Of a stretch of DNA of 64,000 nt, positions 1-64,000 are shown one piece after another. The notes beneath the pieces were generated by a model that searched no databases, was not told the DNA's origin, and saw only the letters and a program-made list of their open reading frames with translations. The translations under genes and the position numbers were made by a program. How positions within the stretch are numbered: position 1 is the first letter of the stretch; each line of letters opens with the position of its first letter. The stretch is from assembly GCA_002787155.1 (NCBI GenBank), contig PCVY01000023.1, positions 6,828 to 70,827 on the forward strand. Reading direction: 5' to 3'. Source of the DNA: Candidatus Abzuiibacterium crystallinum (lineage in GTDB: Bacteria > Omnitrophota > Omnitrophia > Omnitrophales > Abzuiibacteriaceae).

Positions 1-728
1 TCGAGAAAGCGGCGCAGGAAAAAATCATCCAATTCAGTGCCAAGGGACAAATAGGCGAGCAGCGTGCTGTGGTGGATCAAATTTTAGTGGCGGTTGGCCG
101 CACGGTCAATGTGGAAGGGTTAGCGCTTGAGAAAGTCCGTGTGGCGTACGAAACGCGCCGCGGGGTGCAGGTGAACGATTATCTGCAAACAACAAACCCG
201 GATATCTATGCGGCCGGTGATATTTGCATGAATTGGAAATTTACGCATGCGGCTGATGCAGCGGCACGTATCGTAATCCAAAATACGCTCTTTGGCGGCA
301 AAAAAAAGTTAAGCAGTCTCACAATGCCGTGGTGTACTTATACAGATCCTGAAATTGCGCATGTCGGATTGTATGAGCATGATGCGAAGCAACGGGGCAT
401 CTCCATCACCACATTCACGCGAGAACTCAAACAAGCCGACCGGGCAGTTGCGGACGGTGAAACCGACGGATTAATTAAAGTGCATGTCAAAAAAGGGACG
501 GATCAGATTTTAGGCGCCACAATGGTCGCGCGTCATGCCGGTGAAATGATCAGCGAAGTCAGTGTTGCCATGGCCGCCAAAATGGGTTTAGGTCGATTGG
601 CAGCGGTGATCCATCCTTACCCGACCCAAGCAGAGATCATCAAGCAAATTGCCGATCAATACAACCGGACCCGCCTGACACCGGTCATTAAGACCTTATT
701 TAAGAAGTGGCTGACGTGGACTCGCTAA
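1..728 (+). CDS. FAD-dependent pyridine nucleotide-disulfide oxidoreductase, class I (Lpd/MerA/Gor-like), C-terminal part; 5' end outside window
   Basis: Frame is open from nt 3 to the stop at 726-728; the listed ORF 69..728 is only the first Met. Motifs 'AAGDI' (FAD site), dimerisation-domain 'TDPEIAHVGL', C-terminal 'HPYPTQAE' (HPT-x-SE-like). Confidence 0.7.
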   Translation, partial: EKAAQEKIIQFSAKGQIGEQRAVVDQILVAVGRTVNVEGLALEKVRVAYETRRGVQVNDYLQTTNPDIYAAGDICMNWKFTHAADAAARIVIQNTLFGGKKKLSSLTMPWCTYTDPEIAHVGLYEHDAKQRGISITTFTRELKQADRAVADGETDGLIKVHVKKGTDQILGATMVARHAGEMISEVSVAMAAKMGLGRLAAVIHPYPTQAEIIKQIADQYNRTRLTPVIKTLFKKWLTWTR

Positions 729-834
729 GCGCTAAATTTCAATATCTCATTTCGAATTTCTGATTTGTTTAGGATTTTTCACCAAAGGGACGGATCGGCC
801 TTAGGCTGAAGATATTGGGATTTAGAATTTGAAA

Positions 835-1455
835 TTAGGGATATAACAACTGCTGTTTCCAGCTGCCCGCTTGACGGCTGTACAAAACACGTTCGTGCAA
901 ACGATCAGACTTGCCGTACCAAAATTCAATTCTTTCGGGGATCAACAAAAAACCAGACCAATGAGCCGGGCGGGGCACTTGCTTACCCTTGAATTTTTGC
1001 TCCACTTTTTTATATTCTGCCAACAACGTTTCGCGCGAGGTCAACGTTTTGCTTTGCTTGGATGCCCATGCGCCTAACTGGCTGCCTCTCGGCCTGGTGG
1101 CAAAATAAGCATCTGCTTCGGTGTCGCTCACACTTTCTACTTTACCTTCGGCTCGAATCTGTTGTTCCAAAGTCGGCCACCAGAAAGAAATAGCGGCGTG
1201 AGGATTTTTAAGTAATTCTGCGCCTTTGCGGCTGTTTAAATTGGTGTAAAAAACAAAACCACGCTCATCCACATGTTTTAAGAGCATCAGCCGCACGGCA
1301 GGTTTGCCTTGTTTGTCGCAGGTGGCGAGCGCCATCCCATTGGCAAGTGGTAAGCCTTTCTTTTCTGCCCGTTCGAGTGCTTTTTGGCATTCAAGAATAG
1401 GATCAAGAGTATTCATGTGTATCATCATAAATCGAAATAGAAAGAAGTCAAGCAA
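835..1455 (-). CDS. pdxH: pyridoxamine 5'-phosphate oxidase
   Basis: 206-aa ORF. Motifs 'RPRGSQLGAWASKQS' and C-terminal 'RIEFWYGKSDRLHERVLY' are typical of PdxH. The likely true start is the internal Met (MNTLDPI) at 1416, because the first 13 codons look non-native. Confidence 0.85.
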   Translation of the reverse strand: MLDFFLFRFMMIHMNTLDPILECQKALERAEKKGLPLANGMALATCDKQGKPAVRLMLLKHVDERGFVFYTNLNSRKGAELLKNPHAAISFWWPTLEQQIRAEGKVESVSDTEADAYFATRPRGSQLGAWASKQSKTLTSRETLLAEYKKVEQKFKGKQVPRPAHWSGFLLIPERIEFWYGKSDRLHERVLYSRQAGSWKQQLLYP

Positions 1456-1665
1456 CTCTACCCCTCTTTGCTAGGGTGTTGTTTCTACAGTATTTGTTAT
1501 TTGTAGAACAATATGGTTGGGTTTTTAATTAATCTTTTAGAAAAATCCGCTAAGTTGATTTTTGAAATTGACTTATCAAATTAACTTTGCTAGTCTTCAA
1601 TCCCATTGGTTTTTATGACCATCACACTACCGATTTAACGGCATCATTTCATCAGGAGGAATGAT

Positions 1666-2901
1666 ATGCACTCTATTAACACAGGCGATACTGCATGGGT
1701 CATGATTTCATCTGGGTTGGTTCTACTCATGACACCAGGACTTGCTTTTTTCTACGGTGGATTAGTCCGCCGCAAGAATTTTCTTTCCGTTTTAATGCAA
1801 TGTTTCATGATGATTTGTTTGATTACATTGCAATGGATCTTAATCGGTTATAGTTTGTCTTTCGGTCCTGATATCAAAGGATTCATTGGTAACTTAGATT
1901 GGTTTGGATTAAAAAACGTCGGTTTGGAGCCGTCTGCTCAATACGGCACAACGATTCCGCATATTGTTTTCATGATTTTTCAGGGCATGTTTGCCATCAT
2001 CACACCTGCTTTGATTTTGGGCGCTTTTGCGGAACGGATGAAATTTTCCGCCTTTTGTATTTTTTCGGTTCTTTGGGCAACTTTTGTTTACAATCCCATT
2101 TGTCATTGGGTATGGGGTGGCGGATTTCTGGGTGCGGATGGCGCGCTTGATTTTGCCGGCGGTACGGTGGTGCACATTAATGCGGGTGTCGCCGCTTTGG
2201 CGGCGGCGCTGGTACTTGGTAAGCGCAAGGGATATCCTCATAATGTTTCACCTCCGCACAACCTACCTTTTGCGGTTTTAGGTGCAGGACTTTTATGGTT
2301 TGGCTGGTTTGGTTTTAATGCGGGCAGTGCTTTGGCTGCTGATGGGATTGCGGGCAATGCTTTTGTAACGACGCATGTTTCTGCAGCAGCTGCGGGATTA
2401 ACTTGGTCAGTGCTGGATTGGAAATACAATGCCCGCCCAACGATGTTGGGTATGATCACAGGCGCCGTAGCGGGTTTGGTGGCCATTACACCTGCGGCAG
2501 GTTTTGTCGGTCCGTTGGATGCTATCTGGATCGGCGTCGGCTCGGCCATTGTTTGCTACATAGCGGTGGCTGTCATTAAAACAAAATTAGGCTACGATGA
2601 TTCATTGGATGCTTTTGGTGTGCACGGAGTTGGTGGTATATGGGGCGCCTTGGCAACCGGCTTGTGGGCTCATACGGCTGTGAATGCCAATGGTGCAGAT
2701 GGACTTTTTTACGGCAATCCGGAACTCGTGCAAATTCAATTAAAAGCAGTTATCGTCACCGTCATTTATTCTTTTGTCGTGAGCTTCGTTTTACTGAAAG
2801 CAATTGATATGGTGTTAGGTGTGCGTGTGAAAGACGAAGATGAACGTATCGGGCTTGATTTAACACAGCACCGCGAATCCAGCTACACCATGTTGGAATA
2901 A
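1666..2901 (+). CDS. amt: ammonium transporter (Amt/MEP family)
   Basis: 411 aa, multi-TM. Amt signatures 'DFAGGTVVHINAGVAALAAALVLGKR' and 'FGWFGFNAGS'. AGGAGG ribosome-binding site 7 nt upstream. Followed directly by a P-II gene. Confidence 0.9.
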   Translation: MHSINTGDTAWVMISSGLVLLMTPGLAFFYGGLVRRKNFLSVLMQCFMMICLITLQWILIGYSLSFGPDIKGFIGNLDWFGLKNVGLEPSAQYGTTIPHIVFMIFQGMFAIITPALILGAFAERMKFSAFCIFSVLWATFVYNPICHWVWGGGFLGADGALDFAGGTVVHINAGVAALAAALVLGKRKGYPHNVSPPHNLPFAVLGAGLLWFGWFGFNAGSALAADGIAGNAFVTTHVSAAAAGLTWSVLDWKYNARPTMLGMITGAVAGLVAITPAAGFVGPLDAIWIGVGSAIVCYIAVAVIKTKLGYDDSLDAFGVHGVGGIWGALATGLWAHTAVNANGADGLFYGNPELVQIQLKAVIVTVIYSFVVSFVLLKAIDMVLGVRVKDEDERIGLDLTQHRESSYTMLE

Positions 2902-2958
2902 AAAGCATGAGCAAATAATGGAATCCAAGAGTCTTTTCATCAAAGAAGGAGAATTATC

Positions 2959-3300
2959 ATGAAATATGTGATTGGCATTATTCAGCCCGATCGTTTGGAT
3001 GATGTGCTTGAGTGCTTGAACGAACGCGGCATCCATCTTGTGACGGTTACACCTGTTTTGGGGCGTGGACGGCAAAAAGGGGTTTCAGAAATCTATCGCA
3101 GCCATAAAGAAATGGGCGGCTTGCTTCGGAAAGTCAAAGTGGAAGTGGCTGTGAATGATGAATTTGTGGAACCTACGGTTGAGTGCATTGCCGGCGCCGG
3201 ACGGACGGGTAACATCGGTGACGGGAAAATTTTTATTCTCGATCTTCAAGAATGCATTCGCATTCGCACGGGTGAACGCAACGCGATCGCCATCGGTTAG
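2959..3300 (+). CDS. glnK: nitrogen regulatory protein P-II
   Basis: 113 aa. T-loop 'GRGRQKG', B-loop 'TGNIGDGKIFI', C-terminal 'IRIRTGE'. The classical amt-glnK pair. Confidence 0.85.
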   Translation: MKYVIGIIQPDRLDDVLECLNERGIHLVTVTPVLGRGRQKGVSEIYRSHKEMGGLLRKVKVEVAVNDEFVEPTVECIAGAGRTGNIGDGKIFILDLQECIRIRTGERNAIAIG

Positions 3301-3311
3301 TTTTTTTCAGG

Positions 3312-3364
3312 TCGGTCCTAAAAAGACCAGTTTTTCATCTGACTGTATCTTATTTTAGGACCGA
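3312..3364 (+). terminator. inverted repeat after the glnK stop (12-bp arms TCGGTCCTAAAA/TTTTAGGACCGA); an inner short hairpin GGTCC-N7-GACC is followed by a T-run
   Basis: Read directly from the sequence. A possible intrinsic terminator or regulatory structure between glnK and otsA. Confidence 0.35.
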
Positions 3365-3374
3365 TCCCCGCTAG

Positions 3375-3403
3375 TTGACAAACATCCTTCCCGGTATTAT
3401 GAT
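3375..3403 (+). promoter_or_regulatory. sigma70-like promoter TTGACA-N17-TATGAT upstream of otsA
   Basis: Consensus -35 hexamer at 3375-3380, a 17-nt spacer, a near-consensus -10 at 3398-3403, about 50 nt before the otsA ATG. Confidence 0.4.
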
Positions 3404-3452
3404 AAAAAACCATTTCAAAATAACTTACACCTAATTTTTATCTGTTAACCAT

Positions 3453-4937
3453 ATGTGGACAAAAGAACGCCTTCAAGAAATTATCGCTACTAAAATGTCC
3501 GACTATACACTGGTGGTTGTCTCGAATCGCCAGCCCTATAGTCATGTCTTAAAATCAGGCAAAGTAATTTGCCAAAGGCAGCCCGGCGGTTTGGTCACCG
3601 CTCTCAATCCCGTTTTACAAGCCACACAAGGTCTCTGGATCGGGGTTGGTATGAGTCCTTACGATCAGCAGGTGCTTGATGCAAGCGGTAAAGTTCGGGT
3701 ACCGCCTCAGGGTGATAATGGTTATTGGTTACGGCGGCTTTTTTTAAGTAAGGAAGACATGGACGGTTATTATTATGGTTATTCAAACGAAGGATTATGG
3801 CCGCTGGCACACATTGCTTACACACGGCCTAACTTTATCGAGTCTGATTGGCAGGCATACCAAAAAGTCAATCGCATGTTTGCGGATGCAATCTTGCAGG
3901 AAGTTGGGGACCGCAATGCCTTTGTGTGGGTTCAGGATTTTCATTTAACCTTGGTGGCTAAATATTTGCGCGAAGCCAACAAACCCAACATTGTCACATC
4001 ACTTTTTTGGCATATTCCTTGGCCCAATTCGGAAGTTTTTCGCATTTGCCCGCAAAAGAATGAAATCCTGGAAGGTTTGTTGGCTTATGATATGCTGGGT
4101 TTTCATATCCGTTACCATTGCGACAATTTTTTTGCTTCCGTAAACCGCGAACTCGAATGCCGCATTGATTACGAACGGCGTTCGGTCAGTATTCAAAATC
4201 ATGAAACCTTGGTGCGTCAATTTCCGATTTCGGTAGATGCGACGTACATTTCCCAAGAGGTGGAGCAGCCGGAGACGGTTGAAAGATGCAACCATTTGAG
4301 AGATCATTTTAACATTGGCGACCGCAAAATTATTTTAGGGATTGATCGCATTGATTACACCAAAGGCATTCCGGAAAAATTAAAAGCACTCAACCGATTC
4401 CTTGAAAAACACCCGGAGCAAAAAGGACAGTTTAGTTTCTTGCAATTGGGGCAAATCAGCCGTATTCATATTCCGCGTTACAAACAACTCAATGATGAAA
4501 TTAACGCCTTGGTAGAAGAGATTAACTGGAAACACTCTGAAGGTACCTGGCAGCCTATTATTTTAGACCGTTCCTACATTGATCAGGCCGACATCAATGC
4601 GCTTTATCGGATGTCGGATGTTTGTGTGGTGAGTTCGCTTCATGACGGCATGAATTTGGTGGCGAAAGAATTTGTGGCTTGCCGTCCCGATTTGAACGGG
4701 GTGTTGTTGCTCTCAGAGTTTACCGGTGCCGCGCGGGAATTAACGGATGCCGTTGTTTTTAATCCTTACGACACGGAATCATTTGCAGATGCTTTGCAAA
4801 TGGCTTTGACCATGCCGCTTGAAGAACAGGAACGCCGGATGCGGCGGATGCGGGAAATCGTTTTTCATAACAATATTTACCGCTGGGCAGGGAAAGTCCT
4901 TTCACAACTTTTAAAATTTGAGTTTCAAGAAATATAA
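3453..4937 (+). CDS. otsA: alpha,alpha-trehalose-phosphate synthase (GT20)
   Basis: 494 aa. Motifs '[10 protein letters not shown]', 'GGLVTAL', 'GLWIGVG', 'WPLAHI', 'VWVQDFHL', 'FWHIPWP', '[10 protein letters not shown]'. Stop overlaps the next start (TAATG). Confidence 0.8.
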
Positions 4938-5746
4938 TGATGAAGCGTCTCAAGCATGAGTGGCAGACGCTATCCAAAAGACTTCAAACCGTTAATCTCG
5001 CCCTTTTCCTTGATTATGACGGCACGTTAACACCGATTGTTCGTCATCCGCGTCTGGCCAAACTTTCGAACCAACATCGGCAGATTTTACGCCGTTTGAA
5101 TCGTTGTCCTCATATTTGGATGGCCATTGTCAGCGGCCGAGAACTGAAGGAAGTGAAGCGTTTTGTCCGCATCCCTTCCATGACCTATGCCGGCAATCAC
5201 GGTTTCCAAGTCTCGGGACCTGGTCTACACTTGGTTCATCCGCAAGCTAAAAAAAGTGCCCGTTTATTTCAAAAATTGTTGCCGGCTTTACGCGCTGAGC
5301 TCAAAACCATTTCCGGTTTGTGGGTGGAAAACAAGCAATTAACTTTGAGCATTCACTACAGACAGGTGCGAGCCCGGGATGTTGCCAGAGCCAAACAGAC
5401 GCTCCAGAAGATTTTAAAGCCCTTTTTACGTCAAAGACGACTCAAAATGACTGAAGGAAAAAAAGTGTGGGAGCTCAGGCCGCCGGTGACATGGCATAAG
5501 GGCGAAGCCGTGAAATGGCTTTTGCGTCAAAAGCAATCCAAAAGCAAACGGCCTTGGCTGCCGATTTTTATAGGGGATGATGTGACGGATGAAGATGCTT
5601 TTAAGGCAGTGAAAGGGCATGGCATCGGGGTCAAAGTAGTATATAATTTAAAGAGAAAGCCGGTCAGGAGCCAAGCTTCCTATGGTGTCGCATCCGTACG
5701 AGAAGTATTTTGGTTTCTGCAGGTTCTACAGCAATTGAGGGGTTAA
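4937..5746 (+). CDS. otsB: trehalose-6-phosphate phosphatase (HAD family)
   Basis: 269 aa. HAD motif I 'LFLDYDGTLTP', 'IVSGRE', 'GNHG', motif IV 'IFIGDDVTDEDAF'. Translationally coupled to otsA. Confidence 0.8.
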   Translation: MMKRLKHEWQTLSKRLQTVNLALFLDYDGTLTPIVRHPRLAKLSNQHRQILRRLNRCPHIWMAIVSGRELKEVKRFVRIPSMTYAGNHGFQVSGPGLHLVHPQAKKSARLFQKLLPALRAELKTISGLWVENKQLTLSIHYRQVRARDVARAKQTLQKILKPFLRQRRLKMTEGKKVWELRPPVTWHKGEAVKWLLRQKQSKSKRPWLPIFIGDDVTDEDAFKAVKGHGIGVKVVYNLKRKPVRSQASYGVASVREVFWFLQVLQQLRG

Positions 5747-5755
5747 CAATTCTTC

Positions 5756-6433
5756 ATGGGAAGTGACAAACGGCATCGCATTGAAAAACCATTTCGCTTT
5801 TATAGCCGTGTCCACCTCCTCGAATTAACCGGTCTTAAAGTTTCTAATCTTGAAGGGCTTTTGGAGCATATCAAAACCATTGATGGCGCTTCTATTTATC
5901 ATCACACACACCATTTTCTGCAACAACACCAATTTTCCTCACCGGAACCGCCTAATGACTTTGCTTTTTGGGTGACCAAAGCTTTAAATGATAAACGTTT
6001 GGGAGAAAAGCTGGCCGCAATTAACATATGCGAATTTGGTTCCATTAATACTTTACGGCAATCGATTGTCCATACGCTTGAAACTTACCTAAAGGCACAT
6101 CCGGAGGCAGCCAATCGCAGCGTCGTGGAGGGAGATGAATTTTATTTTCTAAAATCGGTTAGTTTTGTTTTTCCGCTGCCTTATGAAGTACAGTCGCTTG
6201 AAGCTTTTGCGGAAGTCATTCGAAAGATTACGATTCATTCCATTTACTTTCACATGTTTGAAGCACGCCTCAGGATGGCGAAAGGCACCAATGACTTTTC
6301 TTACTGGCTGGAAACGGCTGCTTGGGAAGGTGAGTTGGCCAAGCAAATTGCCCGATTAGACCCTTATACGTTTACGATGGAATCACTGAGAAAAAAAATC
6401 ATCGAGTTAATCGAGAAACGAATCAACTTATGA
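5756..6433 (+). CDS. hypothetical protein (His-rich segment), embedded in the trehalose cluster
   Basis: 225-aa ORF in an operon-like position. Its 4-nt stop/start overlap with the next gene supports coding status. No motif recognised. Confidence 0.45.
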   Translation: MGSDKRHRIEKPFRFYSRVHLLELTGLKVSNLEGLLEHIKTIDGASIYHHTHHFLQQHQFSSPEPPNDFAFWVTKALNDKRLGEKLAAINICEFGSINTLRQSIVHTLETYLKAHPEAANRSVVEGDEFYFLKSVSFVFPLPYEVQSLEAFAEVIRKITIHSIYFHMFEARLRMAKGTNDFSYWLETAAWEGELAKQIARLDPYTFTMESLRKKIIELIEKRINL

Positions 6434-7662
6434 GCGTCAAAACTTTTCATTTGAAGGATTACGAAAAAATTGTCGGACATCAAGTGGTCGAAGAGCTTTA
6501 CTTGATTGGCGAAAGAACCAAAGGCTTAAAAATCCGCAATGTCAATTCCACGGCGGTGGGCGGAGGTGTGGCAGAGATTCTGACGCGCATGATTCCACTG
6601 TTAAAAGATGTCGGCGTGGATGCTTCGTGGGATGTCATTAAGGGCAACGCGCGGTTTTATCAGGCCACCAAACGATTTCATAACGCTTTACACGGCAATG
6701 CAGCCGATTTATCCGAAGAGGATTTCGATGCTTTCTTGGCAACCAGCGAGGAAAACGGCAAAGCCATGGACATGTCCGGAGACGTGCTTTTTATCCACGA
6801 TCCTCAACCAATTACTTTAATCGAACAAAAAAGCCGCCAAAAAGGCAAATGGGTTTGGCGGTGCCATGTGGATGTTTCCAATCCCGATCAACGTGTCTGG
6901 GATTTTCTAAGACGTTACATGGATCAATATGACGCCACAGTTTTCTCGGCGCCCATGTTCAGCCGCTCGCTGCCCAACCGCCAATTTTTGATTGCGCCTT
7001 CCATTGATCCGTTGGCCGAAAAGAATAAGGAACTCTCTGAGAAGACCATTCAATCCGTTTTAGATAAATACAAGCTTGATCTCTCCAAACCCATGGTGAC
7101 TCAGGTGTCGCGGTTTGATTATTTAAAAGATCCGATTGGGGTGATTGAGGCTGTTGAAATGGTGCAGCGTTATGTGGATTGCCAATTGGTTTTGGTGGGC
7201 GGGGAAGCCGCGGATGATCCTGAAAGTACCGAAGTGTTGGCAAAGGTGAGAGAGCGGGCACAGAAAAACCCTGATGTGCATGTGCTGGCCATTCCCTCGG
7301 GAAGTGATGTTGAGATTAATGCGCTTCAGCGCGCTTCCGCGGTGGTGGTTCAAAAGTCCATCAAAGAGGGTTTTGGCCTGACGGTTTCGGAGGCGCTTTG
7401 GAAGGCGAAACCGGTTGTGGCTTCGGCGGTCGGAGGCATTACACTTCAAATTACACATCAGTATTCGGGGCTCTTATGTCATAGCGTGGAAGGGGCAGCT
7501 CATCAGATTAAACAATTACTGCAAAATCCAAAATTTGCCGAAAAGCTGGGTAAAAACGGCCAAGAACATGTGAAGCAGAATTTCTTGTTAACCCGTCATC
7601 TGCGCGACTATCTGCTGTTGTTCCTTGCTTTAACCCATGACGGGGACGTAGTGCACTTGTAA
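6430..7662 (+). CDS. treT: GT4 glycosyltransferase, trehalose glycosyltransferring synthase (TreT)-like
   Basis: 410 aa. 'VNSTAVGGGVAEIL', 'FHNALHGN', 'HDPQP', 'WRCHVD', 'FLRRY', 'APSIDPLAEKN', 'TQVSRFD', 'KEGFGLTVSEALWKAKPVVASAVGGI' match the TreT/GT4 pattern as I recall it. Not database-verified. Confidence 0.65.
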   Translation: MSVKTFHLKDYEKIVGHQVVEELYLIGERTKGLKIRNVNSTAVGGGVAEILTRMIPLLKDVGVDASWDVIKGNARFYQATKRFHNALHGNAADLSEEDFDAFLATSEENGKAMDMSGDVLFIHDPQPITLIEQKSRQKGKWVWRCHVDVSNPDQRVWDFLRRYMDQYDATVFSAPMFSRSLPNRQFLIAPSIDPLAEKNKELSEKTIQSVLDKYKLDLSKPMVTQVSRFDYLKDPIGVIEAVEMVQRYVDCQLVLVGGEAADDPESTEVLAKVRERAQKNPDVHVLAIPSGSDVEINALQRASAVVVQKSIKEGFGLTVSEALWKAKPVVASAVGGITLQITHQYSGLLCHSVEGAAHQIKQLLQNPKFAEKLGKNGQEHVKQNFLLTRHLRDYLLLFLALTHDGDVVHL

Positions 7663-7688
7663 ATTATCTTGAGGAAGAGAATCATTTC

Positions 7689-9716
7689 ATGAAAAACGGT
7701 TTTCAGCAGCGGTTGACTCAATTTTTTCCGACAGAGCGCATTATTTTCCCAACCTTATTGGCTACTTTGGTCGGCATTTCTATTGGTTTTGCGGTTGTGT
7801 TTTTTATTAAAACCATTGATCTAAGTGAATATCTTTTCTTTGGAGCAGGTCGAGGAAAACTGGGTCTGTTGGGACCTTATGCGGTGGTATTTATTCCTGC
7901 TTTAGGCGGTCTTTTAGTCGGGTTATTGGTGACGTTAGGTGCCAAGCAAGCCGGCGGTCATGGTGTGCCGGAGGTGATTAAAGCCATTGCCCTTAAGGGC
8001 GGAAAAATTCCTATTTTTTCTGTTTTGATTAAACTCATTGCTTCCGCTATTTCAATTGGTTCAGGCGCGTCTGTTGGCCGTGAAGGTCCTGCGGTTCATA
8101 TCGGCTCAGGCATTGCTTCATTTACCGCACGCATTTTTAAACAAAGTGAAGCACGCATCAAAAATTACGTCGCCTGCGGTGCGGCAGCCGGTATTTCGGC
8201 CGTTTTTAACGCACCCATTACGGGTGTGATGTTTGCTTCTGAAATTGTCATTCGCGACTTTGGTGCACGCGCGCTCAGCACAGTCGTGATTGCTTCGGTG
8301 TCTGCCAGTACGATCAGCCGTATGTTTTTGGGGCACTCACCGGCATTTACCGTTCCCGTTTATAGTGTCTGGCATCCTTTGGAACTAATTCTTTATTTTA
8401 CGTTGGGTATTTTATCTGCTTTTGTATCACTGTTCATGATTAGTTCGTTGGACCGTTTGGAGCGCGGATTTGAATCTTATCAAGTGCCGGCATGGTTAAA
8501 ACCGGCCGTGGGCGGTTTTATTGTCGGGTGTATCGGGCTTTACTATCCGCAAGTGTTCGGCATGGGTTTTCATTCCATTGAAGGCATGCTAAACGGTGCT
8601 TTGGGTTCGGTCATGCTGCTTTTAGCGCTGGTTTTCATGAAAGCCGTGGCAACCAATGTTTCCATTAGTTCGGGAAGTTCAGGCGGTGTTTTTGCTCCGG
8701 CACTTTTCATCGGAGCCGCGTTAGGCGGTGTCGTGGGAAAATTGTTTTATAACCATTTACCGTTTCCCGTGGCGCCTCCCGGTGCTTATGCTTTAGTAGG
8801 CATGGCGAGTGTGTTTGCGGGCGCTTTTCATGCTCCGGTGACGGCGATTTTGCTCGTGTTTGAAATGACGGGCGACTACCGAATGATATTGCCGATCATG
8901 ATTGCGGTAGTGGCTTCGACATCCATTTCACAGTTATTCAGCCGCGACTCGATCGATACAATCAGTTTAAGGCGGAGCGGCATTGACCCTGGTTTTTTTG
9001 AAGAAGTGAAGGTGCTCGGCGCTTTGCAGGTACGGGATGCGATGACAGCTCAATTTGCCACCGTTCACCGAGACTTGCCCGGAAAGTTGCTGCTCGACAA
9101 AATGGCGAAAGAAAAAGATAAAAGTATTTTTGTTGTGAATGACCAAGAGCAATTGGTAGGACTCATCAAACCCGAAGAGGTGCAAAAAGCGCTTTTTGGG
9201 GAAGACATGACGGCGATTGTGGCAGATGACCTTATGTATCCGTTGGAGGAGCATTGTTTTGAGGATGAACCGCTTAGCGAAGTAGCGCATTTTATGATGG
9301 AACGGCACATCACGCAAATGTCCGTCATGGATTCGGTTGATCCCAAAAAAGTGGTGGGGGTCATCAAAAGCGAAGACATTTTTCATGCTTACACGGAGGT
9401 AACCGAAAAACGTTCCAGTCTCCTTAGCCGGATGGAGCACGAAAGCAGTCATGCCAGCGGGATGGTTCAGATTCGCTTTGTCATTTCACCCCGCTCGACA
9501 GTCACCGGAAAACCCATTAAAGAAATTAATTTACCGGACGGCATTGTCCTGACCTCGATCAAACGCCGGCAAGCTGTTTTAATTCCCGAAGGCAACACGA
9601 TTTTGAAAGCCCGCGACAAAATTTGGGCTGTCATGATCCCGTCTCAGGAAGAAGTATTTCGCAGTTGGCTGAAAGATGCTCAGTTAGCGCCTTTTACTTT
9701 TGATGCGGCTTATTAA
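7689..9716 (+). CDS. ClC-family chloride channel/transporter with C-terminal CBS pair and a TrkA-C-like domain
   Basis: 675 aa. 'GSGASVGREGP' (GREGP selectivity motif), 'GVFAPALFIGAALG', many TM helices, then CBS-like repeats. Confidence 0.85.
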   Translation: MKNGFQQRLTQFFPTERIIFPTLLATLVGISIGFAVVFFIKTIDLSEYLFFGAGRGKLGLLGPYAVVFIPALGGLLVGLLVTLGAKQAGGHGVPEVIKAIALKGGKIPIFSVLIKLIASAISIGSGASVGREGPAVHIGSGIASFTARIFKQSEARIKNYVACGAAAGISAVFNAPITGVMFASEIVIRDFGARALSTVVIASVSASTISRMFLGHSPAFTVPVYSVWHPLELILYFTLGILSAFVSLFMISSLDRLERGFESYQVPAWLKPAVGGFIVGCIGLYYPQVFGMGFHSIEGMLNGALGSVMLLLALVFMKAVATNVSISSGSSGGVFAPALFIGAALGGVVGKLFYNHLPFPVAPPGAYALVGMASVFAGAFHAPVTAILLVFEMTGDYRMILPIMIAVVASTSISQLFSRDSIDTISLRRSGIDPGFFEEVKVLGALQVRDAMTAQFATVHRDLPGKLLLDKMAKEKDKSIFVVNDQEQLVGLIKPEEVQKALFGEDMTAIVADDLMYPLEEHCFEDEPLSEVAHFMMERHITQMSVMDSVDPKKVVGVIKSEDIFHAYTEVTEKRSSLLSRMEHESSHASGMVQIRFVISPRSTVTGKPIKEINLPDGIVLTSIKRRQAVLIPEGNTILKARDKIWAVMIPSQEEVFRSWLKDAQLAPFTFDAAY

Positions 9717-9772
9717 CGGGAGACAATCCTGGCCTCTGAAAGTTCCACTTCACAGCAGTCGATAATTGACAT

Positions 9773-11449
9773 ATGAATCTCGGCAGCATACTCAAAGAGC
9801 GCGGTCTTCTGAATGCGGATCAATTGATTAAGGCCGAATCTTACGCTCAATCGAAAAAAATACCGTTAGGTTCGGCGATTCAGCGCCTTAATCTTGCCGC
9901 CAAAGAGCAAATTTACATGACGGTAGCCGAATCCATCGGTGTTCCTTATGTGGATCTATCCAGCTATGAAATTTCTCCCGATTGCACAAAATTGATCGCG
10001 CAAGAAACCGCGCGGCGTTACCGGGCCATTCCGCTTTTCAAAATCCAACAAACACTCACAGTCGCCATGGAAGACCCCACCAAATTGGCGGCGATTGACC
10101 GGATCCGGCATGAATCCAAAATGGAAATCGAATTGTGTTTGGCCGCCCCTGAAGACGTGCAAGAAGCTTTAGACCGTTACTTTGGCGTTTCGGGGACCAT
10201 TTCGAAATTGCTGGCTTCTTTAGATGCCGAAGACAAAGTCCGCCGGCGCGGAAGTGCGCCGCCCAAAGCAAAGCCGCTTAGCTTTGAAGCAACGGGGGGT
10301 GAACAGCCGATTGTGCAATTGGTCAATTTGATAGTCGAAGAAGCCGTGGAGCGGGGCGCCAGTGACATTCATATTGAACCCGAAGCAAACGAACTGCGCG
10401 TTCGTTACCGCATTGATGGTGTTTTGCAGGAAGCTCCTTCGCCGCCCAAACACTATGAAAGCGCGATCGTGTCGCGCTTAAAAGTGTTGGCCAATTTAGA
10501 TATTGCCGAAACCCGCATGCCCCAGGACGGTCAAATGAAAATCCAAGTCAAGAGCCGGGCCATTGATATTCGTGTCTCGGTCGTCCCGACCATTTATGGG
10601 GAAAACGCGGTCTTACGTATTCTAGATACCAACCGCGCTTTGCTCGACTTAAAACAATTGGGTTTTGCCGATGCCATGCTCCATCAGTTTGAAGAACTCA
10701 TCCGAAAATCCTACGGCATGATTTTAGTCACAGGCCCTACGGGCAGCGGCAAAACCACTTCACTTTATGCAGCTTTAACAGCCATTAATTCGGTTGAGCG
10801 CAGCATTGTCACCATTGAAGACCCGGTGGAATTCAAATTATCCCTCATTCGCCAAATCCAAGTGAACCCCAAAGCACAGCTGACGTTTGCCAACGGGCTT
10901 CGTTCCATTGTGCGGCAAGATCCGGATGTCATTATGGTCGGTGAAATCCGTGACTCCGAAACGGCCCACATTGCTACGCAAGCGGCGCTCACGGGCCATT
11001 TGGTTTTTAGTACGCTGCATACGCAAAATGCGGCGGGAGCCATTACGCGATTAGATGACATGGGGGTTGAGCCGTTTTACATTTCCTCATCGCTTCTATG
11101 CGTGGTTGCGCAGCGGCTGGTGCGTACCATTTGCGGGCAATGTAAAAAAACATATGATCCGCCTTCGGATATTCTAAACGCGATTCCGGCCAAGCACCGT
11201 TCAGAGATGAAGTTCTATAAAGGAAAAGGCTGTCAAAAATGCCAGCAAACGGGTTATCGAGGCCGTATTGGTATTTTTGAATTGCTTCGCATGACCGATG
11301 CGATCCGCCGGATGATTGCCAAAAAAGCAGTCAGTGCCGACATCCAACAACAAGCCGAAGCTGATGGCATGCAAACTTTATTTCTTGATGGTTTGGAAAA
11401 AGTGAAAGCGGGTATTACCACCATTGATGAAATTTTGAAAGTGATGTAG
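9773..11449 (+). CDS. pilB: type IV pilus assembly ATPase (GspE/PilB family) with an MshEN-like N-terminal domain
   Basis: 558 aa. Walker A 'VTGPTGSGKTT', Walker B/Asp box 'IMVGEIRD', His box, tetra-Cys 'CGQCKK...CQKCQQTGYRGRIGIFELL'. The N-terminus 'LGSILKERGLLNADQLIKAESYAQ' resembles the MshEN c-di-GMP-binding motif. Confidence 0.9.
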   Translation: MNLGSILKERGLLNADQLIKAESYAQSKKIPLGSAIQRLNLAAKEQIYMTVAESIGVPYVDLSSYEISPDCTKLIAQETARRYRAIPLFKIQQTLTVAMEDPTKLAAIDRIRHESKMEIELCLAAPEDVQEALDRYFGVSGTISKLLASLDAEDKVRRRGSAPPKAKPLSFEATGGEQPIVQLVNLIVEEAVERGASDIHIEPEANELRVRYRIDGVLQEAPSPPKHYESAIVSRLKVLANLDIAETRMPQDGQMKIQVKSRAIDIRVSVVPTIYGENAVLRILDTNRALLDLKQLGFADAMLHQFEELIRKSYGMILVTGPTGSGKTTSLYAALTAINSVERSIVTIEDPVEFKLSLIRQIQVNPKAQLTFANGLRSIVRQDPDVIMVGEIRDSETAHIATQAALTGHLVFSTLHTQNAAGAITRLDDMGVEPFYISSSLLCVVAQRLVRTICGQCKKTYDPPSDILNAIPAKHRSEMKFYKGKGCQKCQQTGYRGRIGIFELLRMTDAIRRMIAKKAVSADIQQQAEADGMQTLFLDGLEKVKAGITTIDEILKVM

Positions 11450-11503
11450 TTTAGAGATACCAGAAACCGGTTTCATAAGTCCTCGTAAACCTAATAAAGA
11501 CAT

Positions 11504-11585
11504 GTCATTGCGAGCTGAAGGCGAAGCAATCTCAGGTTTTAAAGAGGGATTGCCGCGTCGCTCCTTCGGAGTTCCTCGCAATGAC
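11504..11585. repeat. structured palindromic intergenic element with 11-bp terminal inverted repeats GTCATTGCGAG...CTCGCAATGAC (copy 1)
   Basis: Perfect 11-bp terminal inverted repeats enclosing about 60 nt with further internal complementarity. Lies between pilB and pilC. A related copy is at 19804..19940. Confidence 0.45.
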
Positions 11586-11714
11586 GTGAATAAGGTAACT
11601 TATGAAGCCGCTTCCAGAAACCGGTTGCCAGTCAGCAGGTTAGTGATTCAGAAAATTTCAGCGGCACCTGGATTCTGGTTGCTGTTTTCCGGTTACTTGC
11701 TAAAGGGAACACAC

Positions 11715-12956
11715 GTGCCCATTTATCGTTATAAAGTCAAAACCGCGCAAGGTGAAGTGGTCACCGGTGCGATTGATGTTGAGAACAAGGAGTCGCTTCA
11801 AAAACAGTTGCGCACGCAAGGCCTGAGGCTTTTAGCGGCACAATTGGTTTCCACCAAGCCTGTTCCGGATGAAGACCGGTCCCTTCTGGTCGAACAAAAA
11901 AGAATCCGCGTTTCAAAAGCCCGTGTCCGCGATGAAGATATTTTAATGTTTACCCGTGAATTGCACAGTCTGGTCCGCTCCGGCATTCCGATCTTAAGCG
12001 GACTGCATTCCATGGCAGCCTCCACGAGTCACCGGACGATTAAAAATGTTGTTCTGTCTTTAGCCAATGATGTGGAAGCGGGCGAGCGGCTCTCAGATGC
12101 CATGCGCCGTCATCCGAACGTTTTCGAAGAAGTCTATGTGAGCAGCGTGGTAGCCGGTGAAGCGGCAGGGCAATTGCCGGAAGTATTAAGTCATTTAATT
12201 TCACTGCTTGAGCACCGGATTGAAACGCGAGGCGATATTCAAACGGCGACCCGTTATCCGTTAATTGTTTTAATCACGCTCGGTATTGGGTTTGGGATTA
12301 TCATTAATTTTGTCATTCCAAAGTTTGCCGGTTTCTACGCCAAATTTAACGCCGAACTTCCGCTGCCGACAAGGTTTTTAATTGCCTTGGGTCATTTGAC
12401 TTCCCAGCACGGTCTCGCTATGTTGGTCGTGCTTACTATTTGTATTTTCGCGGTTCGTATTTTTCTGCGTACGCCGATCGGAAAAAGTAGGTGGGACCAG
12501 CTCACGCTTCAAGTGCCTGTTTTTGGTCCGCTGTATCATAAAATTGCGTTATCTACTTTTGCAGCAACACTTGAGATGCTATATCGAAGCGGTGTTCCTA
12601 TCACGGAAGCTTTGCGTGTTGCCGCGCATGTGACCGGTAATGATATCGTAAGGCGCGGTGTGATCGACGTGCGGGAAGGTGTTTTGGCAGGCGAACCGAT
12701 TGCGGCGGTCATGAAACGGCATGCGATTTTTCCTTCGCTCATGGTGCAAATGATGTCCACTGGGGAGCAGACGGGTAACTTGGATCAATTGTTGCGTGAT
12801 TTGGCCAATCATTACGACCGGCAAGTCAAATATGAAACCAAGAACCTGACCACTTTAATCGAGCCCATGCTGACCATTTTATTAGGAGGGATGGTGCTGG
12901 TATTTGCCCTGGGTATTTTCTTACCCATGTGGAACATGATTCATCTCTTCAGATAA
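11715..12956 (+). CDS. pilC: type IV pilus platform protein (GspF/PilC family)
   Basis: Listed ORF 11502..12956 has no internal Met before the GspF domain. An in-frame GTG at 11715 is preceded by AAGGGA and yields 'MPIYRYKVKTAQGEV..', the typical PilC N-terminus. Two GspF repeats and three TM segments. Confidence 0.8.
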   Translation: MPIYRYKVKTAQGEVVTGAIDVENKESLQKQLRTQGLRLLAAQLVSTKPVPDEDRSLLVEQKRIRVSKARVRDEDILMFTRELHSLVRSGIPILSGLHSMAASTSHRTIKNVVLSLANDVEAGERLSDAMRRHPNVFEEVYVSSVVAGEAAGQLPEVLSHLISLLEHRIETRGDIQTATRYPLIVLITLGIGFGIIINFVIPKFAGFYAKFNAELPLPTRFLIALGHLTSQHGLAMLVVLTICIFAVRIFLRTPIGKSRWDQLTLQVPVFGPLYHKIALSTFAATLEMLYRSGVPITEALRVAAHVTGNDIVRRGVIDVREGVLAGEPIAAVMKRHAIFPSLMVQMMSTGEQTGNLDQLLRDLANHYDRQVKYETKNLTTLIEPMLTILLGGMVLVFALGIFLPMWNMIHLFR

Positions 12957-12973
12957 TGCCTTGGGGTGTCTTG

Positions 12974-13092
12974 GGGTCAGCACCTGAAGTTCATTGACAT
13001 TATTTAATATTCTTAATGAAAGCTTCAGGTACAGTCCCAACCAACCCTTAATATATAAATTGGAAGGTTGGGACAGGTCGGGGTCTGACCCC
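12974..13092. repeat. cluster of hairpins after pilC: CCTGAAG..CTTCAGG stem around an AT-rich loop; GTCCCAACC..GGTTGGGAC inverted repeat; then GGGGTCTGACCCC palindrome at 13080-13092
   Basis: Read directly. Plausible terminator plus the first copy of the pilin-associated palindrome family. Confidence 0.4.
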
Positions 13093-13211
13093 AAGAGTAT
13101 TGAACTTAACGTATTCTGTGGTATGATAATTAAAGTTCAGTAAGCAGTTTTAGTTTCTATGTTTTCATGACGTTATGTTATAAAGATATCACTGCAAACG
13201 GAGGTCGTGCA

Positions 13212-13727
13212 ATGAAAAGTCGTCGTTTATCCCGAAAAGGTTTTACCCCGTTAGAGAATGAATCAGTATTAATTGGAAGTCATGACAAAAAGCCTATTGA
13301 TTGTCAAAGTGGAAAAACCCGCTTGAGAAAGAAACGCTCTCTAACGGGGTTTACGTTAATTGAATTAGTGATGGTCATTGTTGTATTAGGTTTTCTAGCG
13401 GTTGCCGCATTGCCGTCCTACTTTGATATTTCAACCGCTGCCCAAACAGCCAATGAAGATGGTGTCGTTGGCGGTGTCCGAGCCGGCATTGCCACCCAAT
13501 TTGTATCAGTGTTTACCACCGGAATCGGAACGCCTACATTTCCGGCTTCATTGGATACAGTAGGTGTTGCAACTACCTGTGATTCGGCTAACCCATGTTT
13601 TTCAACAGTATTACCAGGCGGTGTAACAGACGGTAATTGGACAAAAACAACCGCCACGCAATACACGGGCCCAAACAGCGGAACGTATACTTACAATTCA
13701 TCAAACGGCACTTTTACATCACCCTAA
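13212..13727 (+). CDS. prepilin-type N-terminal cleavage/methylation domain protein (pilin/pseudopilin)
   Basis: Class-III signal 'RKKRSLTG|FTLIELVMVIVVLG'. Start chosen at the ATG at 13212 with GGAGG 8 nt upstream. The ORF track start at 13167 is less likely. Confidence 0.65.
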   Translation: MKSRRLSRKGFTPLENESVLIGSHDKKPIDCQSGKTRLRKKRSLTGFTLIELVMVIVVLGFLAVAALPSYFDISTAAQTANEDGVVGGVRAGIATQFVSVFTTGIGTPTFPASLDTVGVATTCDSANPCFSTVLPGGVTDGNWTKTTATQYTGPNSGTYTYNSSNGTFTSP

Positions 13728-13918
13728 TTTATTTATTCTCTGTTTTTCCTGTTAAGTGCTGCTACTGATGGGAAACTATTATTTCCATGTGATAACATGT
13801 ATTTTCACACAAAAAGTATTACTCCGCCCACGGACGCTCAAACAGTTCTATCAATAATTAATAGAAAAACTTCCCTAACGCAATCCGTTAGCAACAGCAC
13901 TCTTCAGAACTTAACCTT

Positions 13919-14386
13919 ATGCTGAATTTTCGCGCTGAGCGATGCAACCGAGTTTCTCGCGGGGCGGGGTTTACGCTTATTGAGCTCACCATCATCATTG
14001 TGATTATCGGTGTTTTGGCTGCTGCTGCTATTCCGCGTTATCTTGATCTCACCAACGAAGCAAAATTAAATGCCACCAAAGGTATTTTAGGTAATATGCG
14101 TGCCGCCATTATGATGCAGCGTGTGGATAACATCATCAAAACAGGTCAAGACCGTTTTCCGTCGTTAGCAGATATTCAGGATAATCCTTTTCAAACGGGT
14201 TGTACCGTTTTAGAAACGGGGGATCTTCCCGACAATCCTTTTAGTACAGGCTCGGATCCGGACGGTGTGGTGAGTACCACAGGCCGCCCCGTACCGACCG
14301 GTACGGATGGGGCGTGGGCCTATGATCCGCGAACGGGCGGTTTTTACGCAAACACCAAGAGCGGGAATGGCGAGGAACTTTTCTAA
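13919..14386 (+). CDS. type IV pilin (candidate major pilin)
   Basis: 155 aa. 'RGAG|FTLIELTIIIVIIGVLAAAAIPRYL' is the canonical T4a pilin N-terminus. Size fits a major pilin. Confidence 0.7.
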   Translation: MLNFRAERCNRVSRGAGFTLIELTIIIVIIGVLAAAAIPRYLDLTNEAKLNATKGILGNMRAAIMMQRVDNIIKTGQDRFPSLADIQDNPFQTGCTVLETGDLPDNPFSTGSDPDGVVSTTGRPVPTGTDGAWAYDPRTGGFYANTKSGNGEELF

Positions 14387-14399
14387 TTTAGTAACTTAT

Positions 14400-14969
14400 A
14401 TGGGGTCAGACCCTGACCTGACCCCAAGACTAAGGGTCAGGTCAGGGTCTGACCCCAGGAAGAAGCGTTCCCTGTCTCTAACGGGGTTTACCCTCATCGA
14501 AATCCTGGTTGTTTTCACCGTCATCGTTTTTCTTTCCGTTTTTGCACTGACTAATTTCATCGATTTCTCCGCAACCCGTATCGAGGGGGCTGCCAAACGC
14601 ATTCAAACCGACATTCGTTATATTCAGCAAATTGCGTTGGCGCAGCAAAGAAGAACGCGTATCACCTTTGATGCCGGCACGGATAGTTATGCGGCTGAAA
14701 TGGAAAACACGCCCAATGCGGAAGATTGGACGTCGATCAATGACCCGCTGACCCGCCAGACTTTTCAGGTTATTTTTAATACGGGCGACTATCAAGGGGT
14801 TGATATCACAGGGGTGACGCTTGGCAGCGGGGATGTTTTGATATTTGATGAGATGGGCGATCCTTATACGGATGGAAACGTCGCTTTGGTAGAACCCGCC
14901 AATATTGTTTTAAACGGGACGCGTCAGATCCAAATCACAAGGGAAACAGGCCGTGTTCAAATTGTTTAA
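14400..14969 (+). CDS. GspH/FimT-like minor pilin
   Basis: Start moved from 14307 (which overlaps the upstream gene) to the in-frame ATG at 14400. Leader 'MGSDPDLTPRLRVRSGSDPRKKRSLSLTG|FTLIEILVV'. GspH-like body 'ATRIEGAAKRIQTDIRYIQQIA'. Confidence 0.65.
   Translation: MGSDPDLTPRLRVRSGSDPRKKRSLSLTGFTLIEILVVFTVIVFLSVFALTNFIDFSATRIEGAAKRIQTDIRYIQQIALAQQRRTRITFDAGTDSYAAEMENTPNAEDWTSINDPLTRQTFQVIFNTGDYQGVDITGVTLGSGDVLIFDEMGDPYTDGNVALVEPANIVLNGTRQIQITRETGRVQIV
14402..14456. repeat. perfect 23-bp-arm inverted repeat (GGGGTCAGACCCTGACCTGACCC / GGGTCAGGTCAGGGTCTGACCCC) lying inside the leader-coding region of the 14400 pilin gene
   Basis: Read directly. A member of the GGGGTC(A/T)GACCCC family. Confidence 0.8.
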
Positions 14970-14985
14970 CCCGTTAGAGACGCAC

Positions 14986-14998
14986 GGGGTCTGACCCC
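14986..14998. repeat. GGGGTCTGACCCC palindrome immediately 5' of the AGGAG ribosome-binding site of the 15014 pilin gene
   Basis: Read directly. Confidence 0.7.
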
Positions 14999-15013
14999 AG
15001 GAGTACTACTAAA

Positions 15014-15436
15014 ATGCTTATCCAATTTCAAGTTGGAAAGACGCAATTGCAAAAAAGACGCTCTCTAACGGGGTTTACCCTGATCGAAATCGTGATTGTC
15101 ATCGTGGTTCTTTCGCTGGTAGCAGCCACACTTCTGACGGTGATGGGTGCCATTAGTCAAAACGTGATCCTTCCTTTCATGACTCAAATTGCAACCGGGC
15201 TCGCTGAAGAGCAGTTTGAACGCGTGATCGGACTTCGGTTTTCACAAGTCACAGACGAAGGGCCGGCAGCATTTGCGTTTCCCTTTACGGATTATTCGTA
15301 TGAGATTACCGTGAGTCCCGTTCCGGCAAATCTTTTTAATGATCCTTCCATGACACGTTACAAACAAGTGGAAATTGAAGTGAGTCACGCCTTAGTTGGC
15401 CATGTGAATGTGTACACGGTGGTAACCAATCATTAA
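15014..15436 (+). CDS. minor pilin (GspI/PilV-like)
   Basis: 140 aa. Leader 'QKRRSLTG|FTLIEIVIVIVVLS'. Confidence 0.6.
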   Translation: MLIQFQVGKTQLQKRRSLTGFTLIEIVIVIVVLSLVAATLLTVMGAISQNVILPFMTQIATGLAEEQFERVIGLRFSQVTDEGPAAFAFPFTDYSYEITVSPVPANLFNDPSMTRYKQVEIEVSHALVGHVNVYTVVTNH

Positions 15437-15453
15437 CGGAGGGCTCGGGGCGC

Positions 15454-15478
15454 GGGGTCAGGTCCCGGACCTGACCCC
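15454..15478. repeat. perfect 25-bp palindrome GGGGTCAGGTCCCGGACCTGACCCC just upstream of the 15483 pilin start
   Basis: Read directly. Confidence 0.75.
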
Positions 15479-15482
15479 TGAA

Positions 15483-16043
15483 ATGGATGACATGTTAAGT
15501 CGAATGATGCAAAAAAGAAGAGGGTTTACCCTTGTCGAACTGGTGATGGTGATTGCCATCATCGGGATCATGGCAGGCCTCCTTGGCCCTTTTTTGATTG
15601 TCACCGCTGATGCGCTGGATTTAATGTCCGTACAGTCCAATCTACAGGAAAGCGCTCAGGCGGCACTGGAACGCATGAGCCGTGATATTCGGCGGCTTCG
15701 GGATGATGAAAGTGTGGTGAATGCATCTTCCAGCTTTTTTTGGTTTTATGATGTGGATGACCGTCAAATGATTTATATTTTGGTCGGCAATACTTTGGTC
15801 CGGGTGATTTTTCCCGTTACACTTCCGCTGACTGTTCTAGCCGATCACGTTCAAACACTTTTGTTTCGCTATTATGATGACGATGGAAACCTCATTCCTT
15901 CTCCTGTGGTCGGATTGGGAACCGCCACCAATATCCGCCGCGTTCAAGTCGATATTCTTTTTGCAGACGGCAGTAAAAATTTAGTCGTGGAAGATAACAT
16001 TAGACCGAGAAATTTAAGACATGAATCCGATCGATTCTTTTAA
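15483..16043 (+). CDS. pilW: minor pilin (GspJ/PilW-like)
   Basis: 186 aa. 'RRG|FTLVELVMVIAIIG', then 'LQESAQAALERMSRDIRRL', which is typical of GspJ/PilW. Confidence 0.6.
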   Translation: MDDMLSRMMQKRRGFTLVELVMVIAIIGIMAGLLGPFLIVTADALDLMSVQSNLQESAQAALERMSRDIRRLRDDESVVNASSSFFWFYDVDDRQMIYILVGNTLVRVIFPVTLPLTVLADHVQTLLFRYYDDDGNLIPSPVVGLGTATNIRRVQVDILFADGSKNLVVEDNIRPRNLRHESDRFF

Positions 16044-17517
16044 AAGCTTGGGGTCAGGTCCGGGACCTGACCCCAGGAAAAAAGGTGTTTCACTGATCGC
16101 AGCCGTTGTGCTCATGCTGTTATTGGGCCTTTCGGGTGCCATTGGTTCGGCCATTGTGGCCAATGCCGGCATCCGCACGGTGCATACAGCACAAAGTTTA
16201 CAAGCCTTAGGCATTGCGCATGCCGGCATCGAATGGTATTTGGAACAATTGGAAGACGATACCGATTGGACTGATCAAACAAATGAAGTTCGCTTATTTG
16301 GGCCGCCGAGCACAGTGAGTAGTTTTACAATCCAGATTAACAATGCGTCTGCTACGGAAGTGAATTTCACATCCCTAGGACTTTTGGCGGGTTTGGATGG
16401 ACGGACCATGCAGCGCCGTTTAACGGTCACGGCTCAAAAAATGCCGTCCGCTTTTCTTTTTGCCTTGTATCAAGGCGAAGACCCGGGGGCTAACTTGGAA
16501 ATCAGAAATTCTTCCGTGGTCACAGGGGACATGTGGTCGCGGGGTTCAGTCAATGTTTTTTCTGGTAACACGGTACAGAATGGTTTGGTGTATGTGCCTG
16601 ATACCGAAACGGTGAGTGGTGCCGGTACGTTTACCGCTAAACAAATGACAGCGCCCTATCCCGCGATGCCGCAGATCACAACCACCAGTTACACCACGCT
16701 CATGGATGGATACGACACTACGATTGATACCGCTTCTGGTGCGGGTGATGATCCGCGAAATAGCGATATATTTTTATCGGGCAATACCATTTTGGCCAGA
16801 AACTTTTCAACATCAGGCACCATGACCATTACCGGGCACGGCACGATCGTCGCATTTCGAAATATGGACCTGCATACCGGCAATGGCGGAACGCTCACCA
16901 TCACACCATCCGGTGGGGACATTGTTTTCTTAGCAGGCCGCAATCTGGAAATCGGTAATACCAATGGCAATTCCACAGTTACAGTGAATGGCTCTGTGAC
17001 ACCCGGCAGTACCTGCCGCTTTTATTCAGAAGCCATGACCAATGCGAGTCAGCGCGTGCGGGTAAGCGGCAGTAATACCAATGTACACGGAGCTAATTTT
17101 TATGCGCGCCGCCGCATCTCAGTGGATAATAATGCTGTCATTGATCAGGGGAGTCTGCTTTATATTGATCGCGCCTCTTCCGCCAATAACAACCAAATTG
17201 ATATTACGGGTTCCGCCACGGCAGTCATCGGCTCTGTGATTAGTACCGGTCGGAATAATCTAAACCTTAGGATCCGGAATCAAGCGACGGTAACCGGTCT
17301 TGTTTATTCGTATGACACGGGCGGCAACGGACGTTTAGAGCTCAACAATTGCACCGTAACGGGTGCGGCGGCGGCCCAAAATTTCCGTGTCGGTAATAAT
17401 AACAATCGGATTCAAAGCGCAGCCGTTACTTACAGCGCCAGCGCTTTACCTTCAAGTGTTCCGAATGGATTTGAGACTTATGTTGTCAAAAAACCGAATT
17501 CGTGGGATCCTTTATAA
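16021..17517 (+). CDS. pilX: PilX-N/GspK-like large pilus-tip-associated protein
   Basis: 498 aa. N-terminus 'RKKGVSLIAAVVLMLLLGLSGAIGSAIVAN' resembles the PilX_N domain. The rest is Thr/Gly/Asn-rich and looks like beta-helix. A second 25-bp palindrome copy (16050..16074) lies inside its 5' end. Confidence 0.55.
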   Translation: MNPIDSFKSLGSGPGPDPRKKGVSLIAAVVLMLLLGLSGAIGSAIVANAGIRTVHTAQSLQALGIAHAGIEWYLEQLEDDTDWTDQTNEVRLFGPPSTVSSFTIQINNASATEVNFTSLGLLAGLDGRTMQRRLTVTAQKMPSAFLFALYQGEDPGANLEIRNSSVVTGDMWSRGSVNVFSGNTVQNGLVYVPDTETVSGAGTFTAKQMTAPYPAMPQITTTSYTTLMDGYDTTIDTASGAGDDPRNSDIFLSGNTILARNFSTSGTMTITGHGTIVAFRNMDLHTGNGGTLTITPSGGDIVFLAGRNLEIGNTNGNSTVTVNGSVTPGSTCRFYSEAMTNASQRVRVSGSNTNVHGANFYARRRISVDNNAVIDQGSLLYIDRASSANNNQIDITGSATAVIGSVISTGRNNLNLRIRNQATVTGLVYSYDTGGNGRLELNNCTVTGAAAAQNFRVGNNNNRIQSAAVTYSASALPSSVPNGFETYVVKKPNSWDPL

Positions 17518-17906
17518 TGATGAGTGAAAAAAATCAACCCAAACGCCAAATTAATTCGCGTCAGGTACCGCGGGTGCCTGTCCAAGGCAAAATCCAACTT
17601 GTCATTTCACCCCGTATGCAAAGTGCGGTTGGCTTGGTCCAGAAACGCATTGAGGGCGAACTGACCGATATGAGTACGCTGGGTTTGGGGATGACCTCCG
17701 GCATTTTTTTACCCAAAGGGTCAAGAATTCAAGGCCAAGTCAGCTCAGCAAGGATTTTTAAATCCCGGCCGCTCCGCTTTGTCGGCACGGTGATGAACAT
17801 TGGCATGCAATCGGGTCATCGTTACCGGGTTGGGATTAAGTTTGAACGGATCAAGTCTCATGATCGCGGCCTCATCCAAAACTTCATTGACCGTGAGTCA
17901 ATTTAA
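17502..17906 (+). CDS. PilZ-domain protein
   Basis: 134 aa. PilZ motifs 'RQVPRVP' (RxxxR) and 'DMSTLGLG' (DxSxxG). Confidence 0.65.
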   Translation: MGSFIMMSEKNQPKRQINSRQVPRVPVQGKIQLVISPRMQSAVGLVQKRIEGELTDMSTLGLGMTSGIFLPKGSRIQGQVSSARIFKSRPLRFVGTVMNIGMQSGHRYRVGIKFERIKSHDRGLIQNFIDRESI

Positions 17907-17911
17907 TTATC

Positions 17912-19771
17912 ATGACCAGGATGTCCCCGCGTTTTTCTCTGTCTCAAGATCATAAAAAGCTTGGGCCCTTTATCAGTTTCTTCCTCATGGCTTTGGTTTT
18001 GCTGGTATTTTTTCAGGTCCGCACGTTCGAATTCATTAATTACGACGATCAAACCTATGTAGCGGATAATCCCCATATCACAGACGGCCTCACGCCTCAA
18101 GGTGTTGCGTGGGCCTTCAAGGCCGATTTGGTGAGCGATTCGCCAAATGCCGATTATTGGCAGCCGCTCACTTTTATTTCGCGGATGATGGATATCTCGC
18201 TTTTTGATCACCGTCCGAGCGGTCATCATTTGATGAATGTTTGGTTTCATTTGTTTAATACGCTGATTCTTTTTGTCTGGCTGCGCCGCTCAACCGGATC
18301 CATTTGGGCAAGCGGACTTTGCGCCGCTTTATTTGCGGTTCATCCGCTGCAAGTCGAGCCGGTGGCTTGGGTCACTGCACGCAAAGACCTGTTGAGCACT
18401 TGTTTTGCTTTGCTTGCTTTGTGGCAATACGATGGTTATGTTCAGCACCGCCGGAAGGCTGCTTATGTTTTAGTTTTTGTCTTATTTCTGCTCGGCATTT
18501 TTGCCAAACCGATGGTGATGACACTGCCGATTTTGTTCTTGCTGTGCGACTTTTGGCCTTACAAACGTTTTAAACAAGCGACCGCCCGAAACTTGATTGT
18601 TGAGAAAGCGCCTTTTCTTATTTTGTCAATTTTTTCTCTTTTAGTGACACTCAGGACACAGTCCTTTGTTTATCAGCTTGATTCCTGGCTCGTCATGATG
18701 AAGCGTATACCGGCCGCATACGTCTGGTATCTATTTAAATTCTTCTTGCCATTCAACTTGGCTTTGCGAAACGGCCAGCTATTCTATGAACCGCTCATGT
18801 GGCAGTGGTTGTTAGCGGCAGGGTTTTTAGCGGGTTTGTTGACAGCGGCCATCCGGTATCACAAACAAGCGCCTTACGTTTTGTTTGGCGTCCTTTGGTT
18901 TCTCGTGACGCTTTCTTTGGTGACTTTCATGCGTGGTTTTAGCGACCGGTTTATGTATTTACCGATGATTGGACTGATCACAGCTTGTGTTTGGTTGGCT
19001 CATGATTTAATAAACTGTCTGTCATTGTCCGCCAAAGGCGGATCCGTCCTCCGGCGGACGAGTGTTCAAGCGACAGTTGTTTCTCTCGTCATTATTTTCT
19101 TAAGCTTCCTGTCATACCGCCAAACCCGTTACTGGAAAAACAGCATCACTTTATTCGAACATGCGATTGAGGTGACCCAGCACAATTACATTGCGAACAT
19201 CAATTTAGGCAGTGCTTTGGTGGTAGACGAATGGCGCCAAGAAGCCAAACAACCCAAACCGGATGTTCAAGAAACTGCAACGCATGATCCTGTGTTTCTC
19301 AATCAATTGGGATATGCATGGGATGAGAGGGGAGACTACGAAAAAGCCATCCGTTATTACCGTCAAGCTGTCGCGGTCAATCCTGATTATGTGTTTCCAT
19401 ATAATAATTTAGGTGTGACGCTTGGCAAACAAGAAAAATACCAAGAAGCCATTCAACAGTTTCAAAAAGCACTTGCCCTGAATCCTCAATACATTGCAGC
19501 GCGTTACAATTTAGCCAAAGCGTATGCCATTGAAGGTAAAATGGAAGACGCCAAAGCCGCTTACGAAAAAGTACTTTCAATCGATCCGGAACATGTTGAT
19601 GCCTTGACCAATCTAGGACACATCTTCACAAGCGAATCTCAATATGCCCAAGCGATTTCTTACTATGAACGTGCGCTTCGGATTTCTCCGCGTCACGGCA
19701 AAGCCCGCTACGGCCTTGGCGTGGCTGAGAGCCAACTCGCACATCTTACTCATTCCGGATTTGCCGAATAA
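17912..19771 (+). CDS. GT-C-fold (PMT/TMTC-like) membrane glycosyltransferase with C-terminal TPR repeats
   Basis: 619 aa. About 11 TM helices with an N-terminal loop 'NYDDQTYV' (DD/DE motif), then at least 5 TPRs ('AIRYYRQAVAVNPDY', 'AIQQFQKALALNPQY', and so on). Confidence 0.6.
   Translation: MTRMSPRFSLSQDHKKLGPFISFFLMALVLLVFFQVRTFEFINYDDQTYVADNPHITDGLTPQGVAWAFKADLVSDSPNADYWQPLTFISRMMDISLFDHRPSGHHLMNVWFHLFNTLILFVWLRRSTGSIWASGLCAALFAVHPLQVEPVAWVTARKDLLSTCFALLALWQYDGYVQHRRKAAYVLVFVLFLLGIFAKPMVMTLPILFLLCDFWPYKRFKQATARNLIVEKAPFLILSIFSLLVTLRTQSFVYQLDSWLVMMKRIPAAYVWYLFKFFLPFNLALRNGQLFYEPLMWQWLLAAGFLAGLLTAAIRYHKQAPYVLFGVLWFLVTLSLVTFMRGFSDRFMYLPMIGLITACVWLAHDLINCLSLSAKGGSVLRRTSVQATVVSLVIIFLSFLSYRQTRYWKNSITLFEHAIEVTQHNYIANINLGSALVVDEWRQEAKQPKPDVQETATHDPVFLNQLGYAWDERGDYEKAIRYYRQAVAVNPDYVFPYNNLGVTLGKQEKYQEAIQQFQKALALNPQYIAARYNLAKAYAIEGKMEDAKAAYEKVLSIDPEHVDALTNLGHIFTSESQYAQAISYYERALRISPRHGKARYGLGVAESQLAHLTHSGFAE
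19037..19058. repeat. 22-nt palindromic core GGCGGATCCGTCCTCCGGCGGA (copy inside the GT-C/TPR gene)
   Basis: Identical 22-mers at 37046..37067, 37737..37758 and 39683..39704 inside the giant gene. Confidence 0.8.
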
Positions 19772-19803
19772 TCATTAATAGGTTCTATTAACATTTCTAA
19801 CCG

Positions 19804-19940
19804 GTCATTCTGAGTCCCCTCTGCCGAAGGCAGTGGAGGACGAAGAATCCAGATAAAAAGAGATCCTTCACGGCGTTTACCCTGAGATGCTTCCCGCCAG
19901 AAGCGAGGCTCGCCAAAGGCGGGGCTTCGCTCAGCATGAC
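19804..19940. repeat. palindromic intergenic element with terminal inverted repeats GTCATTCTGAG...CTCAGCATGAC (copy 2, larger), containing the CTGCCGAAGGCAG hairpin
   Basis: Termini match copy 1 (11504..11585) at 10 of 11 positions. Internal similarity is patchy. Confidence 0.4.
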
Positions 19941-19956
19941 ATCGAAGGGCTCAGGG

Positions 19957-19979
19957 TGACGCTTTGCCATGGCAAACGT
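19957..19979. promoter_or_regulatory. near-perfect 23-bp palindrome GACGCTTTGCCATGGCAAACGTC (core TTGCCATGGCAA), candidate operator upstream of the MerR-type gene
   Basis: Read directly, about 140 nt upstream of the 20115 start. Confidence 0.3.
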
Positions 19980-20114
19980 CAACAGAACCCAGTCTTTTCC
20001 CAACAAATTTTTCTCTTTTCGTTAAAGATTTCCGTCTCCTGTCGATATTTATGATAGTACAGGTAAGAGTACTTCCTTGTTCCTGGTTCCTGGTTTTAAA
20101 GAGAGCGACTCTGA

Positions 20115-20366
20115 ATGACATTGATCCGAAAAGGGCAGCTGGCAAAAGAGCTTAACATTCCTTGGCCGACCGTGAAGTATTACACGGCAGTGGGGCTTTT
20201 CCCCGTGGCGGGCAGAACGCCCAATGGTCAGCACTTGTACCACTTACCGCTCATTCGAGAAAAATACGAACGCATCAAAACGCTGAAACGTCAGCGTTTG
20301 ACGATCGGTGAAATTATCGATCGTCTCAAAATGGAGAGTATTGTCCAAGAAACAAGCGCGGTTTAA
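20115..20366 (+). CDS. MerR-family helix-turn-helix protein (short, effector domain absent)
   Basis: 83 aa. '[36 protein letters not shown]' is a MerR-type HTH. Confidence 0.55.
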
Positions 20367-20389
20367 GCGCGCGCGAGAGGAGAACGGCG

Positions 20390-21445
20390 ATGACGATTAT
20401 CACGATTGCAAACCAAAAGGGAGGTTGCGGCAAAACCACCACCACCGTTAATTTGAGTGCCAGCTTGGCCGAGCGCGGTTACAAAGTATTATTAGTTGAT
20501 CTTGATCCGCAGGCGCACGCCACGCTGGGTTTGGGTATTGATCCTTATGAGCTCAAAGAATCCATTTATGAGATTCTCATTCATCCCGACAGGCATATTT
20601 CGGAAGTGATCCGCCGCACCTGTGTGCCTAACCTTTTTATCGCGCCTTCCAACATTCTCTTATCCGGCGCGGATTTGGACCTCAACAATGTGGTGGGACG
20701 CGAAGGAGTTTTAAAAGACCACTTACGCAAGCTCGATCCGTCCTACGAGTTCGTTTTAATTGATTGTTCACCGTCGCTCAATATCGTGACGGTCAATGGG
20801 TTAACGACAGCCAATTATTTGTTGATCCCGGTGCAAGCGCAGTACTATGCCATGGAAGGGATGAAGCAGCTGTTTAATACCGTTGATATTGTGCGCCGGC
20901 ATCTCAATCATGAGTTAAAATTGCTCGGTATTTTACTCACCATGTATGACGGACGGACCAATATCTGCCGCGATGTCGCACGCGGGATTCGCGAGCATTT
21001 TCAAAACAAAGTCTTCCAAACCATGATCAATGTCAATGTCAAAATTACAGAAGCGCCCAGTGCCGGGAAACCCGTCACCATGTACGACCCTTGTTCGATT
21101 GGTGCGCGTGATTATCAACAATTGACAACGGAAGCTTTGGCCATTCTCAACGGACGCCCTTTTGCACGGCCCGAAATTCAGGAAAAAACCAACGGGGCGC
21201 TGCCGGCACCGGCCGTTGAAGTCACTTCCGAGCCCGCCGCGGAAAAAAGCGAAAATGCCGTAGTGCAGGAAGAAGTTCAGACAGAGAAAACGCCTGATCC
21301 ATCACCGGTTTCGCCGGCACCCGAACCCTCTGCCTCAGAGCCTGCTGAAATTGAAACCCAAACATCCAAAGTCCAAGAAACGCCAAAGACTGAAGAAACC
21401 GAATCCGTTGATATTGAAAAAAAAGACGAAGTAAGCGTCGAATAA
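20390..21445 (+). CDS. ParA/MinD-family ATPase with an acidic Pro/Glu-rich C-terminal tail
   Basis: 351 aa. Deviant Walker A '[11 protein letters not shown]'. AGGAGA ribosome-binding site. Confidence 0.8.
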
Positions 21446-21454
21446 ATTATTCAC

Positions 21455-23320
21455 ATGGCTAAGAAACCGACAGGGCTCAACAAGAAAGTCTCATCCATTT
21501 TTTCGGGCATTCCTTCATTCGGTGAAGAGAAGGAATCATCGTCACCTGAAGTCAAGCCGGAGGCGCAGGCAGCTGCTTCACTGAGCGGCGCCAAACCTGC
21601 TCAATTGCCACGGCCCATGGAACCAGGCCATCCCATACCAAAGTCAGAATTAAAATTTAATCTTGGCTCTCTTTTTCAAGTGCAGCCTCGTCCCCGGTTA
21701 ATTTTTGATATCGGGTCCAGCAACGTCAAGGCTGTCTTAATGAAACCGGGCTTGCGGTCATGGACCATACAAGATGCGCGTGACAGTGAGTTTACCGTTG
21801 ATCATCAAGGTGTTCGGCGGGCAGCGGGGGATGACATGGTGCTGGCATTAAAAGAAATTGCGGCGGCGCTTGATCCCAAACATGAAGCGTCGGTAGGGAT
21901 GGTGATTGGCAGCGCGAACTCATTTTTCAAAGTGATCCCGGCACCCGAGGGGCCAGAGAACACGTGGCGCGAAGAAATCGTTTGGCAGTTAGCGGAAACA
22001 GCTCCCTTTTCTTTGGAAGAAGCCGAGGTGGAATGGGTGAAAGTGCCTCGGTTGAACTTGCCTCATATCAAAGGTGTGCCGCTGCTCGCTGCTGCGGTTG
22101 AACGTTTTGAATTAGACCGATGGATGACTATTTTTCGGAAAGCCGGTTTGCATCTGGAGCTGATTATCCCTGCACCGCTTGCGGTTGAATCAATGCTCAC
22201 CCGTTATCGCCAGCCGGCAGCCGAATCAATGTTGATTGCAGATTTTGGCGCCGAACACACGCAGTTTTACGTTTTTGTGAAGGGGCAGTTTGTACTCATG
22301 AGAGATATTTCGTTCGGAACAGAACTCGTGATTCGCTCTTTAATCGGACCAATTCAAATTGATAATGAACGAGTTGAAATCGGGTTTCAGGAAGCCAGCA
22401 CCTTGGTTCGGGAATATCAATTATTTGCCGGAATCGGGCAGTATGATTCTGCGCAGCCCAAGCGTTCCCAGTTGGCGGCCCGTGTTCGCCCGCACATGGA
22501 AAAATTGGTCAACGAAATCAAGCGGTCTATCACATATTACCAGACAGAATTTCATGGCCCCGAAGTTTCTAATGTTTTCATTATTGGCGGCGGCGCCGGT
22601 TTAGAGGGGATCGATCAATTTTTATCGCATGAACTCAATGCGTCGGTTTCACGCGTTGACTTGGTCAAAGATTTTACTTGGCACTTGGATCCGCATCTAT
22701 TGAAACACACCCCGTCACTTCGCAGGACTTTCGGGGTGGTGCTGGGCGGCGCATATGTTAAATCACCTCGTATTAATTTTGCTGATTGGCAGGACCGATG
22801 GGCCTCCGTTGCCGCCCAAATCAAACAATGGTCGAAAGTAGCCATGCTGGGTGTCATGGTTGTCGCCGGCATAGGCTGGTCGTCTTTGACTGTGCAGCAG
22901 ACATTGCTTGATCGTGAATTGAAGGCTGTGCAGCAGAAAATTGATCAAGCGGGTCCCGTGACGGCTAAATTAACCGAATTAGAAACGTTAGGGCAGCAAA
23001 TCGAATTACGCCAGTCGCTTCTTGCGCAGGCTTTTGGTTATGAGCCTTATTGGGGAGGTATATTGAGGGAATTGAGTCATTTGATTCCCCGGGAACTGGT
23101 TTTAGATACCTTCAGTGCGGCAGAGAACAAGGGAGTGCCCGAAATCATTTTAACCGGGCATGTTCAAGTTTCGTCCAGACCCAGTGACATGGTGGTATCG
23201 GAATTGCTGCATGTTCTAAACGAATCACCCTTTTTTTCTTCGGCCCAGTTGATTAAGCGAACTCAGCAGGAAGAAGAAACAACCAAAACGACTTTTAGTG
23301 TCAAAGCAGATTTAGCCTAA
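21455..23320 (+). CDS. pilM: PilM-PilN fusion protein with an N-terminal extension of about 90 aa
   Basis: 621 aa. Actin-like PilM region 'LIFDIGSSNVKAVL'. The C-terminal third has a TM segment ('VAMLGVMVVAGIGW') and a coiled coil, as PilN does. Confidence 0.65.
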   Translation: MAKKPTGLNKKVSSIFSGIPSFGEEKESSSPEVKPEAQAAASLSGAKPAQLPRPMEPGHPIPKSELKFNLGSLFQVQPRPRLIFDIGSSNVKAVLMKPGLRSWTIQDARDSEFTVDHQGVRRAAGDDMVLALKEIAAALDPKHEASVGMVIGSANSFFKVIPAPEGPENTWREEIVWQLAETAPFSLEEAEVEWVKVPRLNLPHIKGVPLLAAAVERFELDRWMTIFRKAGLHLELIIPAPLAVESMLTRYRQPAAESMLIADFGAEHTQFYVFVKGQFVLMRDISFGTELVIRSLIGPIQIDNERVEIGFQEASTLVREYQLFAGIGQYDSAQPKRSQLAARVRPHMEKLVNEIKRSITYYQTEFHGPEVSNVFIIGGGAGLEGIDQFLSHELNASVSRVDLVKDFTWHLDPHLLKHTPSLRRTFGVVLGGAYVKSPRINFADWQDRWASVAAQIKQWSKVAMLGVMVVAGIGWSSLTVQQTLLDRELKAVQQKIDQAGPVTAKLTELETLGQQIELRQSLLAQAFGYEPYWGGILRELSHLIPRELVLDTFSAAENKGVPEIILTGHVQVSSRPSDMVVSELLHVLNESPFFSSAQLIKRTQQEEETTKTTFSVKADLA

Positions 23321-23334
23321 ACACAGGACAACAG

Positions 23335-23946
23335 ATGGCGGTCAGACCCGAATCGCAAAAAATCGTTTTACAATGGGCTGTCAAAGAGAAAGTGGTATTG
23401 CACTTGTCTGTTTTGGCAGGGTTAATTGTTTTTGCAGCTTTCGCCGTGATAGGTCCGCGGATAGCTGATTTAAACAAACAAAAAGCAAAGTTAAAGGAGT
23501 TTAATTCTTTTTTACTGGGTACACAAGAAGCCGCGAAACGGCTGAGAAATCTAGAACAATTGCTCGCAGATCAGAGGCAGGCATTAAAAGAGCTCAACGC
23601 ACAAACGCTGAAACGAACTTCCATTGCTGCTATGCTGCAGAATTTTACGGCCGCTTCCGAATCACTGCCAATGACCATTTTGGACATCAGACCGGATGAG
23701 GCACCCGCGGTCAATGATCCAAAGGCCGTCGTGCCGGCCTGGAAAGAAAACGGCTTTGATCAAAAGTTATTGAATATTCATTTTCAATGCCGGTACCAAA
23801 CGCTGGGTCGTTTACTGGAACGCTTAGAAGAAACACCTTTAATTTATCATGTCACTAAACTTGAAATGGGGACCAAGGATTTAATCGCACCTAATTTGGA
23901 CATTTCATTAACGTTAGCTTCTTATGTGGAAAATTCACCTCACTAA
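23335..23946 (+). CDS. pilO: PilO-like inner-membrane pilus alignment protein
   Basis: 203 aa with an N-terminal TM and coiled coil. Called by position between pilMN and pilP. Confidence 0.5.
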   Translation: MAVRPESQKIVLQWAVKEKVVLHLSVLAGLIVFAAFAVIGPRIADLNKQKAKLKEFNSFLLGTQEAAKRLRNLEQLLADQRQALKELNAQTLKRTSIAAMLQNFTAASESLPMTILDIRPDEAPAVNDPKAVVPAWKENGFDQKLLNIHFQCRYQTLGRLLERLEETPLIYHVTKLEMGTKDLIAPNLDISLTLASYVENSPH

Positions 23947-23955
23947 GCAGATACC

Positions 23956-24489
23956 ATGGCACTCAGCAAAAAAGATAAAATTCAATTAGGCATCATCGTG
24001 ATGATGGTCGGACTGATTATTTTTAAATTGCCGGACTTCGTGCGGTTCGTGAGCGGTACCACACAAAAAGCCTCCTCAGGCGTTCCAAATGCCTTACCGG
24101 CACTGCCCGAGAATGCGCCCGATTTTTTGAAGGCCATGGTCATGCAAGTACGCAGCGGCACCGCTCATCCTCATTTCAATTTAACGCAAGAGCGGGCTCT
24201 TAGAGAACAGCAAGCGCTTCTCAAAGAACAATCCTGGGGAAGAGATCCGTTTTTTTCGATCCCCATTGATGAATCGCGGTCCAAAAAAATCGAAGTCACC
24301 GACAGCTCCGAATTGGTTCTCAAAGCGATCTCATTAAAAGGCACAACCGCCATGGCCATTATTAACCAAACGGTCATTCATGTCGGTGATGAAATTTTGG
24401 GAATGACTGTCAAATCCATTGAGCGCGGTCGTGTGATTTTAGCGAACAGCGAACGCGAACGTGTTTTACGTTTTGGAGGCATGACATGA
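23956..24489 (+). CDS. pilP: PilP-like lipoprotein/alignment protein
   Basis: 177 aa with an N-terminal hydrophobic segment and a C-terminal beta-domain 'GTTAMAIINQTVIHVGDEILGMTVKSIERGRVIL'. Confidence 0.5.
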   Translation: MALSKKDKIQLGIIVMMVGLIIFKLPDFVRFVSGTTQKASSGVPNALPALPENAPDFLKAMVMQVRSGTAHPHFNLTQERALREQQALLKEQSWGRDPFFSIPIDESRSKKIEVTDSSELVLKAISLKGTTAMAIINQTVIHVGDEILGMTVKSIERGRVILANSERERVLRFGGMT

Positions 24490-26147
24490 CAAAACCAATC
24501 CAGTTTGGTTTTGTTTTTCTTATGGTGTTGGCATTAACCGTCTCGCAGGCACAGGCAGACTACTCGCCGTCAACCGTTCAAAGCGATGATTCATTGGTGA
24601 CGCTGGATGTTCAGCAAACTGATATCAGAAGCGTGCTTAATCTGCTTGCCGAGCAGTACGACTTGAATATGGTGATTGATGATGACGTGACCGGCCTGAT
24701 CACCATTCGTTTGCAGGATGTCTCACTGCACGGAGCGTTACAGGCCATTTTATTATCGCACGGGTACGATTATGAAACCGTGGATAACATTGTCCGGATC
24801 GCTCCGACCGAAGTCCTGGCAGGCGAAAGAGTCATTCGGCAGGAACGGCAGGGGATTGAACCGCTTGTTTCTGAGGTGATTACGCTGCAATATTTAGACG
24901 CCAGCGACATACGCCCAGCCATTGAGGCGCTTCTCTCAGAGCGCGGTTCCATCAGCGTGGTTGAACGCAAGAACTTTACCGGGTTTCAGTTTGGTGCGCA
25001 GGCTGTTCAAACCGGATCAAGCACTTCCGGCGCAGCTGGTGAAGGATTAATTCGTGATAGACGCAAAGGAGATTCTACTGCACGGTCACGATTTTTATTG
25101 GTGACCGATACGCGCAGCCATGTGGAACGCATCAAGAGCGTGATCCGCAATGTTGATGTCAGGCCGCCGCAAATCCTGATTGATGCCAAAATCTTAGAGG
25201 TAGAAACAGACACCTTAGAGGATTTGGGTATTGAGTTTGATTCGCAAGTGACGCCGCCGACAGAAAATGATCATAACAGCGTGTTAAATTTTGATTTTAA
25301 TCAGGGCGTGAGCGGCAAAACTTTTCCCACGTCAAGTGATCAAGGGCTGAATGTTCAGTTTCAAAAAATCATCGGTGAGAATTTTCAAGCGGTTTTACAT
25401 GCGCTGCTGCAGGATGAGCGAACACGAACGCTTTCCAGCCCGCGTATTTTGGTTTTAGACGGACAAGAAGCTGCCATTTTGGTAGGGGAACAGTTCCCGA
25501 TTTTCGAAAGCACCGTTTCCGATCAAGGAACGGCCACCGAATCACTTTCTTTTTTCCAACCGATCGGTATTAGTTTGCAAGTGATTCCGCAAATTACCGC
25601 TGACAATAATATCCAGATGATCATTCACCCGACCGTCAGCTCAGTCGGTAATTTTGTGACGGGCAGCACCGGGCTCACTCAGCCCCGTATTAACATTCGC
25701 GAAGCTGACACTCAAGTGCTCGTGAAGAACAGCGAAACGCTTGTGATCGGCGGGCTGCTCGAAGACATTACAGTCGAATCTGAATTTAAGGTGCCAATTT
25801 TAGGGTATATTCCTTATCTGGGAAAACTATTTACACGTACCCGGACCGATGTGGATCAAAGAAATCTCATTGTTTTTATTACGCCTCAAATCATCAGCCC
25901 GGATGTTGGGTTGAGTGACAAACGGGCCAAGGAGGCATTCCTGGGCATTGTGGATTCGGATCGTTACGGTTTCTTGCATGAAAGGCGTGAGAATGTTAAA
26001 ACACATATCCAAGAAGGTGTGCGTGCTTTTCATTTAGGTGATTACGAAGTGGCCCGGCAGGCATTTGAACGCGTTCTGCGCTTGGATGATCAAAATCAAA
26101 CCGCCCGTGAGTACCTCAATAAGATCTACAACGCCCTCAGAAATTGA
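24486..26147 (+). CDS. pilQ: type IV pilus secretin
   Basis: 553 aa with a signal peptide. C-terminal secretin domain 'VLVKNSETLVIGGLLED....VPILGYIPYLGKLF....NLIVFITPQII'. Confidence 0.85.
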   Translation: MTKPIQFGFVFLMVLALTVSQAQADYSPSTVQSDDSLVTLDVQQTDIRSVLNLLAEQYDLNMVIDDDVTGLITIRLQDVSLHGALQAILLSHGYDYETVDNIVRIAPTEVLAGERVIRQERQGIEPLVSEVITLQYLDASDIRPAIEALLSERGSISVVERKNFTGFQFGAQAVQTGSSTSGAAGEGLIRDRRKGDSTARSRFLLVTDTRSHVERIKSVIRNVDVRPPQILIDAKILEVETDTLEDLGIEFDSQVTPPTENDHNSVLNFDFNQGVSGKTFPTSSDQGLNVQFQKIIGENFQAVLHALLQDERTRTLSSPRILVLDGQEAAILVGEQFPIFESTVSDQGTATESLSFFQPIGISLQVIPQITADNNIQMIIHPTVSSVGNFVTGSTGLTQPRINIREADTQVLVKNSETLVIGGLLEDITVESEFKVPILGYIPYLGKLFTRTRTDVDQRNLIVFITPQIISPDVGLSDKRAKEAFLGIVDSDRYGFLHERRENVKTHIQEGVRAFHLGDYEVARQAFERVLRLDDQNQTAREYLNKIYNALRN

Positions 26148-26214
26148 TGATTTTTTACCCCCATCTCATCAGCCCTGATTTATAATAGAAATTAGCGCCG
26201 TGCGCGAGTTTCTC

Positions 26215-26241
26215 CCTTTCCCCTCAAATAAGGGGGAGAGG
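26215..26241 (+). terminator. stem-loop CCTTTCCCC-N9-GGGGAGAGG after pilQ, with no U-tract
   Basis: 9-bp stem including one G-U pair. Confidence 0.25.
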
Positions 26242-26264
26242 AAATTCGGAATGTCAAAAAATAG

Positions 26265-27749
26265 ATGATCTTATTACGAAAGATTATTTTTTACCTTTTT
26301 GTCGTCATTTACATTGTCGTTTGCCCCATGGTCATCATGTACGCGATTGGCTACATCTATCGCCCGGGCGCTCGGCAGGAACTTGTTCAGACCGGATTGA
26401 TTTACCTTTCTACGGTACCGCCGGGTGCTGCGGTGTATTTAGAGGGAAAACGTTTTGCTCAGAAAACACCCGCCATGATTCGTGATTTGTTCCCGGGGCA
26501 ATACCAAGTCACGATGTCATTGAAAGGGTATGAAGACTGGTCACAGTCCGTTCCGATTACGGCAGAGCAAGCTTCTGTGTTGGATCACGTGCTTTTCCAT
26601 CCTAAAAGATGGCCGATTCAAACATTATCAAGCGGCTCTTTTCACAATTTTCAAGTGATCCAAAATTTCCATGTGATTCCCAAATCAGACCTCTTTGTGC
26701 TTGAAACGGCTGATCGTCAGGTGGGCGGCCTTTACCTTTATGACACACAATCAAAGGAATTGAAACCGCTGATCGGAAGTGATTCGCCTTGGCGTTCTCA
26801 AAGTATTGAACATCTTTACGCCGTGAAAGAAAGCTCGCAATTAATTTTGTCTGCCAAAGATAAGGGAGATCTAATTTTTTTGTCTGTCAATTTAGATGAC
26901 AAACCGCCGGCCATTCGTGAAATAACGTCTTTGTTCCAAGAGGAGAAACCCAAATACTTATGGTGGAGTGCTGATAACAAGGAGAATCTATTTGTTTACC
27001 GGAATCGGCAGTTACATCGTTTGAACTTAAGGCGTTATGAAGTCAATCCTGAATTTGCCGAAGGCACACGCGGATTTGGCGTGATGAAAGACAGCGCTTA
27101 CATTTTGCGTTCAGACGGCATTTTTATGAAGCGTTCCATTAACGGGCAAGACGAAAAAATTCTCTTAAAAGATCAAGACCTCATGCATTCACTATTCGGA
27201 GACGAAGGATTTTTCAAGATTTATGCCTATCCGTCGGATTTGTTTCTTTTTTGGGGAGACAAAGGACAATTATTGACCAACAAATTACCTTATCAATTGG
27301 TCAGGCAAGGTGTGAAGGGTTTCGCTTATGACGTCAAGAAAGAACTGCTGCTGATTTGGCGGCGCCAAGACTTAGGCATCGTTGATTTTGCCACGCGGCC
27401 TTTTGAGCGTGATGATGTTTTTGAACCCGCTCCGCGGCTCAAGTGGGTCTATCATGGCGGTGATCAGATTAATCAAGCTTTCCTGGTCTATGAGGGATCC
27501 GCGGTGATATTTCGTGACGGCAATCAGGTGCTTTTGCTTGATTTAGAAACGTTTGAAGAACCTCATTTGAGCCCGGTGGTTGAAGTGTTCCCAAGGTCCG
27601 ATATCTATTATTCAGATGATTCCGGATTTTTGTACTATTTAGATCAGGCCAAGGGTCACTTCATGTCGCTTCAAGTGGTTCCCAAGGAGTCAGTGATCCA
27701 GTTTCCGGAATGGAAAGAAACTTTTAAAAGAAGAAAGAAGCTATCATGA
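26265..27749 (+). CDS. PEGA-domain membrane-anchored protein
   Basis: 494 aa. N-terminal TM, then a PEGA-like segment 'LSTVPPGAAVYLEGKRFAQKTPAMIRDLFPGQYQVTMSLKGY'. Confidence 0.5.
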   Translation: MILLRKIIFYLFVVIYIVVCPMVIMYAIGYIYRPGARQELVQTGLIYLSTVPPGAAVYLEGKRFAQKTPAMIRDLFPGQYQVTMSLKGYEDWSQSVPITAEQASVLDHVLFHPKRWPIQTLSSGSFHNFQVIQNFHVIPKSDLFVLETADRQVGGLYLYDTQSKELKPLIGSDSPWRSQSIEHLYAVKESSQLILSAKDKGDLIFLSVNLDDKPPAIREITSLFQEEKPKYLWWSADNKENLFVYRNRQLHRLNLRRYEVNPEFAEGTRGFGVMKDSAYILRSDGIFMKRSINGQDEKILLKDQDLMHSLFGDEGFFKIYAYPSDLFLFWGDKGQLLTNKLPYQLVRQGVKGFAYDVKKELLLIWRRQDLGIVDFATRPFERDDVFEPAPRLKWVYHGGDQINQAFLVYEGSAVIFRDGNQVLLLDLETFEEPHLSPVVEVFPRSDIYYSDDSGFLYYLDQAKGHFMSLQVVPKESVIQFPEWKETFKRRKKLS

Positions 27750-29380
27750 AGTTTAATTATACCGCTCAAAACTTGAGTGTTGAGGAGTATAAGTGGCAGC
27801 GTTTTTTTGAGATTTTACCGGGGCTTACCAGCTGGCTGATCATCGTTGGCCTGGTTGTGTTGACAATTTTTCAGCCCATTTTGGGCGCTTGCGGTGTTAT
27901 TGCGCTCATGTTGTATTGGATCTTAAGACTTTCTTACCTGACCATTTTTCTGCTTATTTCTTTTTTCAGGTTTTCAATGGAAAAAGAAATTGATTGGTTG
28001 GCACTCGCACACCTCGCGAGCGGAACCGGTGATATGTCCCGGTCGAATCGGACGCGCAAGGGATTGCGTGCTTTTAAATATCGCTTAGCCTATTTGCTTC
28101 ACAAAAAAGAGATTGAGCAATTAAGAAAAAATACTCAACCAGTCCCGTCGATGGATAAACTGATTCATTTGGTCATGATACCCATTGTCAATGAGCCTAG
28201 TCAAATTTTGGAGCAAAGCATCCAAAGTCTTGCGGGAGGGTCATTTTCAGCCAAGCAATTACTCGTTGTTCTCGCTGTGGAGGAAAGATCATCTCAGACG
28301 ATACAAGAGAATGCCATTCGGCTGCAGAAAAGATTTCAAAAATATTTTTATGATTTTAAAATCATTGTCCATCCCGATGGCATACCCGGGGAAGCCAAGG
28401 TCAAGGGGGCAAATGTGACTTTTGCAGCCAAGAAAATGGCTGCTTACTTTAACGAAAAAGGTATTCAGTATGAAAATGTTATTTTGTCTTGCTTTGATGC
28501 CGACACGGTCGTGGATCCCCAGTACTTTGCCTGCCTGACTTATCAATTTTTAGTTTGTCCCGATCGATTGCAGTCTAGTTTTCAGCCGGTTCCGGTTTAT
28601 ACCAATAATATATGGCAAGCGCACGGGTTTACGCGCGTACTTGAAATGGGCGCCTCATTTTTCCAGCTCATTGAAGCCACCAATCCGGAAAAATTGGTCA
28701 CCTTTTCAAGTCACAGCATGAGTTTTAAGGTTCTCGCGGATATCAATTATTGGCCCGTTGATATGATTTCAGACGATTCCTCTATTTTTTGGAAAGCATT
28801 CATTTATTATGATGGTCATTACCAAGCTGTCCCGCTTTATGTGACGGTTTCAATGGATGTGGTCGATGCCGGTAGTTGGTGGAGAACAGCCGTGAATGTT
28901 TATAAACAAAAAAGAAGGTGGGCTTGGGGAATCGAAAATTTTCCTATTATCCTGCGGGCCTTTATGAAGGCTGAACAAATTTCATTTTATGATAAATTTC
29001 GCTATGCCTTTAAAATGTTCGAAAGTCATGTCTCATGGGCGACGTGGGCTTTCATTCTGTCGTTTGTCGGATGGGTTCCGGCGTTACTGGCCAGCCGCAC
29101 TTTCTCGGAAACCGTGCTTTATTACACAGCACCTCGGATTACACATTTAATTCTCAATCTTTCATTGGGCGCTTTGATCGTTAGTATTATCTTAAGTTTA
29201 TTGATGCTGCCCAAACGTAAAGTCAAACACTCTTTCCTTAAAAAAACGGGTTTTACTTTGCAATGGTTTTTGCTGCCATGGACTTTTATTTTCTTGGGAG
29301 CACTTCCGGCTTTGGATGCCCAAACGCGCTTAATGTTTGGAAAATACATGACCTTTTGGGTCACAGAAAAGAAAAGGTGA
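27746..29380 (+). CDS. processive family-2 glycosyltransferase (cellulose/chitin-synthase-like), integral membrane
   Basis: 544 aa. 'CFDADT' (DxD) and 'QKRRWAWG' (QxxRW), flanked by TM segments. Confidence 0.7.
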   Translation: MKFNYTAQNLSVEEYKWQRFFEILPGLTSWLIIVGLVVLTIFQPILGACGVIALMLYWILRLSYLTIFLLISFFRFSMEKEIDWLALAHLASGTGDMSRSNRTRKGLRAFKYRLAYLLHKKEIEQLRKNTQPVPSMDKLIHLVMIPIVNEPSQILEQSIQSLAGGSFSAKQLLVVLAVEERSSQTIQENAIRLQKRFQKYFYDFKIIVHPDGIPGEAKVKGANVTFAAKKMAAYFNEKGIQYENVILSCFDADTVVDPQYFACLTYQFLVCPDRLQSSFQPVPVYTNNIWQAHGFTRVLEMGASFFQLIEATNPEKLVTFSSHSMSFKVLADINYWPVDMISDDSSIFWKAFIYYDGHYQAVPLYVTVSMDVVDAGSWWRTAVNVYKQKRRWAWGIENFPIILRAFMKAEQISFYDKFRYAFKMFESHVSWATWAFILSFVGWVPALLASRTFSETVLYYTAPRITHLILNLSLGALIVSIILSLLMLPKRKVKHSFLKKTGFTLQWFLLPWTFIFLGALPALDAQTRLMFGKYMTFWVTEKKR

Positions 29381-29416
29381 TTTGATGAGACGGTCTGAGC
29401 GGTATGAGAGGGGCGC

Positions 29417-30064
29417 ATGAAATTTAAATTACCGATTGACCAAAGAGCTTGGCCGGGTTCGGCAATCCTCTTGGCGCTCTCTTTTTTGCTTTATTTTATA
29501 TGTCATCTGCCTGGCTGGGCGTTGGTTGTTTTTATTTTATGGATGGGGCATTTGGTTTTTTTCAGGGATTTGCCTTGCCGTCCTCAGGAAACGAATGTCA
29601 TTTATTCACCCGCCTGCGGCACGGTGGTTGACATTGAAACGGTGGCGGAAGATCAATTTTTAAAAACCGCCTGTATCAAAATAGGCATTTTTTTATCCAT
29701 TTTTGACGGACATGTAACTTTGGCGCCCTTAACGGGAGAAATCGATCACATTCAATATGTCCCGGGCAAGTTTTTGAATGCCCTTAAACAGGATTCGGCA
29801 CTCAAAAATGAGGCCAATTGGATCGTGTTGAAAAAGGAGGGAAAAAAAGTTGTCGTCAAGCAAATCACTGGTGCCATTGCCCGCCGCATTTATTGTGATG
29901 TGAAAGTTGGAGAAAAGGTTGCAGTTGGCCGGAAAATGGGTATTATCTGTTATGGTTCTCGTGTCGAAGTCTATATACCAGAGGGCATGAGCCGGTTACA
30001 GGTTCGCAAAGGGGATTATGTGCGTGCCGGTCAATCAATCTTAGGAGCATGGATAAATGAATGA
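29417..30064 (+). CDS. psd: phosphatidylserine decarboxylase-related (short/archaeal-type) proenzyme
   Basis: 215 aa. 'GRKMGIICYGSRVEVYIP' has a GS(R/T) self-cleavage-like motif. Paired with pssA. Confidence 0.65.
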   Translation: MKFKLPIDQRAWPGSAILLALSFLLYFICHLPGWALVVFILWMGHLVFFRDLPCRPQETNVIYSPACGTVVDIETVAEDQFLKTACIKIGIFLSIFDGHVTLAPLTGEIDHIQYVPGKFLNALKQDSALKNEANWIVLKKEGKKVVVKQITGAIARRIYCDVKVGEKVAVGRKMGIICYGSRVEVYIPEGMSRLQVRKGDYVRAGQSILGAWINE

Positions 30065-30812
30065 TCAAATCGGGAGTGATCATCCAGGGCTGGCATCTTG
30101 GATTCCCAATATCCTGACGTTTCTCAACTTGTGTACGGGTTTTTTAGCTTTACTCAAGATACATCAGGGTTATTTTTTTCAGGCGGTTTGGTTAATCGTA
30201 TTGTGTCTTGTTTGGGATTCACTCGACGGAAACATTGCCCGGATATTTAAAGTGACTTCACAATTGGGCCGCGAGCTTGATTCTTTGGCGGATGCCGTTT
30301 CATTTGTAGTGGCGCCTACATTTTTGGTTACGATCTATATGTGGTCACAGTTAGATATCCAAGTTCTTTTCTTTGCCGGTATTTTCTTGGTGGCCGGCGT
30401 TTACCGTCTGGCTCGTTTCAATTTAAAACCACCCGTCGCTTATTACTTTAAAGGTTTGCCGACGCCTGCTGCTGCAATTGCTTTAAGCATGACCGTTCTG
30501 GCCCACATGAAAAGTGCCGATCTTCATCCCGAAATTTCCAATTTTTCTTTGTTGTTACTGATGATCTTGCTCAGTATCTTGATGGTCAGCAAAGTCCCTT
30601 ATCCCAAAATATCTGCTTTACCATTCAAGAATTGGCAGATTCTGTCTTATGCCAGCTTGATCATTTTTGCTCTCACAACCTGGATGGTTAATTTGGAATC
30701 TGGAGCGGTCATGATTATTTATCTTTTTTTAGCTTTTTCACCTTTTTGTCGTCAACCTGAATCACCGGCAGTGATGGATCCCTCCGGGGCGCACGCACCT
30801 ATCCCCAAATAA
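30057..30812 (+). CDS. pssA: CDP-alcohol phosphatidyltransferase (phosphatidylserine synthase-like)
   Basis: 251 aa. 'DSLDGNIARIFKVTSQLGRELDSLADAVSF' matches D-x2-DG-x2-AR...G-x3-D-x3-D. Confidence 0.8.
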   Translation: MNDQIGSDHPGLASWIPNILTFLNLCTGFLALLKIHQGYFFQAVWLIVLCLVWDSLDGNIARIFKVTSQLGRELDSLADAVSFVVAPTFLVTIYMWSQLDIQVLFFAGIFLVAGVYRLARFNLKPPVAYYFKGLPTPAAAIALSMTVLAHMKSADLHPEISNFSLLLLMILLSILMVSKVPYPKISALPFKNWQILSYASLIIFALTTWMVNLESGAVMIIYLFLAFSPFCRQPESPAVMDPSGAHAPIPK

Positions 30813-30822
30813 AGCAGATTTC

Positions 30823-31425
30823 ATGCTCATTAGTTTTCTCCTTGGTTTCGTCGTTGCTTTGCTTAGTTGGCAGGTTAATTTAATTGCGACACATCAAGGA
30901 TTGCGCTACCGCCGGAGCGCAGCTTTCGCCGCAGGGATTGGTGCTACCTTTGGGGATTTGATTTACTTAGCGATTGCGCTCACCGGCAGCATTCGATTAG
31001 AACAGTTTCCGCAAGCCTGGTGGCTCATTAAATGGATCAGTGCGCTCGTTATTATTTTTATGGCTGCGCGCATGTTTTTTTACCCCATCGAATTAGCAGA
31101 TTCTCAAATGACGGCTGAAAAAGCGCATGTGCATAGTTTCGCGTTTGGTTTCATTCTGGTCGTCGGAAATCCGTTAATTCTTCTCATTTGGTTCGTGATT
31201 GTTAATTCTTTTTTGGAAGAAGTATTAAACCTTCATCGTCCCATGATGCAGGTCTTCATTTTGGCAGGTTTTTTCTTGGGCAGCTTATCCTGGTTTGCTC
31301 TATTAGCAGGTTTTCTGCTCGAGAAGATAAATCGTTTGGAAACGAAGTATCTGCAACAATTCTCGCGCGCAGGCGGTATCCTCCTCTTATTTGCCGGCAT
31401 CATGACACTACTGAAACATATCTAA
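30823..31425 (+). CDS. LysE/RhtB-type small membrane exporter (tentative)
   Basis: 200 aa with 5-6 TM segments. Assignment rests on a loose family resemblance. Confidence 0.45.
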   Translation: MLISFLLGFVVALLSWQVNLIATHQGLRYRRSAAFAAGIGATFGDLIYLAIALTGSIRLEQFPQAWWLIKWISALVIIFMAARMFFYPIELADSQMTAEKAHVHSFAFGFILVVGNPLILLIWFVIVNSFLEEVLNLHRPMMQVFILAGFFLGSLSWFALLAGFLLEKINRLETKYLQQFSRAGGILLLFAGIMTLLKHI

Positions 31426-31701
31426 ACAGTTCTTCACTATTCCGTATATATATGAGTCATCGGGGAATCAATCCCCGCTGGCTCAGGGTGAGAGGTCTGG
31501 AAACTCCCAGACCCCTCATATATATAAAATATGACCTAATATATGACTATTATAAAATAGAATTATATTATATTAATGTAAGTTGTTTATATATAATGAC
31601 TTACATATCATATTTTTTTCATTTCTATCCTTGTAATTTACCGGATATGCGGTAGACTTTCTAAAGTGCTTTAGTAAGTCAGTTCGCATGGTAAATAATG
31701 C
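31426..31701. promoter_or_regulatory. AT-rich 276-nt intergenic region upstream of the giant gene: 12-bp inverted repeat TATATATATGAG/CTCATATATATA (31445-31456 / 31515-31526) enclosing two GC hairpins, then a highly AT-rich presumed promoter tract with a GTAAGT..ACTTAC inverted repeat
   Basis: Read directly. I could not assign -35/-10 hexamers with confidence. Confidence 0.4.
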
Positions 31702-31800
31702 ATGTTCATCCCTAAAAATATCCAGAGAGCCATAGCCTTTTTTCTTGCCATTTCATTCTCTTTATCGAATGGCCCAACGCTTTTACTTGCCGAAACTTAT
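31702..31800 (+). other. N-terminal signal-peptide-like / signal-anchor segment of the giant protein
   Basis: 'MFIPKNIQRAIAFFLAISFSLSNGPTLLLAETY': positively charged n-region (K5, R9), a 12-aa hydrophobic core, possible cleavage at LLA|ETY. Confidence 0.45.
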
Positions 31801-34800
31801 CCGGGAAGCAGCCTGCCATACCATGCGAGCTCTGTGAATCCAAATGCTATTTTGGATTCCCTTAAGCTTCCCGGTGAGTTAGGCATTGTTCAAGAGGTTT
31901 ATAGCGCGGTACCAGGTACAACGGTGCCAGGTTCACAGAACCCGGCACCGGCTGTACCTGGTACCGGAATTGGTTTCAAAGTTAATCAACTGGTCATCCT
32001 CGTGCAAAATGCCCACGCCAATTATGATTCAGAGTCAAACGTCCGCAAAATCATCCAGTTCTTCCAAGAGCACTATCAATTAGGACTTGTTTTACTGGAA
32101 GGCGGGGAAGGCAAGTTAGACCCGCTTTTTTTTAAATCTTTTCCCGATGGCAAAATAAAAGAAAAACTGCTGGATCAATATTTAAAACATGGGGATTTAC
32201 AAGGCGGTGAAGCAGCAGCCATTTTGAATCATTCAAACAACCCAACGAGTTATTGGGGCATTGAAGATGAAACTTTGTACCAGCAAAACAAAGCGGCCTT
32301 CTTAAAAGCCATTGTTCAAACGGATCAAATCTTAAAACAGCTTACTCAAAAAGAAGCCGCACTCGAGGAAAACATTGCTTCATTGCCTGAATCATCACAA
32401 ACCTTTTACAAGGCTTGGCAGGCTTTTCATGCGGATGAGATGAATTTGCTGGAATACGTGAAAACGTTAGCTGAGCATACATCGGGTACCGGTTCTGTTG
32501 ACAGTGTCATTCCCGCTCGTCTTTGGCGGGAATCTACTGTGATCGGTGCTCTTGTGCGCTCATTTCCCGAACTTGCCAAATTGTTGGAAGTAGAGAAAGG
32601 CGAGCAAGCCCTCCAAAAAAGCGAAATTGACATGACCGTCAACCAACTGTTGAAAGAATTTCAATCAACTGCGCTGCCGGCGCTGTCAGTCGAATCACAG
32701 AAAGAATGGGGCCAGCGGATCCAGGATTATCAAACCGGCCGGCTCGGCGTGGGTTTTTTGATCAAACAGCTTGAAAGTTTTCTTACCATTCCCGATGTTC
32801 TAAAACCTGCTATTCAGCACGCCCAAACCATTTCTTCCGTCCGGGGAACAGAAATATTCCATGAACTTGAGCATTTAGAGAATGCTGTTCGCGATCAATT
32901 GCCGGGGCGTGAGCGCCTTCATCAAGTTAACGAACTGCATCTCTTGAAACGGTTTGCGCGTTTAGAAATTACACATGAAGAGTGGAAGGTCATTGCGAGC
33001 GCAGCGAAGCAATCTCAAGACCAAGGATTGCTTCGGTCATTTCATTCCCTCGCAATGACAGAAATGCTTAAGAACCATTTCACTTTCTACCAACTCGCAC
33101 TCAAGCGTGACGGCATTTTATCCGGCCGCATTCTCGAAATCATGCGCCGTGAATCTCAAAAAGTTTCGCTCGTGGTGACCGGCGGTTTTCATGAAAGCGG
33201 TATCAAAGAGCGCCTCCGGGCAAACGGCACCGCTTATGTTTTGATTTCTCCTGCGATTCAGGAAGTCGGATCAAACGAGGCTTACCTCAATGCCATGCAC
33301 GACAAGCGTTCTTTTATGAAATATTTTCAAGGCAGTTATTGGGATGCTTTGGCAAAGGATTACATGCAGCAATCGTCAGCGGCTGCGGGTCCGCAGGAAG
33401 AAAAGTTTATTTTTAAGCAGTGGCGCGATCAACTCATCCAAAACACGCTGCAGGAGGGCAGAATCACGCAGGCAACGCGTTACACGCGCTATTTGGATTC
33501 ATTTTTACAAACCGAGGGAAAACCAGCGGATGACAAAGTTGGCAGAAAAACTCAATTAGAAGGTGCTTTCGAAAGTTTCCTTTCAACTTATTTTAAACAG
33601 CATCAAGCTGATTTGAATGCCAAGCTTGATCATTTTGCGGCAGGTTTCAAAAATATGCTCACACAGGGCACCTTCACGCAAGGGGCGGTCGAAGCCTTGT
33701 TGCGTCAAACACAAGTCCTGCAAACGGCTCAACTCGCACCGGATCTCGCTTTGATTCCGGCCTGGAACCAATTTCATTTAAGTGAAGCAACGATTGAAAC
33801 ACTGCCTGATATCAACCAACCTCTTTGGCTCGAGCACAAGCAAAAATCCGAACTCAGGAGTGAAGAGGTAGACTCTGATTATTGGTATGCTTATGGTGAG
33901 GAATTCCTTATTTTGATGGAAGAGGTGGGGTACCGGATAGATGAAACTGACCTTGAAGGTGATATAACTCTGGAGGTAGAGACAGTATCAGACGATCGCT
34001 TTCCTAAAGATTTTAGCAAATTAGCTAAAAGTGTTCCCGAATCGGACCTCACACGTTTACGCGACACATATATCCATATTCTAAAGAATGCCATTGGGAA
34101 AAGTCGAACACTTGAGGAGATAGTTGAAGGCTTGAGCACTTTAATATTAAGGCAGGCAGGAATTCGATTAAATGACAGAAAATTAATTGAAGCCATTACT
34201 GATATTTTACTAACCTATAAAGAAAAAGGGGTGACGGGACCCACCCTGCAGCTGCGCCACGTTTATCTATTTCCAAGATATGGTGATGTGAATGAAATCA
34301 TTCAATTACTGGCCAACCATCGAGGGAAACGCGGAACCTTGAGCCAAACCCAACGGCAACTGATTGCACAGCAACTCGAAAACATGAAAGAGCAATGGCA
34401 AGCAAATTACGAAAGAGCTCAAGCCGAAAAAACCGAAGAACCTAAGGTTGATGGTCAACCCAAAACCGGTGAATCGCTTTGGCTGGAGGGTCAACCAAAA
34501 CCCGAACTCAGAAACGCAAAAGATTATACTCAGATGAGTGTCAAAGAATTGCTTGTAGAACTTCAATCAACTCGAAGTCAAAGTAGTCAAGTCAATTTTA
34601 AAATACTTAGGATTACCAGCGAGCTGGAGCAGCGCTCAGAGAAGATGTTAGACAGCGAGATAGTGGCGACTATCAATGCTTTACTTTCTGCATTGATGTT
34701 AATTGAGCCATCCAGCGAGGATGCGCTTCACGCTCACACTTCATTGAGGGCGGTGTTAGAACGATTGATAGAGGAAGTCTCTCAAGATGAGCTTGTTTCT

Positions 34801-37800
34801 ATAATCCCTGTTTTACATACAACACTTGAACAAATTCACGGAACGAGCAGTCAAGCCAATATGGCCAGAGTAACCATTACACGAATATTGGAAAAACTCT
34901 CGAAAAAGGTTCCTCTCCCTGCGTTGGCCAGTATTCAGAATGCCTTACTTTTAGCGCTCAAATTGACCGAAGGTTCAGATATTGATACAAGTCACACCAG
35001 AAATAACATAGCTCATTGCTTGGCTTTGGTCACACTGCGTTATTATCAGGTTATTCATTTGACTGATAATAGGTTACCCTTCATCAGTTTAGAAAAACTT
35101 TTGTCAATGGTAAGTTCCGGTCCGGATCGTATTTCACTTTTTCCTATTTATGGGGATCTTGAAGTGATTGGTCAAATCCTGCAATCTCAAGACCAGACAA
35201 ACATGATACAACAACTGAATGCTTACCGGGAACAATTGATGGCACAGTATCAAAGGGAACAGAGATCAGGGATCAGGGGACAGGGAACAGGGAACAGCTT
35301 GCCGGATCATGATCCGCTTTGGACAGCGGGGGTTGCCGGCGGCGTGAATGCGGGAGCAGGAGCTGACCGAGCAGAATTAAGAAACAAAAACTATTCCCAA
35401 ATGACAGCAGACGAACTGCTGCAAGCGCTCAAGTCTGTTCAAGGGACGAATGAAGCGTCGACGGATACTAGACGAGCTCTTTCAAATGCGCTGAATGCTG
35501 CTTTCAGAAGAATGAATCAAGAAGAACTACCCGCCATTTTTCAGGACTCGCTCGCCGCGATCAAAGAAATTGGTGAAAGTGATGAGCGCACTCAAGCTAG
35601 AGATTGGATTGCCATGCCACTCTTTGCCCTCATCCAAAAGATTGACGAGGATCAGCTTGCTTTCGTCTTTGAAAATCTGATAGCTGTTCTAAGAGAAATA
35701 AAAGGATCGAGTCATGCGGCGATTCAAGTACGATTCAGCATCATACAAAATTTAATCTTGATTGTGCACCGCCGTCATCATCGATCTTACACAAGCCCCG
35801 GGGATAAACTCGCTCAGGCGCTTCACGTCCTTTTCTCAGCTGCTTCTTCAAAAGTCTGGGTTTTTGAAACGTATGGCAGTTTACATGCGTTGGATCAAAT
35901 CTTTGAATCCAAAGATGACAAAACAATCATTGCAAAACTGAGCGCTTACAGGGAACAATTAATCGCACTGTCTCTAAGGGAAGAAGCGCCGCGGGTCAAG
36001 GGTCAAGAGCAGCAAGACACGGGCGGCGGATCAGGGGACACGGATCAAAATGATTCCATCTGGGCAGCCACTGTCTTGGGGCCTGCGAATGTGAGCGCCT
36101 CTATCAAAATTCATTCATCACGGTCTGAATTACGCATGAAACGCCGTTTGGATCCTTTAGATCAACTCTTGAATGATCTTAAGTCACTCAAAGGTTCGGG
36201 TGATACCACAAACGGCATCAGGGCAGATCTTGCGGATGCCCTGACAACATTGGGCAGAAAATTAACCGAATCTCAATTATTTCTTATCGTTGATCCCATC
36301 ATTACACAATTAGAACAAATTGAAGGATCACGATATACGGCCAATCGGGCAAAACTGGCCATTACCTCATTCATTAATATGGCAGCATCGCGCCTTTCGC
36401 CTACTCAACTGGGCGGTTTGGTTAAGCCATTATTTAACCAAATTGTGTTCAAACGTGAACTGGAAGAATTGACTTCAAACATACCAGTTTCATTTGGCGA
36501 CAGTTTGCTGGAAGTTGTCAGAGAAATCGATCAAACCCAATTACAGGAAGTGGCACGTTTACTGTTTGATTATTTAACAAATCTTCCGGATGACTTGGAA
36601 TACACAAATCTAAGTCTACGTTCTATTTGCCGGGCTTTGACAATGGTATTTAAACGTATCGATACCTTCCCATGGTCGGAAGCAGTTGCTGCGTTTAAAA
36701 CATTACACAGAAACACTGAGCAGACCCGAACATTCTACCCAGCCTTTCCATGGATTTCAGATGTTTTAGCCATGGCGCTCCTCAGAATGCACCAGATTGA
36801 AATTGAAAAAGGGAGGGACAGCCTTTTTTCTGCGCTTTCCCGTCTTTTGGAGTTTCATAAGGACGACACGGTTCTTTTTCTGCGTCATGGAGATTTTAAC
36901 GAAGTTAATTCCATCCTCCAGTCTCACGCGGATCGTTCTACCAAAACCGCGCAACTCAATCATTACCGCGAACAATTACTGGCCTTACATCAAAGGGAAC
37001 AGGGAGCAGGGAGCAGGGAACAGGGAACTCCGCCACACAGCGTCGGGCGGATCCGTCCTCCGGCGGAAGGGATCAGGTCACAGGATACGGATCACGAACT
37101 CTGGCTCAGCGGACCGGTGGGGGCAGGAGCAGTTGGTGTTGGCGCAGCAGTGTTGAATACCAAATCGGAGCTCCGAACTCATGGAGATGATGAATATGAT
37201 GTCATGGGTTTTGAGTCAAAATATTGGAAAATGGATTTAAACGAGTTACTCGATGAACTTTGGTTCATCTTATGGTTCAACGAAGAAGGGTGGGGAAAAA
37301 GTTTTGATAGGAACACCATTATTGAAATTACCGATCATATTCAAAGGAAAAGTAAGGAAGCCGATCAAGATGAACTTGTTCCTGCCGCCCGGCGGCTTTT
37401 TGATGCTTTGGAAAAAACGGTGAAGTATTTCAATCGTGACACGGCGGCACCGCACTTGGCGGTTGCCAGAGCGCTTGCGGCCGTTCATTGGAAGATTCAT
37501 GGTTTCAATACTTCGGAATGGTCAAACGAGTTATTTTTGACGCTCGAAGATATTTTTGTAATTGCCATCGGTGAGAAATCACTTTTCTTAAGTTACAGCA
37601 GCCCGGCTGCCATTAAGCAAATTCTTGAGCTCAAAGATCAAAATGCCATGATTTACCAACTCAAAGCGCTGCGCGAACAAATTCTTGCCGCCTATCAAAG
37701 AGAACAGGGAACAGGGGACTCCGCCGCACATCGTCGGGCGGATCCGTCCTCCGGCGGAAGGGAGCAGGAACCGCGGGACACGGGATCACATGAGCCTCTT

Positions 37801-40800
37801 TGGACTGCAGGGGTAGGCGCCGGCGTTCTGCTATCGGCCAAATCAGAATTACGCGTGCAATTTTTTCAGATTGCTTTAACAAAGCTCGTTGACTTTGCAA
37901 GACAAAACGCATCTCTTTTCTTTCGATATGTCATCAACCGTCAGAAGGTTGTTGAGCGGGATGATGACGATTATGAAAAAATGAGTACCGATGAACTATT
38001 AGACGACCTTCAATTTATTCACCTGGCTTATGCTTTTCGCCATGTCCCGCCTCAGCGCAGGTGGGATATTTCACTTTCGCTTGGGTGGCGCGTGCAAAAA
38101 ATGACAAAACCCGAACTTCTCGACTTTTCAAGAAAACTTCTCACTATCTTAACAACCACAAAAGGTTCTAGTGAAAACGCACATCAAATAAGAAGTGCCG
38201 CTGCCGGAGTCTTTAAGGAAGTGGTTAGAATTATTCCAGATACCGAATTATTAGCTATCTTTAAGGCGCTTTTTTCAGCATTAAAAATAACGCACCAGTC
38301 GCTTAGCGTTGCCTTTAGTCACGCCGCCAGGATTGAAGAGCGTGCAATCACAGACACTTTTGAAATAATACGTAAAAGAATGCCTAAAGCTGATTTTTCG
38401 CAAGTGGTTGACGAATACTTGGCAGTGTTGGAAGAAATAAAGAATCGAAAATTTCTTTTCTGGGAAAAAACAATACAACACCAAACTCTCCATTTAATGG
38501 GGGAAGCAGTCTATTCCTTTCCGGAAGCTCAACTGAGGCGAACGGCTAAAGAATTGATCGCTATTTTACGAGCTCTCAAGGACCAGGGCGGAAATGTGAA
38601 CGAAATTCGAATTTTATTACTTTATGTTTTTCGGAACATCGTCGAGCGTTTACCCGAAGCTGATCTGGGCGGCTATGTGACTGAATTACTCTCAACGTTT
38701 GATGCTATCAAAGGATCGAACGAACACGCTGGAGAAGCAAAAGGAGACATAGGTCATATTTTGTCGAAAGCAGCTGAACGGATGCCGCCCTCAGAACTAC
38801 CTCATTTTGCGGATGAAGCATTGATCAGGCTAGAGTCAACGCCAAATCGGGGAAATCAAGCTTATCAGACAACGCGAGCGATGGCGGAGGCTCTTTGGGG
38901 TTTTGCAAAGGCAGTTGATCCCGAAAAGGCGGATCCGCAAAAGATGTCTAAAATCATGAATCTACTTCTTGAAAAATTAAAGCTGATCAAAGGAAAAGGT
39001 GACAATGAGGAGTGGGCCAAAATACATATCTTGCTCGCTTTAGGAGCCATAGCTAAAAAAATCCCACATCAAGAGCTTCCCGGGCTTTCCAATGCAATTC
39101 TTTCAGAGTTAACGCATTATGAGTTTAATGACGGACTCAAAGGCCGTTTAATTGATGTGCTGATAGCAATTGCAGACAGCATTGATCTTGCTGAGCTGCC
39201 AAAGATATCAAACGAGCTTCTGGATGTTTTAAAAGAGATGGGAGAATTAAATGATGACGAAGATGGAGGGTATCAAACACTCGTCACTATAGCTGTATTT
39301 TTTGAACAGATCACACCCAAAATCTCAGAAACAGAACTCCCTCGTATTTCAAAAGCATTTCTCACTGCACTCGCCGCCATCAAAGGATCTAGTTACAATC
39401 TAGACCGTGTGAGAAGGTTTGTCGGAGACGTGCTGGCTTTGATATCACTGAGGATCAATCACTTACCATTGGATAATAAGCCATTAATTGAACAGCTTCA
39501 AAAGTTCTTCTCGCTTGCTCCGGCTAGTCATTCACTTTTTCCGATGTACGGCGACCTAAATGAAATTGGGCATATTTTAAAGCTTGAAGATCACAAGCAA
39601 GTAATAGCCCAACTCAATGCCTACCAGGCACAATTACTGGCACGGTATCAAAGGGAACAGGGAACTCCGCCACACAGCGTCGGGCGGATCCGTCCTCCGG
39701 CGGAAGGGAACAGGGAACAGGGGACGGGGATCAGGTCACAAGACACGGATCACGATCTCTGGCTCAGCGGACCGGTAGGGGCGGGTATCCGGGCAGAATT
39801 AAGAAACAAAGACTATTCCAAAATGACGATCGATGAATTGTTACAGGCACTTCAAATGGGAAGGTCTGATCAAGAAGCTCAGGAACTTAAAATTGGAATT
39901 GCCAAAGTTTTAAAAGAATCAGCTAAAACCATGCAACCAACGGAACTTCAGCATCTTTCTAATAGGCTCCTTTTACTGCTAGAGGCAGCACCGGCAAAGG
40001 GGAGGGCGGGCCGGCAAACCATTCAAGCAGTTGCAGATATTTATCAAGTGATTGCGATGAAAATTGACCCTGCCGAATTGCCTAAGATTTTAGAGGCACT
40101 GCTTACCGCCTCAAAACTACCGCTCAAATATGACGTTGACGGCAGAGATGCTAAAAGGTTCATTACGATTGCATTGACAAAAGTTGCTGAACGAATCCCA
40201 GAAGAAAAACTTCCTACCATATTAAATTATGCGCTTCTTGAATTAAGCCATTATGATTTGGATGATCAATTAACATACAGTTTAATTTTTGTGCTCGATG
40301 CAGTTGCTAACCGAATCCAACCAACCGAACTGCCAAGAATTTTGCATGCCTTACTCGATAAGCTTAAAACAATCAAATCATTAGATGATAAAGATGAAGA
40401 GGATCTCATTTGGCAGGTAGTGATGATAGCAGCATTTACCTTTAAATCGATTGCCGCCAGAATGAGCGCAACGGAACTACCGGCCATTTCGAAAAGACTT
40501 CTCGAAATACGCTCGCTTGCCAAAAGAGATAGCACTCAGGCGGAAAAAACAAGAGACGCTCTCTTAGCGCCTTTTCCTGCCATTGCTGCCCGTATAGACA
40601 AAAAAGAATTACCTAACTTATTTGATCAATTTGTTGACATTTTGAAAAATACACACCGAACAGACGCATCGCCGGGATCAAGTTCTAACATGAGATTGCG
40701 TTCGCGCAAAGTATTGGCAATTATTTTTCTCAGGAACCATCAATTACCTCTGGATGATGAAACCTTGGCCAAAGCGCTTGAGAACCTCTTGGGCATTCAC

Positions 40801-43800
40801 TCTCCTACCGATTCACTTTTTCCCATTTATGGTGAGTTCTCCGAAATCGACCGCATTTTACGATTGCCAGGCCGTGAACAAATGATTGCTCAGCTCACTA
40901 TTTACCGGAAACAATTAATCGCACAGTCTCAAAGGGATCAGGGAACAGGGAACAGGGAACAGGGAACAGGGGACGGGGAACAGGGGACGGGGATCAGGTC
41001 ACAAGACACAGAATCAAATGATACGCTTTGGGTAATTAGTCCTGCTGTCGAACGCTCCGAACTCAGAACCAAAGATTATTCCCGCATGAGCGTTGATGAA
41101 TTGTTAAACGAACTTCAGTCAATCAAAGGATCAACTATTGATGTCAATTGGGCAAGAGAGGCCATTGCCGATACCCTCACAGAAATATTAAAAAGAATTG
41201 ATCCAACCAAACTTCCCGCTATTTCACAAGCCTTGTTGACCGCTTTAAAAGAAATCAAAGGATTTGCTGATGATGCTAATCGGACAAGATGGGCCATTAC
41301 CTTTTCCTTCCCAGAAATATTGCAAAGAATTGATCCAACCGAACTCCCCGCTATTTCACAAGCGTTGTTGATCACTTTAAAAGAAATCAAAGGATTATCT
41401 AATGCGACCAATGAGGCAAGACGGACCATTACCTTTTCCTTCCCAGAAATATTGCAAAGAATTGATCCAACCGAACTCCCCGCTATTTCACAAGCCTTGT
41501 TGATCGCTTTAAAAGAAATCGAAGGATCAACTGATGCTGCCAATCAGGCAAGATGGGTTATTGCCGATGCCTTCAGAGAAATGCCAAAAAGAATTGATAA
41601 GTCTGAACTTCCCGCTATTTCACAAACCCTCTTAGCTGCTTTAAAAGAAATCAAAGGATCAACTATTGGTGCCAATCAGGCAAGAGAAGCTATTGGCAAA
41701 ACCCTAGCTGTTATTGTCTTTCGTCATCATCAAATCCCTGTCACCGATGAGACAAATGATTTATTGAGCGCTCTTCAAGATGTCTTTACACTTGAAATGA
41801 ACGGTGTTTCCATCTATCCCATAGAAAACCATCATCCATTGAACAACCCGGACAATCCCATTCATCAAATCTTTAAACAACATGATCAAGATTACGCACA
41901 AATCATGAGCCAGCTCAATCGTTACAGGGAACAATTGAGCGCACAGCATCAAAGGGATCAGGGAACAGGGAACAGGGAACAGGGGACGGGGATCAGGTCA
42001 CAAGACACGGATCACGATCTCTGGCTCAGCGGACCGGTAGGGGTGGGTGCTGGTTTAACAAAAGCCGGTCGACAGTCCGCAGACCATGATAAAAGGGTAG
42101 AACTGCGAAATGAATCACCCAACCTAGAAGACTTGAGTCCAACCGATGAGGCCCGTGAAGTTGAAGTGGTCATTAAGGCAATTCATGCATTGACAGATTC
42201 GGTTTGGAAGCAACCGCTGCCCCGTCTCAATACCCGATCGAACGCAGGAGCTGAACTTGCTTCATTAGTGAACCAGTGCGTTCACTTGATACGGGATACA
42301 AAGATGACGGTTAACGAGCAAATACAATTGGTGAAGGCGTTCCTGCATTTGCTCGAGTCTTTCGAGTCCTTATACTTGAAGACACTGGTTGGAAGTGCGA
42401 GTCATTTGCAACTGCATTGGCTGCTTAGGCACGTCATGACGGCAATACCGTTCGGGCAAATCACGCCTATCCGTCATGAGATCTATTTATCCCAAGAAAT
42501 AGCCAGAAGGCAGGGTCCTTCCCGTAACACAACCTTGCATATAGATTTTCTAAGCGAAATATTAATCATGCTTGCATTGAAGCAAGCAGGTTTTAAAGGA
42601 ACGTGGGATACGTTAGCCGTTGATAAAATATACAACACAAACGTGTGGAAAGAATTGGGTGATTTCTATTCGGGAACTGTCAGGGTGCGGAGGGAAGGTA
42701 TCGGATTCCTGCATCAATATGCTGATGATGCTGAAATTAACAAGATTATAAATATCTGGCTGGATGATAGCGGCAATCTTGATCACACGCGTGCAGAACA
42801 AGTCATCACTCAACTTAAGCTCTATATCGATCAGTTGCTTCATCAAATTAAAATAAAAGCAAATGAAGAACCCGGGACCGATGATGCTGAACAATCAGCT
42901 GACTCTCGTCCGGAAGATATTTGGCTGCGGGGCTCGTTCCGCCCTCAAGGCGGATTGGGGCCTTCAAAATCTGAATTGCGCACGGCCAAGTCAAAATCTG
43001 ACCTTGGAAAGCGCTTAACCCAATTAGCAAAAGATTTAGAAGCCGAGGTTGAAGCGCGGCAGATAAAAGGATTGGCAAAGCAATTGCTTGAGAATAAAAG
43101 CACCCGCACAAAAACAGATGCCCAAATCGAATCAGAGATCAAAGAAAAAGCGGCGGATGATGCCGCTATGGACCGGTTAATTGCTCATTTAAAAATTGCG
43201 CGCGCTCTTAAGGAAGCGGGAAATGATTTTTTGAGGGATTATGAACAAACGCATTATCTCAAATTAGCTAAAATTCAGCAGCCAAACGCTGTTTTGTGGG
43301 GTCTGCGCTTTCTGGATCTTGATGATATCCAGGATCCGGAAATTCGCCGGTTGATGGGGAAACTTCAGTCACTTTTGATGGTGAACGAGTTCTTTGGGCG
43401 TTCTAGCGCCGCCTTTGTCGAAAGCGTGCTGACGGAATTTATTGTCAACACCGTGATCGGAGATGATTTTGGCATGACGGAACTCTTGACGTCTCTTGAT
43501 CCTAACCAAAACCTGATCGAATTGTTTCAAGATTGGGGCGTTAACGTTCAGCTCAAATACAGCCGGGAGCACACGGGCATTCAAGCGCTCTATGACATAG
43601 CACGTCTTTATTCCAAGGTGTTCCCGGAGTTCAACAATAATGCACGTACCGGTTTTATCACGCATGATTTCAAGGAAATGCTGAGGGAGCCTGAAGGGGA
43701 TGCCGATCGAAATCAGCAGGCACGCGCGTTGGCAAGGGGAGGAGCCGCGCAAGCACTCAATCTGTTAACCATTCGCTTGCTGGGTTTGCCAGCGGGGCGC

Positions 43801-46800
43801 ACCATGGAACAACAGTGGCAGGAACTTTTTAAAATCACCGAAAAAGGAATTCCCAATCTTCAGAAACCGGAACATTTAAACGGCGCGCGCGCCGAAGATA
43901 TTTTGGCGGGTCTGGCAGAAATTTCCAAGACGTCTCAAGGACAACTCAAAGAAGTGGTGGCTGAGCTCATCCAGGGACGGTTTAAATTGCTGGTGAATCA
44001 CGATGTCGAACGGTTTAAACAAATTGGCATCATCATTGGTTTTACGGGGATTGACGGTTTTGCAAAGATTCCGTTCGGCCGCTTGCGGGAAAAATATCAT
44101 CTGACCGAAGGCAGTGAAGAGGAAGGCCGGCTGCTCAAAATCGTTGCCCAAATTTCCAGAACAGCCCGGGAAGGGACAGGCGGCCTCATTGAAGAAGTGT
44201 TTGATCTTTACAGCCAAGAAGCCGGCGAACATTTGGACGATTTGAACAAACTGCTTCAGGCATTTAGTTACTTTGTGCGGCTTGTGAATTTTCACCACGA
44301 TTATGAACGGCTTGTCTTAGAAGGTGATATCGGCAAGGTGAACAATGAAGCGCTCTTTGTCAGCTTGCGGGATTTGAAGCGCACACTTGATATCGTGAAG
44401 AAAAACGATGCCAAAGGGATGGACATTCGCGATGCCATTGCTTCTGCTGTCAAGCGCCGCTATTACAACCGCTTGAGCATCGAAGATCGGGGTATTGTTC
44501 GTGATTTAATGGCGAGACACCGGCTGATTCATGAAAACGATCTCCTGGATTTTGATTATGTGATTGATGGTTTCAAAAACGGCAGTTCCCGAATTCGTAT
44601 CTATCGCAAACGTAAATCAGGCCCGGCGCGGTTTAAACGAACGGAAGTCAAGCCCGGCGAATATAAGATGGAATTAATTCAAGAAAGCGTGGGAAAACCC
44701 GAACTGCTGCTCGAGATTCCGCTGGCTCAGCCGCTTGCCAACGTTGACCCGAAAATTATTTTAAACGAAACGACCCGCCGTAACCTGGCCAATATTCTGG
44801 ATGCATTGGAAGTGGAGGAGGGAAAGCGCTTTAATCCGGTGCTCGAATTTGGCGTGACTTCAGGCGGCAAAAGTACGACGGCAGCGTTGGTTGCCAAGAT
44901 TCTGGGCGTTGGTTTTACGCGCATTCAAATCAATGAACGCACCGATGAATTTGACCTTTTCGGATCGTTTCAGCCTTATGAAATCAATATCACGTTAGAA
45001 GAAGCCATCCAGCTTTTGCAGGAAGCGCTGGCCACGAACAATTATAACGGTCTTGAGGATGTGTTTAGTCGTTTAAAGTCGGATCAAACGGGACAATTTT
45101 GGGAAAATTATTTCAATGCTCAAGAACGACAGACAATCGAGCTTGGAAAGGACAGCCGTTATCCCCAGCGTTCGGTATTGGAGCGTCAACGAGCCGCCAT
45201 TCGTGATAAATTAAAACAATTGGCGGATAAACAGTTAGAACTTGCTCAATCGCTCAAAAGTTTAAGCGCTCAGGAACGCCGCCTCATTGATTCCAAGACA
45301 GATAACCCTGTCTGGCAAGCGCAGCTTGCCCAGCTGCGCCGGGAAGAAGCGGAAGGTTTTGATCAGCTGAACCGCATCAAATCCATTGCATTTATGTTAA
45401 ACCACGAGGTGGGCCTTCGGTATAAGGAAGGGCGTTTTCTCACGGCTTACAAGCGCGGAGATCTCATTCTGCTTGATGAAGTGAATTTAGCCAACGAAGA
45501 AATGCTGGGCGTGCTTTATCAATTACTCACTTTGGGTTATTTGGAATATAACGGCAAAGTGATCGAACCGCCTTTGGGCAAACAAGCCCGCATTCTAGCC
45601 ACGGCCAATCCCTCCGGTTATGCGGGCCGCAGACGCATGAGCGAAGCTTTTATGAACCGTTTTGAAATTATCCATGTTGATGAAATGACGGATGAGGAAA
45701 TGCGCGATATCGTGGTTGGGCAAATGATGAAAGATCTCATCGCCTCAGGCCGCTATACAGCCGGGGATTTTGAACAAAACTCGGATGAAGCGCCGGAAGT
45801 ATGGGATAAAAAAATCAACAAGATTTTACAGGAAGAATATGGTATTACGCGCGAAAGCACTCGATTGTTAGCTGGAGTTCAGCGAAAATTTAACAGCATT
45901 TTGGCGACGGGCAGTTTTCCGCGCATGGGATCCGACTCCAATTATGTCTTCACGCTTCGGAATCTTCAACGGATCGCCGGCGATGTGAAAGAACGCAAAG
46001 AAAATGGCGAACGCATCACCCTTGAAACCTGGATTCGGGAAGCGTACGGCGAATATGCCGGCGTCCTCATGCGGCCCAGCACACAGCCTTCCTACACCGC
46101 AGAGCGGCTTAAGCCTGATGAATCATTGCCGGCGGAACATCATTTATGGGATGATCCGGATTACAAAACCATTCGGCGGGTATTTACGACTTTCATGGGT
46201 GAATTGATTGCCGGAGAAAGTCATCAAAGTTACGATGACGCTTTTGACGAACTCATTCGCCGGCATTTTGAAACCATTCCGTATGTCTATGACTCAACCG
46301 CCCATGCCATCAAGCTGGACGGTCTTCTTACCCAAGGTGCTGAGCCAAACGATCAAAACCCCATTGAACCTTTAATCGAAGTGGGGTCAACCAAAATGGT
46401 TCAAAGGCAAATTTTAAAAGGCATTCGCCGGAATATCCCAACGCTCCTTGTCGGTCAATCCGGCGGCGGTAAAACAGAAATCATCGGCGACTTAGTCAAT
46501 CGCCTTGGCCGTCAATATATCAGCGTGTCTTTGGGCGATGCCACACTGGAAAGTCTGATCGGCACCATGGAATACAACCGAATGGAAAAACGTTTTGTTT
46601 ATCGGCGGGGTGTGCTCGTCAAAGCCATGGAAGAAGGTTCGGTTTTGGTGCTGGAAGAACTCAACATGGCTAAATCGGGCATATTAGAAATTTTGAATGA
46701 ATATTTCGATGACGGAACGTTTACCAACCCGTTTACCCTAAAACAGGTAGCGGTACACCGTGACTTCCGGTTGTTCGCTACCATGAACCCGATTCAGGGT

Positions 46801-49800
46801 GAGACGGGAGAAAATTTAGGCCGCGTGAGTTTGTCGCCCGCTCTCAGAAACCGCTTTCGGGAAATTTGGGTGCCGCACAAGAAAACGGACGCTGAAATGA
46901 ACGAAATTTTAATCGGAAAATTCAAGCAATTGGGTGTTGAAAAAATCGAAAAAGCAACAGGCGCCAAAATCATCGGCTTTTTCCGTGCCTATGAAGAGGC
47001 TTTTAAAGATCAAGCTGATCCGGTGTATTACACCAGTCTGCGCGATTTGAATCGGATTGCCAAAATCATGGCTTATTTAATCAATGAGCTCGACATGCAT
47101 GAGTCGGATGCATTGGCGCGCGCCATTGACCGCGTTTACCGTTTACGCATGCAAAACAGCGGCGCCTTGGCAGTGGTCGATCAAATTCTCATTGAGCTTA
47201 AAATCAAGATCCCGGGTGCCGGTCAATTGTCGTACCAGTCTCGGAATGGCGTCTTGGAAGTGCGCGATGGTCAAACACTGGTTGCCAAATTAGACCTTTC
47301 TTTGATACAGGCCAAGCTTCGCGACCGCATCCGCGGAGAACTCAGTGCTGATACGGATCCGGCAGAACTTGAAGCACTGACAGAGAAGCGTCTAAAAACT
47401 CTCTTGGATGAAGCTGTCTTGGTAGAAAATCCGCGCACGAAGGCTCATCTGCTGGATTTAATGGAAGCCGTCACGCTTCCTTCCGGCGAAGTGAAAAAAG
47501 GAAAATTTAACCCGATTTTTCTTTTGGGTGAGACCGCCGGCGGGAAAAGCTCCCTTACCAAATATTTGGCACTCCATCTTTTGGGCCAAAACTATACGCG
47601 CATTCAATTCAACGAACGCACGGATGAGTTCGACCTTTTTGGCGCCTATGAACCGCGCGAGCTTCACATGGGTCTGGACCGCGCTTTTCGGATTGTTCAA
47701 AATGCGATGGAACAAGGGGAGTGGGTCAAAATCAAGAAAGCCTTGAAGCTTTGGCAAACGGGGGCATTGACCGAAGATGATCTGTCCGAACTTGAAATGA
47801 TTGAGAAGGTGGAAGAGCGCATTCGCACGGTAGATTTAGAGGCCTCTCAACAGATCACAAAGATCTTAAAGGATGCTTCCGAGGAAGATGTCTTAGGTGA
47901 CCCCGGTCAGAAACGTGAAGCCGAACGCAAACTCAAAACCATTGCGTTTTTGATTGAAAATAACATGTTAAATGTCGAGCTGGAATTTCGCGAAGGCAGG
48001 TTATTACAGGCGATCAGGCGCGGCGATGTGGTGGTGCTGGATGAAATGAACCTGGCGAATGAAGAAGCGCTCGCTGTTTTATATCAACTCCTGACTCTGG
48101 GTTATGTGGAGTATTACCACAAAGATACCCGGCAAGTCGAACGCATTACCCCGGCACCGGGCTTTAAACTCATGGCGACCGCAAACCCCGCCTCATATGC
48201 GGGTCGTCATCGGTTGAGTGAAGCCTTAATGAACCGGTTTGAGATTCATTATGTGATGAACATGACACCCCAAGAAATGACCGAGATTCTGCGCGGTGAA
48301 AATAGTCATGAACCAGTGTTCGAACGCGATCAGTCATTTCAGACCACTGTTGAGAAACTGACATTGCTTCAAGAAAATATCAATGAAGCGCTCCGAAACG
48401 GTCAATTTCCCGAAGTGAGTTCCGACCAAGTGCAAGGCTATTTATTTACGCTTCGCAATTTGAAACGTGTTTTACGGAATACAGCAGAACTCTTACGCCA
48501 AGGCGACAGTTCGCCGCCATCTGAGTCACTCATTCGACAAGCCTACCTTGAATACTTAGGCGTCCTCGGACGTTCAGACGCCTCCATCAAAACGCTGCAG
48601 TCTCTTTTCAAAGCGCCAAAACAATTTCCCCAATTTAACCCTGATTTTCGAATTTCCTTTGAGTCAATGACTATGCCCAACGGTCAATCGGGTATTTTAG
48701 CGGGTGGTTTCAAAGTCGTGAGACGTTTTTATGAAGATGAGGCAGAAGGCGTTTCGCACGATGCAGATGTCATTGAAGAGCTTGAAGAGGGTGCAACGAC
48801 TAATTTGATCCGCCAAGCAATTGCGAAAGGACTGTTAGATTCTCGGATGGCGGTTTTGCTGGTGGGGCAAAGCGGCGGGGGTAAAACAGAAATGATCGGT
48901 GATTTAGCAAGGCGTCTGGGCTGGCGCTACCGCTCCGTTTCGCTTGGTAATGCCACCCTGGAGAGTTTAGTCGGCGGTTATGCCATGGACCACGAAACAA
49001 AAAAATTCCGTTATATCCCCGGGATTTTAATCCAGGCCATGCGCGAAGGCGCCATTTTGGTTTTGGAAGAAATGAATATGGCACCGTCCGGACTATTAGA
49101 AATTCTGAATGAATATTTTGACGAAAGTACCTTTACCAATCCCATGACGGGACAGAAAGAAAAAATTCATCCCAATTTTCGGTTATTTGCCACCATGAAT
49201 CCGGAAAAAGGTGTGACGAGTACCAGCGAAGGCCGTGTCGGCTTGTCGCCCGCTCTTCGCAGCCGTTTCTCAGAAGTATGGGTGCCCCATATACGGACGC
49301 AGGCGGAAACAGAGAGAATTATTCGTAAGAAATTCAGCAATCGAGGGGTAAGCCATGTACCGCCCAAAGTGACGGAAGATATTTACCGCGTCTATGACCA
49401 ATACCGCCGGTTTGTTGAAGAAGGCAAAATTGGCCAAGAAAGCAACGAAGGCTATTACGTCGGTTTGCGTGATGTGGTGAAAATAATTGACCTGGTAGCG
49501 CAGGATCAATCGCGCGGCATTCCAATGGAAGAAGCGCTGCGTTTTGCCTTCAAACGAATTTTTTATTTACGCCTCAATAGCGATGCGGACCGCAAAACAG
49601 TTCAAGAAGAGATTCTAAAAACATACGACATGAGCAAGACGGAATACCAATGGAAAAGTGTGAATGACCATTGGGTGGTTAAGCGCACTCAGTGGCAAAC
49701 GGCAGAAGTTCCGAAGGCACTTTTGAAGGAAAAAGGATTTATTTTAACGCCGCAAAGCCAAGAAGAGCTCGCGCTTCTGCTAGAGGCAATGCAGCGCGGC

Positions 49801-52800
49801 GTGACTATTCAGGGCAAAGCAGCCGCGCGTTCCTTTAATCCCATGATGCTGTTTGGTGAGACTTCCGGAGGAAAGTCTACCTTGGTTGAAATTGCCGCCA
49901 GTATTTTCCGGACCCCCTTTACCCGTATTCAAATGAATCAACGAACCGATGAATACGATTTGTTGGGCAGTTACCATCCTGTTGAAGTGAAGTTGACATT
50001 TGAACAAGCCTATGAAGTCGTTCAATCGGTTATTCGCCAAAATCAAACACTGCGTACCGCACAAGTGCTGCGGGCTTTACACATCACGGATGATCACGTG
50101 AAATCGGTTTTGCGCATAAACCCTGATCAAACGATGCCCTTAGAGCAGCTTCAAAAGCGCTTTTTAGAAGAACATGTTTTGGCAAATGCACGGCAGGGAA
50201 ATCCCAAGAGCATTGAACAAATGAAAGATATCGGCGCACTCCTCTTGAACGGCGTTGCCGGCATTGAACTTATTTTCCGTGAAGGCATGCTGCTTCAGGC
50301 CATGGGCGACCGTGAAACCGGTCGACCGGGTCAAGTGGTTCTGTTGGATGAATTTAATTTAGCCAATGAAGAAGCAATCGGCATTCTTTATCAACTGCTA
50401 ACGCTGGGATATATCGAATTTCAAGGGCGGAAAATCTTTCCCGGTAAAGGGTTTCAATTAATTGTGAGCGGCAACCCTTCCCGCTACTCGGGCCGAAGGC
50501 GGATGAGTGAAGCTTTTATGAACCGCTTTGAGATCTTGAACCGTCCTTCAATGACCAAAGAGGAAATGGTTAAAATCTTGACGGAGAAATATGCTTTAGA
50601 AGCATCGGGGATTTCGAAATCCGGCATCGAAGCCCTGGTTGATTTGCAGTTCGACATCGAAGAAACGGCTCAGTCCATCGGTTTTGACTTTTTCAACCAA
50701 GATAACACGTACCGATTTAGTTTGCGGAACTTGGAACGTATTGTGCAGGATTTGAAAAAACGGATGGAAGTGGAGCCCGAACGTTCCGTGCAAGTCATGT
50801 TGCGCGAAGAGGCCTATTTAGAATATGCCGGTTTGCTTTCACAGTCCACCGATGAGGATGATCCGAAGAAGAATAATTTGAAAGTCTTAGCAGGTCTTTT
50901 TAAGAAACACTTCAATTGGGAGATCGATCCGGAAACGGTTTTACCCGAATTCAAGAAGCAGACGCTTGTTAAAGGAGAAGACGAATGGATTTCCTTAAAC
51001 GGGGTGCGTGTGAGAAAACTCTCACCGCATCAAATGTTAGAGAGTTTGCAGTTGGAATTAAATGAAGAAATCAGAAGCGGCGCCTTGGCAGATGATGATG
51101 GCGGAAAATTAGTGCTTTTAACAGAGGCGAATCTTGTGCGCATTTTAGCGCAGGTAGAAAAACGGCTCGCCAGTCATGATCCGCTTTCAAGAAAAGAAAT
51201 CATGCGCGAGGAAGCGCGCACGGAATATCTTAAGATGCTGGGGGAATCGCCTCGTTTGGTCAAGCGCTTAGACGAACTGATTAACCAGCATTTTTATACT
51301 CAAGCCGAGCGCATCGAGCCTTTGGTAGAACTCAAATCAACACGTTTGGTGCGCATGCAAATTTTAAAAGGCTTCCGTGACGGCGGCGTGATTCGTTCTC
51401 GTGATACGGAAGGACGGGAGGTTTTGAATCATCGTTCGCAGCCCGTGCTTTTAGTCGGACAATCGGGCGGCGGTAAAACCGAAGAAATTGCCGATGCGGC
51501 CAGGGAGCTCAACCGGCCTTATATTTCGGTGGCGTTGGGTGCGGCGACCATTGAATCGTTAATCGGCAGCTTTGTGCTGAATAGCGAAACGGGCACTTTT
51601 GAATTTCGAAAAGGGATTATGGTGCGCGCGATGGAAGAAGGGAGCGCGCTCACGCTCGAAGAGCTCAATATGGCGGAAAGCAGCATTATCGAAGTGCTGA
51701 ATGAATATTTTGATCGAGGAACGATGACGATTCAAGAGCGGAATGTTCCCATCCGCATTCATCCCAACTTCCGCTTGTTTGCGACAATGAATCCGACCGA
51801 AGGCAGAACCGGCAGAAATGCGGGACGTATCCCGCTGTCTCCTGCGCTGAGAAGCCGGTTTCGGGAAGTCTGGGTCCGCAATGAACGCAATAAGGGCGAA
51901 CAATACCGCCTCATGTTAGGCGGGATTCACGCGCTTGTTTCTTCTTTAATTACAAGAGGTCTGCCGGAAGATAGGCCGGATGAATTGGAAAACTTAGAGC
52001 TTGATTGGACACGCCGAAGATTGGCTGAGACCGCCGGGCAGCAGGTGCAATTCGCAAGCAGCGAGTCATTGTCCGCCGCATTAAAGGCGGGTCCGTCCAT
52101 TACACTGCCTCGCCATGACAGTTCAGCTATCCGCATGGCCAAAGCATCTGAAGACGGAACGCCCAAAGAAAAACCCACATCAAAGGAATGGGAGCGTATG
52201 GCTATCAATGAAAGAAAACGCATTTATGAAGAACAGTTTCGGATTGTGAGCCACGGCATCATGAACATCATGTCTTCCGATGAAGCCATCGAGTTAGGCC
52301 TATCAAGAGATGGAAGCCATCATTGGGCGTATGCACCTAGTATCAATACATTAATTTATAACAGCCGGGAAATCATGACTTTGAGCTTGGATGCGTTAAT
52401 CGGTGTCGGCGTTCATGAATCGATGCACCGTTACGGCACCCGGTATACGTCTCTTTTTGCAGACTTTTTAGATGCACAGAGTTTGGCGGGCAGTTTTTTT
52501 AATATTTTAGAAGACGGACGCATTGAAAATTGGGCACGTTATCGATTCCGGGGCGTGGAGCGGCCGCTGCGCACACTGAATGATGAAATTATTTTTGATT
52601 TTGAAGATGATAATGAAATGGTTGAGCGCATGATTAAAACTTCTAAAGATGGTAAAGACATAGGTCATGCCGGTGCCATCGGTAATTTCTTTCTTTATCT
52701 CGCAAAACGCGGATCAGATCCGGGCGCCGGCAAAGTCATCGAAAAGTTCTTAAAAGCGTTTGAAGAAAGAGATCCGGCTTTGAAAGAGGATATAGAAAAT

Positions 52801-55800
52801 CTCATGCAAGCCGGCTATTTTGGCGGTGCCAGAGACGAAGATATTATTGATGCGGCACGGCAGCGCAAAGCACAAGGCGTTTTTTCAGCTATTCCAGTCT
52901 CGCCTGATGATGTGGGTGTTTATCGTGTGGATCCCAATCCTTCGGAAGAAACAATTTTGCAATTGGCCATTCACCAAGGTATTTTGATTCGCGATTTTAT
53001 CATGCCCGTTGTTTACAAATGGGCGGTGCTCCAAGCCGAAGGCGAAGGAAGCGGGAAAAGCGGTTCGGGCGGCGCGCCGGGTAGAGGGAAAATCGTCATT
53101 CGGCCGGGCAAACCCGGCGAAGAAAGCACGCCTATTTCACCGCGTGAGTGGAAAAAAATTTGGGATTCATTATCTGAAAATGACAAAAAGAAAATTCTGG
53201 ATACGCTGGATGATCTCAAGAAAAAAGCCCAGGACCGCACAGCCAAAGATTCTATCGATCATAAGAACGCCGCCATCGATGCGGAAATTACCGAACCTAA
53301 GAGCGAGCGCGACCGCTTGATGAGCCAAATGGGCAAGATGATTCATGAGTTGGCAGGATATCTGAGAGATCTTATTCAAAATACGATTCGGCCCAAAGAA
53401 ATTACCGGCCTCAAAAAAGGCCGTATCGACGTCCGGCGTCTCATGAACGCCATGGCGCGCGGTTTTACCGACATGCGTTTTTACAAACAGCGCATCATCC
53501 CTGACAAAAAGGATATCAAATTTACCTTAATCATTGATGAAAGCGGCAGTATGGCAGGGATGGGTGAGTCCGGCAAAGGTCCTGAGGACAATGCGGCAGC
53601 CAAAGGTTACCGCACCTTAATGGGCGCCGCCCTATTAATGGAAGTCCTTGAAACTTTAGGCATTGATTTTGCAGTCCGTGGTTACGGGGATGACACTTTT
53701 CTGCATAAGCGATTTAAAGGACAGCGTATCGAACTATCCGATCAGCGCGCTCACTTTCCGCCGGTGCCGGATGGTTATGCCACACGCAAAGAAAAAGATA
53801 CTTTAATCGATGACTTATACGGTTCTATCGGTAACCATGGCGGCAACAACGAAGGGCCGGCGCTTCAAGCCGCGATTCGGGATATCTTAAAGGCAGGCGG
53901 TGAAAAACATTTTGTCATCGTGATTACCGATGCGATGGGTGACACCAAAGCCATACAAGAGATTTTAGACGAAGTCAGAGCTAAAAAAGGCATGATTGGT
54001 TCCACACAAACCGAGTTCATTGCCATTGGTTTGGGTAATGATACGGAATCGGTGCCGGAGGTCTACGGCAGCGAACACGGATTTTGGCTGCATGATGACG
54101 AAGTCCACAAACTGCCTTCCGAAATTAAAAAGCTGCTGCAAAACGTGATCCGCGGTGTTTATGCACCCGGCAGCGGAACCCCCAGCCGTTTTTCACAGTT
54201 CGGCAAACGGATGACTGATAGTGCTTCAATGGCGGGTGCGGCGGGTGTCGGTGCAAGTACTGCTTCTGCTTCGAGCGCAGCCCGCTCGCACTCAGAGCTG
54301 CGTGCAGATGATTTGGAGTCAAAGGTGCGGAAGATCATTATTCGCTTAGCGCGTTCCCAAGGCGATGGTTTATCTGCTGAACAAGAGCACACGGATATGC
54401 TCAGGCGGTTAGGGGTGCTGGCCAATCGAAGATCACCAGAGGAAGTTTTTGAAATTGTGATCGAAATGATGGCAGACGAGACAGTTGGTTTTAGTCGAAA
54501 AGAAAATGCGATTCGCCGCGCTATCATGGAAGCGTTTCTGAAAGAACTGACACCATCGGCTGTCCTAACCTCGAGCGCGATTAATGAGTTACAAGATTTA
54601 ATGCACACTTTAGCCAGGGAAGCCCACTCACCGGAGGCTCAAGCAGAAATTGACGTGATCAAGAGTCGCATCAAAGAGCTCAGGCTTAAACTGATCATGC
54701 GTCAAGAGGTCTTTACTTATGCCAAAATCACCCAACTTTTGTCTCTCGATCCCTCTGAGACGGTTGATTTATTTCTTGAATCTCTTTTAAGCGGCGATTA
54801 CAGCTCGGGAGTTGATCGTAAAAGAATGGCTAGTAATTTTGGAAATTTGATCTCAAACCTAAACGGCGAACTATTGTTGCAAACAACCGAGCAAATCATT
54901 GAAGCTATCCGGACAGATCCTCGAGCTCACATTGATCCTTATGAGAACCTTGAGAAATATGGGTCAAAGATAGCTTACGAACGACATTCGATTCTGTTGG
55001 AAGGTTTATTGGTGGCTGTGAAAAAGGTGGATCGTTCTATATTGCAGTCAATTGTTGATTGCATGGTTCAAGACTTGCAATATGAGAGGAGCAAGAAACT
55101 CAAGGCGGAAATTTTAGCTATTGCTTTGTTGCGTCAGGAAAATATTATTACTACCAATCCATCTCAAGAAGAAAAAAGTCTCATTAATGCATTAGTAAAC
55201 TTGCCGGGACGTTCCACTTTTCAAACCAGTGATCTAAAAGAAATAACGCTCATGTTGCAGCATGCCAAACCAAAACGAGGGCGCCTGTCAAGCCAAGCCA
55301 TTAAAGTCCTGAGGGAACAGATTAAGAATTTTGATGAGCAAATCAGAGCCCGGGCAACACGCGCACAAAATGAAAATGAACAGCGTTCTGAAGACAATTT
55401 GTTGCCTCCGGATACTGAATCTGAGCTTTGGTTAGAAAATCCTCGCGCGGAACTCCGTACCGAAAATGATGGCAGCAGACGTGTCGATCAATTGTTAAAA
55501 GAACTTCAATCGATTCAGGGATCAAGCGATGAAGCGAATCGCATCAGGCGCGACATTGGGCGGGCTTTAAAGAAGACGGTGGAAGAAAATGCAATCATTG
55601 ATCCCTCTCACGCTGCCCAAGTTCTCATCTCAACGCTTCATCAAATCAAAGGGTCAAACGCCGGGGCTTATAAAGCCAAAGAAGCCATCGGATGGGCGCT
55701 GGCCGAAGTAGCCAAAAAAATTGAAACAACGGAACTTCCCAAGATTTCTCAAGCTTTTATTTCGGTTCTTGAAGCAATAGAAGGATCGAGTGCTGCCGCC

Positions 55801-58800
55801 ACTAATTTGAGATTAAACGCTGCGTGGATGCTGGACGGAACCGCTCAAAGAATTGATTTAACCGAACTCCCTGCCATTTTCCAGGCGCTCATTTCAGCAC
55901 TTGGTCAATTAAGAGGGTCAGATGCCGGCACCAGGAATGGCAGAACAGATTTTGGCTTTGTGCTTACCGATATCGTGTTTCGTTACCATCAGCTTGCTCC
56001 TTATTTAGAAAGCAGTGAAAGTGAGTTACATTCAGCAATGAGAAACCTGATGACAATGCTTTCCTTTTCCGATGATGTTCCTCTTTTTCCTCGATATGGT
56101 GACTGGGACACTCTTCATCAAATTTTTGAGATGGGGGATTCAAAAAAAATTATTCAAAACTTAAAGAAATTCCGGGAACAAATTTTTGCACAGTATCAAA
56201 GGGAACAGAGATCAGGGGACAGGGAACAGGGGACGAGGGACAGGTTACAGGACACGGGAACAAATGAAACCCTTTGGACGGCGGGGGTTGCCGGCAGCGT
56301 GAGTGCGGGAGCTTTCGTTCCCGCTGCCCGCAGTGAGCTTAGGACCAAAAATTATTTTCGAACGGCAGTTGATAAATTATTAAGAAAACTTAGATCCATG
56401 AGAGTTCATAGATTATTAAGAGAACTCAAAGGATTAATTGGTAATACAACGTCTGATGCCCATTGGGCAAGATTGGACATTGCCGGCGCCCTCATAAGAA
56501 TATCAAAAAAAACTGATTCAACGGATCTTCCCGCTGTTACACAAGCCTTGTTTTTAGTACTCAGTACAACTGAAAGATCATCTTCTCTTGGTCTTGAAGA
56601 GGAAAGAAGGTTAGGTGTTTTTCGTGCATTAAGAGAAATATCAAAAAGAATTGATTCAGCAGAGCTTTCCGCTATCTTACATGCTTTGTTTTCAGTCTTA
56701 AGAGAAACTAAGGGATCATTTGTTTCTGCTGCTTATGAAAGAAGGGCCATTGCCAATATATTCATAGAAATATCACGAAGAATTGATCAAACAGAACTTC
56801 CTGCCATGATGCAAGGCCTGCTGAGCGTTCTTCTGGAAGTATTTGAAGATTCAGGTTCTGCGGACCATGATGCAATAGAGGCCGTTGCCGGCGTATTAAA
56901 CGAAATTTCAAAAAGAATTGATCAAGCCAATCTTCTCAATTTCACGCAAGCTCTGCTTTTAGCGCTAAGTGAAATTAAAGGATCAAATCAGGATGCCAGT
57001 ACGGCAAGAACAAAAATTGCCATCGTATTAAGGGAAATATCAAAAAGCATTGCTGACACGGAACTTCCTACCGTCACCCAAGCCCTGCTTAAAGCGCTAA
57101 ATGAGAGTGAAGGATTCGATACGTATGCCAGTGATGCAAGAGCGCAAATTGCCGTTGCATTAGAAGAAATATTAAAACGCATCGATGAAACAGAACTTCC
57201 CGCTGTCGCCCAAGCTCTGATTTCGATCTCGAACAAATTTAAAAGCTTAGGTTATAGCTTTTGGCCAAATTCGACCATTCAAGAGGCTCTTGCTGTTATT
57301 GTCTTTCGTCATCATCAAATGCCTGTTACAGATGAAACAAATGATTTATTGAGCGCTCTTCAAGATGTCTTTACACTTGAAATGAACGGTGTTTCCATCT
57401 ATCCCATAGAAAACCATCATCCGTTGAACAACCCAGACAACCCCATTCATCAAATCTTTAAACAACATGGTCAAGATCACGCACAAATCATGAGCCAACT
57501 CAATCGTTACAGGGAACAATTGAGCGCACAGCATCAAAGGGAACAGAGATCAGGGGACAGGGGACAGGGAACAGGGAACAGCTTGCCGGATCAGGATTCG
57601 CTTTGGGCAGCGGGAGTGGGTTTGGGTACTTTCTTGTTCACTGCTCGCAACGAACTTAGAAACGGATGGTTGGCTGAGCGGGGACACTATCTTGTTCACC
57701 GCTTTGTTCACATGGTTTATGGGATCCGGATTAAATTTAGAAAGAAAGATCATATTACCGAAAGAGTGCTTGCGCTCATTAACGAACTTAAATCATTAAA
57801 AGGATCTGGCCCGGATGTTGTTCAATCCATCACGGATCTTGCCACTTCATTAGTCGAGAATTTAAAGCACATCGATCAAAAGGATCTGCCTTATGTGCTA
57901 GATGTGCTTCTTTCAACTCTCAAACAAATCAAAGGCTCAGATGATCGAGCGACCGATGCGCGAGTGTGGATAACAACTGTATTGGGCACAATGGTGGATC
58001 GCCTTGATAAGAAGGAACGGACTAAACTGGTAAAAGAATTCCTTTCCATTTCTCGACAAATGAAAGGAACCATGGTGAACAACATTTTTGTTTGGACCAA
58101 TATCTTGCAAACGTTTGCGGCCATGTTGGCATATCTGGATGATCATGAGCGTCCCTTGATTATCGAAGAGTTGGTGACAGCTCTCAAGGACATAGAAGAT
58201 CCTACTGGGAATGCGGATCTGATTCGCAAAAATATCAGTGAAACTTTAAGTATTTTCTTCTTTCATCGCCATGGTTATCCTGATCTGGAAAATAAAGATC
58301 CGCTATTTGTTGCTTTAAAAAAGCTTTTTGGAGCAACACAAAACGCTGTTTCGCTCTTCCCGCGTTATGGTGATTTAACGGAAGTAGACAGGATTTTACA
58401 ACTTGAAGACCGTGAGAAAATTATTTCTCAACTTAACGCTTACAGGGAACAATTGATGGCACAGTATCAAAGGGATCAGAGATCAGGGAACAGGGATCAG
58501 GTGTCAGGGGATGGGGGGCAGGGATCAGGGAACAGGTCGCAAGATATGAACGATGATCTTTGGTTGGTCGGATTAGCCGGAGCGGCAGCTGTTCATCGGA
58601 CCGAATTAAGAGGCGTCGAGTCGCTTTTTAGGCAGTTGATTAATCTTGTTCGCTCAGCACTTGGCCGCAAGCAGCCGGCCGGCTCGTTAAAAACAAAACT
58701 TCATGCGCTGATCGGCATGCGGACCGAGGAGGCACATCAACAACGTGCATCACTTTTGGTGCAGCTTAAAAATGAAGTGTCTTATGCAAGCCTCAGTGAA

Positions 58801-61800
58801 CTGACAGTCATCATTTCTGTTCTCTTCGATTTAATAAAGGCATATGAAGATTCAAGCCAAAGCGAGCAGGCGCTGATCCGGTCGATTTTCAAAAAGGTGA
58901 TTAAACGTCTTGATCAAACAGAACTGCTCCATCTGAGCCAACGCTTGTTAGGTGTTTTCCAATCGATGGATAGTTCCGAATATTTGGCGCATCAAGCCCG
59001 AGAATCGTTGGTAAAAGCTTTTATTGCGGTCACGCAAAACATTGATTACTCAGCTTTTCCGCGCGTGATTGAAATCATGCTTAATTTTGCGCAATCACGT
59101 GAGCTGCAATATGATATCGGCGGCACACGTGGGGAGCCGGCAAGGTTAAGATTTGAGTTGGCACCCGCTCTCGCGGCTATGGTGAAGCGTGTTCCGCGAA
59201 ATAAGCGTCTTCAAACCATTCAATTTTTGCTTGATCATCTTCGTTTGATGGCTCAAACGTACGAAACCGTGAATATGGGTTCAGAGATCGTCCGGTATTC
59301 GTTGAATGAGATAACAGAGCAAATGGATTCCCGCGCGTTGCTTGATCTGACTCAATTATTATGGCGCACATTGGAATTACTGGAAGATTCAAGCAGGTCT
59401 GCCTTTGATGTGAAGTTTAGGATTCTTTATGTTTTGGATGATGTGATAGGGAAAGAGGCCGAAGTAAACTCTAGCCGTTTGACGGAAGACTGGCGTCACA
59501 GGATTGATCAATTGATATCGTATTTACGTCGGACACCTAATCACAAGAGAGATACATTTGATATCAGATGGATGGTCAGACGGATTTTAATGACCATTAC
59601 CTCAAAACTTGAGGGGCCTAGACTTAACGATGCTGTTGCCGGGCTTTTAGATCAACTGGAGTCTATCCATGACTCTGATGATGTCAGTAACGGCGCCAGG
59701 CAGGTGATAGCGGATGTTTTGGCTAAAGCCGTTCATGGTTATGATAAGGCGTTATTGTCTCGTGCGGCATCCGTGCTTTTTGAAACGTCAAAATTAATTG
59801 TCACGCAAAATCAAGAAGCCAATCAAGCAAAAGCCGCATATGGAAAAGTATTAGTGGAAATTGTTTTACGGCTGGATGAATCCGCATTGTCTGCCCTGGT
59901 AGCGCCTCTCGGGCAATTACTCGATTCCGTTATCCCTATACACAAAGATAGAGTGATTCAGTACGAGAGAGATTCGCTTGGCGCAGCTTTATCAATTGTT
60001 ATTTTGCGATTACACCAGATTAATTTTCATTATGTAAGAGATCCCAGCGCTTATCCAGATCCCAATGATTATATTGATTTTTTACAATATAACATCGCAA
60101 TGCTATTTAACCTCTATATCGAAGACCCTTCTTTTTCCGCGCAGACTAAATGGGATGCCATTGAGCAATTCACTCGAGATGTTATGGGTGACGATCAAGT
60201 GCTTCCGGAAGCAAAGCGCGAGGCCCTGATGGGAAAAATTGGCACATACCGTGAACAGTTGGATGCTGCTTACAAAAGGCATCAGTCCGAGGAAGGCGGC
60301 AGCCAAGACACCGGCCCTGAAGTCCAGGATGAACCGGGCGATTCGCTTTGGTTGGCACGTGCTTCTACCGGAAAGTCAGAACTCAGGGAGGATGCGCTAA
60401 GTCGGATGACAGAGAATCAGTTATTTGATGCATTAATATCCATATCATTTCATGACGACACAACCATTTTTCATCGTTATGCAGGTCCTTTGATATGGGA
60501 ATTGGCCGCAAGGGTAAGGCGTATTAAGAACCCGCTTAGTCAGGAGGTTTTGCTTCAGATGGTGCCAAAACTCCTGGAAGTTTACTTGAGGCATAAAGTT
60601 GTTGAGGAATGGCTTGATCAATTAAGGCAGGAAATCGATCATACACTCAGCGACATTGCCAAACGGTTAAAAAATCAAGAACGTACAGAAATGTTGAAGA
60701 TGATTTTGGATTTCTTGTATTCATTCCCAGGCGCCGGGGTTGAGCTGAATCGCGTCCGGGTAACTGCGGGAGACGTTTTGCGGGAAATCGCAAGAGGCAC
60801 TGATGCCGAAGAACTGCCTGATTTATTAAATTCGGTTTTATCCATTTATCAAGCAATCAAAGGATCAGACAGAGATGCCAATCAAGCCAGATGGAGAATG
60901 GGAAGTGCGTTAAAAGAAATCGCTAAACGTATTGATTCATCCCAATTACTTCCCTTGGTTACACCTCTTTTGGATTCTCTTTCACTGATGGCAGATCCAA
61001 GAGACCCGTCAAGCGCGTACGCAAATACGGCATACCGCACTGTTGCCAATATTTTAAGAACCATCGTGAAACGCATAGATCCCCATCAACTGCCTGAAAT
61101 AAAAGCGCCGCTTTTAGGTGCGCTGACGCATATACAAGGCGACACCGAAGCTGCGCGTTTTGCACGGGGTGATATTAGCAGATTGCTTGCGGAACATTAT
61201 TTACGCTCACATGGATTAGCCTTAAGCGGACGCGGGGGTAATTTACTCAAAGCTTTTGCGGATGTTTTTGCGGCCGCATCACCGGACGGAATATCGGTAT
61301 TTCCTCTCTATGGTGATCAAAAAGAAATTGATCGTCTTTTTCAAAGTGCCGCAGACAAAAATGGCCGCATAGCACCTCAAATGCGTCAGCAACTCATTTC
61401 ACAACTTCAAACTTACCAAGAACAATTAATCGCCGCGTATCAAAGGGATCAGAGATCAGGGAACAGGGATCAGGGGACAGGGAACAGGTCACAAGACACG
61501 GGAACAGATGAGACGCTTTGGGCGGCGGGGGTTGCCGGCAGCGTGAGTGCGGGAGCCATCGCGTCCGCGGCCCGCAGTGAACCATCGACTCGCAGCGAAC
61601 TGCGCTCAAAAGATTATTTCCATCAGGCAACAGAGAACTTGCTGCGCGAATTGGCCGCGCTTCAAGGGTCTAGCGATGATGTCAATCAACGCAGGAAATG
61701 GATGGCGGATGCGCTGGACGGAGAGGTTATTAAGAGAGTACAGTCTTCGATGCTTCCCGTGTTTTTATATCCGCTCCTCCGCCAGCTTGATGCGATTGAA

Positions 61801-64000
61801 AACGCCGGTGTATTAGCCAACCAAGCCAGAGCATCTCTTGGGAATCATTTGGTAACCATCGCCGTCTATGTTGATGCCGGTCATTTACCGGCCATGTCAG
61901 GAGTTACGATGAAAGCTTTGGCGCGAATTCAGGGGGATGATCCCGCAGCTAATAATGCCAGAGGCGTGATGACATCGATTTTAAGACAAGTTACAAGACG
62001 CATCGAACCGCATGAACTGCTTCAAATCAAAGGGGCGTTTCTCGCAGAACTCGCAAAACCTCTGGGCAATGGTCAAGAAGCACGCTATGTAAGGTGGGGT
62101 ATTTTTTATTCATTAGAAGAGCTTGCTAAACGGATTGACACGGCAGAACTGCCGCACTTAACGGCCGTGATGCTGAATGAACTAGTGAATACGGCTGAGC
62201 GAACGGATGATACTGCCAATGAAACCAAGCAATCGGTCGGAAGGGTTTTAAAAGAAATTGCTCATCGTATTGATTCTGATGCCCTGCCCGGTCTGATAGC
62301 GCCTGTCGTGGCGGCGTTGGATGGTGTCACAGACCTCAGCAAATCTGCCTACGAAGTTCAAAGCTCTCTCACATCGGCGTTGACAGCAATCGCAAATCGT
62401 GTGCATGAACGGGAACTTCCCCAACTGATTCCGCCGCTTCTTGGGACATTAAAAAAGATTTCGGAAGCAAAAGGCGAAGATGAAAAAAAGGCGGCTGATG
62501 ATGTGAGACTGCACGCGGCGGTTGCCGTCCAGGCAGTGTCTCGGCGTGTTGCTGATGTTCGTGAGATTGATCTGCTTGCTGCGTCCATGACGGATGAACT
62601 TGCGAAATTCAAAGACCCGAATCATTCAACGTTAGCCACACTAAGAGCGGTTGCAGAAGCGCTTGCCGTTATTTATATGAGGCTTCACGATCTTTCATTA
62701 AAAAATGAACCGTTATTTCACGCCCTCAGAGATCTTTTGAAAGTGGAATATGTAGTTGACGCAAAGCTCTTTCCCGCTTATGGAAGCTTGGAAAATGTTA
62801 AACAGATCCTCCAACACGCAGATCCGGCACGGATGACTGCCCAATTGAACGCTTACCGCAAACAATTAATCGCTGAGTATCAAAGAGATCAGGGAACAGG
62901 GATCAGGGATCAGGTGTCGGGGGATGGGGATCAGGGGACGGGGAACAGGTCAAAAGACACGAGAACAAATGAAACCCTTTGGACGGCGGGGGTTACCGGC
63001 GGTGTGAGTGCGGGAGCGGAGATTACAGGAAGAAGTGAAATGCGGAAAAAAGTAGACAGCACTGCCGGTTCTCGCTCCGAACCCCACTTGAGTCCAACCG
63101 ACTCAAGTGCTGTCCGTCCCGAAAAGCCAACCGCTTTTCGAGCGGAACTGCGAACCAAAGATTATTCCCGCATGAGCGTTGATGAATTGTTAAATGAACT
63201 TCAGTCAATCAAAGGATCAACTGATGATGCCAATTGGGCAAGACGAGTCATTACCGATGTCTTCACAGAAATATCAAAAAGAATTGATGAAACCGAACTT
63301 CCCGCTATTTCACAAGCGTTGTTGATCACTTTAAAAGAAATCAAAGGATCAACTATTTATGCCAATATTTATGCCAATTGGGCAAGACGGGCCATTGCCG
63401 ATGCCCTCGGAGAAATATCAAAAAGAATTGCTGAAACCGAACTTCCCGCTCTTTCACAAGCCTTGTTGATTGCTTTAAAAGAAATCAAAGGATCAACTTT
63501 TGATGCCCATCCGGCAAGACGGGCCATTGCTGATGCCTTCCGAGAAATATCAAAAAGAATTGATGAAACCGAACTTCCCGCTATTTCACAAGCCTTGTTG
63601 ATCGCTTTAAAAGAAATCGAAGGATCAACTGATGATGCCAAGCATATGAGATGGGTCATTGTCGATGCCCTCAGAGAAATATCAAAAAGAATTGATGAAA
63701 CTGAACTCATCGCTATTTCACAAGCCTTGTTGGCAGCTTTGAAGAAAATCAAAGGATCAACAACTGATGATTATGCTCATGGTGCAAGAGAGGCTATTGG
63801 CAAAACCCTAGCTGTTATTGTGTTGCGATATCATCAAATCCCTATTTCAGATGAGAGAAATGATTTATTGAGCGCTCTTCAAGATGTCTTTACACTTGAA
63901 ATGAACGGTGTTTCCATCTATCCCATAGAAAACCATCATCCATTGAATAACCCAAACAATTCCATTCATCAAATCTTTAAACAACATGGCCAAAACCACG
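31702..64000 (+). CDS. giant modular protein (at least 10,766 aa; 3' end beyond window): N-terminal signal-like segment, HEAT-like repeat arrays, six tandem MoxR/midasin-class AAA+ domains, HExxH motif, CoxE-like VWA/MIDAS domain, further repeat modules
   Basis: Frame 1 (positions = 1 mod 3) has a stop at 31696-31698, an ATG at 31702, and no stop through nt 64000. I translated the frame by eye and found no in-frame stop; about 25 stretches were checked in detail for frame. Every + strand ORF in the supplied track between 31.8 and 64 kb is in frame 2, and no terminated frame-1 ORF is listed. The translation contains six Walker A/B pairs, a DxSxS MIDAS motif and at least 15 conserved linker cassettes. 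Confidence 0.85.
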   Translation, partial: MFIPKNIQRAIAFFLAISFSLSNGPTLLLAETYPGSSLPYHASSVNPNAILDSLKLPGELGIVQEVYSAVPGTTVPGSQNPAPAVPGTGIGFKVNQLVILVQNAHANYDSESNVRKIIQFFQEHYQLGLVLLEGGEGKLDPLFFKSFPDGKIKEKLLDQYLKHGDLQGGEAAAILNHSNNPTSYWGIEDETLYQQNKAAFLKAIVQTDQILKQLTQKEAALEENIASLPESSQTFYKAWQAFHADEMNLLEYVKTLAEHTSGTGSVDSVIPARLWRESTVIGALVRSFPELAKLLEVEKGEQALQKSEIDMTVNQLLKEFQSTALPALSVESQKEWGQRIQDYQTGRLGVGFLIKQLESFLTIPDVLKPAIQHAQTISSVRGTEIFHELEHLENAVRDQLPGRERLHQVNELHLLKRFARLEITHEEWKVIASAAKQSQDQGLLRSFHSLAMTEMLKNHFTFYQLALKRDGILSGRILEIMRRESQKVSLVVTGGFHESGIKERLRANGTAYVLISPAIQEVGSNEAYLNAMHDKRSFMKYFQGSYWDALAKDYMQQSSAAAGPQEEKFIFKQWRDQLIQNTLQEGRITQATRYTRYLDSFLQTEGKPADDKVGRKTQLEGAFESFLSTYFKQHQADLNAKLDHFAAGFKNMLTQGTFTQGAVEALLRQTQVLQTAQLAPDLALIPAWNQFHLSEATIETLPDINQPLWLEHKQKSELRSEEVDSDYWYAYGEEFLILMEEVGYRIDETDLEGDITLEVETVSDDRFPKDFSKLAKSVPESDLTRLRDTYIHILKNAIGKSRTLEEIVEGLSTLILRQAGIRLNDRKLIEAITDILLTYKEKGVTGPTLQLRHVYLFPRYGDVNEIIQLLANHRGKRGTLSQTQRQLIAQQLENMKEQWQANYERAQAEKTEEPKVDGQPKTGESLWLEGQPKPELRNAKDYTQMSVKELLVELQSTRSQSSQVNFKILRITSELEQRSEKMLDSEIVATINALLSALMLIEPSSEDALHAHTSLRAVLERLIEEVSQDELVSIIPVLHTTLEQIHGTSSQANMARVTITRILEKLSKKVPLPALASIQNALLLALKLTEGSDIDTSHTRNNIAHCLALVTLRYYQVIHLTDNRLPFISLEKLLSMVSSGPDRISLFPIYGDLEVIGQILQSQDQTNMIQQLNAYREQLMAQYQREQRSGIRGQGTGNSLPDHDPLWTAGVAGGVNAGAGADRAELRNKNYSQMTADELLQALKSVQGTNEASTDTRRALSNALNAAFRRMNQEELPAIFQDSLAAIKEIGESDERTQARDWIAMPLFALIQKIDEDQLAFVFENLIAVLREIKGSSHAAIQVRFSIIQNLILIVHRRHHRSYTSPGDKLAQALHVLFSAASSKVWVFETYGSLHALDQIFESKDDKTIIAKLSAYREQLIALSLREEAPRVKGQEQQDTGGGSGDTDQNDSIWAATVLGPANVSASIKIHSSRSELRMKRRLDPLDQLLNDLKSLKGSGDTTNGIRADLADALTTLGRKLTESQLFLIVDPIITQLEQIEGSRYTANRAKLAITSFINMAASRLSPTQLGGLVKPLFNQIVFKRELEELTSNIPVSFGDSLLEVVREIDQTQLQEVARLLFDYLTNLPDDLEYTNLSLRSICRALTMVFKRIDTFPWSEAVAAFKTLHRNTEQTRTFYPAFPWISDVLAMALLRMHQIEIEKGRDSLFSALSRLLEFHKDDTVLFLRHGDFNEVNSILQSHADRSTKTAQLNHYREQLLALHQREQGAGSREQGTPPHSVGRIRPPAEGIRSQDTDHELWLSGPVGAGAVGVGAAVLNTKSELRTHGDDEYDVMGFESKYWKMDLNELLDELWFILWFNEEGWGKSFDRNTIIEITDHIQRKSKEADQDELVPAARRLFDALEKTVKYFNRDTAAPHLAVARALAAVHWKIHGFNTSEWSNELFLTLEDIFVIAIGEKSLFLSYSSPAAIKQILELKDQNAMIYQLKALREQILAAYQREQGTGDSAAHRRADPSSGGREQEPRDTGSHEPLWTAGVGAGVLLSAKSELRVQFFQIALTKLVDFARQNASLFFRYVINRQKVVERDDDDYEKMSTDELLDDLQFIHLAYAFRHVPPQRRWDISLSLGWRVQKMTKPELLDFSRKLLTILTTTKGSSENAHQIRSAAAGVFKEVVRIIPDTELLAIFKALFSALKITHQSLSVAFSHAARIEERAITDTFEIIRKRMPKADFSQVVDEYLAVLEEIKNRKFLFWEKTIQHQTLHLMGEAVYSFPEAQLRRTAKELIAILRALKDQGGNVNEIRILLLYVFRNIVERLPEADLGGYVTELLSTFDAIKGSNEHAGEAKGDIGHILSKAAERMPPSELPHFADEALIRLESTPNRGNQAYQTTRAMAEALWGFAKAVDPEKADPQKMSKIMNLLLEKLKLIKGKGDNEEWAKIHILLALGAIAKKIPHQELPGLSNAILSELTHYEFNDGLKGRLIDVLIAIADSIDLAELPKISNELLDVLKEMGELNDDEDGGYQTLVTIAVFFEQITPKISETELPRISKAFLTALAAIKGSSYNLDRVRRFVGDVLALISLRINHLPLDNKPLIEQLQKFFSLAPASHSLFPMYGDLNEIGHILKLEDHKQVIAQLNAYQAQLLARYQREQGTPPHSVGRIRPPAEGNREQGTGIRSQDTDHDLWLSGPVGAGIRAELRNKDYSKMTIDELLQALQMGRSDQEAQELKIGIAKVLKESAKTMQPTELQHLSNRLLLLLEAAPAKGRAGRQTIQAVADIYQVIAMKIDPAELPKILEALLTASKLPLKYDVDGRDAKRFITIALTKVAERIPEEKLPTILNYALLELSHYDLDDQLTYSLIFVLDAVANRIQPTELPRILHALLDKLKTIKSLDDKDEEDLIWQVVMIAAFTFKSIAARMSATELPAISKRLLEIRSLAKRDSTQAEKTRDALLAPFPAIAARIDKKELPNLFDQFVDILKNTHRTDASPGSSSNMRLRSRKVLAIIFLRNHQLPLDDETLAKALENLLGIHSPTDSLFPIYGEFSEIDRILRLPGREQMIAQLTIYRKQLIAQSQRDQGTGNREQGTGDGEQGTGIRSQDTESNDTLWVISPAVERSELRTKDYSRMSVDELLNELQSIKGSTIDVNWAREAIADTLTEILKRIDPTKLPAISQALLTALKEIKGFADDANRTRWAITFSFPEILQRIDPTELPAISQALLITLKEIKGLSNATNEARRTITFSFPEILQRIDPTELPAISQALLIALKEIEGSTDAANQARWVIADAFREMPKRIDKSELPAISQTLLAALKEIKGSTIGANQAREAIGKTLAVIVFRHHQIPVTDETNDLLSALQDVFTLEMNGVSIYPIENHHPLNNPDNPIHQIFKQHDQDYAQIMSQLNRYREQLSAQHQRDQGTGNREQGTGIRSQDTDHDLWLSGPVGVGAGLTKAGRQSADHDKRVELRNESPNLEDLSPTDEAREVEVVIKAIHALTDSVWKQPLPRLNTRSNAGAELASLVNQCVHLIRDTKMTVNEQIQLVKAFLHLLESFESLYLKTLVGSASHLQLHWLLRHVMTAIPFGQITPIRHEIYLSQEIARRQGPSRNTTLHIDFLSEILIMLALKQAGFKGTWDTLAVDKIYNTNVWKELGDFYSGTVRVRREGIGFLHQYADDAEINKIINIWLDDSGNLDHTRAEQVITQLKLYIDQLLHQIKIKANEEPGTDDAEQSADSRPEDIWLRGSFRPQGGLGPSKSELRTAKSKSDLGKRLTQLAKDLEAEVEARQIKGLAKQLLENKSTRTKTDAQIESEIKEKAADDAAMDRLIAHLKIARALKEAGNDFLRDYEQTHYLKLAKIQQPNAVLWGLRFLDLDDIQDPEIRRLMGKLQSLLMVNEFFGRSSAAFVESVLTEFIVNTVIGDDFGMTELLTSLDPNQNLIELFQDWGVNVQLKYSREHTGIQALYDIARLYSKVFPEFNNNARTGFITHDFKEMLREPEGDADRNQQARALARGGAAQALNLLTIRLLGLPAGRTMEQQWQELFKITEKGIPNLQKPEHLNGARAEDILAGLAEISKTSQGQLKEVVAELIQGRFKLLVNHDVERFKQIGIIIGFTGIDGFAKIPFGRLREKYHLTEGSEEEGRLLKIVAQISRTAREGTGGLIEEVFDLYSQEAGEHLDDLNKLLQAFSYFVRLVNFHHDYERLVLEGDIGKVNNEALFVSLRDLKRTLDIVKKNDAKGMDIRDAIASAVKRRYYNRLSIEDRGIVRDLMARHRLIHENDLLDFDYVIDGFKNGSSRIRIYRKRKSGPARFKRTEVKPGEYKMELIQESVGKPELLLEIPLAQPLANVDPKIILNETTRRNLANILDALEVEEGKRFNPVLEFGVTSGGKSTTAALVAKILGVGFTRIQINERTDEFDLFGSFQPYEINITLEEAIQLLQEALATNNYNGLEDVFSRLKSDQTGQFWENYFNAQERQTIELGKDSRYPQRSVLERQRAAIRDKLKQLADKQLELAQSLKSLSAQERRLIDSKTDNPVWQAQLAQLRREEAEGFDQLNRIKSIAFMLNHEVGLRYKEGRFLTAYKRGDLILLDEVNLANEEMLGVLYQLLTLGYLEYNGKVIEPPLGKQARILATANPSGYAGRRRMSEAFMNRFEIIHVDEMTDEEMRDIVVGQMMKDLIASGRYTAGDFEQNSDEAPEVWDKKINKILQEEYGITRESTRLLAGVQRKFNSILATGSFPRMGSDSNYVFTLRNLQRIAGDVKERKENGERITLETWIREAYGEYAGVLMRPSTQPSYTAERLKPDESLPAEHHLWDDPDYKTIRRVFTTFMGELIAGESHQSYDDAFDELIRRHFETIPYVYDSTAHAIKLDGLLTQGAEPNDQNPIEPLIEVGSTKMVQRQILKGIRRNIPTLLVGQSGGGKTEIIGDLVNRLGRQYISVSLGDATLESLIGTMEYNRMEKRFVYRRGVLVKAMEEGSVLVLEELNMAKSGILEILNEYFDDGTFTNPFTLKQVAVHRDFRLFATMNPIQGETGENLGRVSLSPALRNRFREIWVPHKKTDAEMNEILIGKFKQLGVEKIEKATGAKIIGFFRAYEEAFKDQADPVYYTSLRDLNRIAKIMAYLINELDMHESDALARAIDRVYRLRMQNSGALAVVDQILIELKIKIPGAGQLSYQSRNGVLEVRDGQTLVAKLDLSLIQAKLRDRIRGELSADTDPAELEALTEKRLKTLLDEAVLVENPRTKAHLLDLMEAVTLPSGEVKKGKFNPIFLLGETAGGKSSLTKYLALHLLGQNYTRIQFNERTDEFDLFGAYEPRELHMGLDRAFRIVQNAMEQGEWVKIKKALKLWQTGALTEDDLSELEMIEKVEERIRTVDLEASQQITKILKDASEEDVLGDPGQKREAERKLKTIAFLIENNMLNVELEFREGRLLQAIRRGDVVVLDEMNLANEEALAVLYQLLTLGYVEYYHKDTRQVERITPAPGFKLMATANPASYAGRHRLSEALMNRFEIHYVMNMTPQEMTEILRGENSHEPVFERDQSFQTTVEKLTLLQENINEALRNGQFPEVSSDQVQGYLFTLRNLKRVLRNTAELLRQGDSSPPSESLIRQAYLEYLGVLGRSDASIKTLQSLFKAPKQFPQFNPDFRISFESMTMPNGQSGILAGGFKVVRRFYEDEAEGVSHDADVIEELEEGATTNLIRQAIAKGLLDSRMAVLLVGQSGGGKTEMIGDLARRLGWRYRSVSLGNATLESLVGGYAMDHETKKFRYIPGILIQAMREGAILVLEEMNMAPSGLLEILNEYFDESTFTNPMTGQKEKIHPNFRLFATMNPEKGVTSTSEGRVGLSPALRSRFSEVWVPHIRTQAETERIIRKKFSNRGVSHVPPKVTEDIYRVYDQYRRFVEEGKIGQESNEGYYVGLRDVVKIIDLVAQDQSRGIPMEEALRFAFKRIFYLRLNSDADRKTVQEEILKTYDMSKTEYQWKSVNDHWVVKRTQWQTAEVPKALLKEKGFILTPQSQEELALLLEAMQRGVTIQGKAAARSFNPMMLFGETSGGKSTLVEIAASIFRTPFTRIQMNQRTDEYDLLGSYHPVEVKLTFEQAYEVVQSVIRQNQTLRTAQVLRALHITDDHVKSVLRINPDQTMPLEQLQKRFLEEHVLANARQGNPKSIEQMKDIGALLLNGVAGIELIFREGMLLQAMGDRETGRPGQVVLLDEFNLANEEAIGILYQLLTLGYIEFQGRKIFPGKGFQLIVSGNPSRYSGRRRMSEAFMNRFEILNRPSMTKEEMVKILTEKYALEASGISKSGIEALVDLQFDIEETAQSIGFDFFNQDNTYRFSLRNLERIVQDLKKRMEVEPERSVQVMLREEAYLEYAGLLSQSTDEDDPKKNNLKVLAGLFKKHFNWEIDPETVLPEFKKQTLVKGEDEWISLNGVRVRKLSPHQMLESLQLELNEEIRSGALADDDGGKLVLLTEANLVRILAQVEKRLASHDPLSRKEIMREEARTEYLKMLGESPRLVKRLDELINQHFYTQAERIEPLVELKSTRLVRMQILKGFRDGGVIRSRDTEGREVLNHRSQPVLLVGQSGGGKTEEIADAARELNRPYISVALGAATIESLIGSFVLNSETGTFEFRKGIMVRAMEEGSALTLEELNMAESSIIEVLNEYFDRGTMTIQERNVPIRIHPNFRLFATMNPTEGRTGRNAGRIPLSPALRSRFREVWVRNERNKGEQYRLMLGGIHALVSSLITRGLPEDRPDELENLELDWTRRRLAETAGQQVQFASSESLSAALKAGPSITLPRHDSSAIRMAKASEDGTPKEKPTSKEWERMAINERKRIYEEQFRIVSHGIMNIMSSDEAIELGLSRDGSHHWAYAPSINTLIYNSREIMTLSLDALIGVGVHESMHRYGTRYTSLFADFLDAQSLAGSFFNILEDGRIENWARYRFRGVERPLRTLNDEIIFDFEDDNEMVERMIKTSKDGKDIGHAGAIGNFFLYLAKRGSDPGAGKVIEKFLKAFEERDPALKEDIENLMQAGYFGGARDEDIIDAARQRKAQGVFSAIPVSPDDVGVYRVDPNPSEETILQLAIHQGILIRDFIMPVVYKWAVLQAEGEGSGKSGSGGAPGRGKIVIRPGKPGEESTPISPREWKKIWDSLSENDKKKILDTLDDLKKKAQDRTAKDSIDHKNAAIDAEITEPKSERDRLMSQMGKMIHELAGYLRDLIQNTIRPKEITGLKKGRIDVRRLMNAMARGFTDMRFYKQRIIPDKKDIKFTLIIDESGSMAGMGESGKGPEDNAAAKGYRTLMGAALLMEVLETLGIDFAVRGYGDDTFLHKRFKGQRIELSDQRAHFPPVPDGYATRKEKDTLIDDLYGSIGNHGGNNEGPALQAAIRDILKAGGEKHFVIVITDAMGDTKAIQEILDEVRAKKGMIGSTQTEFIAIGLGNDTESVPEVYGSEHGFWLHDDEVHKLPSEIKKLLQNVIRGVYAPGSGTPSRFSQFGKRMTDSASMAGAAGVGASTASASSAARSHSELRADDLESKVRKIIIRLARSQGDGLSAEQEHTDMLRRLGVLANRRSPEEVFEIVIEMMADETVGFSRKENAIRRAIMEAFLKELTPSAVLTSSAINELQDLMHTLAREAHSPEAQAEIDVIKSRIKELRLKLIMRQEVFTYAKITQLLSLDPSETVDLFLESLLSGDYSSGVDRKRMASNFGNLISNLNGELLLQTTEQIIEAIRTDPRAHIDPYENLEKYGSKIAYERHSILLEGLLVAVKKVDRSILQSIVDCMVQDLQYERSKKLKAEILAIALLRQENIITTNPSQEEKSLINALVNLPGRSTFQTSDLKEITLMLQHAKPKRGRLSSQAIKVLREQIKNFDEQIRARATRAQNENEQRSEDNLLPPDTESELWLENPRAELRTENDGSRRVDQLLKELQSIQGSSDEANRIRRDIGRALKKTVEENAIIDPSHAAQVLISTLHQIKGSNAGAYKAKEAIGWALAEVAKKIETTELPKISQAFISVLEAIEGSSAAATNLRLNAAWMLDGTAQRIDLTELPAIFQALISALGQLRGSDAGTRNGRTDFGFVLTDIVFRYHQLAPYLESSESELHSAMRNLMTMLSFSDDVPLFPRYGDWDTLHQIFEMGDSKKIIQNLKKFREQIFAQYQREQRSGDREQGTRDRLQDTGTNETLWTAGVAGSVSAGAFVPAARSELRTKNYFRTAVDKLLRKLRSMRVHRLLRELKGLIGNTTSDAHWARLDIAGALIRISKKTDSTDLPAVTQALFLVLSTTERSSSLGLEEERRLGVFRALREISKRIDSAELSAILHALFSVLRETKGSFVSAAYERRAIANIFIEISRRIDQTELPAMMQGLLSVLLEVFEDSGSADHDAIEAVAGVLNEISKRIDQANLLNFTQALLLALSEIKGSNQDASTARTKIAIVLREISKSIADTELPTVTQALLKALNESEGFDTYASDARAQIAVALEEILKRIDETELPAVAQALISISNKFKSLGYSFWPNSTIQEALAVIVFRHHQMPVTDETNDLLSALQDVFTLEMNGVSIYPIENHHPLNNPDNPIHQIFKQHGQDHAQIMSQLNRYREQLSAQHQREQRSGDRGQGTGNSLPDQDSLWAAGVGLGTFLFTARNELRNGWLAERGHYLVHRFVHMVYGIRIKFRKKDHITERVLALINELKSLKGSGPDVVQSITDLATSLVENLKHIDQKDLPYVLDVLLSTLKQIKGSDDRATDARVWITTVLGTMVDRLDKKERTKLVKEFLSISRQMKGTMVNNIFVWTNILQTFAAMLAYLDDHERPLIIEELVTALKDIEDPTGNADLIRKNISETLSIFFFHRHGYPDLENKDPLFVALKKLFGATQNAVSLFPRYGDLTEVDRILQLEDREKIISQLNAYREQLMAQYQRDQRSGNRDQVSGDGGQGSGNRSQDMNDDLWLVGLAGAAAVHRTELRGVESLFRQLINLVRSALGRKQPAGSLKTKLHALIGMRTEEAHQQRASLLVQLKNEVSYASLSELTVIISVLFDLIKAYEDSSQSEQALIRSIFKKVIKRLDQTELLHLSQRLLGVFQSMDSSEYLAHQARESLVKAFIAVTQNIDYSAFPRVIEIMLNFAQSRELQYDIGGTRGEPARLRFELAPALAAMVKRVPRNKRLQTIQFLLDHLRLMAQTYETVNMGSEIVRYSLNEITEQMDSRALLDLTQLLWRTLELLEDSSRSAFDVKFRILYVLDDVIGKEAEVNSSRLTEDWRHRIDQLISYLRRTPNHKRDTFDIRWMVRRILMTITSKLEGPRLNDAVAGLLDQLESIHDSDDVSNGARQVIADVLAKAVHGYDKALLSRAASVLFETSKLIVTQNQEANQAKAAYGKVLVEIVLRLDESALSALVAPLGQLLDSVIPIHKDRVIQYERDSLGAALSIVILRLHQINFHYVRDPSAYPDPNDYIDFLQYNIAMLFNLYIEDPSFSAQTKWDAIEQFTRDVMGDDQVLPEAKREALMGKIGTYREQLDAAYKRHQSEEGGSQDTGPEVQDEPGDSLWLARASTGKSELREDALSRMTENQLFDALISISFHDDTTIFHRYAGPLIWELAARVRRIKNPLSQEVLLQMVPKLLEVYLRHKVVEEWLDQLRQEIDHTLSDIAKRLKNQERTEMLKMILDFLYSFPGAGVELNRVRVTAGDVLREIARGTDAEELPDLLNSVLSIYQAIKGSDRDANQARWRMGSALKEIAKRIDSSQLLPLVTPLLDSLSLMADPRDPSSAYANTAYRTVANILRTIVKRIDPHQLPEIKAPLLGALTHIQGDTEAARFARGDISRLLAEHYLRSHGLALSGRGGNLLKAFADVFAAASPDGISVFPLYGDQKEIDRLFQSAADKNGRIAPQMRQQLISQLQTYQEQLIAAYQRDQRSGNRDQGTGNRSQDTGTDETLWAAGVAGSVSAGAIASAARSEPSTRSELRSKDYFHQATENLLRELAALQGSSDDVNQRRKWMADALDGEVIKRVQSSMLPVFLYPLLRQLDAIENAGVLANQARASLGNHLVTIAVYVDAGHLPAMSGVTMKALARIQGDDPAANNARGVMTSILRQVTRRIEPHELLQIKGAFLAELAKPLGNGQEARYVRWGIFYSLEELAKRIDTAELPHLTAVMLNELVNTAERTDDTANETKQSVGRVLKEIAHRIDSDALPGLIAPVVAALDGVTDLSKSAYEVQSSLTSALTAIANRVHERELPQLIPPLLGTLKKISEAKGEDEKKAADDVRLHAAVAVQAVSRRVADVREIDLLAASMTDELAKFKDPNHSTLATLRAVAEALAVIYMRLHDLSLKNEPLFHALRDLLKVEYVVDAKLFPAYGSLENVKQILQHADPARMTAQLNAYRKQLIAEYQRDQGTGIRDQVSGDGDQGTGNRSKDTRTNETLWTAGVTGGVSAGAEITGRSEMRKKVDSTAGSRSEPHLSPTDSSAVRPEKPTAFRAELRTKDYSRMSVDELLNELQSIKGSTDDANWARRVITDVFTEISKRIDETELPAISQALLITLKEIKGSTIYANIYANWARRAIADALGEISKRIAETELPALSQALLIALKEIKGSTFDAHPARRAIADAFREISKRIDETELPAISQALLIALKEIEGSTDDAKHMRWVIVDALREISKRIDETELIAISQALLAALKKIKGSTTDDYAHGAREAIGKTLAVIVLRYHQIPISDERNDLLSALQDVFTLEMNGVSIYPIENHHPLNNPNNSIHQIFKQHGQNH
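37028..37068 (+). repeat. 39-41 nt palindromic mini-insert CTCCGCC(A/G)CACA(G/T)CGTCGGGCGGATCCGTCCTCCGGCGGAA embedded in-frame in the heptamer arrays of the giant gene (other copies 37720-37759 and 39667-39705)
   Basis: Three near-identical copies encode 'TPPHSVGRIRPPAEG' or 'SAAHRRADPSSGG'. They share the 22-nt core with 19037-19058. Confidence 0.8.
40934..40996 (+). repeat. coding heptanucleotide tandem repeat (GGGAACA and variants, 9 units; 4 perfect copies at 40941-40968) encoding 'QGTGNREQGTGDGEQGTG'
   Basis: Period 7 nt, read directly. Similar arrays at 35255-35296, 36990-37027, 41954-41995, 56199-56250, 57539-57580, 58469-58530, 61445-61490 and 62885-62950. Confidence 0.85.
41100..41720 (+). 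repeat. array of near-identical 132-nt (44-aa) tandem repeats 'IDPTELPAISQALLIALKEIKGS..A..AR..I...F.EI.KR'. A second near-identical array lies at 63150-63790.
   Basis: 'ATTTCACAAGCC' recurs at 41221, 41353, 41485 and 41614, and at 63307, 63451, 63583 and 63715. Minus-strand 'ORFs' 41115..41543 and 63369..63752 are shadows of these repeats. Confidence 0.85.
44780..51900 (+). other. block of six tandem AAA+ domains (MoxR/midasin/dynein-related, AAA_5-like). Walker A at 44851-44880 (GVTSGGKST), 46453-46476 (GQSGGGKT), 47527-47550 (GETAGGKS), 48865-48888 (GQSGGGKT), 49855-49881 (GETSGGKST), 51457-51480 (GQSGGGKT)
   Basis: Each unit has a Walker A, a Walker B (odd units 'LLDE(V/M/F)NLANEE', even units 'L(V/T)LEE(L/M)NMA'), a sensor-like 'ATANP/ATMNP' and 'MNRFE / LSPALR(N/S)RF'. 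All are hallmarks of the MoxR/AAA_5 family. Confidence 0.8.
52414..52428 (+). other. HExxH motif (HESMH) between the AAA block and the VWA domain
   Basis: 'LIGVGVHESMHRYGT'. Could be a zincin-like site or chance. No third ligand identified. Confidence 0.25.
53430..54100 (+). other. VWA domain (CoxE/MoxR-associated type) with a MIDAS motif DxSxS at 53536-53550
   Basis: 'GRIDVRRLMNAMARG....KKDIKFTLIIDESGSMAG', later 'GNHGGNNEGPAL' and 'FVIVITDAMGD', so MIDAS ligands are present. Confidence 0.75.
63355..63378 (+). repeat. 12-nt in-frame tandem micro-duplication ATTTATGCCAAT x2 ('IYANIYAN') inside one HEAT-like repeat
   Basis: Read directly. It makes this repeat unit 144 nt instead of 132 nt. 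Confidence 0.8.

What the first reader, a model, noticed from the sequence alone, without database searches (positions are those of the whole stretch)
44851..51670. AAA units alternate between two subtypes; even units carry a Walker-B Asp-to-Glu change
Odd units (1, 3, 5) have Walker A 'G(V/E)TSGGKS(T/S)' followed by 'TRIQxNERTDE(F/Y)DL(F/L)G', a 150-250 aa helical insert between Walker A and B, and Walker B 'hhLDE(V/M/F)NLANEE'. Even units (2, 4, 6) have Walker A 'LVGQSGGGKTE', no insert, and Walker B 'hhLEE(L/M)NMA', where the canonical Asp is replaced by Glu. This implies the ring arose by triplication of a two-domain unit. As in dynein and midasin, only a subset of sites may be catalytically competent.
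Basis: seen in the sequence. Interest (0 to 1): 0.6.

Follow-up and report, generated by a model that had tools for sequence, protein, structure and literature searches.

The report
Bacterial midasin-like ring of alternating ATPase units
Inside a giant gene of an uncultured Omnitrophota bacterium sits a six-unit ATPase ring related to the eukaryotic ribosome-assembly motor midasin; it is built from three copies of a two-unit module, and one unit type always carries an unusual but strictly conserved change in its ATP site.

Summary
Window 44851-51670 covers six AAA_5 ATPase units, part of one reading frame of more than 10,767 aa (31702 to beyond the window end).

- **Long units (1, 3, 5):** Walker A to Walker B spacing is 160-205 aa, and Walker B is LLDE.
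- **Short units (2, 4, 6):** the spacing is exactly 63 aa, and Walker B is LEE.
- **Similarity:** same-type pairs give blastp E 1e-58 to 1e-78; mixed pairs give only 1e-5 to 1e-13.
- **Insert:** it is smaller than reported, about 92-132 aa. It is a five-helix bundle on the helix-2 hairpin, the position of the H2-alpha inserts of Rea1 AAA2/4/6.
- **Conservation of the Glu:** in 16 related proteins or loci, mostly from Omnitrophota, all 33 short units read EE and all 30 long units read DE.
- **Other catalytic residues:** the Walker A Lys, catalytic Glu, sensor-1 Asn and arginine finger are intact in all six units. Sequence therefore gives no sign of dead sites.

The ring belongs to a midasin-like module. 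A lid of the short type precedes unit 1, and unit 6 has no lid. A conserved HExxH domain and a midasin-type MIDAS domain follow the ring.

Triplication of a two-unit module is supported and is ancient. Eukaryotic midasin shows the same odd/even split. I rate this a new variant of a known kind.

The parts
31702..63999 (+). Giant open reading frame (more than 10,767 aa) that contains the whole feature. It runs off the 3' end of the window.
   Evidence: No stop codon in frame 0 from 31699 to 63999. ATG at 31702 follows a 270-bp AT-rich intergenic region.
43906..44715 (+). Pre-ring element. A degenerate C-terminal half of a short-type large domain, then a short-type lid ('lid0', SLRDL at aa 4222) and a beta-rich linker. 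No P-loop is present.
   Evidence: hhalign against the short-unit profile: probability 97.9%, E 6e-13, 179 columns. blastp against the region before U5: E 1.4e-12. Pfam AAA_lid_5 'Midasin AAA lid': E 0.0017.
44716..46353 (+). Unit 1, long type. Walker A GVTSGGKS at 44851-44874, Walker B ILLDEVN at 45466-45486, sensor-1 ATANP at 45598-45612, Arg finger AFMNRF at 45646-45663, lid motif TLRNL at 45952-45966.
44989..45384 (+). Helical insert of unit 1 (about 132 aa) in the helix-2 hairpin.
   Evidence: Alignment of the six units, composition, and analogy with the modelled insert of unit 3.
46354..47418 (+). Unit 2, short type. Walker A GQSGGGKT at 46453-46476, Walker B LVLEELN at 46645-46665 (Glu-Glu), sensor-1 ATMNP at 46777-46791, Arg finger ALRNRF at 46840-46857, lid motif SLRDL at 47035-47049.
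47419..48768 (+). Unit 3, long type. Walker A GETAGGKS at 47527-47550, Walker B VVLDEMN at 48031-48051, sensor-1 at 48175-48189, Arg finger at 48223-48240, lid motif TLRNL at 48448-48462.
   Evidence: AF2 model with pLDDT 82.
47668..47949 (+). Helical insert of unit 3 (about 94 aa, five helices) between the two strands of the helix-2 beta-hairpin.
   Evidence: DSSP of the AF2 model: strand 75-80, helices 86-181, strand 187-192, then beta3/Walker B at 204-208.
48769..49743 (+). Unit 4, short type. Walker A at 48865-48888, Walker B LVLEEMN at 49057-49077 (Glu-Glu), sensor-1 at 49189-49203, Arg finger ALRSRF at 49252-49269, lid motif GLRDV at 49462-49476.
   Evidence: (AAA_lid_7 'Midasin AAA lid', E 6e-4).
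49744..51348 (+). Unit 5, long type. Walker A GETSGGKS at 49855-49878, Walker B VLLDEFN at 50338-50358, sensor-1 VSGNP at 50464-50478, Arg finger at 50512-50529, lid motif SLRNL at 50719-50733. Helical insert at about 49993-50268.
51349..51933 (+). Unit 6, short type, large domain only. Walker A at 51457-51480, Walker B LTLEELN at 51649-51669 (Glu-Glu), sensor-1 at 51781-51795, Arg finger ALRSRF at 51844-51861. No lid motif follows.
   Evidence: The sequence after aa 6745 is poorly conserved and shows no LR(D/N)L motif.
52189..53058 (+). Conserved helical domain with HExxH (HESMHR, aa 6906) and FNILEDGRIEN. Possibly a metallopeptidase-like domain.
   Evidence: H76, E77, H80, R81, D109 and E113 are invariant in six homologues down to 24% identity. 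The AF2 model is confident here. No Pfam or PDB sequence match.
53386..54258 (+). MIDAS (von Willebrand A) domain with DESGSM and TDA/TDG metal-site motifs.
   Evidence: A profile of 6 sequences hits Midasin MIDAS domains first in the PDB: 6qt8 E 8e-9, 6or5 E 2e-7. The AF2 model matches NorD and human MDN1 MIDAS (8ql1, TM 0.71). Pfam VWA: E 4.5e-4.

Best explanation
The six units are the motor ring of a prokaryotic midasin-like module, about 3,450 aa long (aa ~4070-7520). The module sits inside a giant protein of an Omnitrophota bacterium.

**Architecture.** The ring is a single-chain pseudo-trimer of long-short (L-S) pairs that arose by an ancient triplication.
- L units have a canonical hhhhDE site and carry a helical bundle on the helix-2 hairpin. 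This is the position of the H2-alpha inserts of Rea1 AAA2/4/6.
- S units are compact. They carry hhhhEE, with Glu replacing the Mg-positioning Asp.
- Inferred: the ring closes because an S-type lid encoded before unit 1 pairs with the lidless unit 6.

**ATP sites.** All six sites retain the residues needed to bind and hydrolyse ATP. I read the EE site as a selected variant that tunes a second class of site, not a dead site. Inferred and untested: this gives three canonical sites alternating with three sites that are probably slower and hold nucleotide longer. That would resemble other alternating hexamers and the nucleotide-holding Rea1 AAA1 site, whose Walker B also starts with Glu.

**Output.** Inferred by analogy with Rea1/Mdn1 and the MoxR-VWA pairs: the downstream MIDAS domain binds a client through its metal site, and ring movements pull on or remodel it. 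The interposed HExxH domain may cleave it.
For: **Family and fold.**
- Pfam AAA_5, E 1e-107.
- Best solved relatives by sequence are Midasin (E 1e-86), against 1e-8 for NorQ, CobS and CbbQ.
- The AF2 model of U3-U4 (pLDDT 82, pTM 0.76) has Rea1 6i26 as its top Foldseek hit, followed by dynein motors.

**Two subtypes and triplication.**

**Insert position.** From DSSP of the model, compared with Sosnowski 2018 (PMC6286127).

**Conservation of the site residues.**
- 33/33 short units read EE and 30/30 long units read DE across 16 proteins or loci.
- The Walker A Lys, E550/E551, N594 and R616 are invariant in the 12-row alignment A2.

**Precedent for Glu at the Asp position.** Glu occupies it in midasin AAA1 (hEDhD) in about 100 eukaryotic midasins. 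Rea1 AAA1 is a closed, nucleotide-bound site.

**Ring closure.** Lid0 and the lidless U6.

**MIDAS domain.**

**Module conservation.** aa 4021/4068 to 7517 is colinear in P0008, P0009, P0010 and P0012, while the flanks are not conserved. The same (L-DE, S-EE)x3 plus MIDAS arrangement occurs in the Omnitrophota MAG loci L002 and L003.
Against: - No biochemical data exist. The kinetic meaning of EE is inference.
- Ring closure by lid0 was not modelled.
- The linker between ring and MIDAS is only about 490 aa and is unrelated to the roughly 1,700-aa Rea1 linker. The force-transmission mechanism of Rea1 therefore cannot simply be transferred.
- The giant protein starts with a segment that looks like a signal peptide, and no other membrane segment is seen in 10,767 aa. 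This leaves open whether the ATPase even faces the cytoplasm.
- Unit trees do not resolve which midasin units correspond to L and S.
Confidence: 0.7

Rival explanations
1. The short (EE) units are catalytically inert structural or nucleotide-holding sites. Only the three long (DE) units hydrolyse ATP. This is the first reader's reading, analogous to the alpha subunits of F1 or to Rea1 AAA1/AAA6.
For: The Walker B Asp normally positions Mg2+ (general knowledge; McrB discussion in PMC6344862). Midasin AAA1 also has Glu at this position and is classed as lacking a functional Walker B.
Against: Midasin AAA1 has also lost the catalytic Glu (ED), and AAA6 reads DN. Here the catalytic Glu, sensor-1 Asn, Walker A Lys and the neighbouring Arg finger are invariant in all S units. 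A purely structural site would be expected to drift.
Confidence: 0.25
2. The alternation is not ancestral to the midasin family. The module descends from a eukaryotic midasin gene acquired horizontally, or the resemblance of the alternating inserts is convergent.
For: After a handful of prokaryotic proteins, the closest relatives in 1.8 billion representatives are eukaryotic midasins (E about 1e-90). The register of long and short units is shifted by one relative to midasin.
Against: - No Omnitrophota unit nests within a specific midasin unit. Support for L with AAA2/4/6 is 0%, and for L with AAA3/5 it is 12%.
- L and S are further from each other than from midasin units.
- Related multi-AAA_5 plus MIDAS proteins occur in Thermoproteota, in Elusimicrobiota and in unnamed metagenome proteins, and their MIDAS domains are closer to this one than eukaryotic ones are (E 1e-28 to 1e-34 against 1e-5 to 1e-11).
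- The linker and the D/E-rich region of midasin are absent.
Confidence: 0.12
3. The six units do not close into one intramolecular ring. Instead L-S pairs from different copies, or from different parts of the giant protein, assemble in trans.
For: No full-ring model could be computed (1,200-aa limit). Relatives such as P0158 show extra spacing between pairs.
Against: There are exactly six large domains and six lids once lid0 is counted. The tandem pair model superposes on consecutive domains of Rea1 and dynein rings. Six-unit order is conserved in relatives.
Confidence: 0.08

Closest known systems
Midasin (Rea1/Mdn1), the eukaryotic 60S ribosome-biogenesis AAA+ ATPase
   Same: - Six tandem AAA_5 domains in one chain, and the best solved relative by sequence and by fold.
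- Alpha-helical bundles on the H2 hairpin of every second domain (PMC6286127).
- Units fall into two alternating subtypes.
- The last AAA domain lacks a lid, and an N-terminal element sits before the first.
- A MIDAS domain of midasin type lies downstream.
- Glu at the Walker B Asp position occurs in one short-type unit, AAA1.
   Different: - The register is shifted. Here the first unit is the insert-bearing type and the last is compact.
- All six sites keep Lys, Glu, Asn and Arg. Rea1 AAA1 (ED) and AAA6 (DN) do not.
- All three compact units read EE.
- The N-terminal element is recognisably an AAA lid. The midasin NTD shows no such similarity.
- There is no 1,700-aa linker and no long D/E-rich region. 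A 490-aa stretch with a conserved HExxH domain takes their place.
- The MIDAS domain is not C-terminal in this protein: more than 3,200 aa follow it.
- The host is bacterial and the module sits inside a protein of more than 10,767 aa.
MoxR-type AAA+ with VWA partners (NorQ-NorD, CbbQ-CbbO, CobS-CobT, RavA-ViaA)
   Same: Same AAA+ clade with H2 and pre-sensor-1 inserts. Functional pairing of the ATPase with a MIDAS-containing VWA domain. NorQ, CobS and CbbQ are the next-best solved relatives, and NorD VWA is a top fold match.
   Different: Those are homo-hexamers of single-domain subunits with canonical DE, and the VWA domain is on a separate protein. Here six diverged domains of two types and the VWA domain are fused in one chain.
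Dynein heavy-chain motor domain
   Same: A single-chain ring of six AAA domains. The tandem-pair model superposes on AAA1-3 and AAA2-4 (TM about 0.5).
   Different: No stalk or microtubule-binding domain and no linker similarity. Dynein has lost the P-loops of AAA5/6. There is no sequence-level hit to dynein in the PDB search at E 1e-5.
Alternating hetero-hexameric AAA+ rings (Pex1/Pex6, Rvb1/Rvb2, Yta10/Yta12) and F1/V1 A3B3 heads
   Same: A pseudo-threefold ring in which two kinds of nucleotide site alternate. This is a works-like comparison drawn from general knowledge only.
   Different: Those are assembled from separate subunits and belong to other AAA+/ASCE clades. None is known to me with a conserved hhhhEE Walker B.

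Membership tests
AAA+ ATPases, helix-2-insert clade (Pfam AAA_5: MoxR, dynein, midasin) | Walker A GxxxxGK[ST] and Walker B hhhhDE | tested here: met
   Six Walker A motifs are present. Three units have canonical DE and three have EE at the same aligned position. Pfam AAA_5 scores 44-82 bits per unit against a cutoff of 22.
AAA+ ATPases, helix-2-insert clade (Pfam AAA_5: MoxR, dynein, midasin) | Sensor-1 Asn and an arginine finger in the (N/S/D)RF motif | tested here: met
   (A/V)(T/S)(A/M/G)NP and (N/S)RF are present in all six units and invariant in the 12-row alignment. The role of the RF arginine is inferred from MCM (SRFD) and MoxR (DRF) from general knowledge.
AAA+ ATPases, helix-2-insert clade (Pfam AAA_5: MoxR, dynein, midasin) | Beta-hairpin inserted in helix 2 and a pre-sensor-1 hairpin | tested here: met
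   DSSP of the AF2 model. H2 hairpin strands are at 75-80/187-192 in the long unit and 519-523/530-534 in the short unit. The pre-sensor-1 hairpin is at 230-243. This rests on a model, not an experimental structure.
Midasin (Rea1/Mdn1) | Six tandem AAA domains in one polypeptide | tested here: met
   Conserved in relatives.
Midasin (Rea1/Mdn1) | MIDAS (VWA) domain with DxSxS...T...D downstream of the ring | tested here: met
   DESGSM and TDG/TDA are invariant. The top PDB profile hits are Midasin MIDAS domains, and the fold matches MDN1 MIDAS. In this protein the domain is not at the C-terminus. It is near the C-terminus in relatives such as L005, P0020 and P0022.
Midasin (Rea1/Mdn1) | Alpha-helical H2 inserts on AAA2, AAA4 and AAA6 | tested here: inconclusive
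   Helical bundles sit at the same structural position on alternate units, but on units 1, 3 and 5. Orthology of L units with AAA2/4/6 is unresolved: omniL scores best against mid2 at 252, against 159-214 for the others, and tree support is 0-12%.
Midasin (Rea1/Mdn1) | A roughly 1,700-aa linker (stem, middle, top) and a long D/E-rich region between ring and MIDAS | tested here: not met
   Only about 490 aa separate unit 6 from the MIDAS domain. This stretch holds a conserved HExxH domain with no match to midasin or to any Pfam or PDB sequence.
Midasin (Rea1/Mdn1) | Removes UBL-domain assembly factors (Rsa4, Ytm1) from pre-60S ribosomes | not testable with these tools
   The host is a bacterium, and no partner was identified.
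Omnitrophota giant proteins | ORF above 20 kb in an Omnitrophota genome | tested here: met
   The ORF is longer than 32.3 kb. The PilB/GspE gene of the window is 100% identical to a protein of Candidatus Omnitrophica bacterium CG11_big_fil_rev. The closest homologues of the module are Omnitrophota MAG proteins. Such giant ORFs are described in PMC10066038 and 10.1101/2023.11.21.568195.

The most novel reading that the evidence does not exclude
The fused six-domain midasin/dynein-type ring, built as three copies of a two-type AAA pair and coupled to a MIDAS domain, already existed in prokaryotes (Omnitrophota, Elusimicrobiota, Thermoproteota). It was not invented early in eukaryotic evolution, as proposed in PMC3495828.

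The Omnitrophota version preserves a more primitive state. All six sites are complete, and the N-terminal element is still a recognisable AAA lid. Its conserved hhhhEE site would define a distinct, functional class of P-loop site.
Probability: 0.35. Interest if true: 0.75.

Novelty: new variant of a known kind. Interest (0 to 1): 0.58.

Why it matters
**Origin of the fused ring.** Midasin and dynein are the two classic motors whose six AAA domains are fused in one chain. One published view holds that the fusion arose early in eukaryotes from a MoxR-like ancestor (PMC3495828). Here a bacterial module has the same six-domain plan, the same alternating helical inserts and a midasin-type MIDAS domain. 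Its two-unit repeat is still legible and all six ATP sites are intact. This gives a concrete prokaryotic comparator for how such rings were built: triplication of a heterodimer, then closure through a displaced lid.

**Experimental tractability.** It may be a smaller system to work with. Some relatives end just after the MIDAS domain.

**A natural experiment on the Walker B motif.** The strictly conserved Glu-Glu motif tests the role of the Mg-positioning Asp.

**Function of the giant proteins.** The module is one of the few interpretable machines inside the Omnitrophota giant proteins, whose functions are described as obscure (PMC10066038).

Tried and rejected
- **Word-indexed homologue searches.** The search with U3-U4 returned only 7 distant hits, and the search with the post-ring region returned none. 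The exhaustive HMMER search was needed to find the true relatives.
- **Pfam outside the ring.** Nothing significant in aa 1-4000 or aa 6668-10767.
- **HExxH domain.** No Pfam family for any of six homologues, and only spurious TPR-like PDB hits. My recollection that it might resemble the DUF2201-type metallopeptidase next to MoxR ATPases was not confirmed. I do not claim it.
- **Unit orthology with midasin.** The NJ tree and hhalign give at best a weak preference, L with AAA2 and S with AAA3. Unresolved.
- **Midasin NTD as a degenerate lid.** No signal: all hhalign probabilities were below 1%.
- **Literature.** Searches for bacterial or archaeal midasin homologues, or for any description of this ring in Omnitrophota giant proteins, found only a listing of AAA_5 among frequent domains. 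Garbarino and Gibbons 2002 is not held.
- **Natural or engineered Walker B Asp-to-Glu data.** None found.
- **Sequencing error or pseudogene.** Rejected. The frame is open for 32 kb, and the GAA codons recur in three units and in 33 units of relatives.
- **RNA genes.** No Rfam family or tRNA in the window.

Full report
**1. What is at the coordinates**

The finding lies inside one enormous reading frame. Frame 0 of the + strand has no stop codon from 31699 to the window end: 10,767 codons, first ATG at 31702, preceded by a 270-bp AT-rich spacer. No other ORF of 200 aa or more exists downstream of 31425.

The AAA region contains exactly six P-loops, at aa 4385, 4919, 5277, 5723, 6053 and 6587 (aa 1 = nt 31699).

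**2.

Units 1, 3 and 5 read G(V/E)T(S/A)GGKS ... TRIQxN(E/Q)RTDE(F/Y)DL(F/L)G ... hLLDE(V/M/F)NLANEE. Units 2, 4 and 6 read LVGQSGGGKTE ... h(V/T)LEE(L/M)NMA. The Walker A to Walker B distance is 204, 167 and 160 aa in the odd units and exactly 63 aa in each even unit.

Pairwise blastp:
- Odd-odd: 32-36% identity over 400-460 aa, E 1e-61 to 1e-67.
- Even-even: 42-56% identity, E 1e-58 to 1e-78.
- Odd-even: 25-29% identity over 100-200 aa, E 1e-5 to 1e-13.

On 215 aligned core columns the identities are 0.49, 0.46 and 0.25. The 'would refute' conditions of the finding, equal similarity or a canonical DE in the even units, are therefore not met. The variant codons are GAA against GAT.

Small corrections apply. 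U3 has TAGG and U5 has NQRTDEY. '150-250 aa' is the spacing, not the insert, which is about 92-132 aa.

**3. What the insert is**

I modelled units 3-4 with a 12-row alignment of homologues and paralogous pairs (A2). The AlphaFold model has mean pLDDT 82.4 and pTM 0.76.

In the long unit the order of elements is:
- beta1, the P-loop helix and beta2;
- a strand at 75-80;
- five helices at 86-181;
- a return strand at 187-192;
- the rest of helix 2, then beta3 with Walker B at 204-208.

The insert is therefore a helical bundle at the tip of the helix-2 beta-hairpin. The short unit has the plain hairpin (519-534). Both have a pre-sensor-1 hairpin.

[quoted passage not shown] Foldseek against the PDB ranks Rea1 (6i26) first, at E 8e-17 and 18% identity, followed by dynein motor domains.

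**4. Catalytic residues, unit by unit**

All six units keep the Walker A Lys, the second (catalytic) Walker B Glu, a sensor-1 Asn in (A/V)(T/S)(A/M/G)NP, and an Arg in (N/S)RF. I take that Arg to be the arginine finger, by analogy with SRFD of MCM and DRF of MoxR (general knowledge). Units 1-5 have a lid with a conserved (T/S/G)LR(N/D)(L/V) motif, a candidate sensor 2 (inference). Unit 6 has none.

In alignment A2 these positions are invariant across 12 sequences at 32-65% identity. This includes E550 and E551 of the short unit and D208 and E209 of the long unit.

**5. The Glu is conserved, not decayed**

An exhaustive HMMER search of 1.84 billion representatives found 592 proteins at E below 1e-30. 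The closest are Omnitrophota MAG proteins annotated only as 'AAA family ATPase': P0008 to P0013, at 32-61% identity. A few come from bins assigned to Elusimicrobiota, Spirochaetia or Sumerlaeota.

In 16 proteins or loci of this clade, the window included, all 33 short units read EE and all 30 long units read DE. Complete (L-DE, S-EE)x3 arrays recur in loci L002 and L003.

Outside the clade, Glu at the same position is the rule in eukaryotic midasin AAA1 (hEDhD in about 100 proteins). That site is described as lacking a Walker B yet closed and nucleotide-bound in Rea1. Unlike midasin AAA1 (ED) and AAA6 (DN), the short units here keep the catalytic Glu. Sequence therefore does not indicate dead sites. 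What EE does to Mg coordination and to the hydrolysis rate is unknown, and I found no data on it.

**6. Triplication, and how old it is**

A neighbour-joining tree of unit cores (215 columns, 200 bootstraps) gave these results:
- Omnitrophota long units form a clade at 100%, and short units form a clade at 100%.
- All Omnitrophota units group together in only 4% of replicates.
- Between the window and P0010 (48% identity) the units are orthologous one-to-one, at 89-100% support, except unit 3 at 34%.
- In the more distant P0158 the three long units, and the three short units, group with each other at 100%. This means either independent triplication or concerted evolution.

Profile-profile scores add two points.
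- The L profile and the S profile are further apart (163) than either is from midasin units (159-268).
- Eukaryotic midasin itself splits the same way: odd-odd 273-322, even-even 280-441, odd-even 177-243.

An archaeal relative (P0020, Thermoproteota) and the unnamed metagenome protein P0022 also alternate two subtypes, at 100% support.

The (AB)3 plan is therefore a property of the whole midasin-like family. The AB split is at least as old as the separation of the Omnitrophota and eukaryotic proteins. Which midasin units correspond to L and S is unresolved. L scores best against AAA2 and S against AAA3, but tree support is 0-12%.

**7. The repeat is offset: a lid before unit 1, none after unit 6**

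The roughly 300 aa before unit 1 are conserved in relatives. They align to the C-terminal half of a short unit plus its lid and beta-linker:
- hhalign probability 97.9%, E 6e-13, 179 columns;
- blastp against the pre-U5 region, E 1.4e-12;
- Pfam 'Midasin AAA lid' AAA_lid_5, E 0.0017.

The element contains SLRDL and (A/V)(K/D)RxY..RL but no P-loop. The array thus reads (S-remnant + S-lid)-L-S-L-S-L-S(large domain only). That makes six large domains and six lids.

In AAA+ rings each large domain packs on the lid of the preceding unit. In Rea1 the missing AAA6 lid is replaced by the N-terminal domain. I infer, but have not modelled, that lid0 closes the ring at the unit 6/unit 1 junction. The midasin NTD shows no detectable similarity to any lid or to this element.

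Relative to midasin (S-L-S-L-S-L), the Omnitrophota array (L-S-L-S-L-S) is cut at a different point of the same periodic pattern.

**8. What follows the ring**

About 90 poorly conserved residues follow unit 6. Then come two domains.
- A helical domain (nt 52189-53058) with invariant HExxHR and (E/D)D..(I/V)E. It is confidently modelled but has no Pfam or PDB sequence match.
- A VWA domain (nt 53386-54258) with invariant DxSGS and TDG. A six-sequence profile of this domain hits Midasin MIDAS domains ahead of everything else in the PDB: 6qt8 at 8e-9, 6or5 at 2e-7, then CobT. The model matches NorD and human MDN1 MIDAS, with TM 0.71.

Colinear conservation with relatives ends at aa ~7517. The remaining 3,250 aa or more, and the first roughly 4,000 aa, are lineage-specific. 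In some relatives the protein ends shortly after the MIDAS domain (L005, P0020, P0022).

The same MIDAS profile matches the other prokaryotic multi-AAA_5 proteins at E 1e-28 to 1e-34. Eukaryotic midasins match at only 1e-5 to 1e-11.

**9. Source**

The PilB/GspE gene of the window (9773-11446) is 100% identical to a protein of 'Candidatus Omnitrophica bacterium CG11_big_fil_rev...'. The contig recurs in ENA assemblies.

Giant ORFs are known to be common in Omnitrophota, with few annotated domains (PMC10066038). West-Roberts et al. list AAA_5 only among frequent intracellular domains. I found no paper that describes these rings or calls them midasin-like. One paper states that the six-domain fusion arose early in eukaryotic evolution (PMC3495828).

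**10. Mechanism proposed**

Shown:
- Six AAA_5 domains of two alternating types.
- Helical bundles on the H2 hairpin of one type.
- Complete catalytic residue sets in all six units, with Asp replaced by Glu in one type.
- A midasin-type MIDAS domain downstream.

Inferred:
- A single-chain ring closed through lid0.
- Two classes of ATP site alternating around the ring. The canonical L sites would be the main hydrolytic sites. The EE sites would be tuned and probably slower, as in other alternating hexamers.
- H2 bundles on one face acting as regulatory or docking elements, as in Rea1.
- The MIDAS domain holding a client whose remodelling, or cleavage by the HExxH domain, is driven by the ring.

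Open problem: the N-terminus looks like a signal peptide or anchor, and no other hydrophobic segment occurs in 10,767 aa. The side of the membrane on which the ATPase sits is therefore not established.

**11. Verdict**

The triplication reading is supported. The 'subset of sites competent' reading is neither supported nor excluded.

The feature is a new variant of a known kind: a prokaryotic midasin-like ring with a shifted register, a recognisable closing lid, complete sites, a clade-wide EE Walker B and an HExxH-MIDAS output. It fails the membership test for midasin proper, because the linker and the D/E-rich region are absent, but it plausibly works like midasin.

Noticed in passing
window 31702-63999 (+): A single ORF of more than 10,767 aa runs off the window end. 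The ENA contig carrying it (71,961 bp) ends only about 1.1 kb later, so the true length is unknown. Pfam finds nothing significant in the first 4,000 aa or in the last roughly 3,200 aa.
   Followed up: partly
window 52189-53058 (+): A conserved helical domain with invariant HExxHR and a downstream acidic motif (FNILEDGRIEN) lies between the AAA ring and the MIDAS domain. No Pfam or PDB sequence match, so it may be an undescribed metallopeptidase-like domain.
   Followed up: partly
window 31702-31810 (+), aa 2-36 of the giant protein: The N-terminus (MFIPKNIQRAIAFFLAISFSLSNGPTLLLAETYPG) looks like a signal peptide or signal anchor. No other TM-like segment occurs in 10,767 aa. This is hard to reconcile with an ATP-dependent ring unless the segment anchors a cytoplasmic protein.
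   Followed up: no
window 31430-31545 (+): Two adjacent GC-rich hairpins enclosed by an AT-rich stem sit in the spacer between the upstream gene and the giant ORF. MFE is -43.8 kcal/mol, with z -5.2 against shuffles. No Rfam family matches. Probably a terminator-like element.
   Followed up: partly
window 9773-26147 (+): A type IV pilus gene cluster lies upstream of the giant gene: PilB/GspE, PilC, several GFTLIEL-type pseudopilins, and PilM/N/O/Q-like genes. These are the traits reported for host-associated Omnitrophota.
   Followed up: no
eukaryotic midasins among the hits (P0018-P0157): Profile-profile scores show that midasin's own AAA1/3/5 and AAA2/4/6 form two alternating subtypes. AAA1 carries hEDhD in about 100 species. 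I found no paper stating the odd/even sequence split.
   Followed up: partly
P0158 (4,115 aa; JGI/Logan/ENA metagenome sources) and P0013 (Omnitrophota MAG): In this more distant branch the three long units, and the three short units, of one protein cluster with each other at 100% bootstrap, not with their positional counterparts in the window. This means either independent triplication or concerted evolution.
   Followed up: partly
P0012 aa 14-664 against window aa 10-686 (nt 31726-33756): The N-terminal roughly 680 aa of the giant protein are 35% identical to the N-terminus of P0012. In that protein the ring starts about 600 aa earlier, so the N-terminal region is a second conserved block of unknown function.
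   Followed up: no

What the first reader, a model, noticed from the sequence alone, without database searches (positions are those of the whole stretch)
53430..54100. CoxE-type VWA domain with an intact MIDAS motif downstream of the AAA block completes a midasin-like domain order
'IKFTLIIDESGSMAG' gives DxSxS, with later Thr and Asp ligands. The upstream 'GRIDVRRLMNAMARG' matches the MoxR-associated (CoxE-like) VWA subtype. In midasin the C-terminal MIDAS domain docks back on the AAA ring to pull substrates. In bacteria MoxR and its VWA partner are separate proteins. Here AAA x6 and the VWA sit in the same polypeptide about 1.5 kb apart.
Basis: partly seen in the sequence, partly recalled or inferred. 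Interest (0 to 1): 0.8.

Follow-up and report, generated by a model that had tools for sequence, protein, structure and literature searches.

The report
Bacterial giant protein with midasin-like core
An 11,500-residue protein of an uncultured Omnitrophota bacterium carries, in one chain, a six-module AAA+ ATPase ring, a zinc-protease-like domain and a metal-dependent adhesion (VWA) domain. This layout is otherwise known from eukaryotic midasin, so it bears on where that machine came from.

Summary
The VWA domain is real, but its MIDAS site is not fully canonical. Both quoted peptides lie in one open frame (31702 to beyond 63999, at least 10,766 aa; 11,497 aa on a fuller contig).

Pfam VWA and VWA_CoxE hits are below threshold. 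An exhaustive search found 167 relatives. Their profile hits midasin MIDAS domains best in the PDB (E=4e-24), then CobT. An AlphaFold model matches only VWA folds, with the best TM-score to human MDN1-MIDAS.

MIDAS residues D7279, S7281, S7283 and D7410 are invariant. The canonical Thr is Asn (N7382), as in most Omnitrophota orthologues checked.

Upstream lie six AAA_5 modules, all with Walker A and B. They form three A-B pairs, preceded by a displaced lid. Like Rea1, alternate modules carry helix-2 inserts.

The fusion is not unique. Related Omnitrophota, Elusimicrobiota and archaeon-labelled proteins have two or six AAA modules fused to HExxH-VWA. Stand-alone HExxH-VWA genes sit in operons with AAA_5 genes.

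Best reading: a single-chain MoxR/midasin-type remodelling machine. It is not a midasin orthologue, because no linker or D/E-rich region was found and the VWA is not C-terminal. I found no paper describing this.

The parts
31702..63999 (+). One giant ORF. It has at least 10,766 aa in the window and runs off the 3' end. The same gene is called as 11,497 aa on JGI contig Ga0210009_1000088.
   Evidence: Stop-free frame 31699-63999. First ATG at 31702. 15 public contigs carry the neighbouring gene, and the downstream gene is called as 11,094 and 11,497 aa. Orthologous giant ORFs occur in 9 Omnitrophota species representatives.
31732..31788 (+). N-terminal hydrophobic segment (aa 11-29), resembling a signal peptide or membrane anchor.
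   Evidence: Kyte-Doolittle scan: one of only three 19-residue windows above 1.6 in 10,766 aa.
34009..42141 (+). N-terminal array of helical repeats (aa ~770-3480).
   Evidence: Self-BLAST shows many internal matches, including matches to the C-terminal array. No Pfam family.
44269..44781 (+). Displaced B-type AAA lid (small domain) ahead of AAA1 (aa ~4190-4360).
   Evidence: aa 4201-4446 match aa 5901-6114 at 31% identity. The lid motif '...SLRDLKR...VKRRYYNRL' aligns with the lids after AAA2 and AAA4 and is missing after AAA6. Weak Pfam hit to the midasin AAA_lid_5.
44782..46386 (+). AAA1, A-type: Walker A GVTSGGKS at aa 4384, Walker B LILLDEVN, and an insert of about 140 aa between them.
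46387..47451 (+). AAA2, B-type: Walker A GQSGGGKT at aa 4918, Walker B VLVLEELN. Compact module.
   Evidence: Pfam AAA_5 E=3.6e-22..
47452..48798 (+). AAA3, A-type: Walker A GETAGGKS at aa 5276, Walker B VVVLDEMN, with an insert.
   Evidence: Pfam AAA_5 E=4.8e-17 in two stretches..
48799..49791 (+). AAA4, B-type: Walker A GQSGGGKT at aa 5722, Walker B ILVLEEMN.
   Evidence: Pfam AAA_5 E=1.1e-28 and weak midasin AAA_lid_7. Aligns contiguously with Rea1 AAA1, AAA3 and AAA5.
49792..51396 (+). AAA5, A-type: Walker A GETSGGKS at aa 6052, Walker B VVLLDEFN, with an insert.
   Evidence: Aligns contiguously with Mdn1 AAA2, including the insert region.
51397..51981 (+). AAA6, B-type large domain only: Walker A GQSGGGKT at aa 6586, Walker B ALTLEELN. 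It has no lid of its own.
   Evidence: Pfam AAA_5 E=1.6e-22..
52249..53031 (+). HExxH domain (aa ~6850-7110): HESMH at aa 6905-6909 (nt 52414-52428) and NILEDGRIENW about 30 residues later. Resembles a gluzincin metallopeptidase.
   Evidence: An HExxH motif lies 150-700 aa upstream of the VWA in 89 of 107 relatives. H, E, H, N and D are invariant in an 18-sequence alignment. The profile's best PDB hits are the minigluzincins MJ1213 (E=0.004) and projannalysin (E=0.12). No Pfam, NCBIfam or PADLOC family.
53032..53346 (+). Charged, low-complexity spacer rich in K, G, E, S and D (aa 7111-7215).
   Evidence: Sequence and composition. Relatives have similar, often longer, charged spacers.
53347..53517 (+). 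VWA 'finger' / MIDAS-loop segment (aa 7216-7272), which includes GRIDVRRLMNAMARG.
   Evidence: Aligns with the Rea1/Mdn1 segment just before the first strand (profile positions 3-57). Pfam VWA_CoxE partial hit covers aa ~7235-7286. AF2 pLDDT is below 50, consistent with a flexible loop. The role of the equivalent element is described in PMC6624252 and PMC13036017.
53518..54171 (+). VWA core (aa 7273-7490). MIDAS residues: D7279 (53536-53538), S7281, S7283, N7382 (53845-53847, in place of Thr) and D7410 (53929-53931).
55099..63999 (+). C-terminal array of the same helical repeat family (aa ~7800 to beyond 10766).
   Evidence: Self-BLAST: aa 3202-3398 match aa 10568-10766 at 73% identity, and aa 3205-3470 match aa 8401-8654 at 59%. 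No Pfam family.

Best explanation
The flagged segment is the VWA (MIDAS) domain of a single-chain MoxR/midasin-class AAA+ machine. It is embedded in an 11,497-aa protein of a Candidatus Omnitrophota bacterium.

Shown by the analyses:
- One reading frame encodes, in order: a displaced AAA lid; six AAA_5 modules arranged as three A-B pairs, all with Walker A, Walker B and Arg-finger motifs; an HExxH gluzincin-like domain; a charged spacer of about 100 aa; a VWA domain with an N-terminal 'finger'; and long helical repeat arrays on both sides.
- The VWA has D-x-S-x-S and the (S/T)D Asp, but Asn in place of the MIDAS Thr.
- The nearest relatives of the VWA are bacterial HExxH-VWA proteins encoded next to AAA_5 genes, together with fusions carrying two or six AAA_5 modules.

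Inferred from how Rea1 and NorQD work:
- The six modules close into one ring, with the upstream lid packing on AAA1.
- The finger docks the VWA into the ring pore against the helix-2 inserts.
- The MIDAS metal (Mg2+ or Mn2+) binds an acidic residue of a target protein.
- ATP hydrolysis pulls or twists that target, and the HExxH domain may cut it.
- The repeat arrays act as scaffold or reach.

The protein works like midasin and is its closest kind of prokaryotic relative in sequence. It is not a midasin orthologue. It is best seen as a mega-fusion of a bacterial AAA_5 + HExxH-VWA (+ HEAT-like repeat) operon.
For: Architecture.

VWA identity:
- 167 relatives, which pass the Pfam VWA and CobT_C cut-offs.
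- Family profile against the PDB: midasin 4.4e-24, CobT 1.3e-21, NorD 1.9e-9, integrin I-domains about 1e-10.
- AF2 core pLDDT mostly 75-90, pTM 0.75.
- Foldseek returns only VWA folds. Best TM-score is to human MDN1-MIDAS 8ql1 (0.58/0.66).

MIDAS columns.

AAA block: midasin 1e-86 against NorQ 2e-8. Best single module scores about 65-70 bits to midasin against 34-40 bits to NorQ.

Alternation shared with midasin:
- The B-type module aligns contiguously with Rea1 AAA1, AAA3 and AAA5, but in two pieces with AAA2, AAA4 and AAA6.
- The A-type module aligns contiguously with Mdn1 AAA2.
- Rea1 AAA2L, AAA4L and AAA6L carry H2-alpha inserts, and AAA6S is absent (PMC6286127).

Finger-in-pore precedent: PMC6624252 and PMC13036017.

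Operon origin:
- L015/L016: an AAA_5 gene overlaps the start of the HExxH-VWA gene.
- L019: VWA gene, then a HEAT-repeat gene, then an AAA_5 gene.

Fusions with two or six AAA modules occur in other lineages. Orthologues are conserved in 9 Omnitrophota species representatives.
Against: - No experiment or full-length model shows that the six modules close into a ring, or that the VWA docks on it.
- Asn in place of the MIDAS Thr could weaken or change metal binding.
- The window protein itself is below Pfam gathering scores for VWA (20.3 against 23.8) and VWA_CoxE (16.1 against 26.4).
- The N-terminal signal-like segment, with basic residues before it, would by the positive-inside rule put the bulk outside the cytoplasm, where ATP is lacking.
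- The peptidase assignment of the HExxH domain rests on a marginal E=0.004 hit, and the AF2 model of that domain failed.
- More than 3,270 aa follow the VWA, so tail geometry must differ from midasin.
Confidence: 0.65

Rival explanations
1. True evolutionary kin of midasin. The single-chain six-AAA ring with alternating insert-bearing modules, the missing terminal lid and the finger-bearing MIDAS domain would be homologous as a whole to eukaryotic midasin. In that case the concatenated ring predates eukaryotes, or came from such prokaryotic proteins.
For: - Midasin is by far the best solved match for both the ring and the VWA.
- The alternation of compact and insert-bearing modules is shared.
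- The lid permutation parallels the absent AAA6S of Rea1.
- The 'Rea1-specific' MIDAS loop is conserved in the bacterial family.
- A 4,005-aa relative with six AAA modules, HExxH and a C-terminal VWA is labelled Thermoproteota archaeon.
Against: - The register is shifted: A-B-A-B-A-B here, against compact-insert-compact in midasin.
- Six-module arrays seem to arise repeatedly in this family. Relatives have only two AAA modules, and P0042 has three near-identical pairs.
- The HExxH domain is absent from midasin.
- No similarity to the midasin N-terminal domain, linker or D/E-rich region was detected.
Confidence: 0.2
2. Eukaryote-to-bacterium transfer: the core is a captured midasin gene later decorated with bacterial repeats.
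For: High similarity to midasin. JGI names one short relative 'midasin'.
Against: - The closest relatives of the VWA are about 130 stand-alone bacterial HExxH-VWA proteins in AAA_5 operons.
- There is a graded series of one, two and six AAA modules in prokaryotes.
- All six sites keep Walker B, whereas Rea1 AAA1 and AAA6 lack it.
- No midasin linker or D/E-rich region was found.
- Identity to midasin is low (tens of bits per module).
Confidence: 0.03
3. The VWA is a metal-independent or structural adhesion module that does not cooperate with the ring. The adjacency would be a by-product of accretion of domains in a giant adhesin-like protein.
For: - The MIDAS Thr is replaced by Asn.
- Omnitrophota giant proteins are thought to act in adhesion and predation (PMC10066038).
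- There is an N-terminal signal-like segment.
Against: - D, S, S and D are invariant across the family, and 'GGNNEGPAL' is itself conserved among orthologues, which indicates selection on this loop.
- The finger segment that mediates ring docking elsewhere is conserved.
- The order AAA_5, HExxH, VWA recurs in many lineages and as operons.
Confidence: 0.1
4. Assembly or gene-calling artefact: several genes falsely joined into one frame.
For: The source is a metagenome-assembled genome. Some orthologous loci show shorter ORFs (L006, L008, L010).
Against: - A 32.3-kb frame without a stop cannot arise by chance.
- 15 public contigs from several sources (Logan, ENA, JGI and NCBI among the four shown) carry the neighbouring gene, with the downstream gene called as 11,094-11,497 aa.
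- Orthologues run stop-free through whole 20-kb loci.
Confidence: 0.02

Closest known systems
Midasin (Rea1 / Mdn1 / MDN1), eukaryotic ribosome-assembly AAA+ mechanoenzyme
   Same: - Six AAA_5 modules in one chain.
- Alternate modules carry helix-2 inserts.
- The terminal lid is missing and is replaced by an element N-terminal to the ring.
- A VWA/MIDAS domain downstream of the ring has an N-terminal extension and loop that (in Rea1) enters the ring pore.
- It is the best PDB sequence match for both the ring and the VWA, and the highest TM-score match for the VWA model.
   Different: - The register of module types is shifted by one.
- All six sites keep Walker A and B, whereas Rea1 AAA1 and AAA6 lack Walker B.
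- There is no ~1,700-aa linker and no D/E-rich region, only a ~100-aa charged spacer.
- An HExxH domain is inserted between ring and VWA.
- The MIDAS Thr is Asn.
- The VWA is not C-terminal.
- About 4,200 aa lie before the ring and about 4,000 aa after the VWA, made of helical repeats.
- The host is a bacterium, where (from general knowledge, not tested here) Rsa4/Ytm1-type ligands are not expected.
Two-component MoxR-class AAA+/VWA systems (NorQ/NorD, CbbQ/CbbO, CobS/CobT, CoxD/CoxE, RavA/ViaA)
   Same: - AAA_5 (clade 7) modules with helix-2 inserts.
- A VWA partner with a finger that binds in the pore.
- CobT, CobS, NorQ and NorD are the next-best solved matches.
- Stand-alone relatives of this VWA sit in AAA_5 operons.
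   Different: In those systems the ATPase is a homohexamer of a separate protein. Here six modules of two types and the VWA are one polypeptide, and an HExxH domain is added.
Unnamed family of HExxH-VWA proteins (500-800 aa), annotated only as CobT_C/VWA
   Same: Same HExxH...N..ED.R domain, charged spacer, finger and VWA. They are the closest relatives of the flagged segment outside its own orthologues.
   Different: They are separate genes next to AAA_5 genes, and most keep the MIDAS Thr.
Omnitrophota giant proteins (West-Roberts et al. 2023 preprint; Seymour et al. 2023)
   Same: A giant ORF in an Omnitrophota genome, preceded by a locus resembling type II secretion / type IV pili.
   Different: Those papers discuss adhesion and cell-wall degradation. 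AAA_5 appears only in a supplementary legend. Midasin, VWA and MoxR are not mentioned.
FtsH-type AAA proteases
   Same: An AAA+ module and an HExxH metalloprotease in one chain.
   Different: Different AAA clade, a homohexamer, an M41 protease fold, and no VWA. This is an analogy only.

Membership tests
VWA fold / MIDAS-containing domains | Rossmann-like alpha/beta fold of the VWA type | tested here: met
   The AF2 model (pTM 0.75, core pLDDT mostly 75-90) matches only VWA structures in the PDB, with 252 hits at E<=1e-3.
VWA fold / MIDAS-containing domains | Pfam VWA (PF00092) gathering score | tested here: not met
   20.3 bits against a cut-off of 23.8, E=7e-4. Relatives found by exhaustive search do pass.
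VWA fold / MIDAS-containing domains | Full MIDAS consensus DXSXS...T...(S/T)DG | tested here: not met
   DESGS and T-D-A are present, but the Thr position holds N7382. Consensus as quoted in PMC6624252.
VWA_CoxE (PF05762) | Pfam gathering score | tested here: not met
   16.1 bits against 26.4. Only profile positions 20-71 match, which cover the finger and the first strand.
CobT_C (PF11775) | Pfam gathering score | tested here: not met
   No hit for the window segment even at E<=10. Stand-alone relatives pass. CobT is the second-best PDB match of the family profile.
Midasin | Six concatenated AAA_5 modules forming one ring | tested here: met
   Six Walker A / Walker B modules. Ring closure itself is inferred.
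Midasin | MIDAS domain with N-terminal extension and loop, placed downstream of the ring | tested here: met
   The profile aligns from 57 positions before the first strand to Rea1/Mdn1.
Midasin | Long helical linker (~1,700 aa) between ring and tail | tested here: not met
   Only about 510 aa separate AAA6 from the VWA core, and this stretch holds an HExxH domain. Neither the profile of that domain nor the flanks match midasin in the PDB.
Midasin | D/E-rich region before the MIDAS domain | tested here: not met
   No 500-aa block exceeds 16% D+E. The spacer is about 100 aa and rich in K, G, E, S and D.
Midasin | MIDAS domain at the C-terminus | tested here: not met
   At least 3,270 further residues follow in the window.
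Midasin | Binds UBL domains of Rsa4/Ytm1 in pre-60S particles | not testable with these tools
   This is a eukaryotic nuclear pathway.
MoxR-class AAA+/VWA system | AAA_5 module above Pfam cut-off with helix-2 insert | tested here: met
   AAA_5 E values from 1e-9 to 1e-29. The insert follows the 'RTDExDLxGSY' motif in A-type modules.
MoxR-class AAA+/VWA system | Functional link between the AAA_5 ring and a VWA partner through a finger | tested here: inconclusive
   The finger segment is conserved and aligns to Rea1 and NorD. Operon linkage is seen in relatives. Docking was not modelled.
Zincin (gluzincin) metallopeptidases | HExxH plus a downstream acidic third ligand, in a zincin fold | tested here: inconclusive
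   HExxH and N..ED are invariant. The best PDB hit is a minigluzincin at E=0.004. The AF2 model was unusable, with pLDDT 38.
Known anti-phage defence systems (PADLOC), incl. MoxR-vWA ternary systems | Match to a defence-system model | tested here: not met
   No PADLOC hit for the HExxH-VWA part and only chance-level hits for the AAA part. The Pfam bpMoxR hit is weak, at E=0.0034.

The most novel reading that the evidence does not exclude
Prokaryotes already possessed single-chain, six-module AAA_5 rings built from three A-B pairs. These rings had a permuted lid and a finger-bearing MIDAS domain. Eukaryotic midasin, and through it the dynein ring, would descend from such a protein, rather than the six-fold concatenation arising 'early in eukaryotic evolution' (the view stated in PMC3495828).
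Probability: 0.2. Interest if true: 0.85.

Novelty: new variant of a known kind. Interest (0 to 1): 0.62.

Why it matters
Rea1 and dynein are described as a special subclass of AAA+ proteins because their six modules are concatenated in one gene (PMC6286127). The concatenation has been placed in early eukaryotes (PMC3495828).

This window shows a prokaryotic protein, and behind it a family in Omnitrophota, Elusimicrobiota and an archaeon-labelled genome. The family shares with Rea1 the concatenation, the alternating module types, the lid permutation and the VWA finger.

That makes the origin of the midasin/dynein ring testable with a module-level phylogeny. The family also contains natural intermediates: one AAA module in an operon, two fused, and six fused.

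It also gives the first concrete mechanistic handle (an ATP-driven puller, perhaps a protease) on one of the otherwise unannotated giant proteins of Omnitrophota. Public annotation currently says only 'AAA family ATPase'.

Tried and rejected
- Word-indexed homologue search with the VWA segment found nothing, not even the protein itself. With family profiles it found only 9 hits and then 2, all proteins of 410 aa or less. The AF2 alignments were therefore shallow.
- An exact-match search for the window's 3' end in species-representative genomes found nothing. The last ~730 aa of the protein were not examined.
- The family alignment A1 was too diverse for the search for related loci. A 4-sequence alignment worked.
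- AF2 of the HExxH domain gave pLDDT 38 and was discarded without a fold search.
- The phmmer domain table for the whole AAA block against midasin was not collinear, because the query is repetitive. It was replaced by single-module queries.
- The flanks (aa 3480-4383 and aa 7491-7900) have no PDB sequence relatives.
- NCBIfam and PADLOC give nothing for the HExxH-VWA part.
- Literature searches for bacterial, prokaryotic or archaeal midasin, for 'midasin-like' with bacteria, and for COG5271 found no relevant paper. Garbarino & Gibbons 2002 is not held. The Cavalier-Smith 2020 text is truncated.
- Considered and rejected: a eukaryotic contaminant (the neighbours are bacterial T2SS/T4P, Psd and PssA genes), and a defence system.
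Full report
**What is at the coordinates**

The window holds one stop-free frame from 31699 to its 3' end (10,767 codons). An ATG lies at 31702. GRIDVRRLMNAMARG is at nt 53419-53463 (aa 7240-7254) and IKFTLIIDESGSMAG is at nt 53515-53559 (aa 7272-7286).

The neighbouring gene is found on 15 public contigs; the four shown come from Logan, ENA, JGI and NCBI, the last being GCA_002781965.1. There the giant gene is called as 11,094 and 11,497 aa, so the window lacks about 730 C-terminal residues. Close orthologues (46-69% identity over the VWA) occur in nine species-representative genomes. Most are titled Candidatus Omnitrophota. They are mostly stop-free across whole 20-kb loci. The gene is therefore real, and it belongs to an Omnitrophota bacterium.

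**Is it a VWA domain?**

On its own the segment is below Pfam's cut-offs. VWA scores 20.3 bits (cut-off 23.8, E=7e-4). VWA_CoxE scores 16.1 bits (cut-off 26.4), matching only profile positions 20-71. A single-sequence search of PDB sequences puts a midasin MIDAS domain first (6qt8, E=0.006).

An exhaustive HMMER search of 1.84 billion representatives found 167 relatives at E<=1e-3. Stand-alone relatives pass the Pfam VWA and CobT_C cut-offs, and one passes VWA_CoxE. A 30-sequence profile of the family hits the following in the PDB:
- midasin, at E=4.4e-24 (Mdn1) and 1.9e-23 (Rea1)
- CobT, at 1.3e-21
- a mussel thread protein
- integrin I-domains, at about 1e-10
- NorD, at 1.9e-9

An AF2 model built with a shallow alignment has pTM 0.75 and a core pLDDT mostly between 75 and 90. 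Foldseek returns only VWA domains. The highest TM-scores are to the human MDN1 MIDAS domain (0.58/0.66, rmsd 3.9 Å). The domain is a VWA beyond reasonable doubt. Its subtype is the midasin/CobT kind rather than specifically CoxE.

**The MIDAS site**

In the family alignment D7279, S7281, S7283 and D7410 are invariant. The consensus quoted by Ahmed et al. is DXSXS-X70-T-X30-(S/T)DG (PMC6624252). Here the last element is T7409-D7410-A7411.

The Thr column holds Asn (N7382 in GGNNEGPAL). Most relatives have GG(S/T)T.D at this position. Eight of the nine Omnitrophota orthologue loci have Asn here, six of them within a GGNNEGPAL loop, and one has GGTNDS. A CobT-like subset has NDDG.

The substitution is therefore a conserved, selected variant rather than decay. 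It still means the motif is not 'intact' in the strict sense. Whether Asn coordinates the metal directly or through water was not tested.

**The ring**

Pfam finds six AAA_5 modules. All six have a Walker A (at aa 4384, 4918, 5276, 5722, 6052 and 6586), a Walker B, a sensor-1 Asn and an ..RF Arg motif.

The modules are of two alternating types:
- **A-type** (modules 1, 3, 5) have Walker A GxTxGGKS and Walker B LLDExN. They carry a predicted-helical insert of about 100-140 aa after the 'RTDExDLxGSY' motif. They are 32-36% identical to each other.
- **B-type** (modules 2, 4, 6) have Walker A GQSGGGKT and Walker B VLEExN and are compact. They are 42-56% identical to each other.
- A-type against B-type identity is 25-36% over shorter local alignments.

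A B-type lid (small domain) lies before AAA1, at aa ~4190-4360. It is missing after AAA6.

Against PDB sequences the block matches midasin at E=1e-86, while NorQ, CobS and CbbQ reach only 2e-8 to 3e-5. Per module, the best scores are about 65-70 bits to midasin and 34-40 bits to NorQ.

The B-type module aligns in one piece with Rea1 AAA1, AAA3 and AAA5 (42.5, 70.1 and 43.7 bits). It aligns in two pieces, split after Walker A, with AAA2, AAA4 and AAA6. The A-type module aligns in one piece with Mdn1 AAA2, insert region included (54.9 bits).

This fits the Rea1 structure. Only AAA2L, AAA4L and AAA6L carry H2-alpha bundles. [quoted passage not shown]

The alternation and the lid permutation are thus shared with midasin. 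The register is shifted by one: insert-bearing first here, compact first in midasin. Unlike Rea1, no site has lost Walker B.

Between AAA6 and the VWA there is a ~260-aa domain with an HExxH motif (HESMH at aa 6905-6909), followed about 30 residues later by NILEDGRIENW. An HExxH motif at this distance upstream of the VWA is present in 89 of 107 relatives that have enough upstream sequence. H, E, H, N and D are invariant.

The domain has no Pfam, NCBIfam or PADLOC model. Its profile's best PDB hits are the minimal gluzincins MJ1213 (E=0.004) and projannalysin (E=0.12). That is suggestive of a zinc peptidase, but it is marginal. An AF2 model failed (pLDDT 38).

A spacer of about 100 aa, rich in K, G, E, S and D, follows.

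Then comes the 57-aa segment before the first VWA strand. It aligns with the Rea1/Mdn1 segment known as the MIDAS loop. That loop is required to tether the MIDAS domain to the ring and is assigned to density in the ring pore (PMC6624252). The family-profile alignment to NorD begins within this segment (profile position 19). In the NorQD structures the NorD finger penetrates the NorQ pore and contacts the helix-2 inserts. The NorQD authors propose this mode is general for AAA+/VWA pairs (PMC13036017). In the AF2 model this segment has pLDDT below 50, in line with a flexible loop.

**The flanks**

Residues ~770-3480 and ~7800-10766 are arrays of one helical repeat family. Identity between the N- and C-terminal copies reaches 73%. 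They have no Pfam family. The non-repeat flanks have no PDB sequence relatives. No D/E-rich block exists. No counterpart of the midasin N-terminal domain, linker or D/E-rich region was therefore detected.

**Relatives and origin**

The 150 best relatives fall into three groups:
1. Orthologous Omnitrophota giants (P0001-P0003).
2. Other large proteins with the same order, AAA_5 then HExxH then spacer then VWA. Some have six modules: P0052 (7,557 aa); P0080 (4,005 aa, with the VWA at the very C-terminus); and P0042 (4,471 aa, with three near-identical pairs). Others have two modules: P0011, P0012, P0027 and P0048.
3. About 130 proteins of 500-800 aa without a Walker A, that is, HExxH-VWA alone.

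Public names for these proteins are generic. They include 'AAA family ATPase' (Omnitrophota; Elusimicrobiota; and, for P0080, 'Thermoproteota archaeon') and 'MoxR-like ATPase'. JGI names one short fragment 'midasin'.

Stand-alone HExxH-VWA genes sit in operons with AAA_5 genes:
- In L015/L016 a 1,054-aa single-module AAA_5 gene overlaps the start of the VWA gene.
- In L019 the order is VWA gene, HEAT-repeat gene, AAA_5 gene.

The giant protein therefore looks like a fusion of the parts of such operons. Six-module arrays seem to have formed more than once by triplication of an A-B pair.

**How it most likely works**

Shown: the domain order, the motifs, the homologies and the operon links above.

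Inferred by analogy with Rea1 and NorQD:
- The six modules and the upstream lid close into one ring.
- The finger holds the VWA on the ring.
- The MIDAS metal binds an Asp or Glu of a target protein.
- ATP turnover pulls or twists the target.
- The HExxH domain may cleave it.
- The repeat arrays act as scaffold.

One observation does not fit easily. The N-terminus looks like a signal peptide or anchor, yet ATPases need cytoplasmic ATP.

**Context**

Upstream genes include GspE/PilB, GspF/PilC, PilM, a secretin and a PEGA protein. This matches the report that Omnitrophota giant genes are generally preceded by a type II secretion-like locus (preprint 10.1101/2023.11.21.568195).

**Novelty**

The papers held on Omnitrophota giant genes do not mention midasin, VWA or MoxR. 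AAA_5 appears once, in a supplementary legend. A survey of huge proteins lists midasin only for eukaryotes.

Zhang and Aravind place the six-fold concatenation 'early in eukaryotic evolution' (PMC3495828). Searches for bacterial, prokaryotic or archaeal midasin found nothing.

The library is incomplete, and automatic pipelines already attach 'midasin' to fragments. I therefore rate this as a new variant of a known kind (MoxR/midasin-class AAA+/VWA machines), not as categorically new.

**Verdict**
The error is in calling the MIDAS motif intact.
- It is wrong on the CoxE label and on the uniqueness of the fusion.
- It is incomplete on the architecture.

Noticed in passing
window 52249-53031 (HESMH at 52414-52428): A conserved HExxH...N..ED.R domain lies between the AAA ring and the VWA. 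It has no Pfam, NCBIfam or PADLOC model. It is present in most relatives of the VWA. It shows weak similarity to the minigluzincins MJ1213 and projannalysin.
   Followed up: partly
window 44269-44781 and 51397-51981: A B-type AAA lid is encoded before AAA1, while AAA6 lacks its own lid. This is a circular permutation of the ring. It recalls Rea1, where AAA6S is absent and the N-terminal domain takes its place.
   Followed up: partly
window 34009-42141 and 55099-63999: The N- and C-terminal thirds of the giant protein are arrays of the same helical repeat family. Some copies are very similar across the two ends: aa 3202-3398 (nt 41305-41895) match aa 10568-10766 (nt 63403-63999) at 73% identity. 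This suggests recent duplication or gene conversion.
   Followed up: partly
window 31732-31788: The N-terminus (MFIPKNIQRAIAFFLAISFSLSNGPTLLLAE) looks like a signal peptide or membrane anchor. The protein nonetheless carries six ATPase sites, so the topology is unexplained.
   Followed up: no
window 9773-26147: A cluster resembling type II secretion / type IV pili lies upstream of the giant gene: GspE/PilB, GspF/PilC, small ORFs, a TPR protein, a ParA-like ATPase, PilM, a secretin, and a PEGA protein at 26265-27749. This matches the arrangement reported for Omnitrophota giant genes.
   Followed up: partly
window 1666-9716: Genes for an ammonium transporter, trehalose synthesis (OtsA, OtsB, DUF5752, TreT-like) and a ClC channel with CBS and TrkA-C domains.
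   Followed up: no
P0080 (NCBI MFC1753351.1): A 4,005-aa protein with six alternating AAA_5 modules, an HExxH domain and a C-terminal VWA is labelled 'Thermoproteota archaeon'. If the bin is clean, the midasin-like fusion also exists in archaea.
   Followed up: no
P0042, P0011, P0012, P0027, P0048: Relatives have only one A-B pair fused to HExxH-VWA, or three near-identical pairs separated by TPR-like repeats (P0042). These look like stages in building a six-module chain.
   Followed up: partly
L019 6001-11136; L015 3856-8962: Stand-alone HExxH-VWA genes are in operons with AAA_5 genes. In one case a HEAT-repeat gene lies between them, and a DEAD-box helicase gene follows.
   Followed up: partly
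L006, L008, L010: In three orthologous loci the ORF holding the VWA starts inside the locus, giving ORFs of 2,898-5,136 aa. This could reflect gene fission or frameshift errors in those assemblies.
   Followed up: no
window 53926-53934: The window protein has T-D-A where its orthologues and most relatives have T-D-G in the (S/T)DG element.
   Followed up: no
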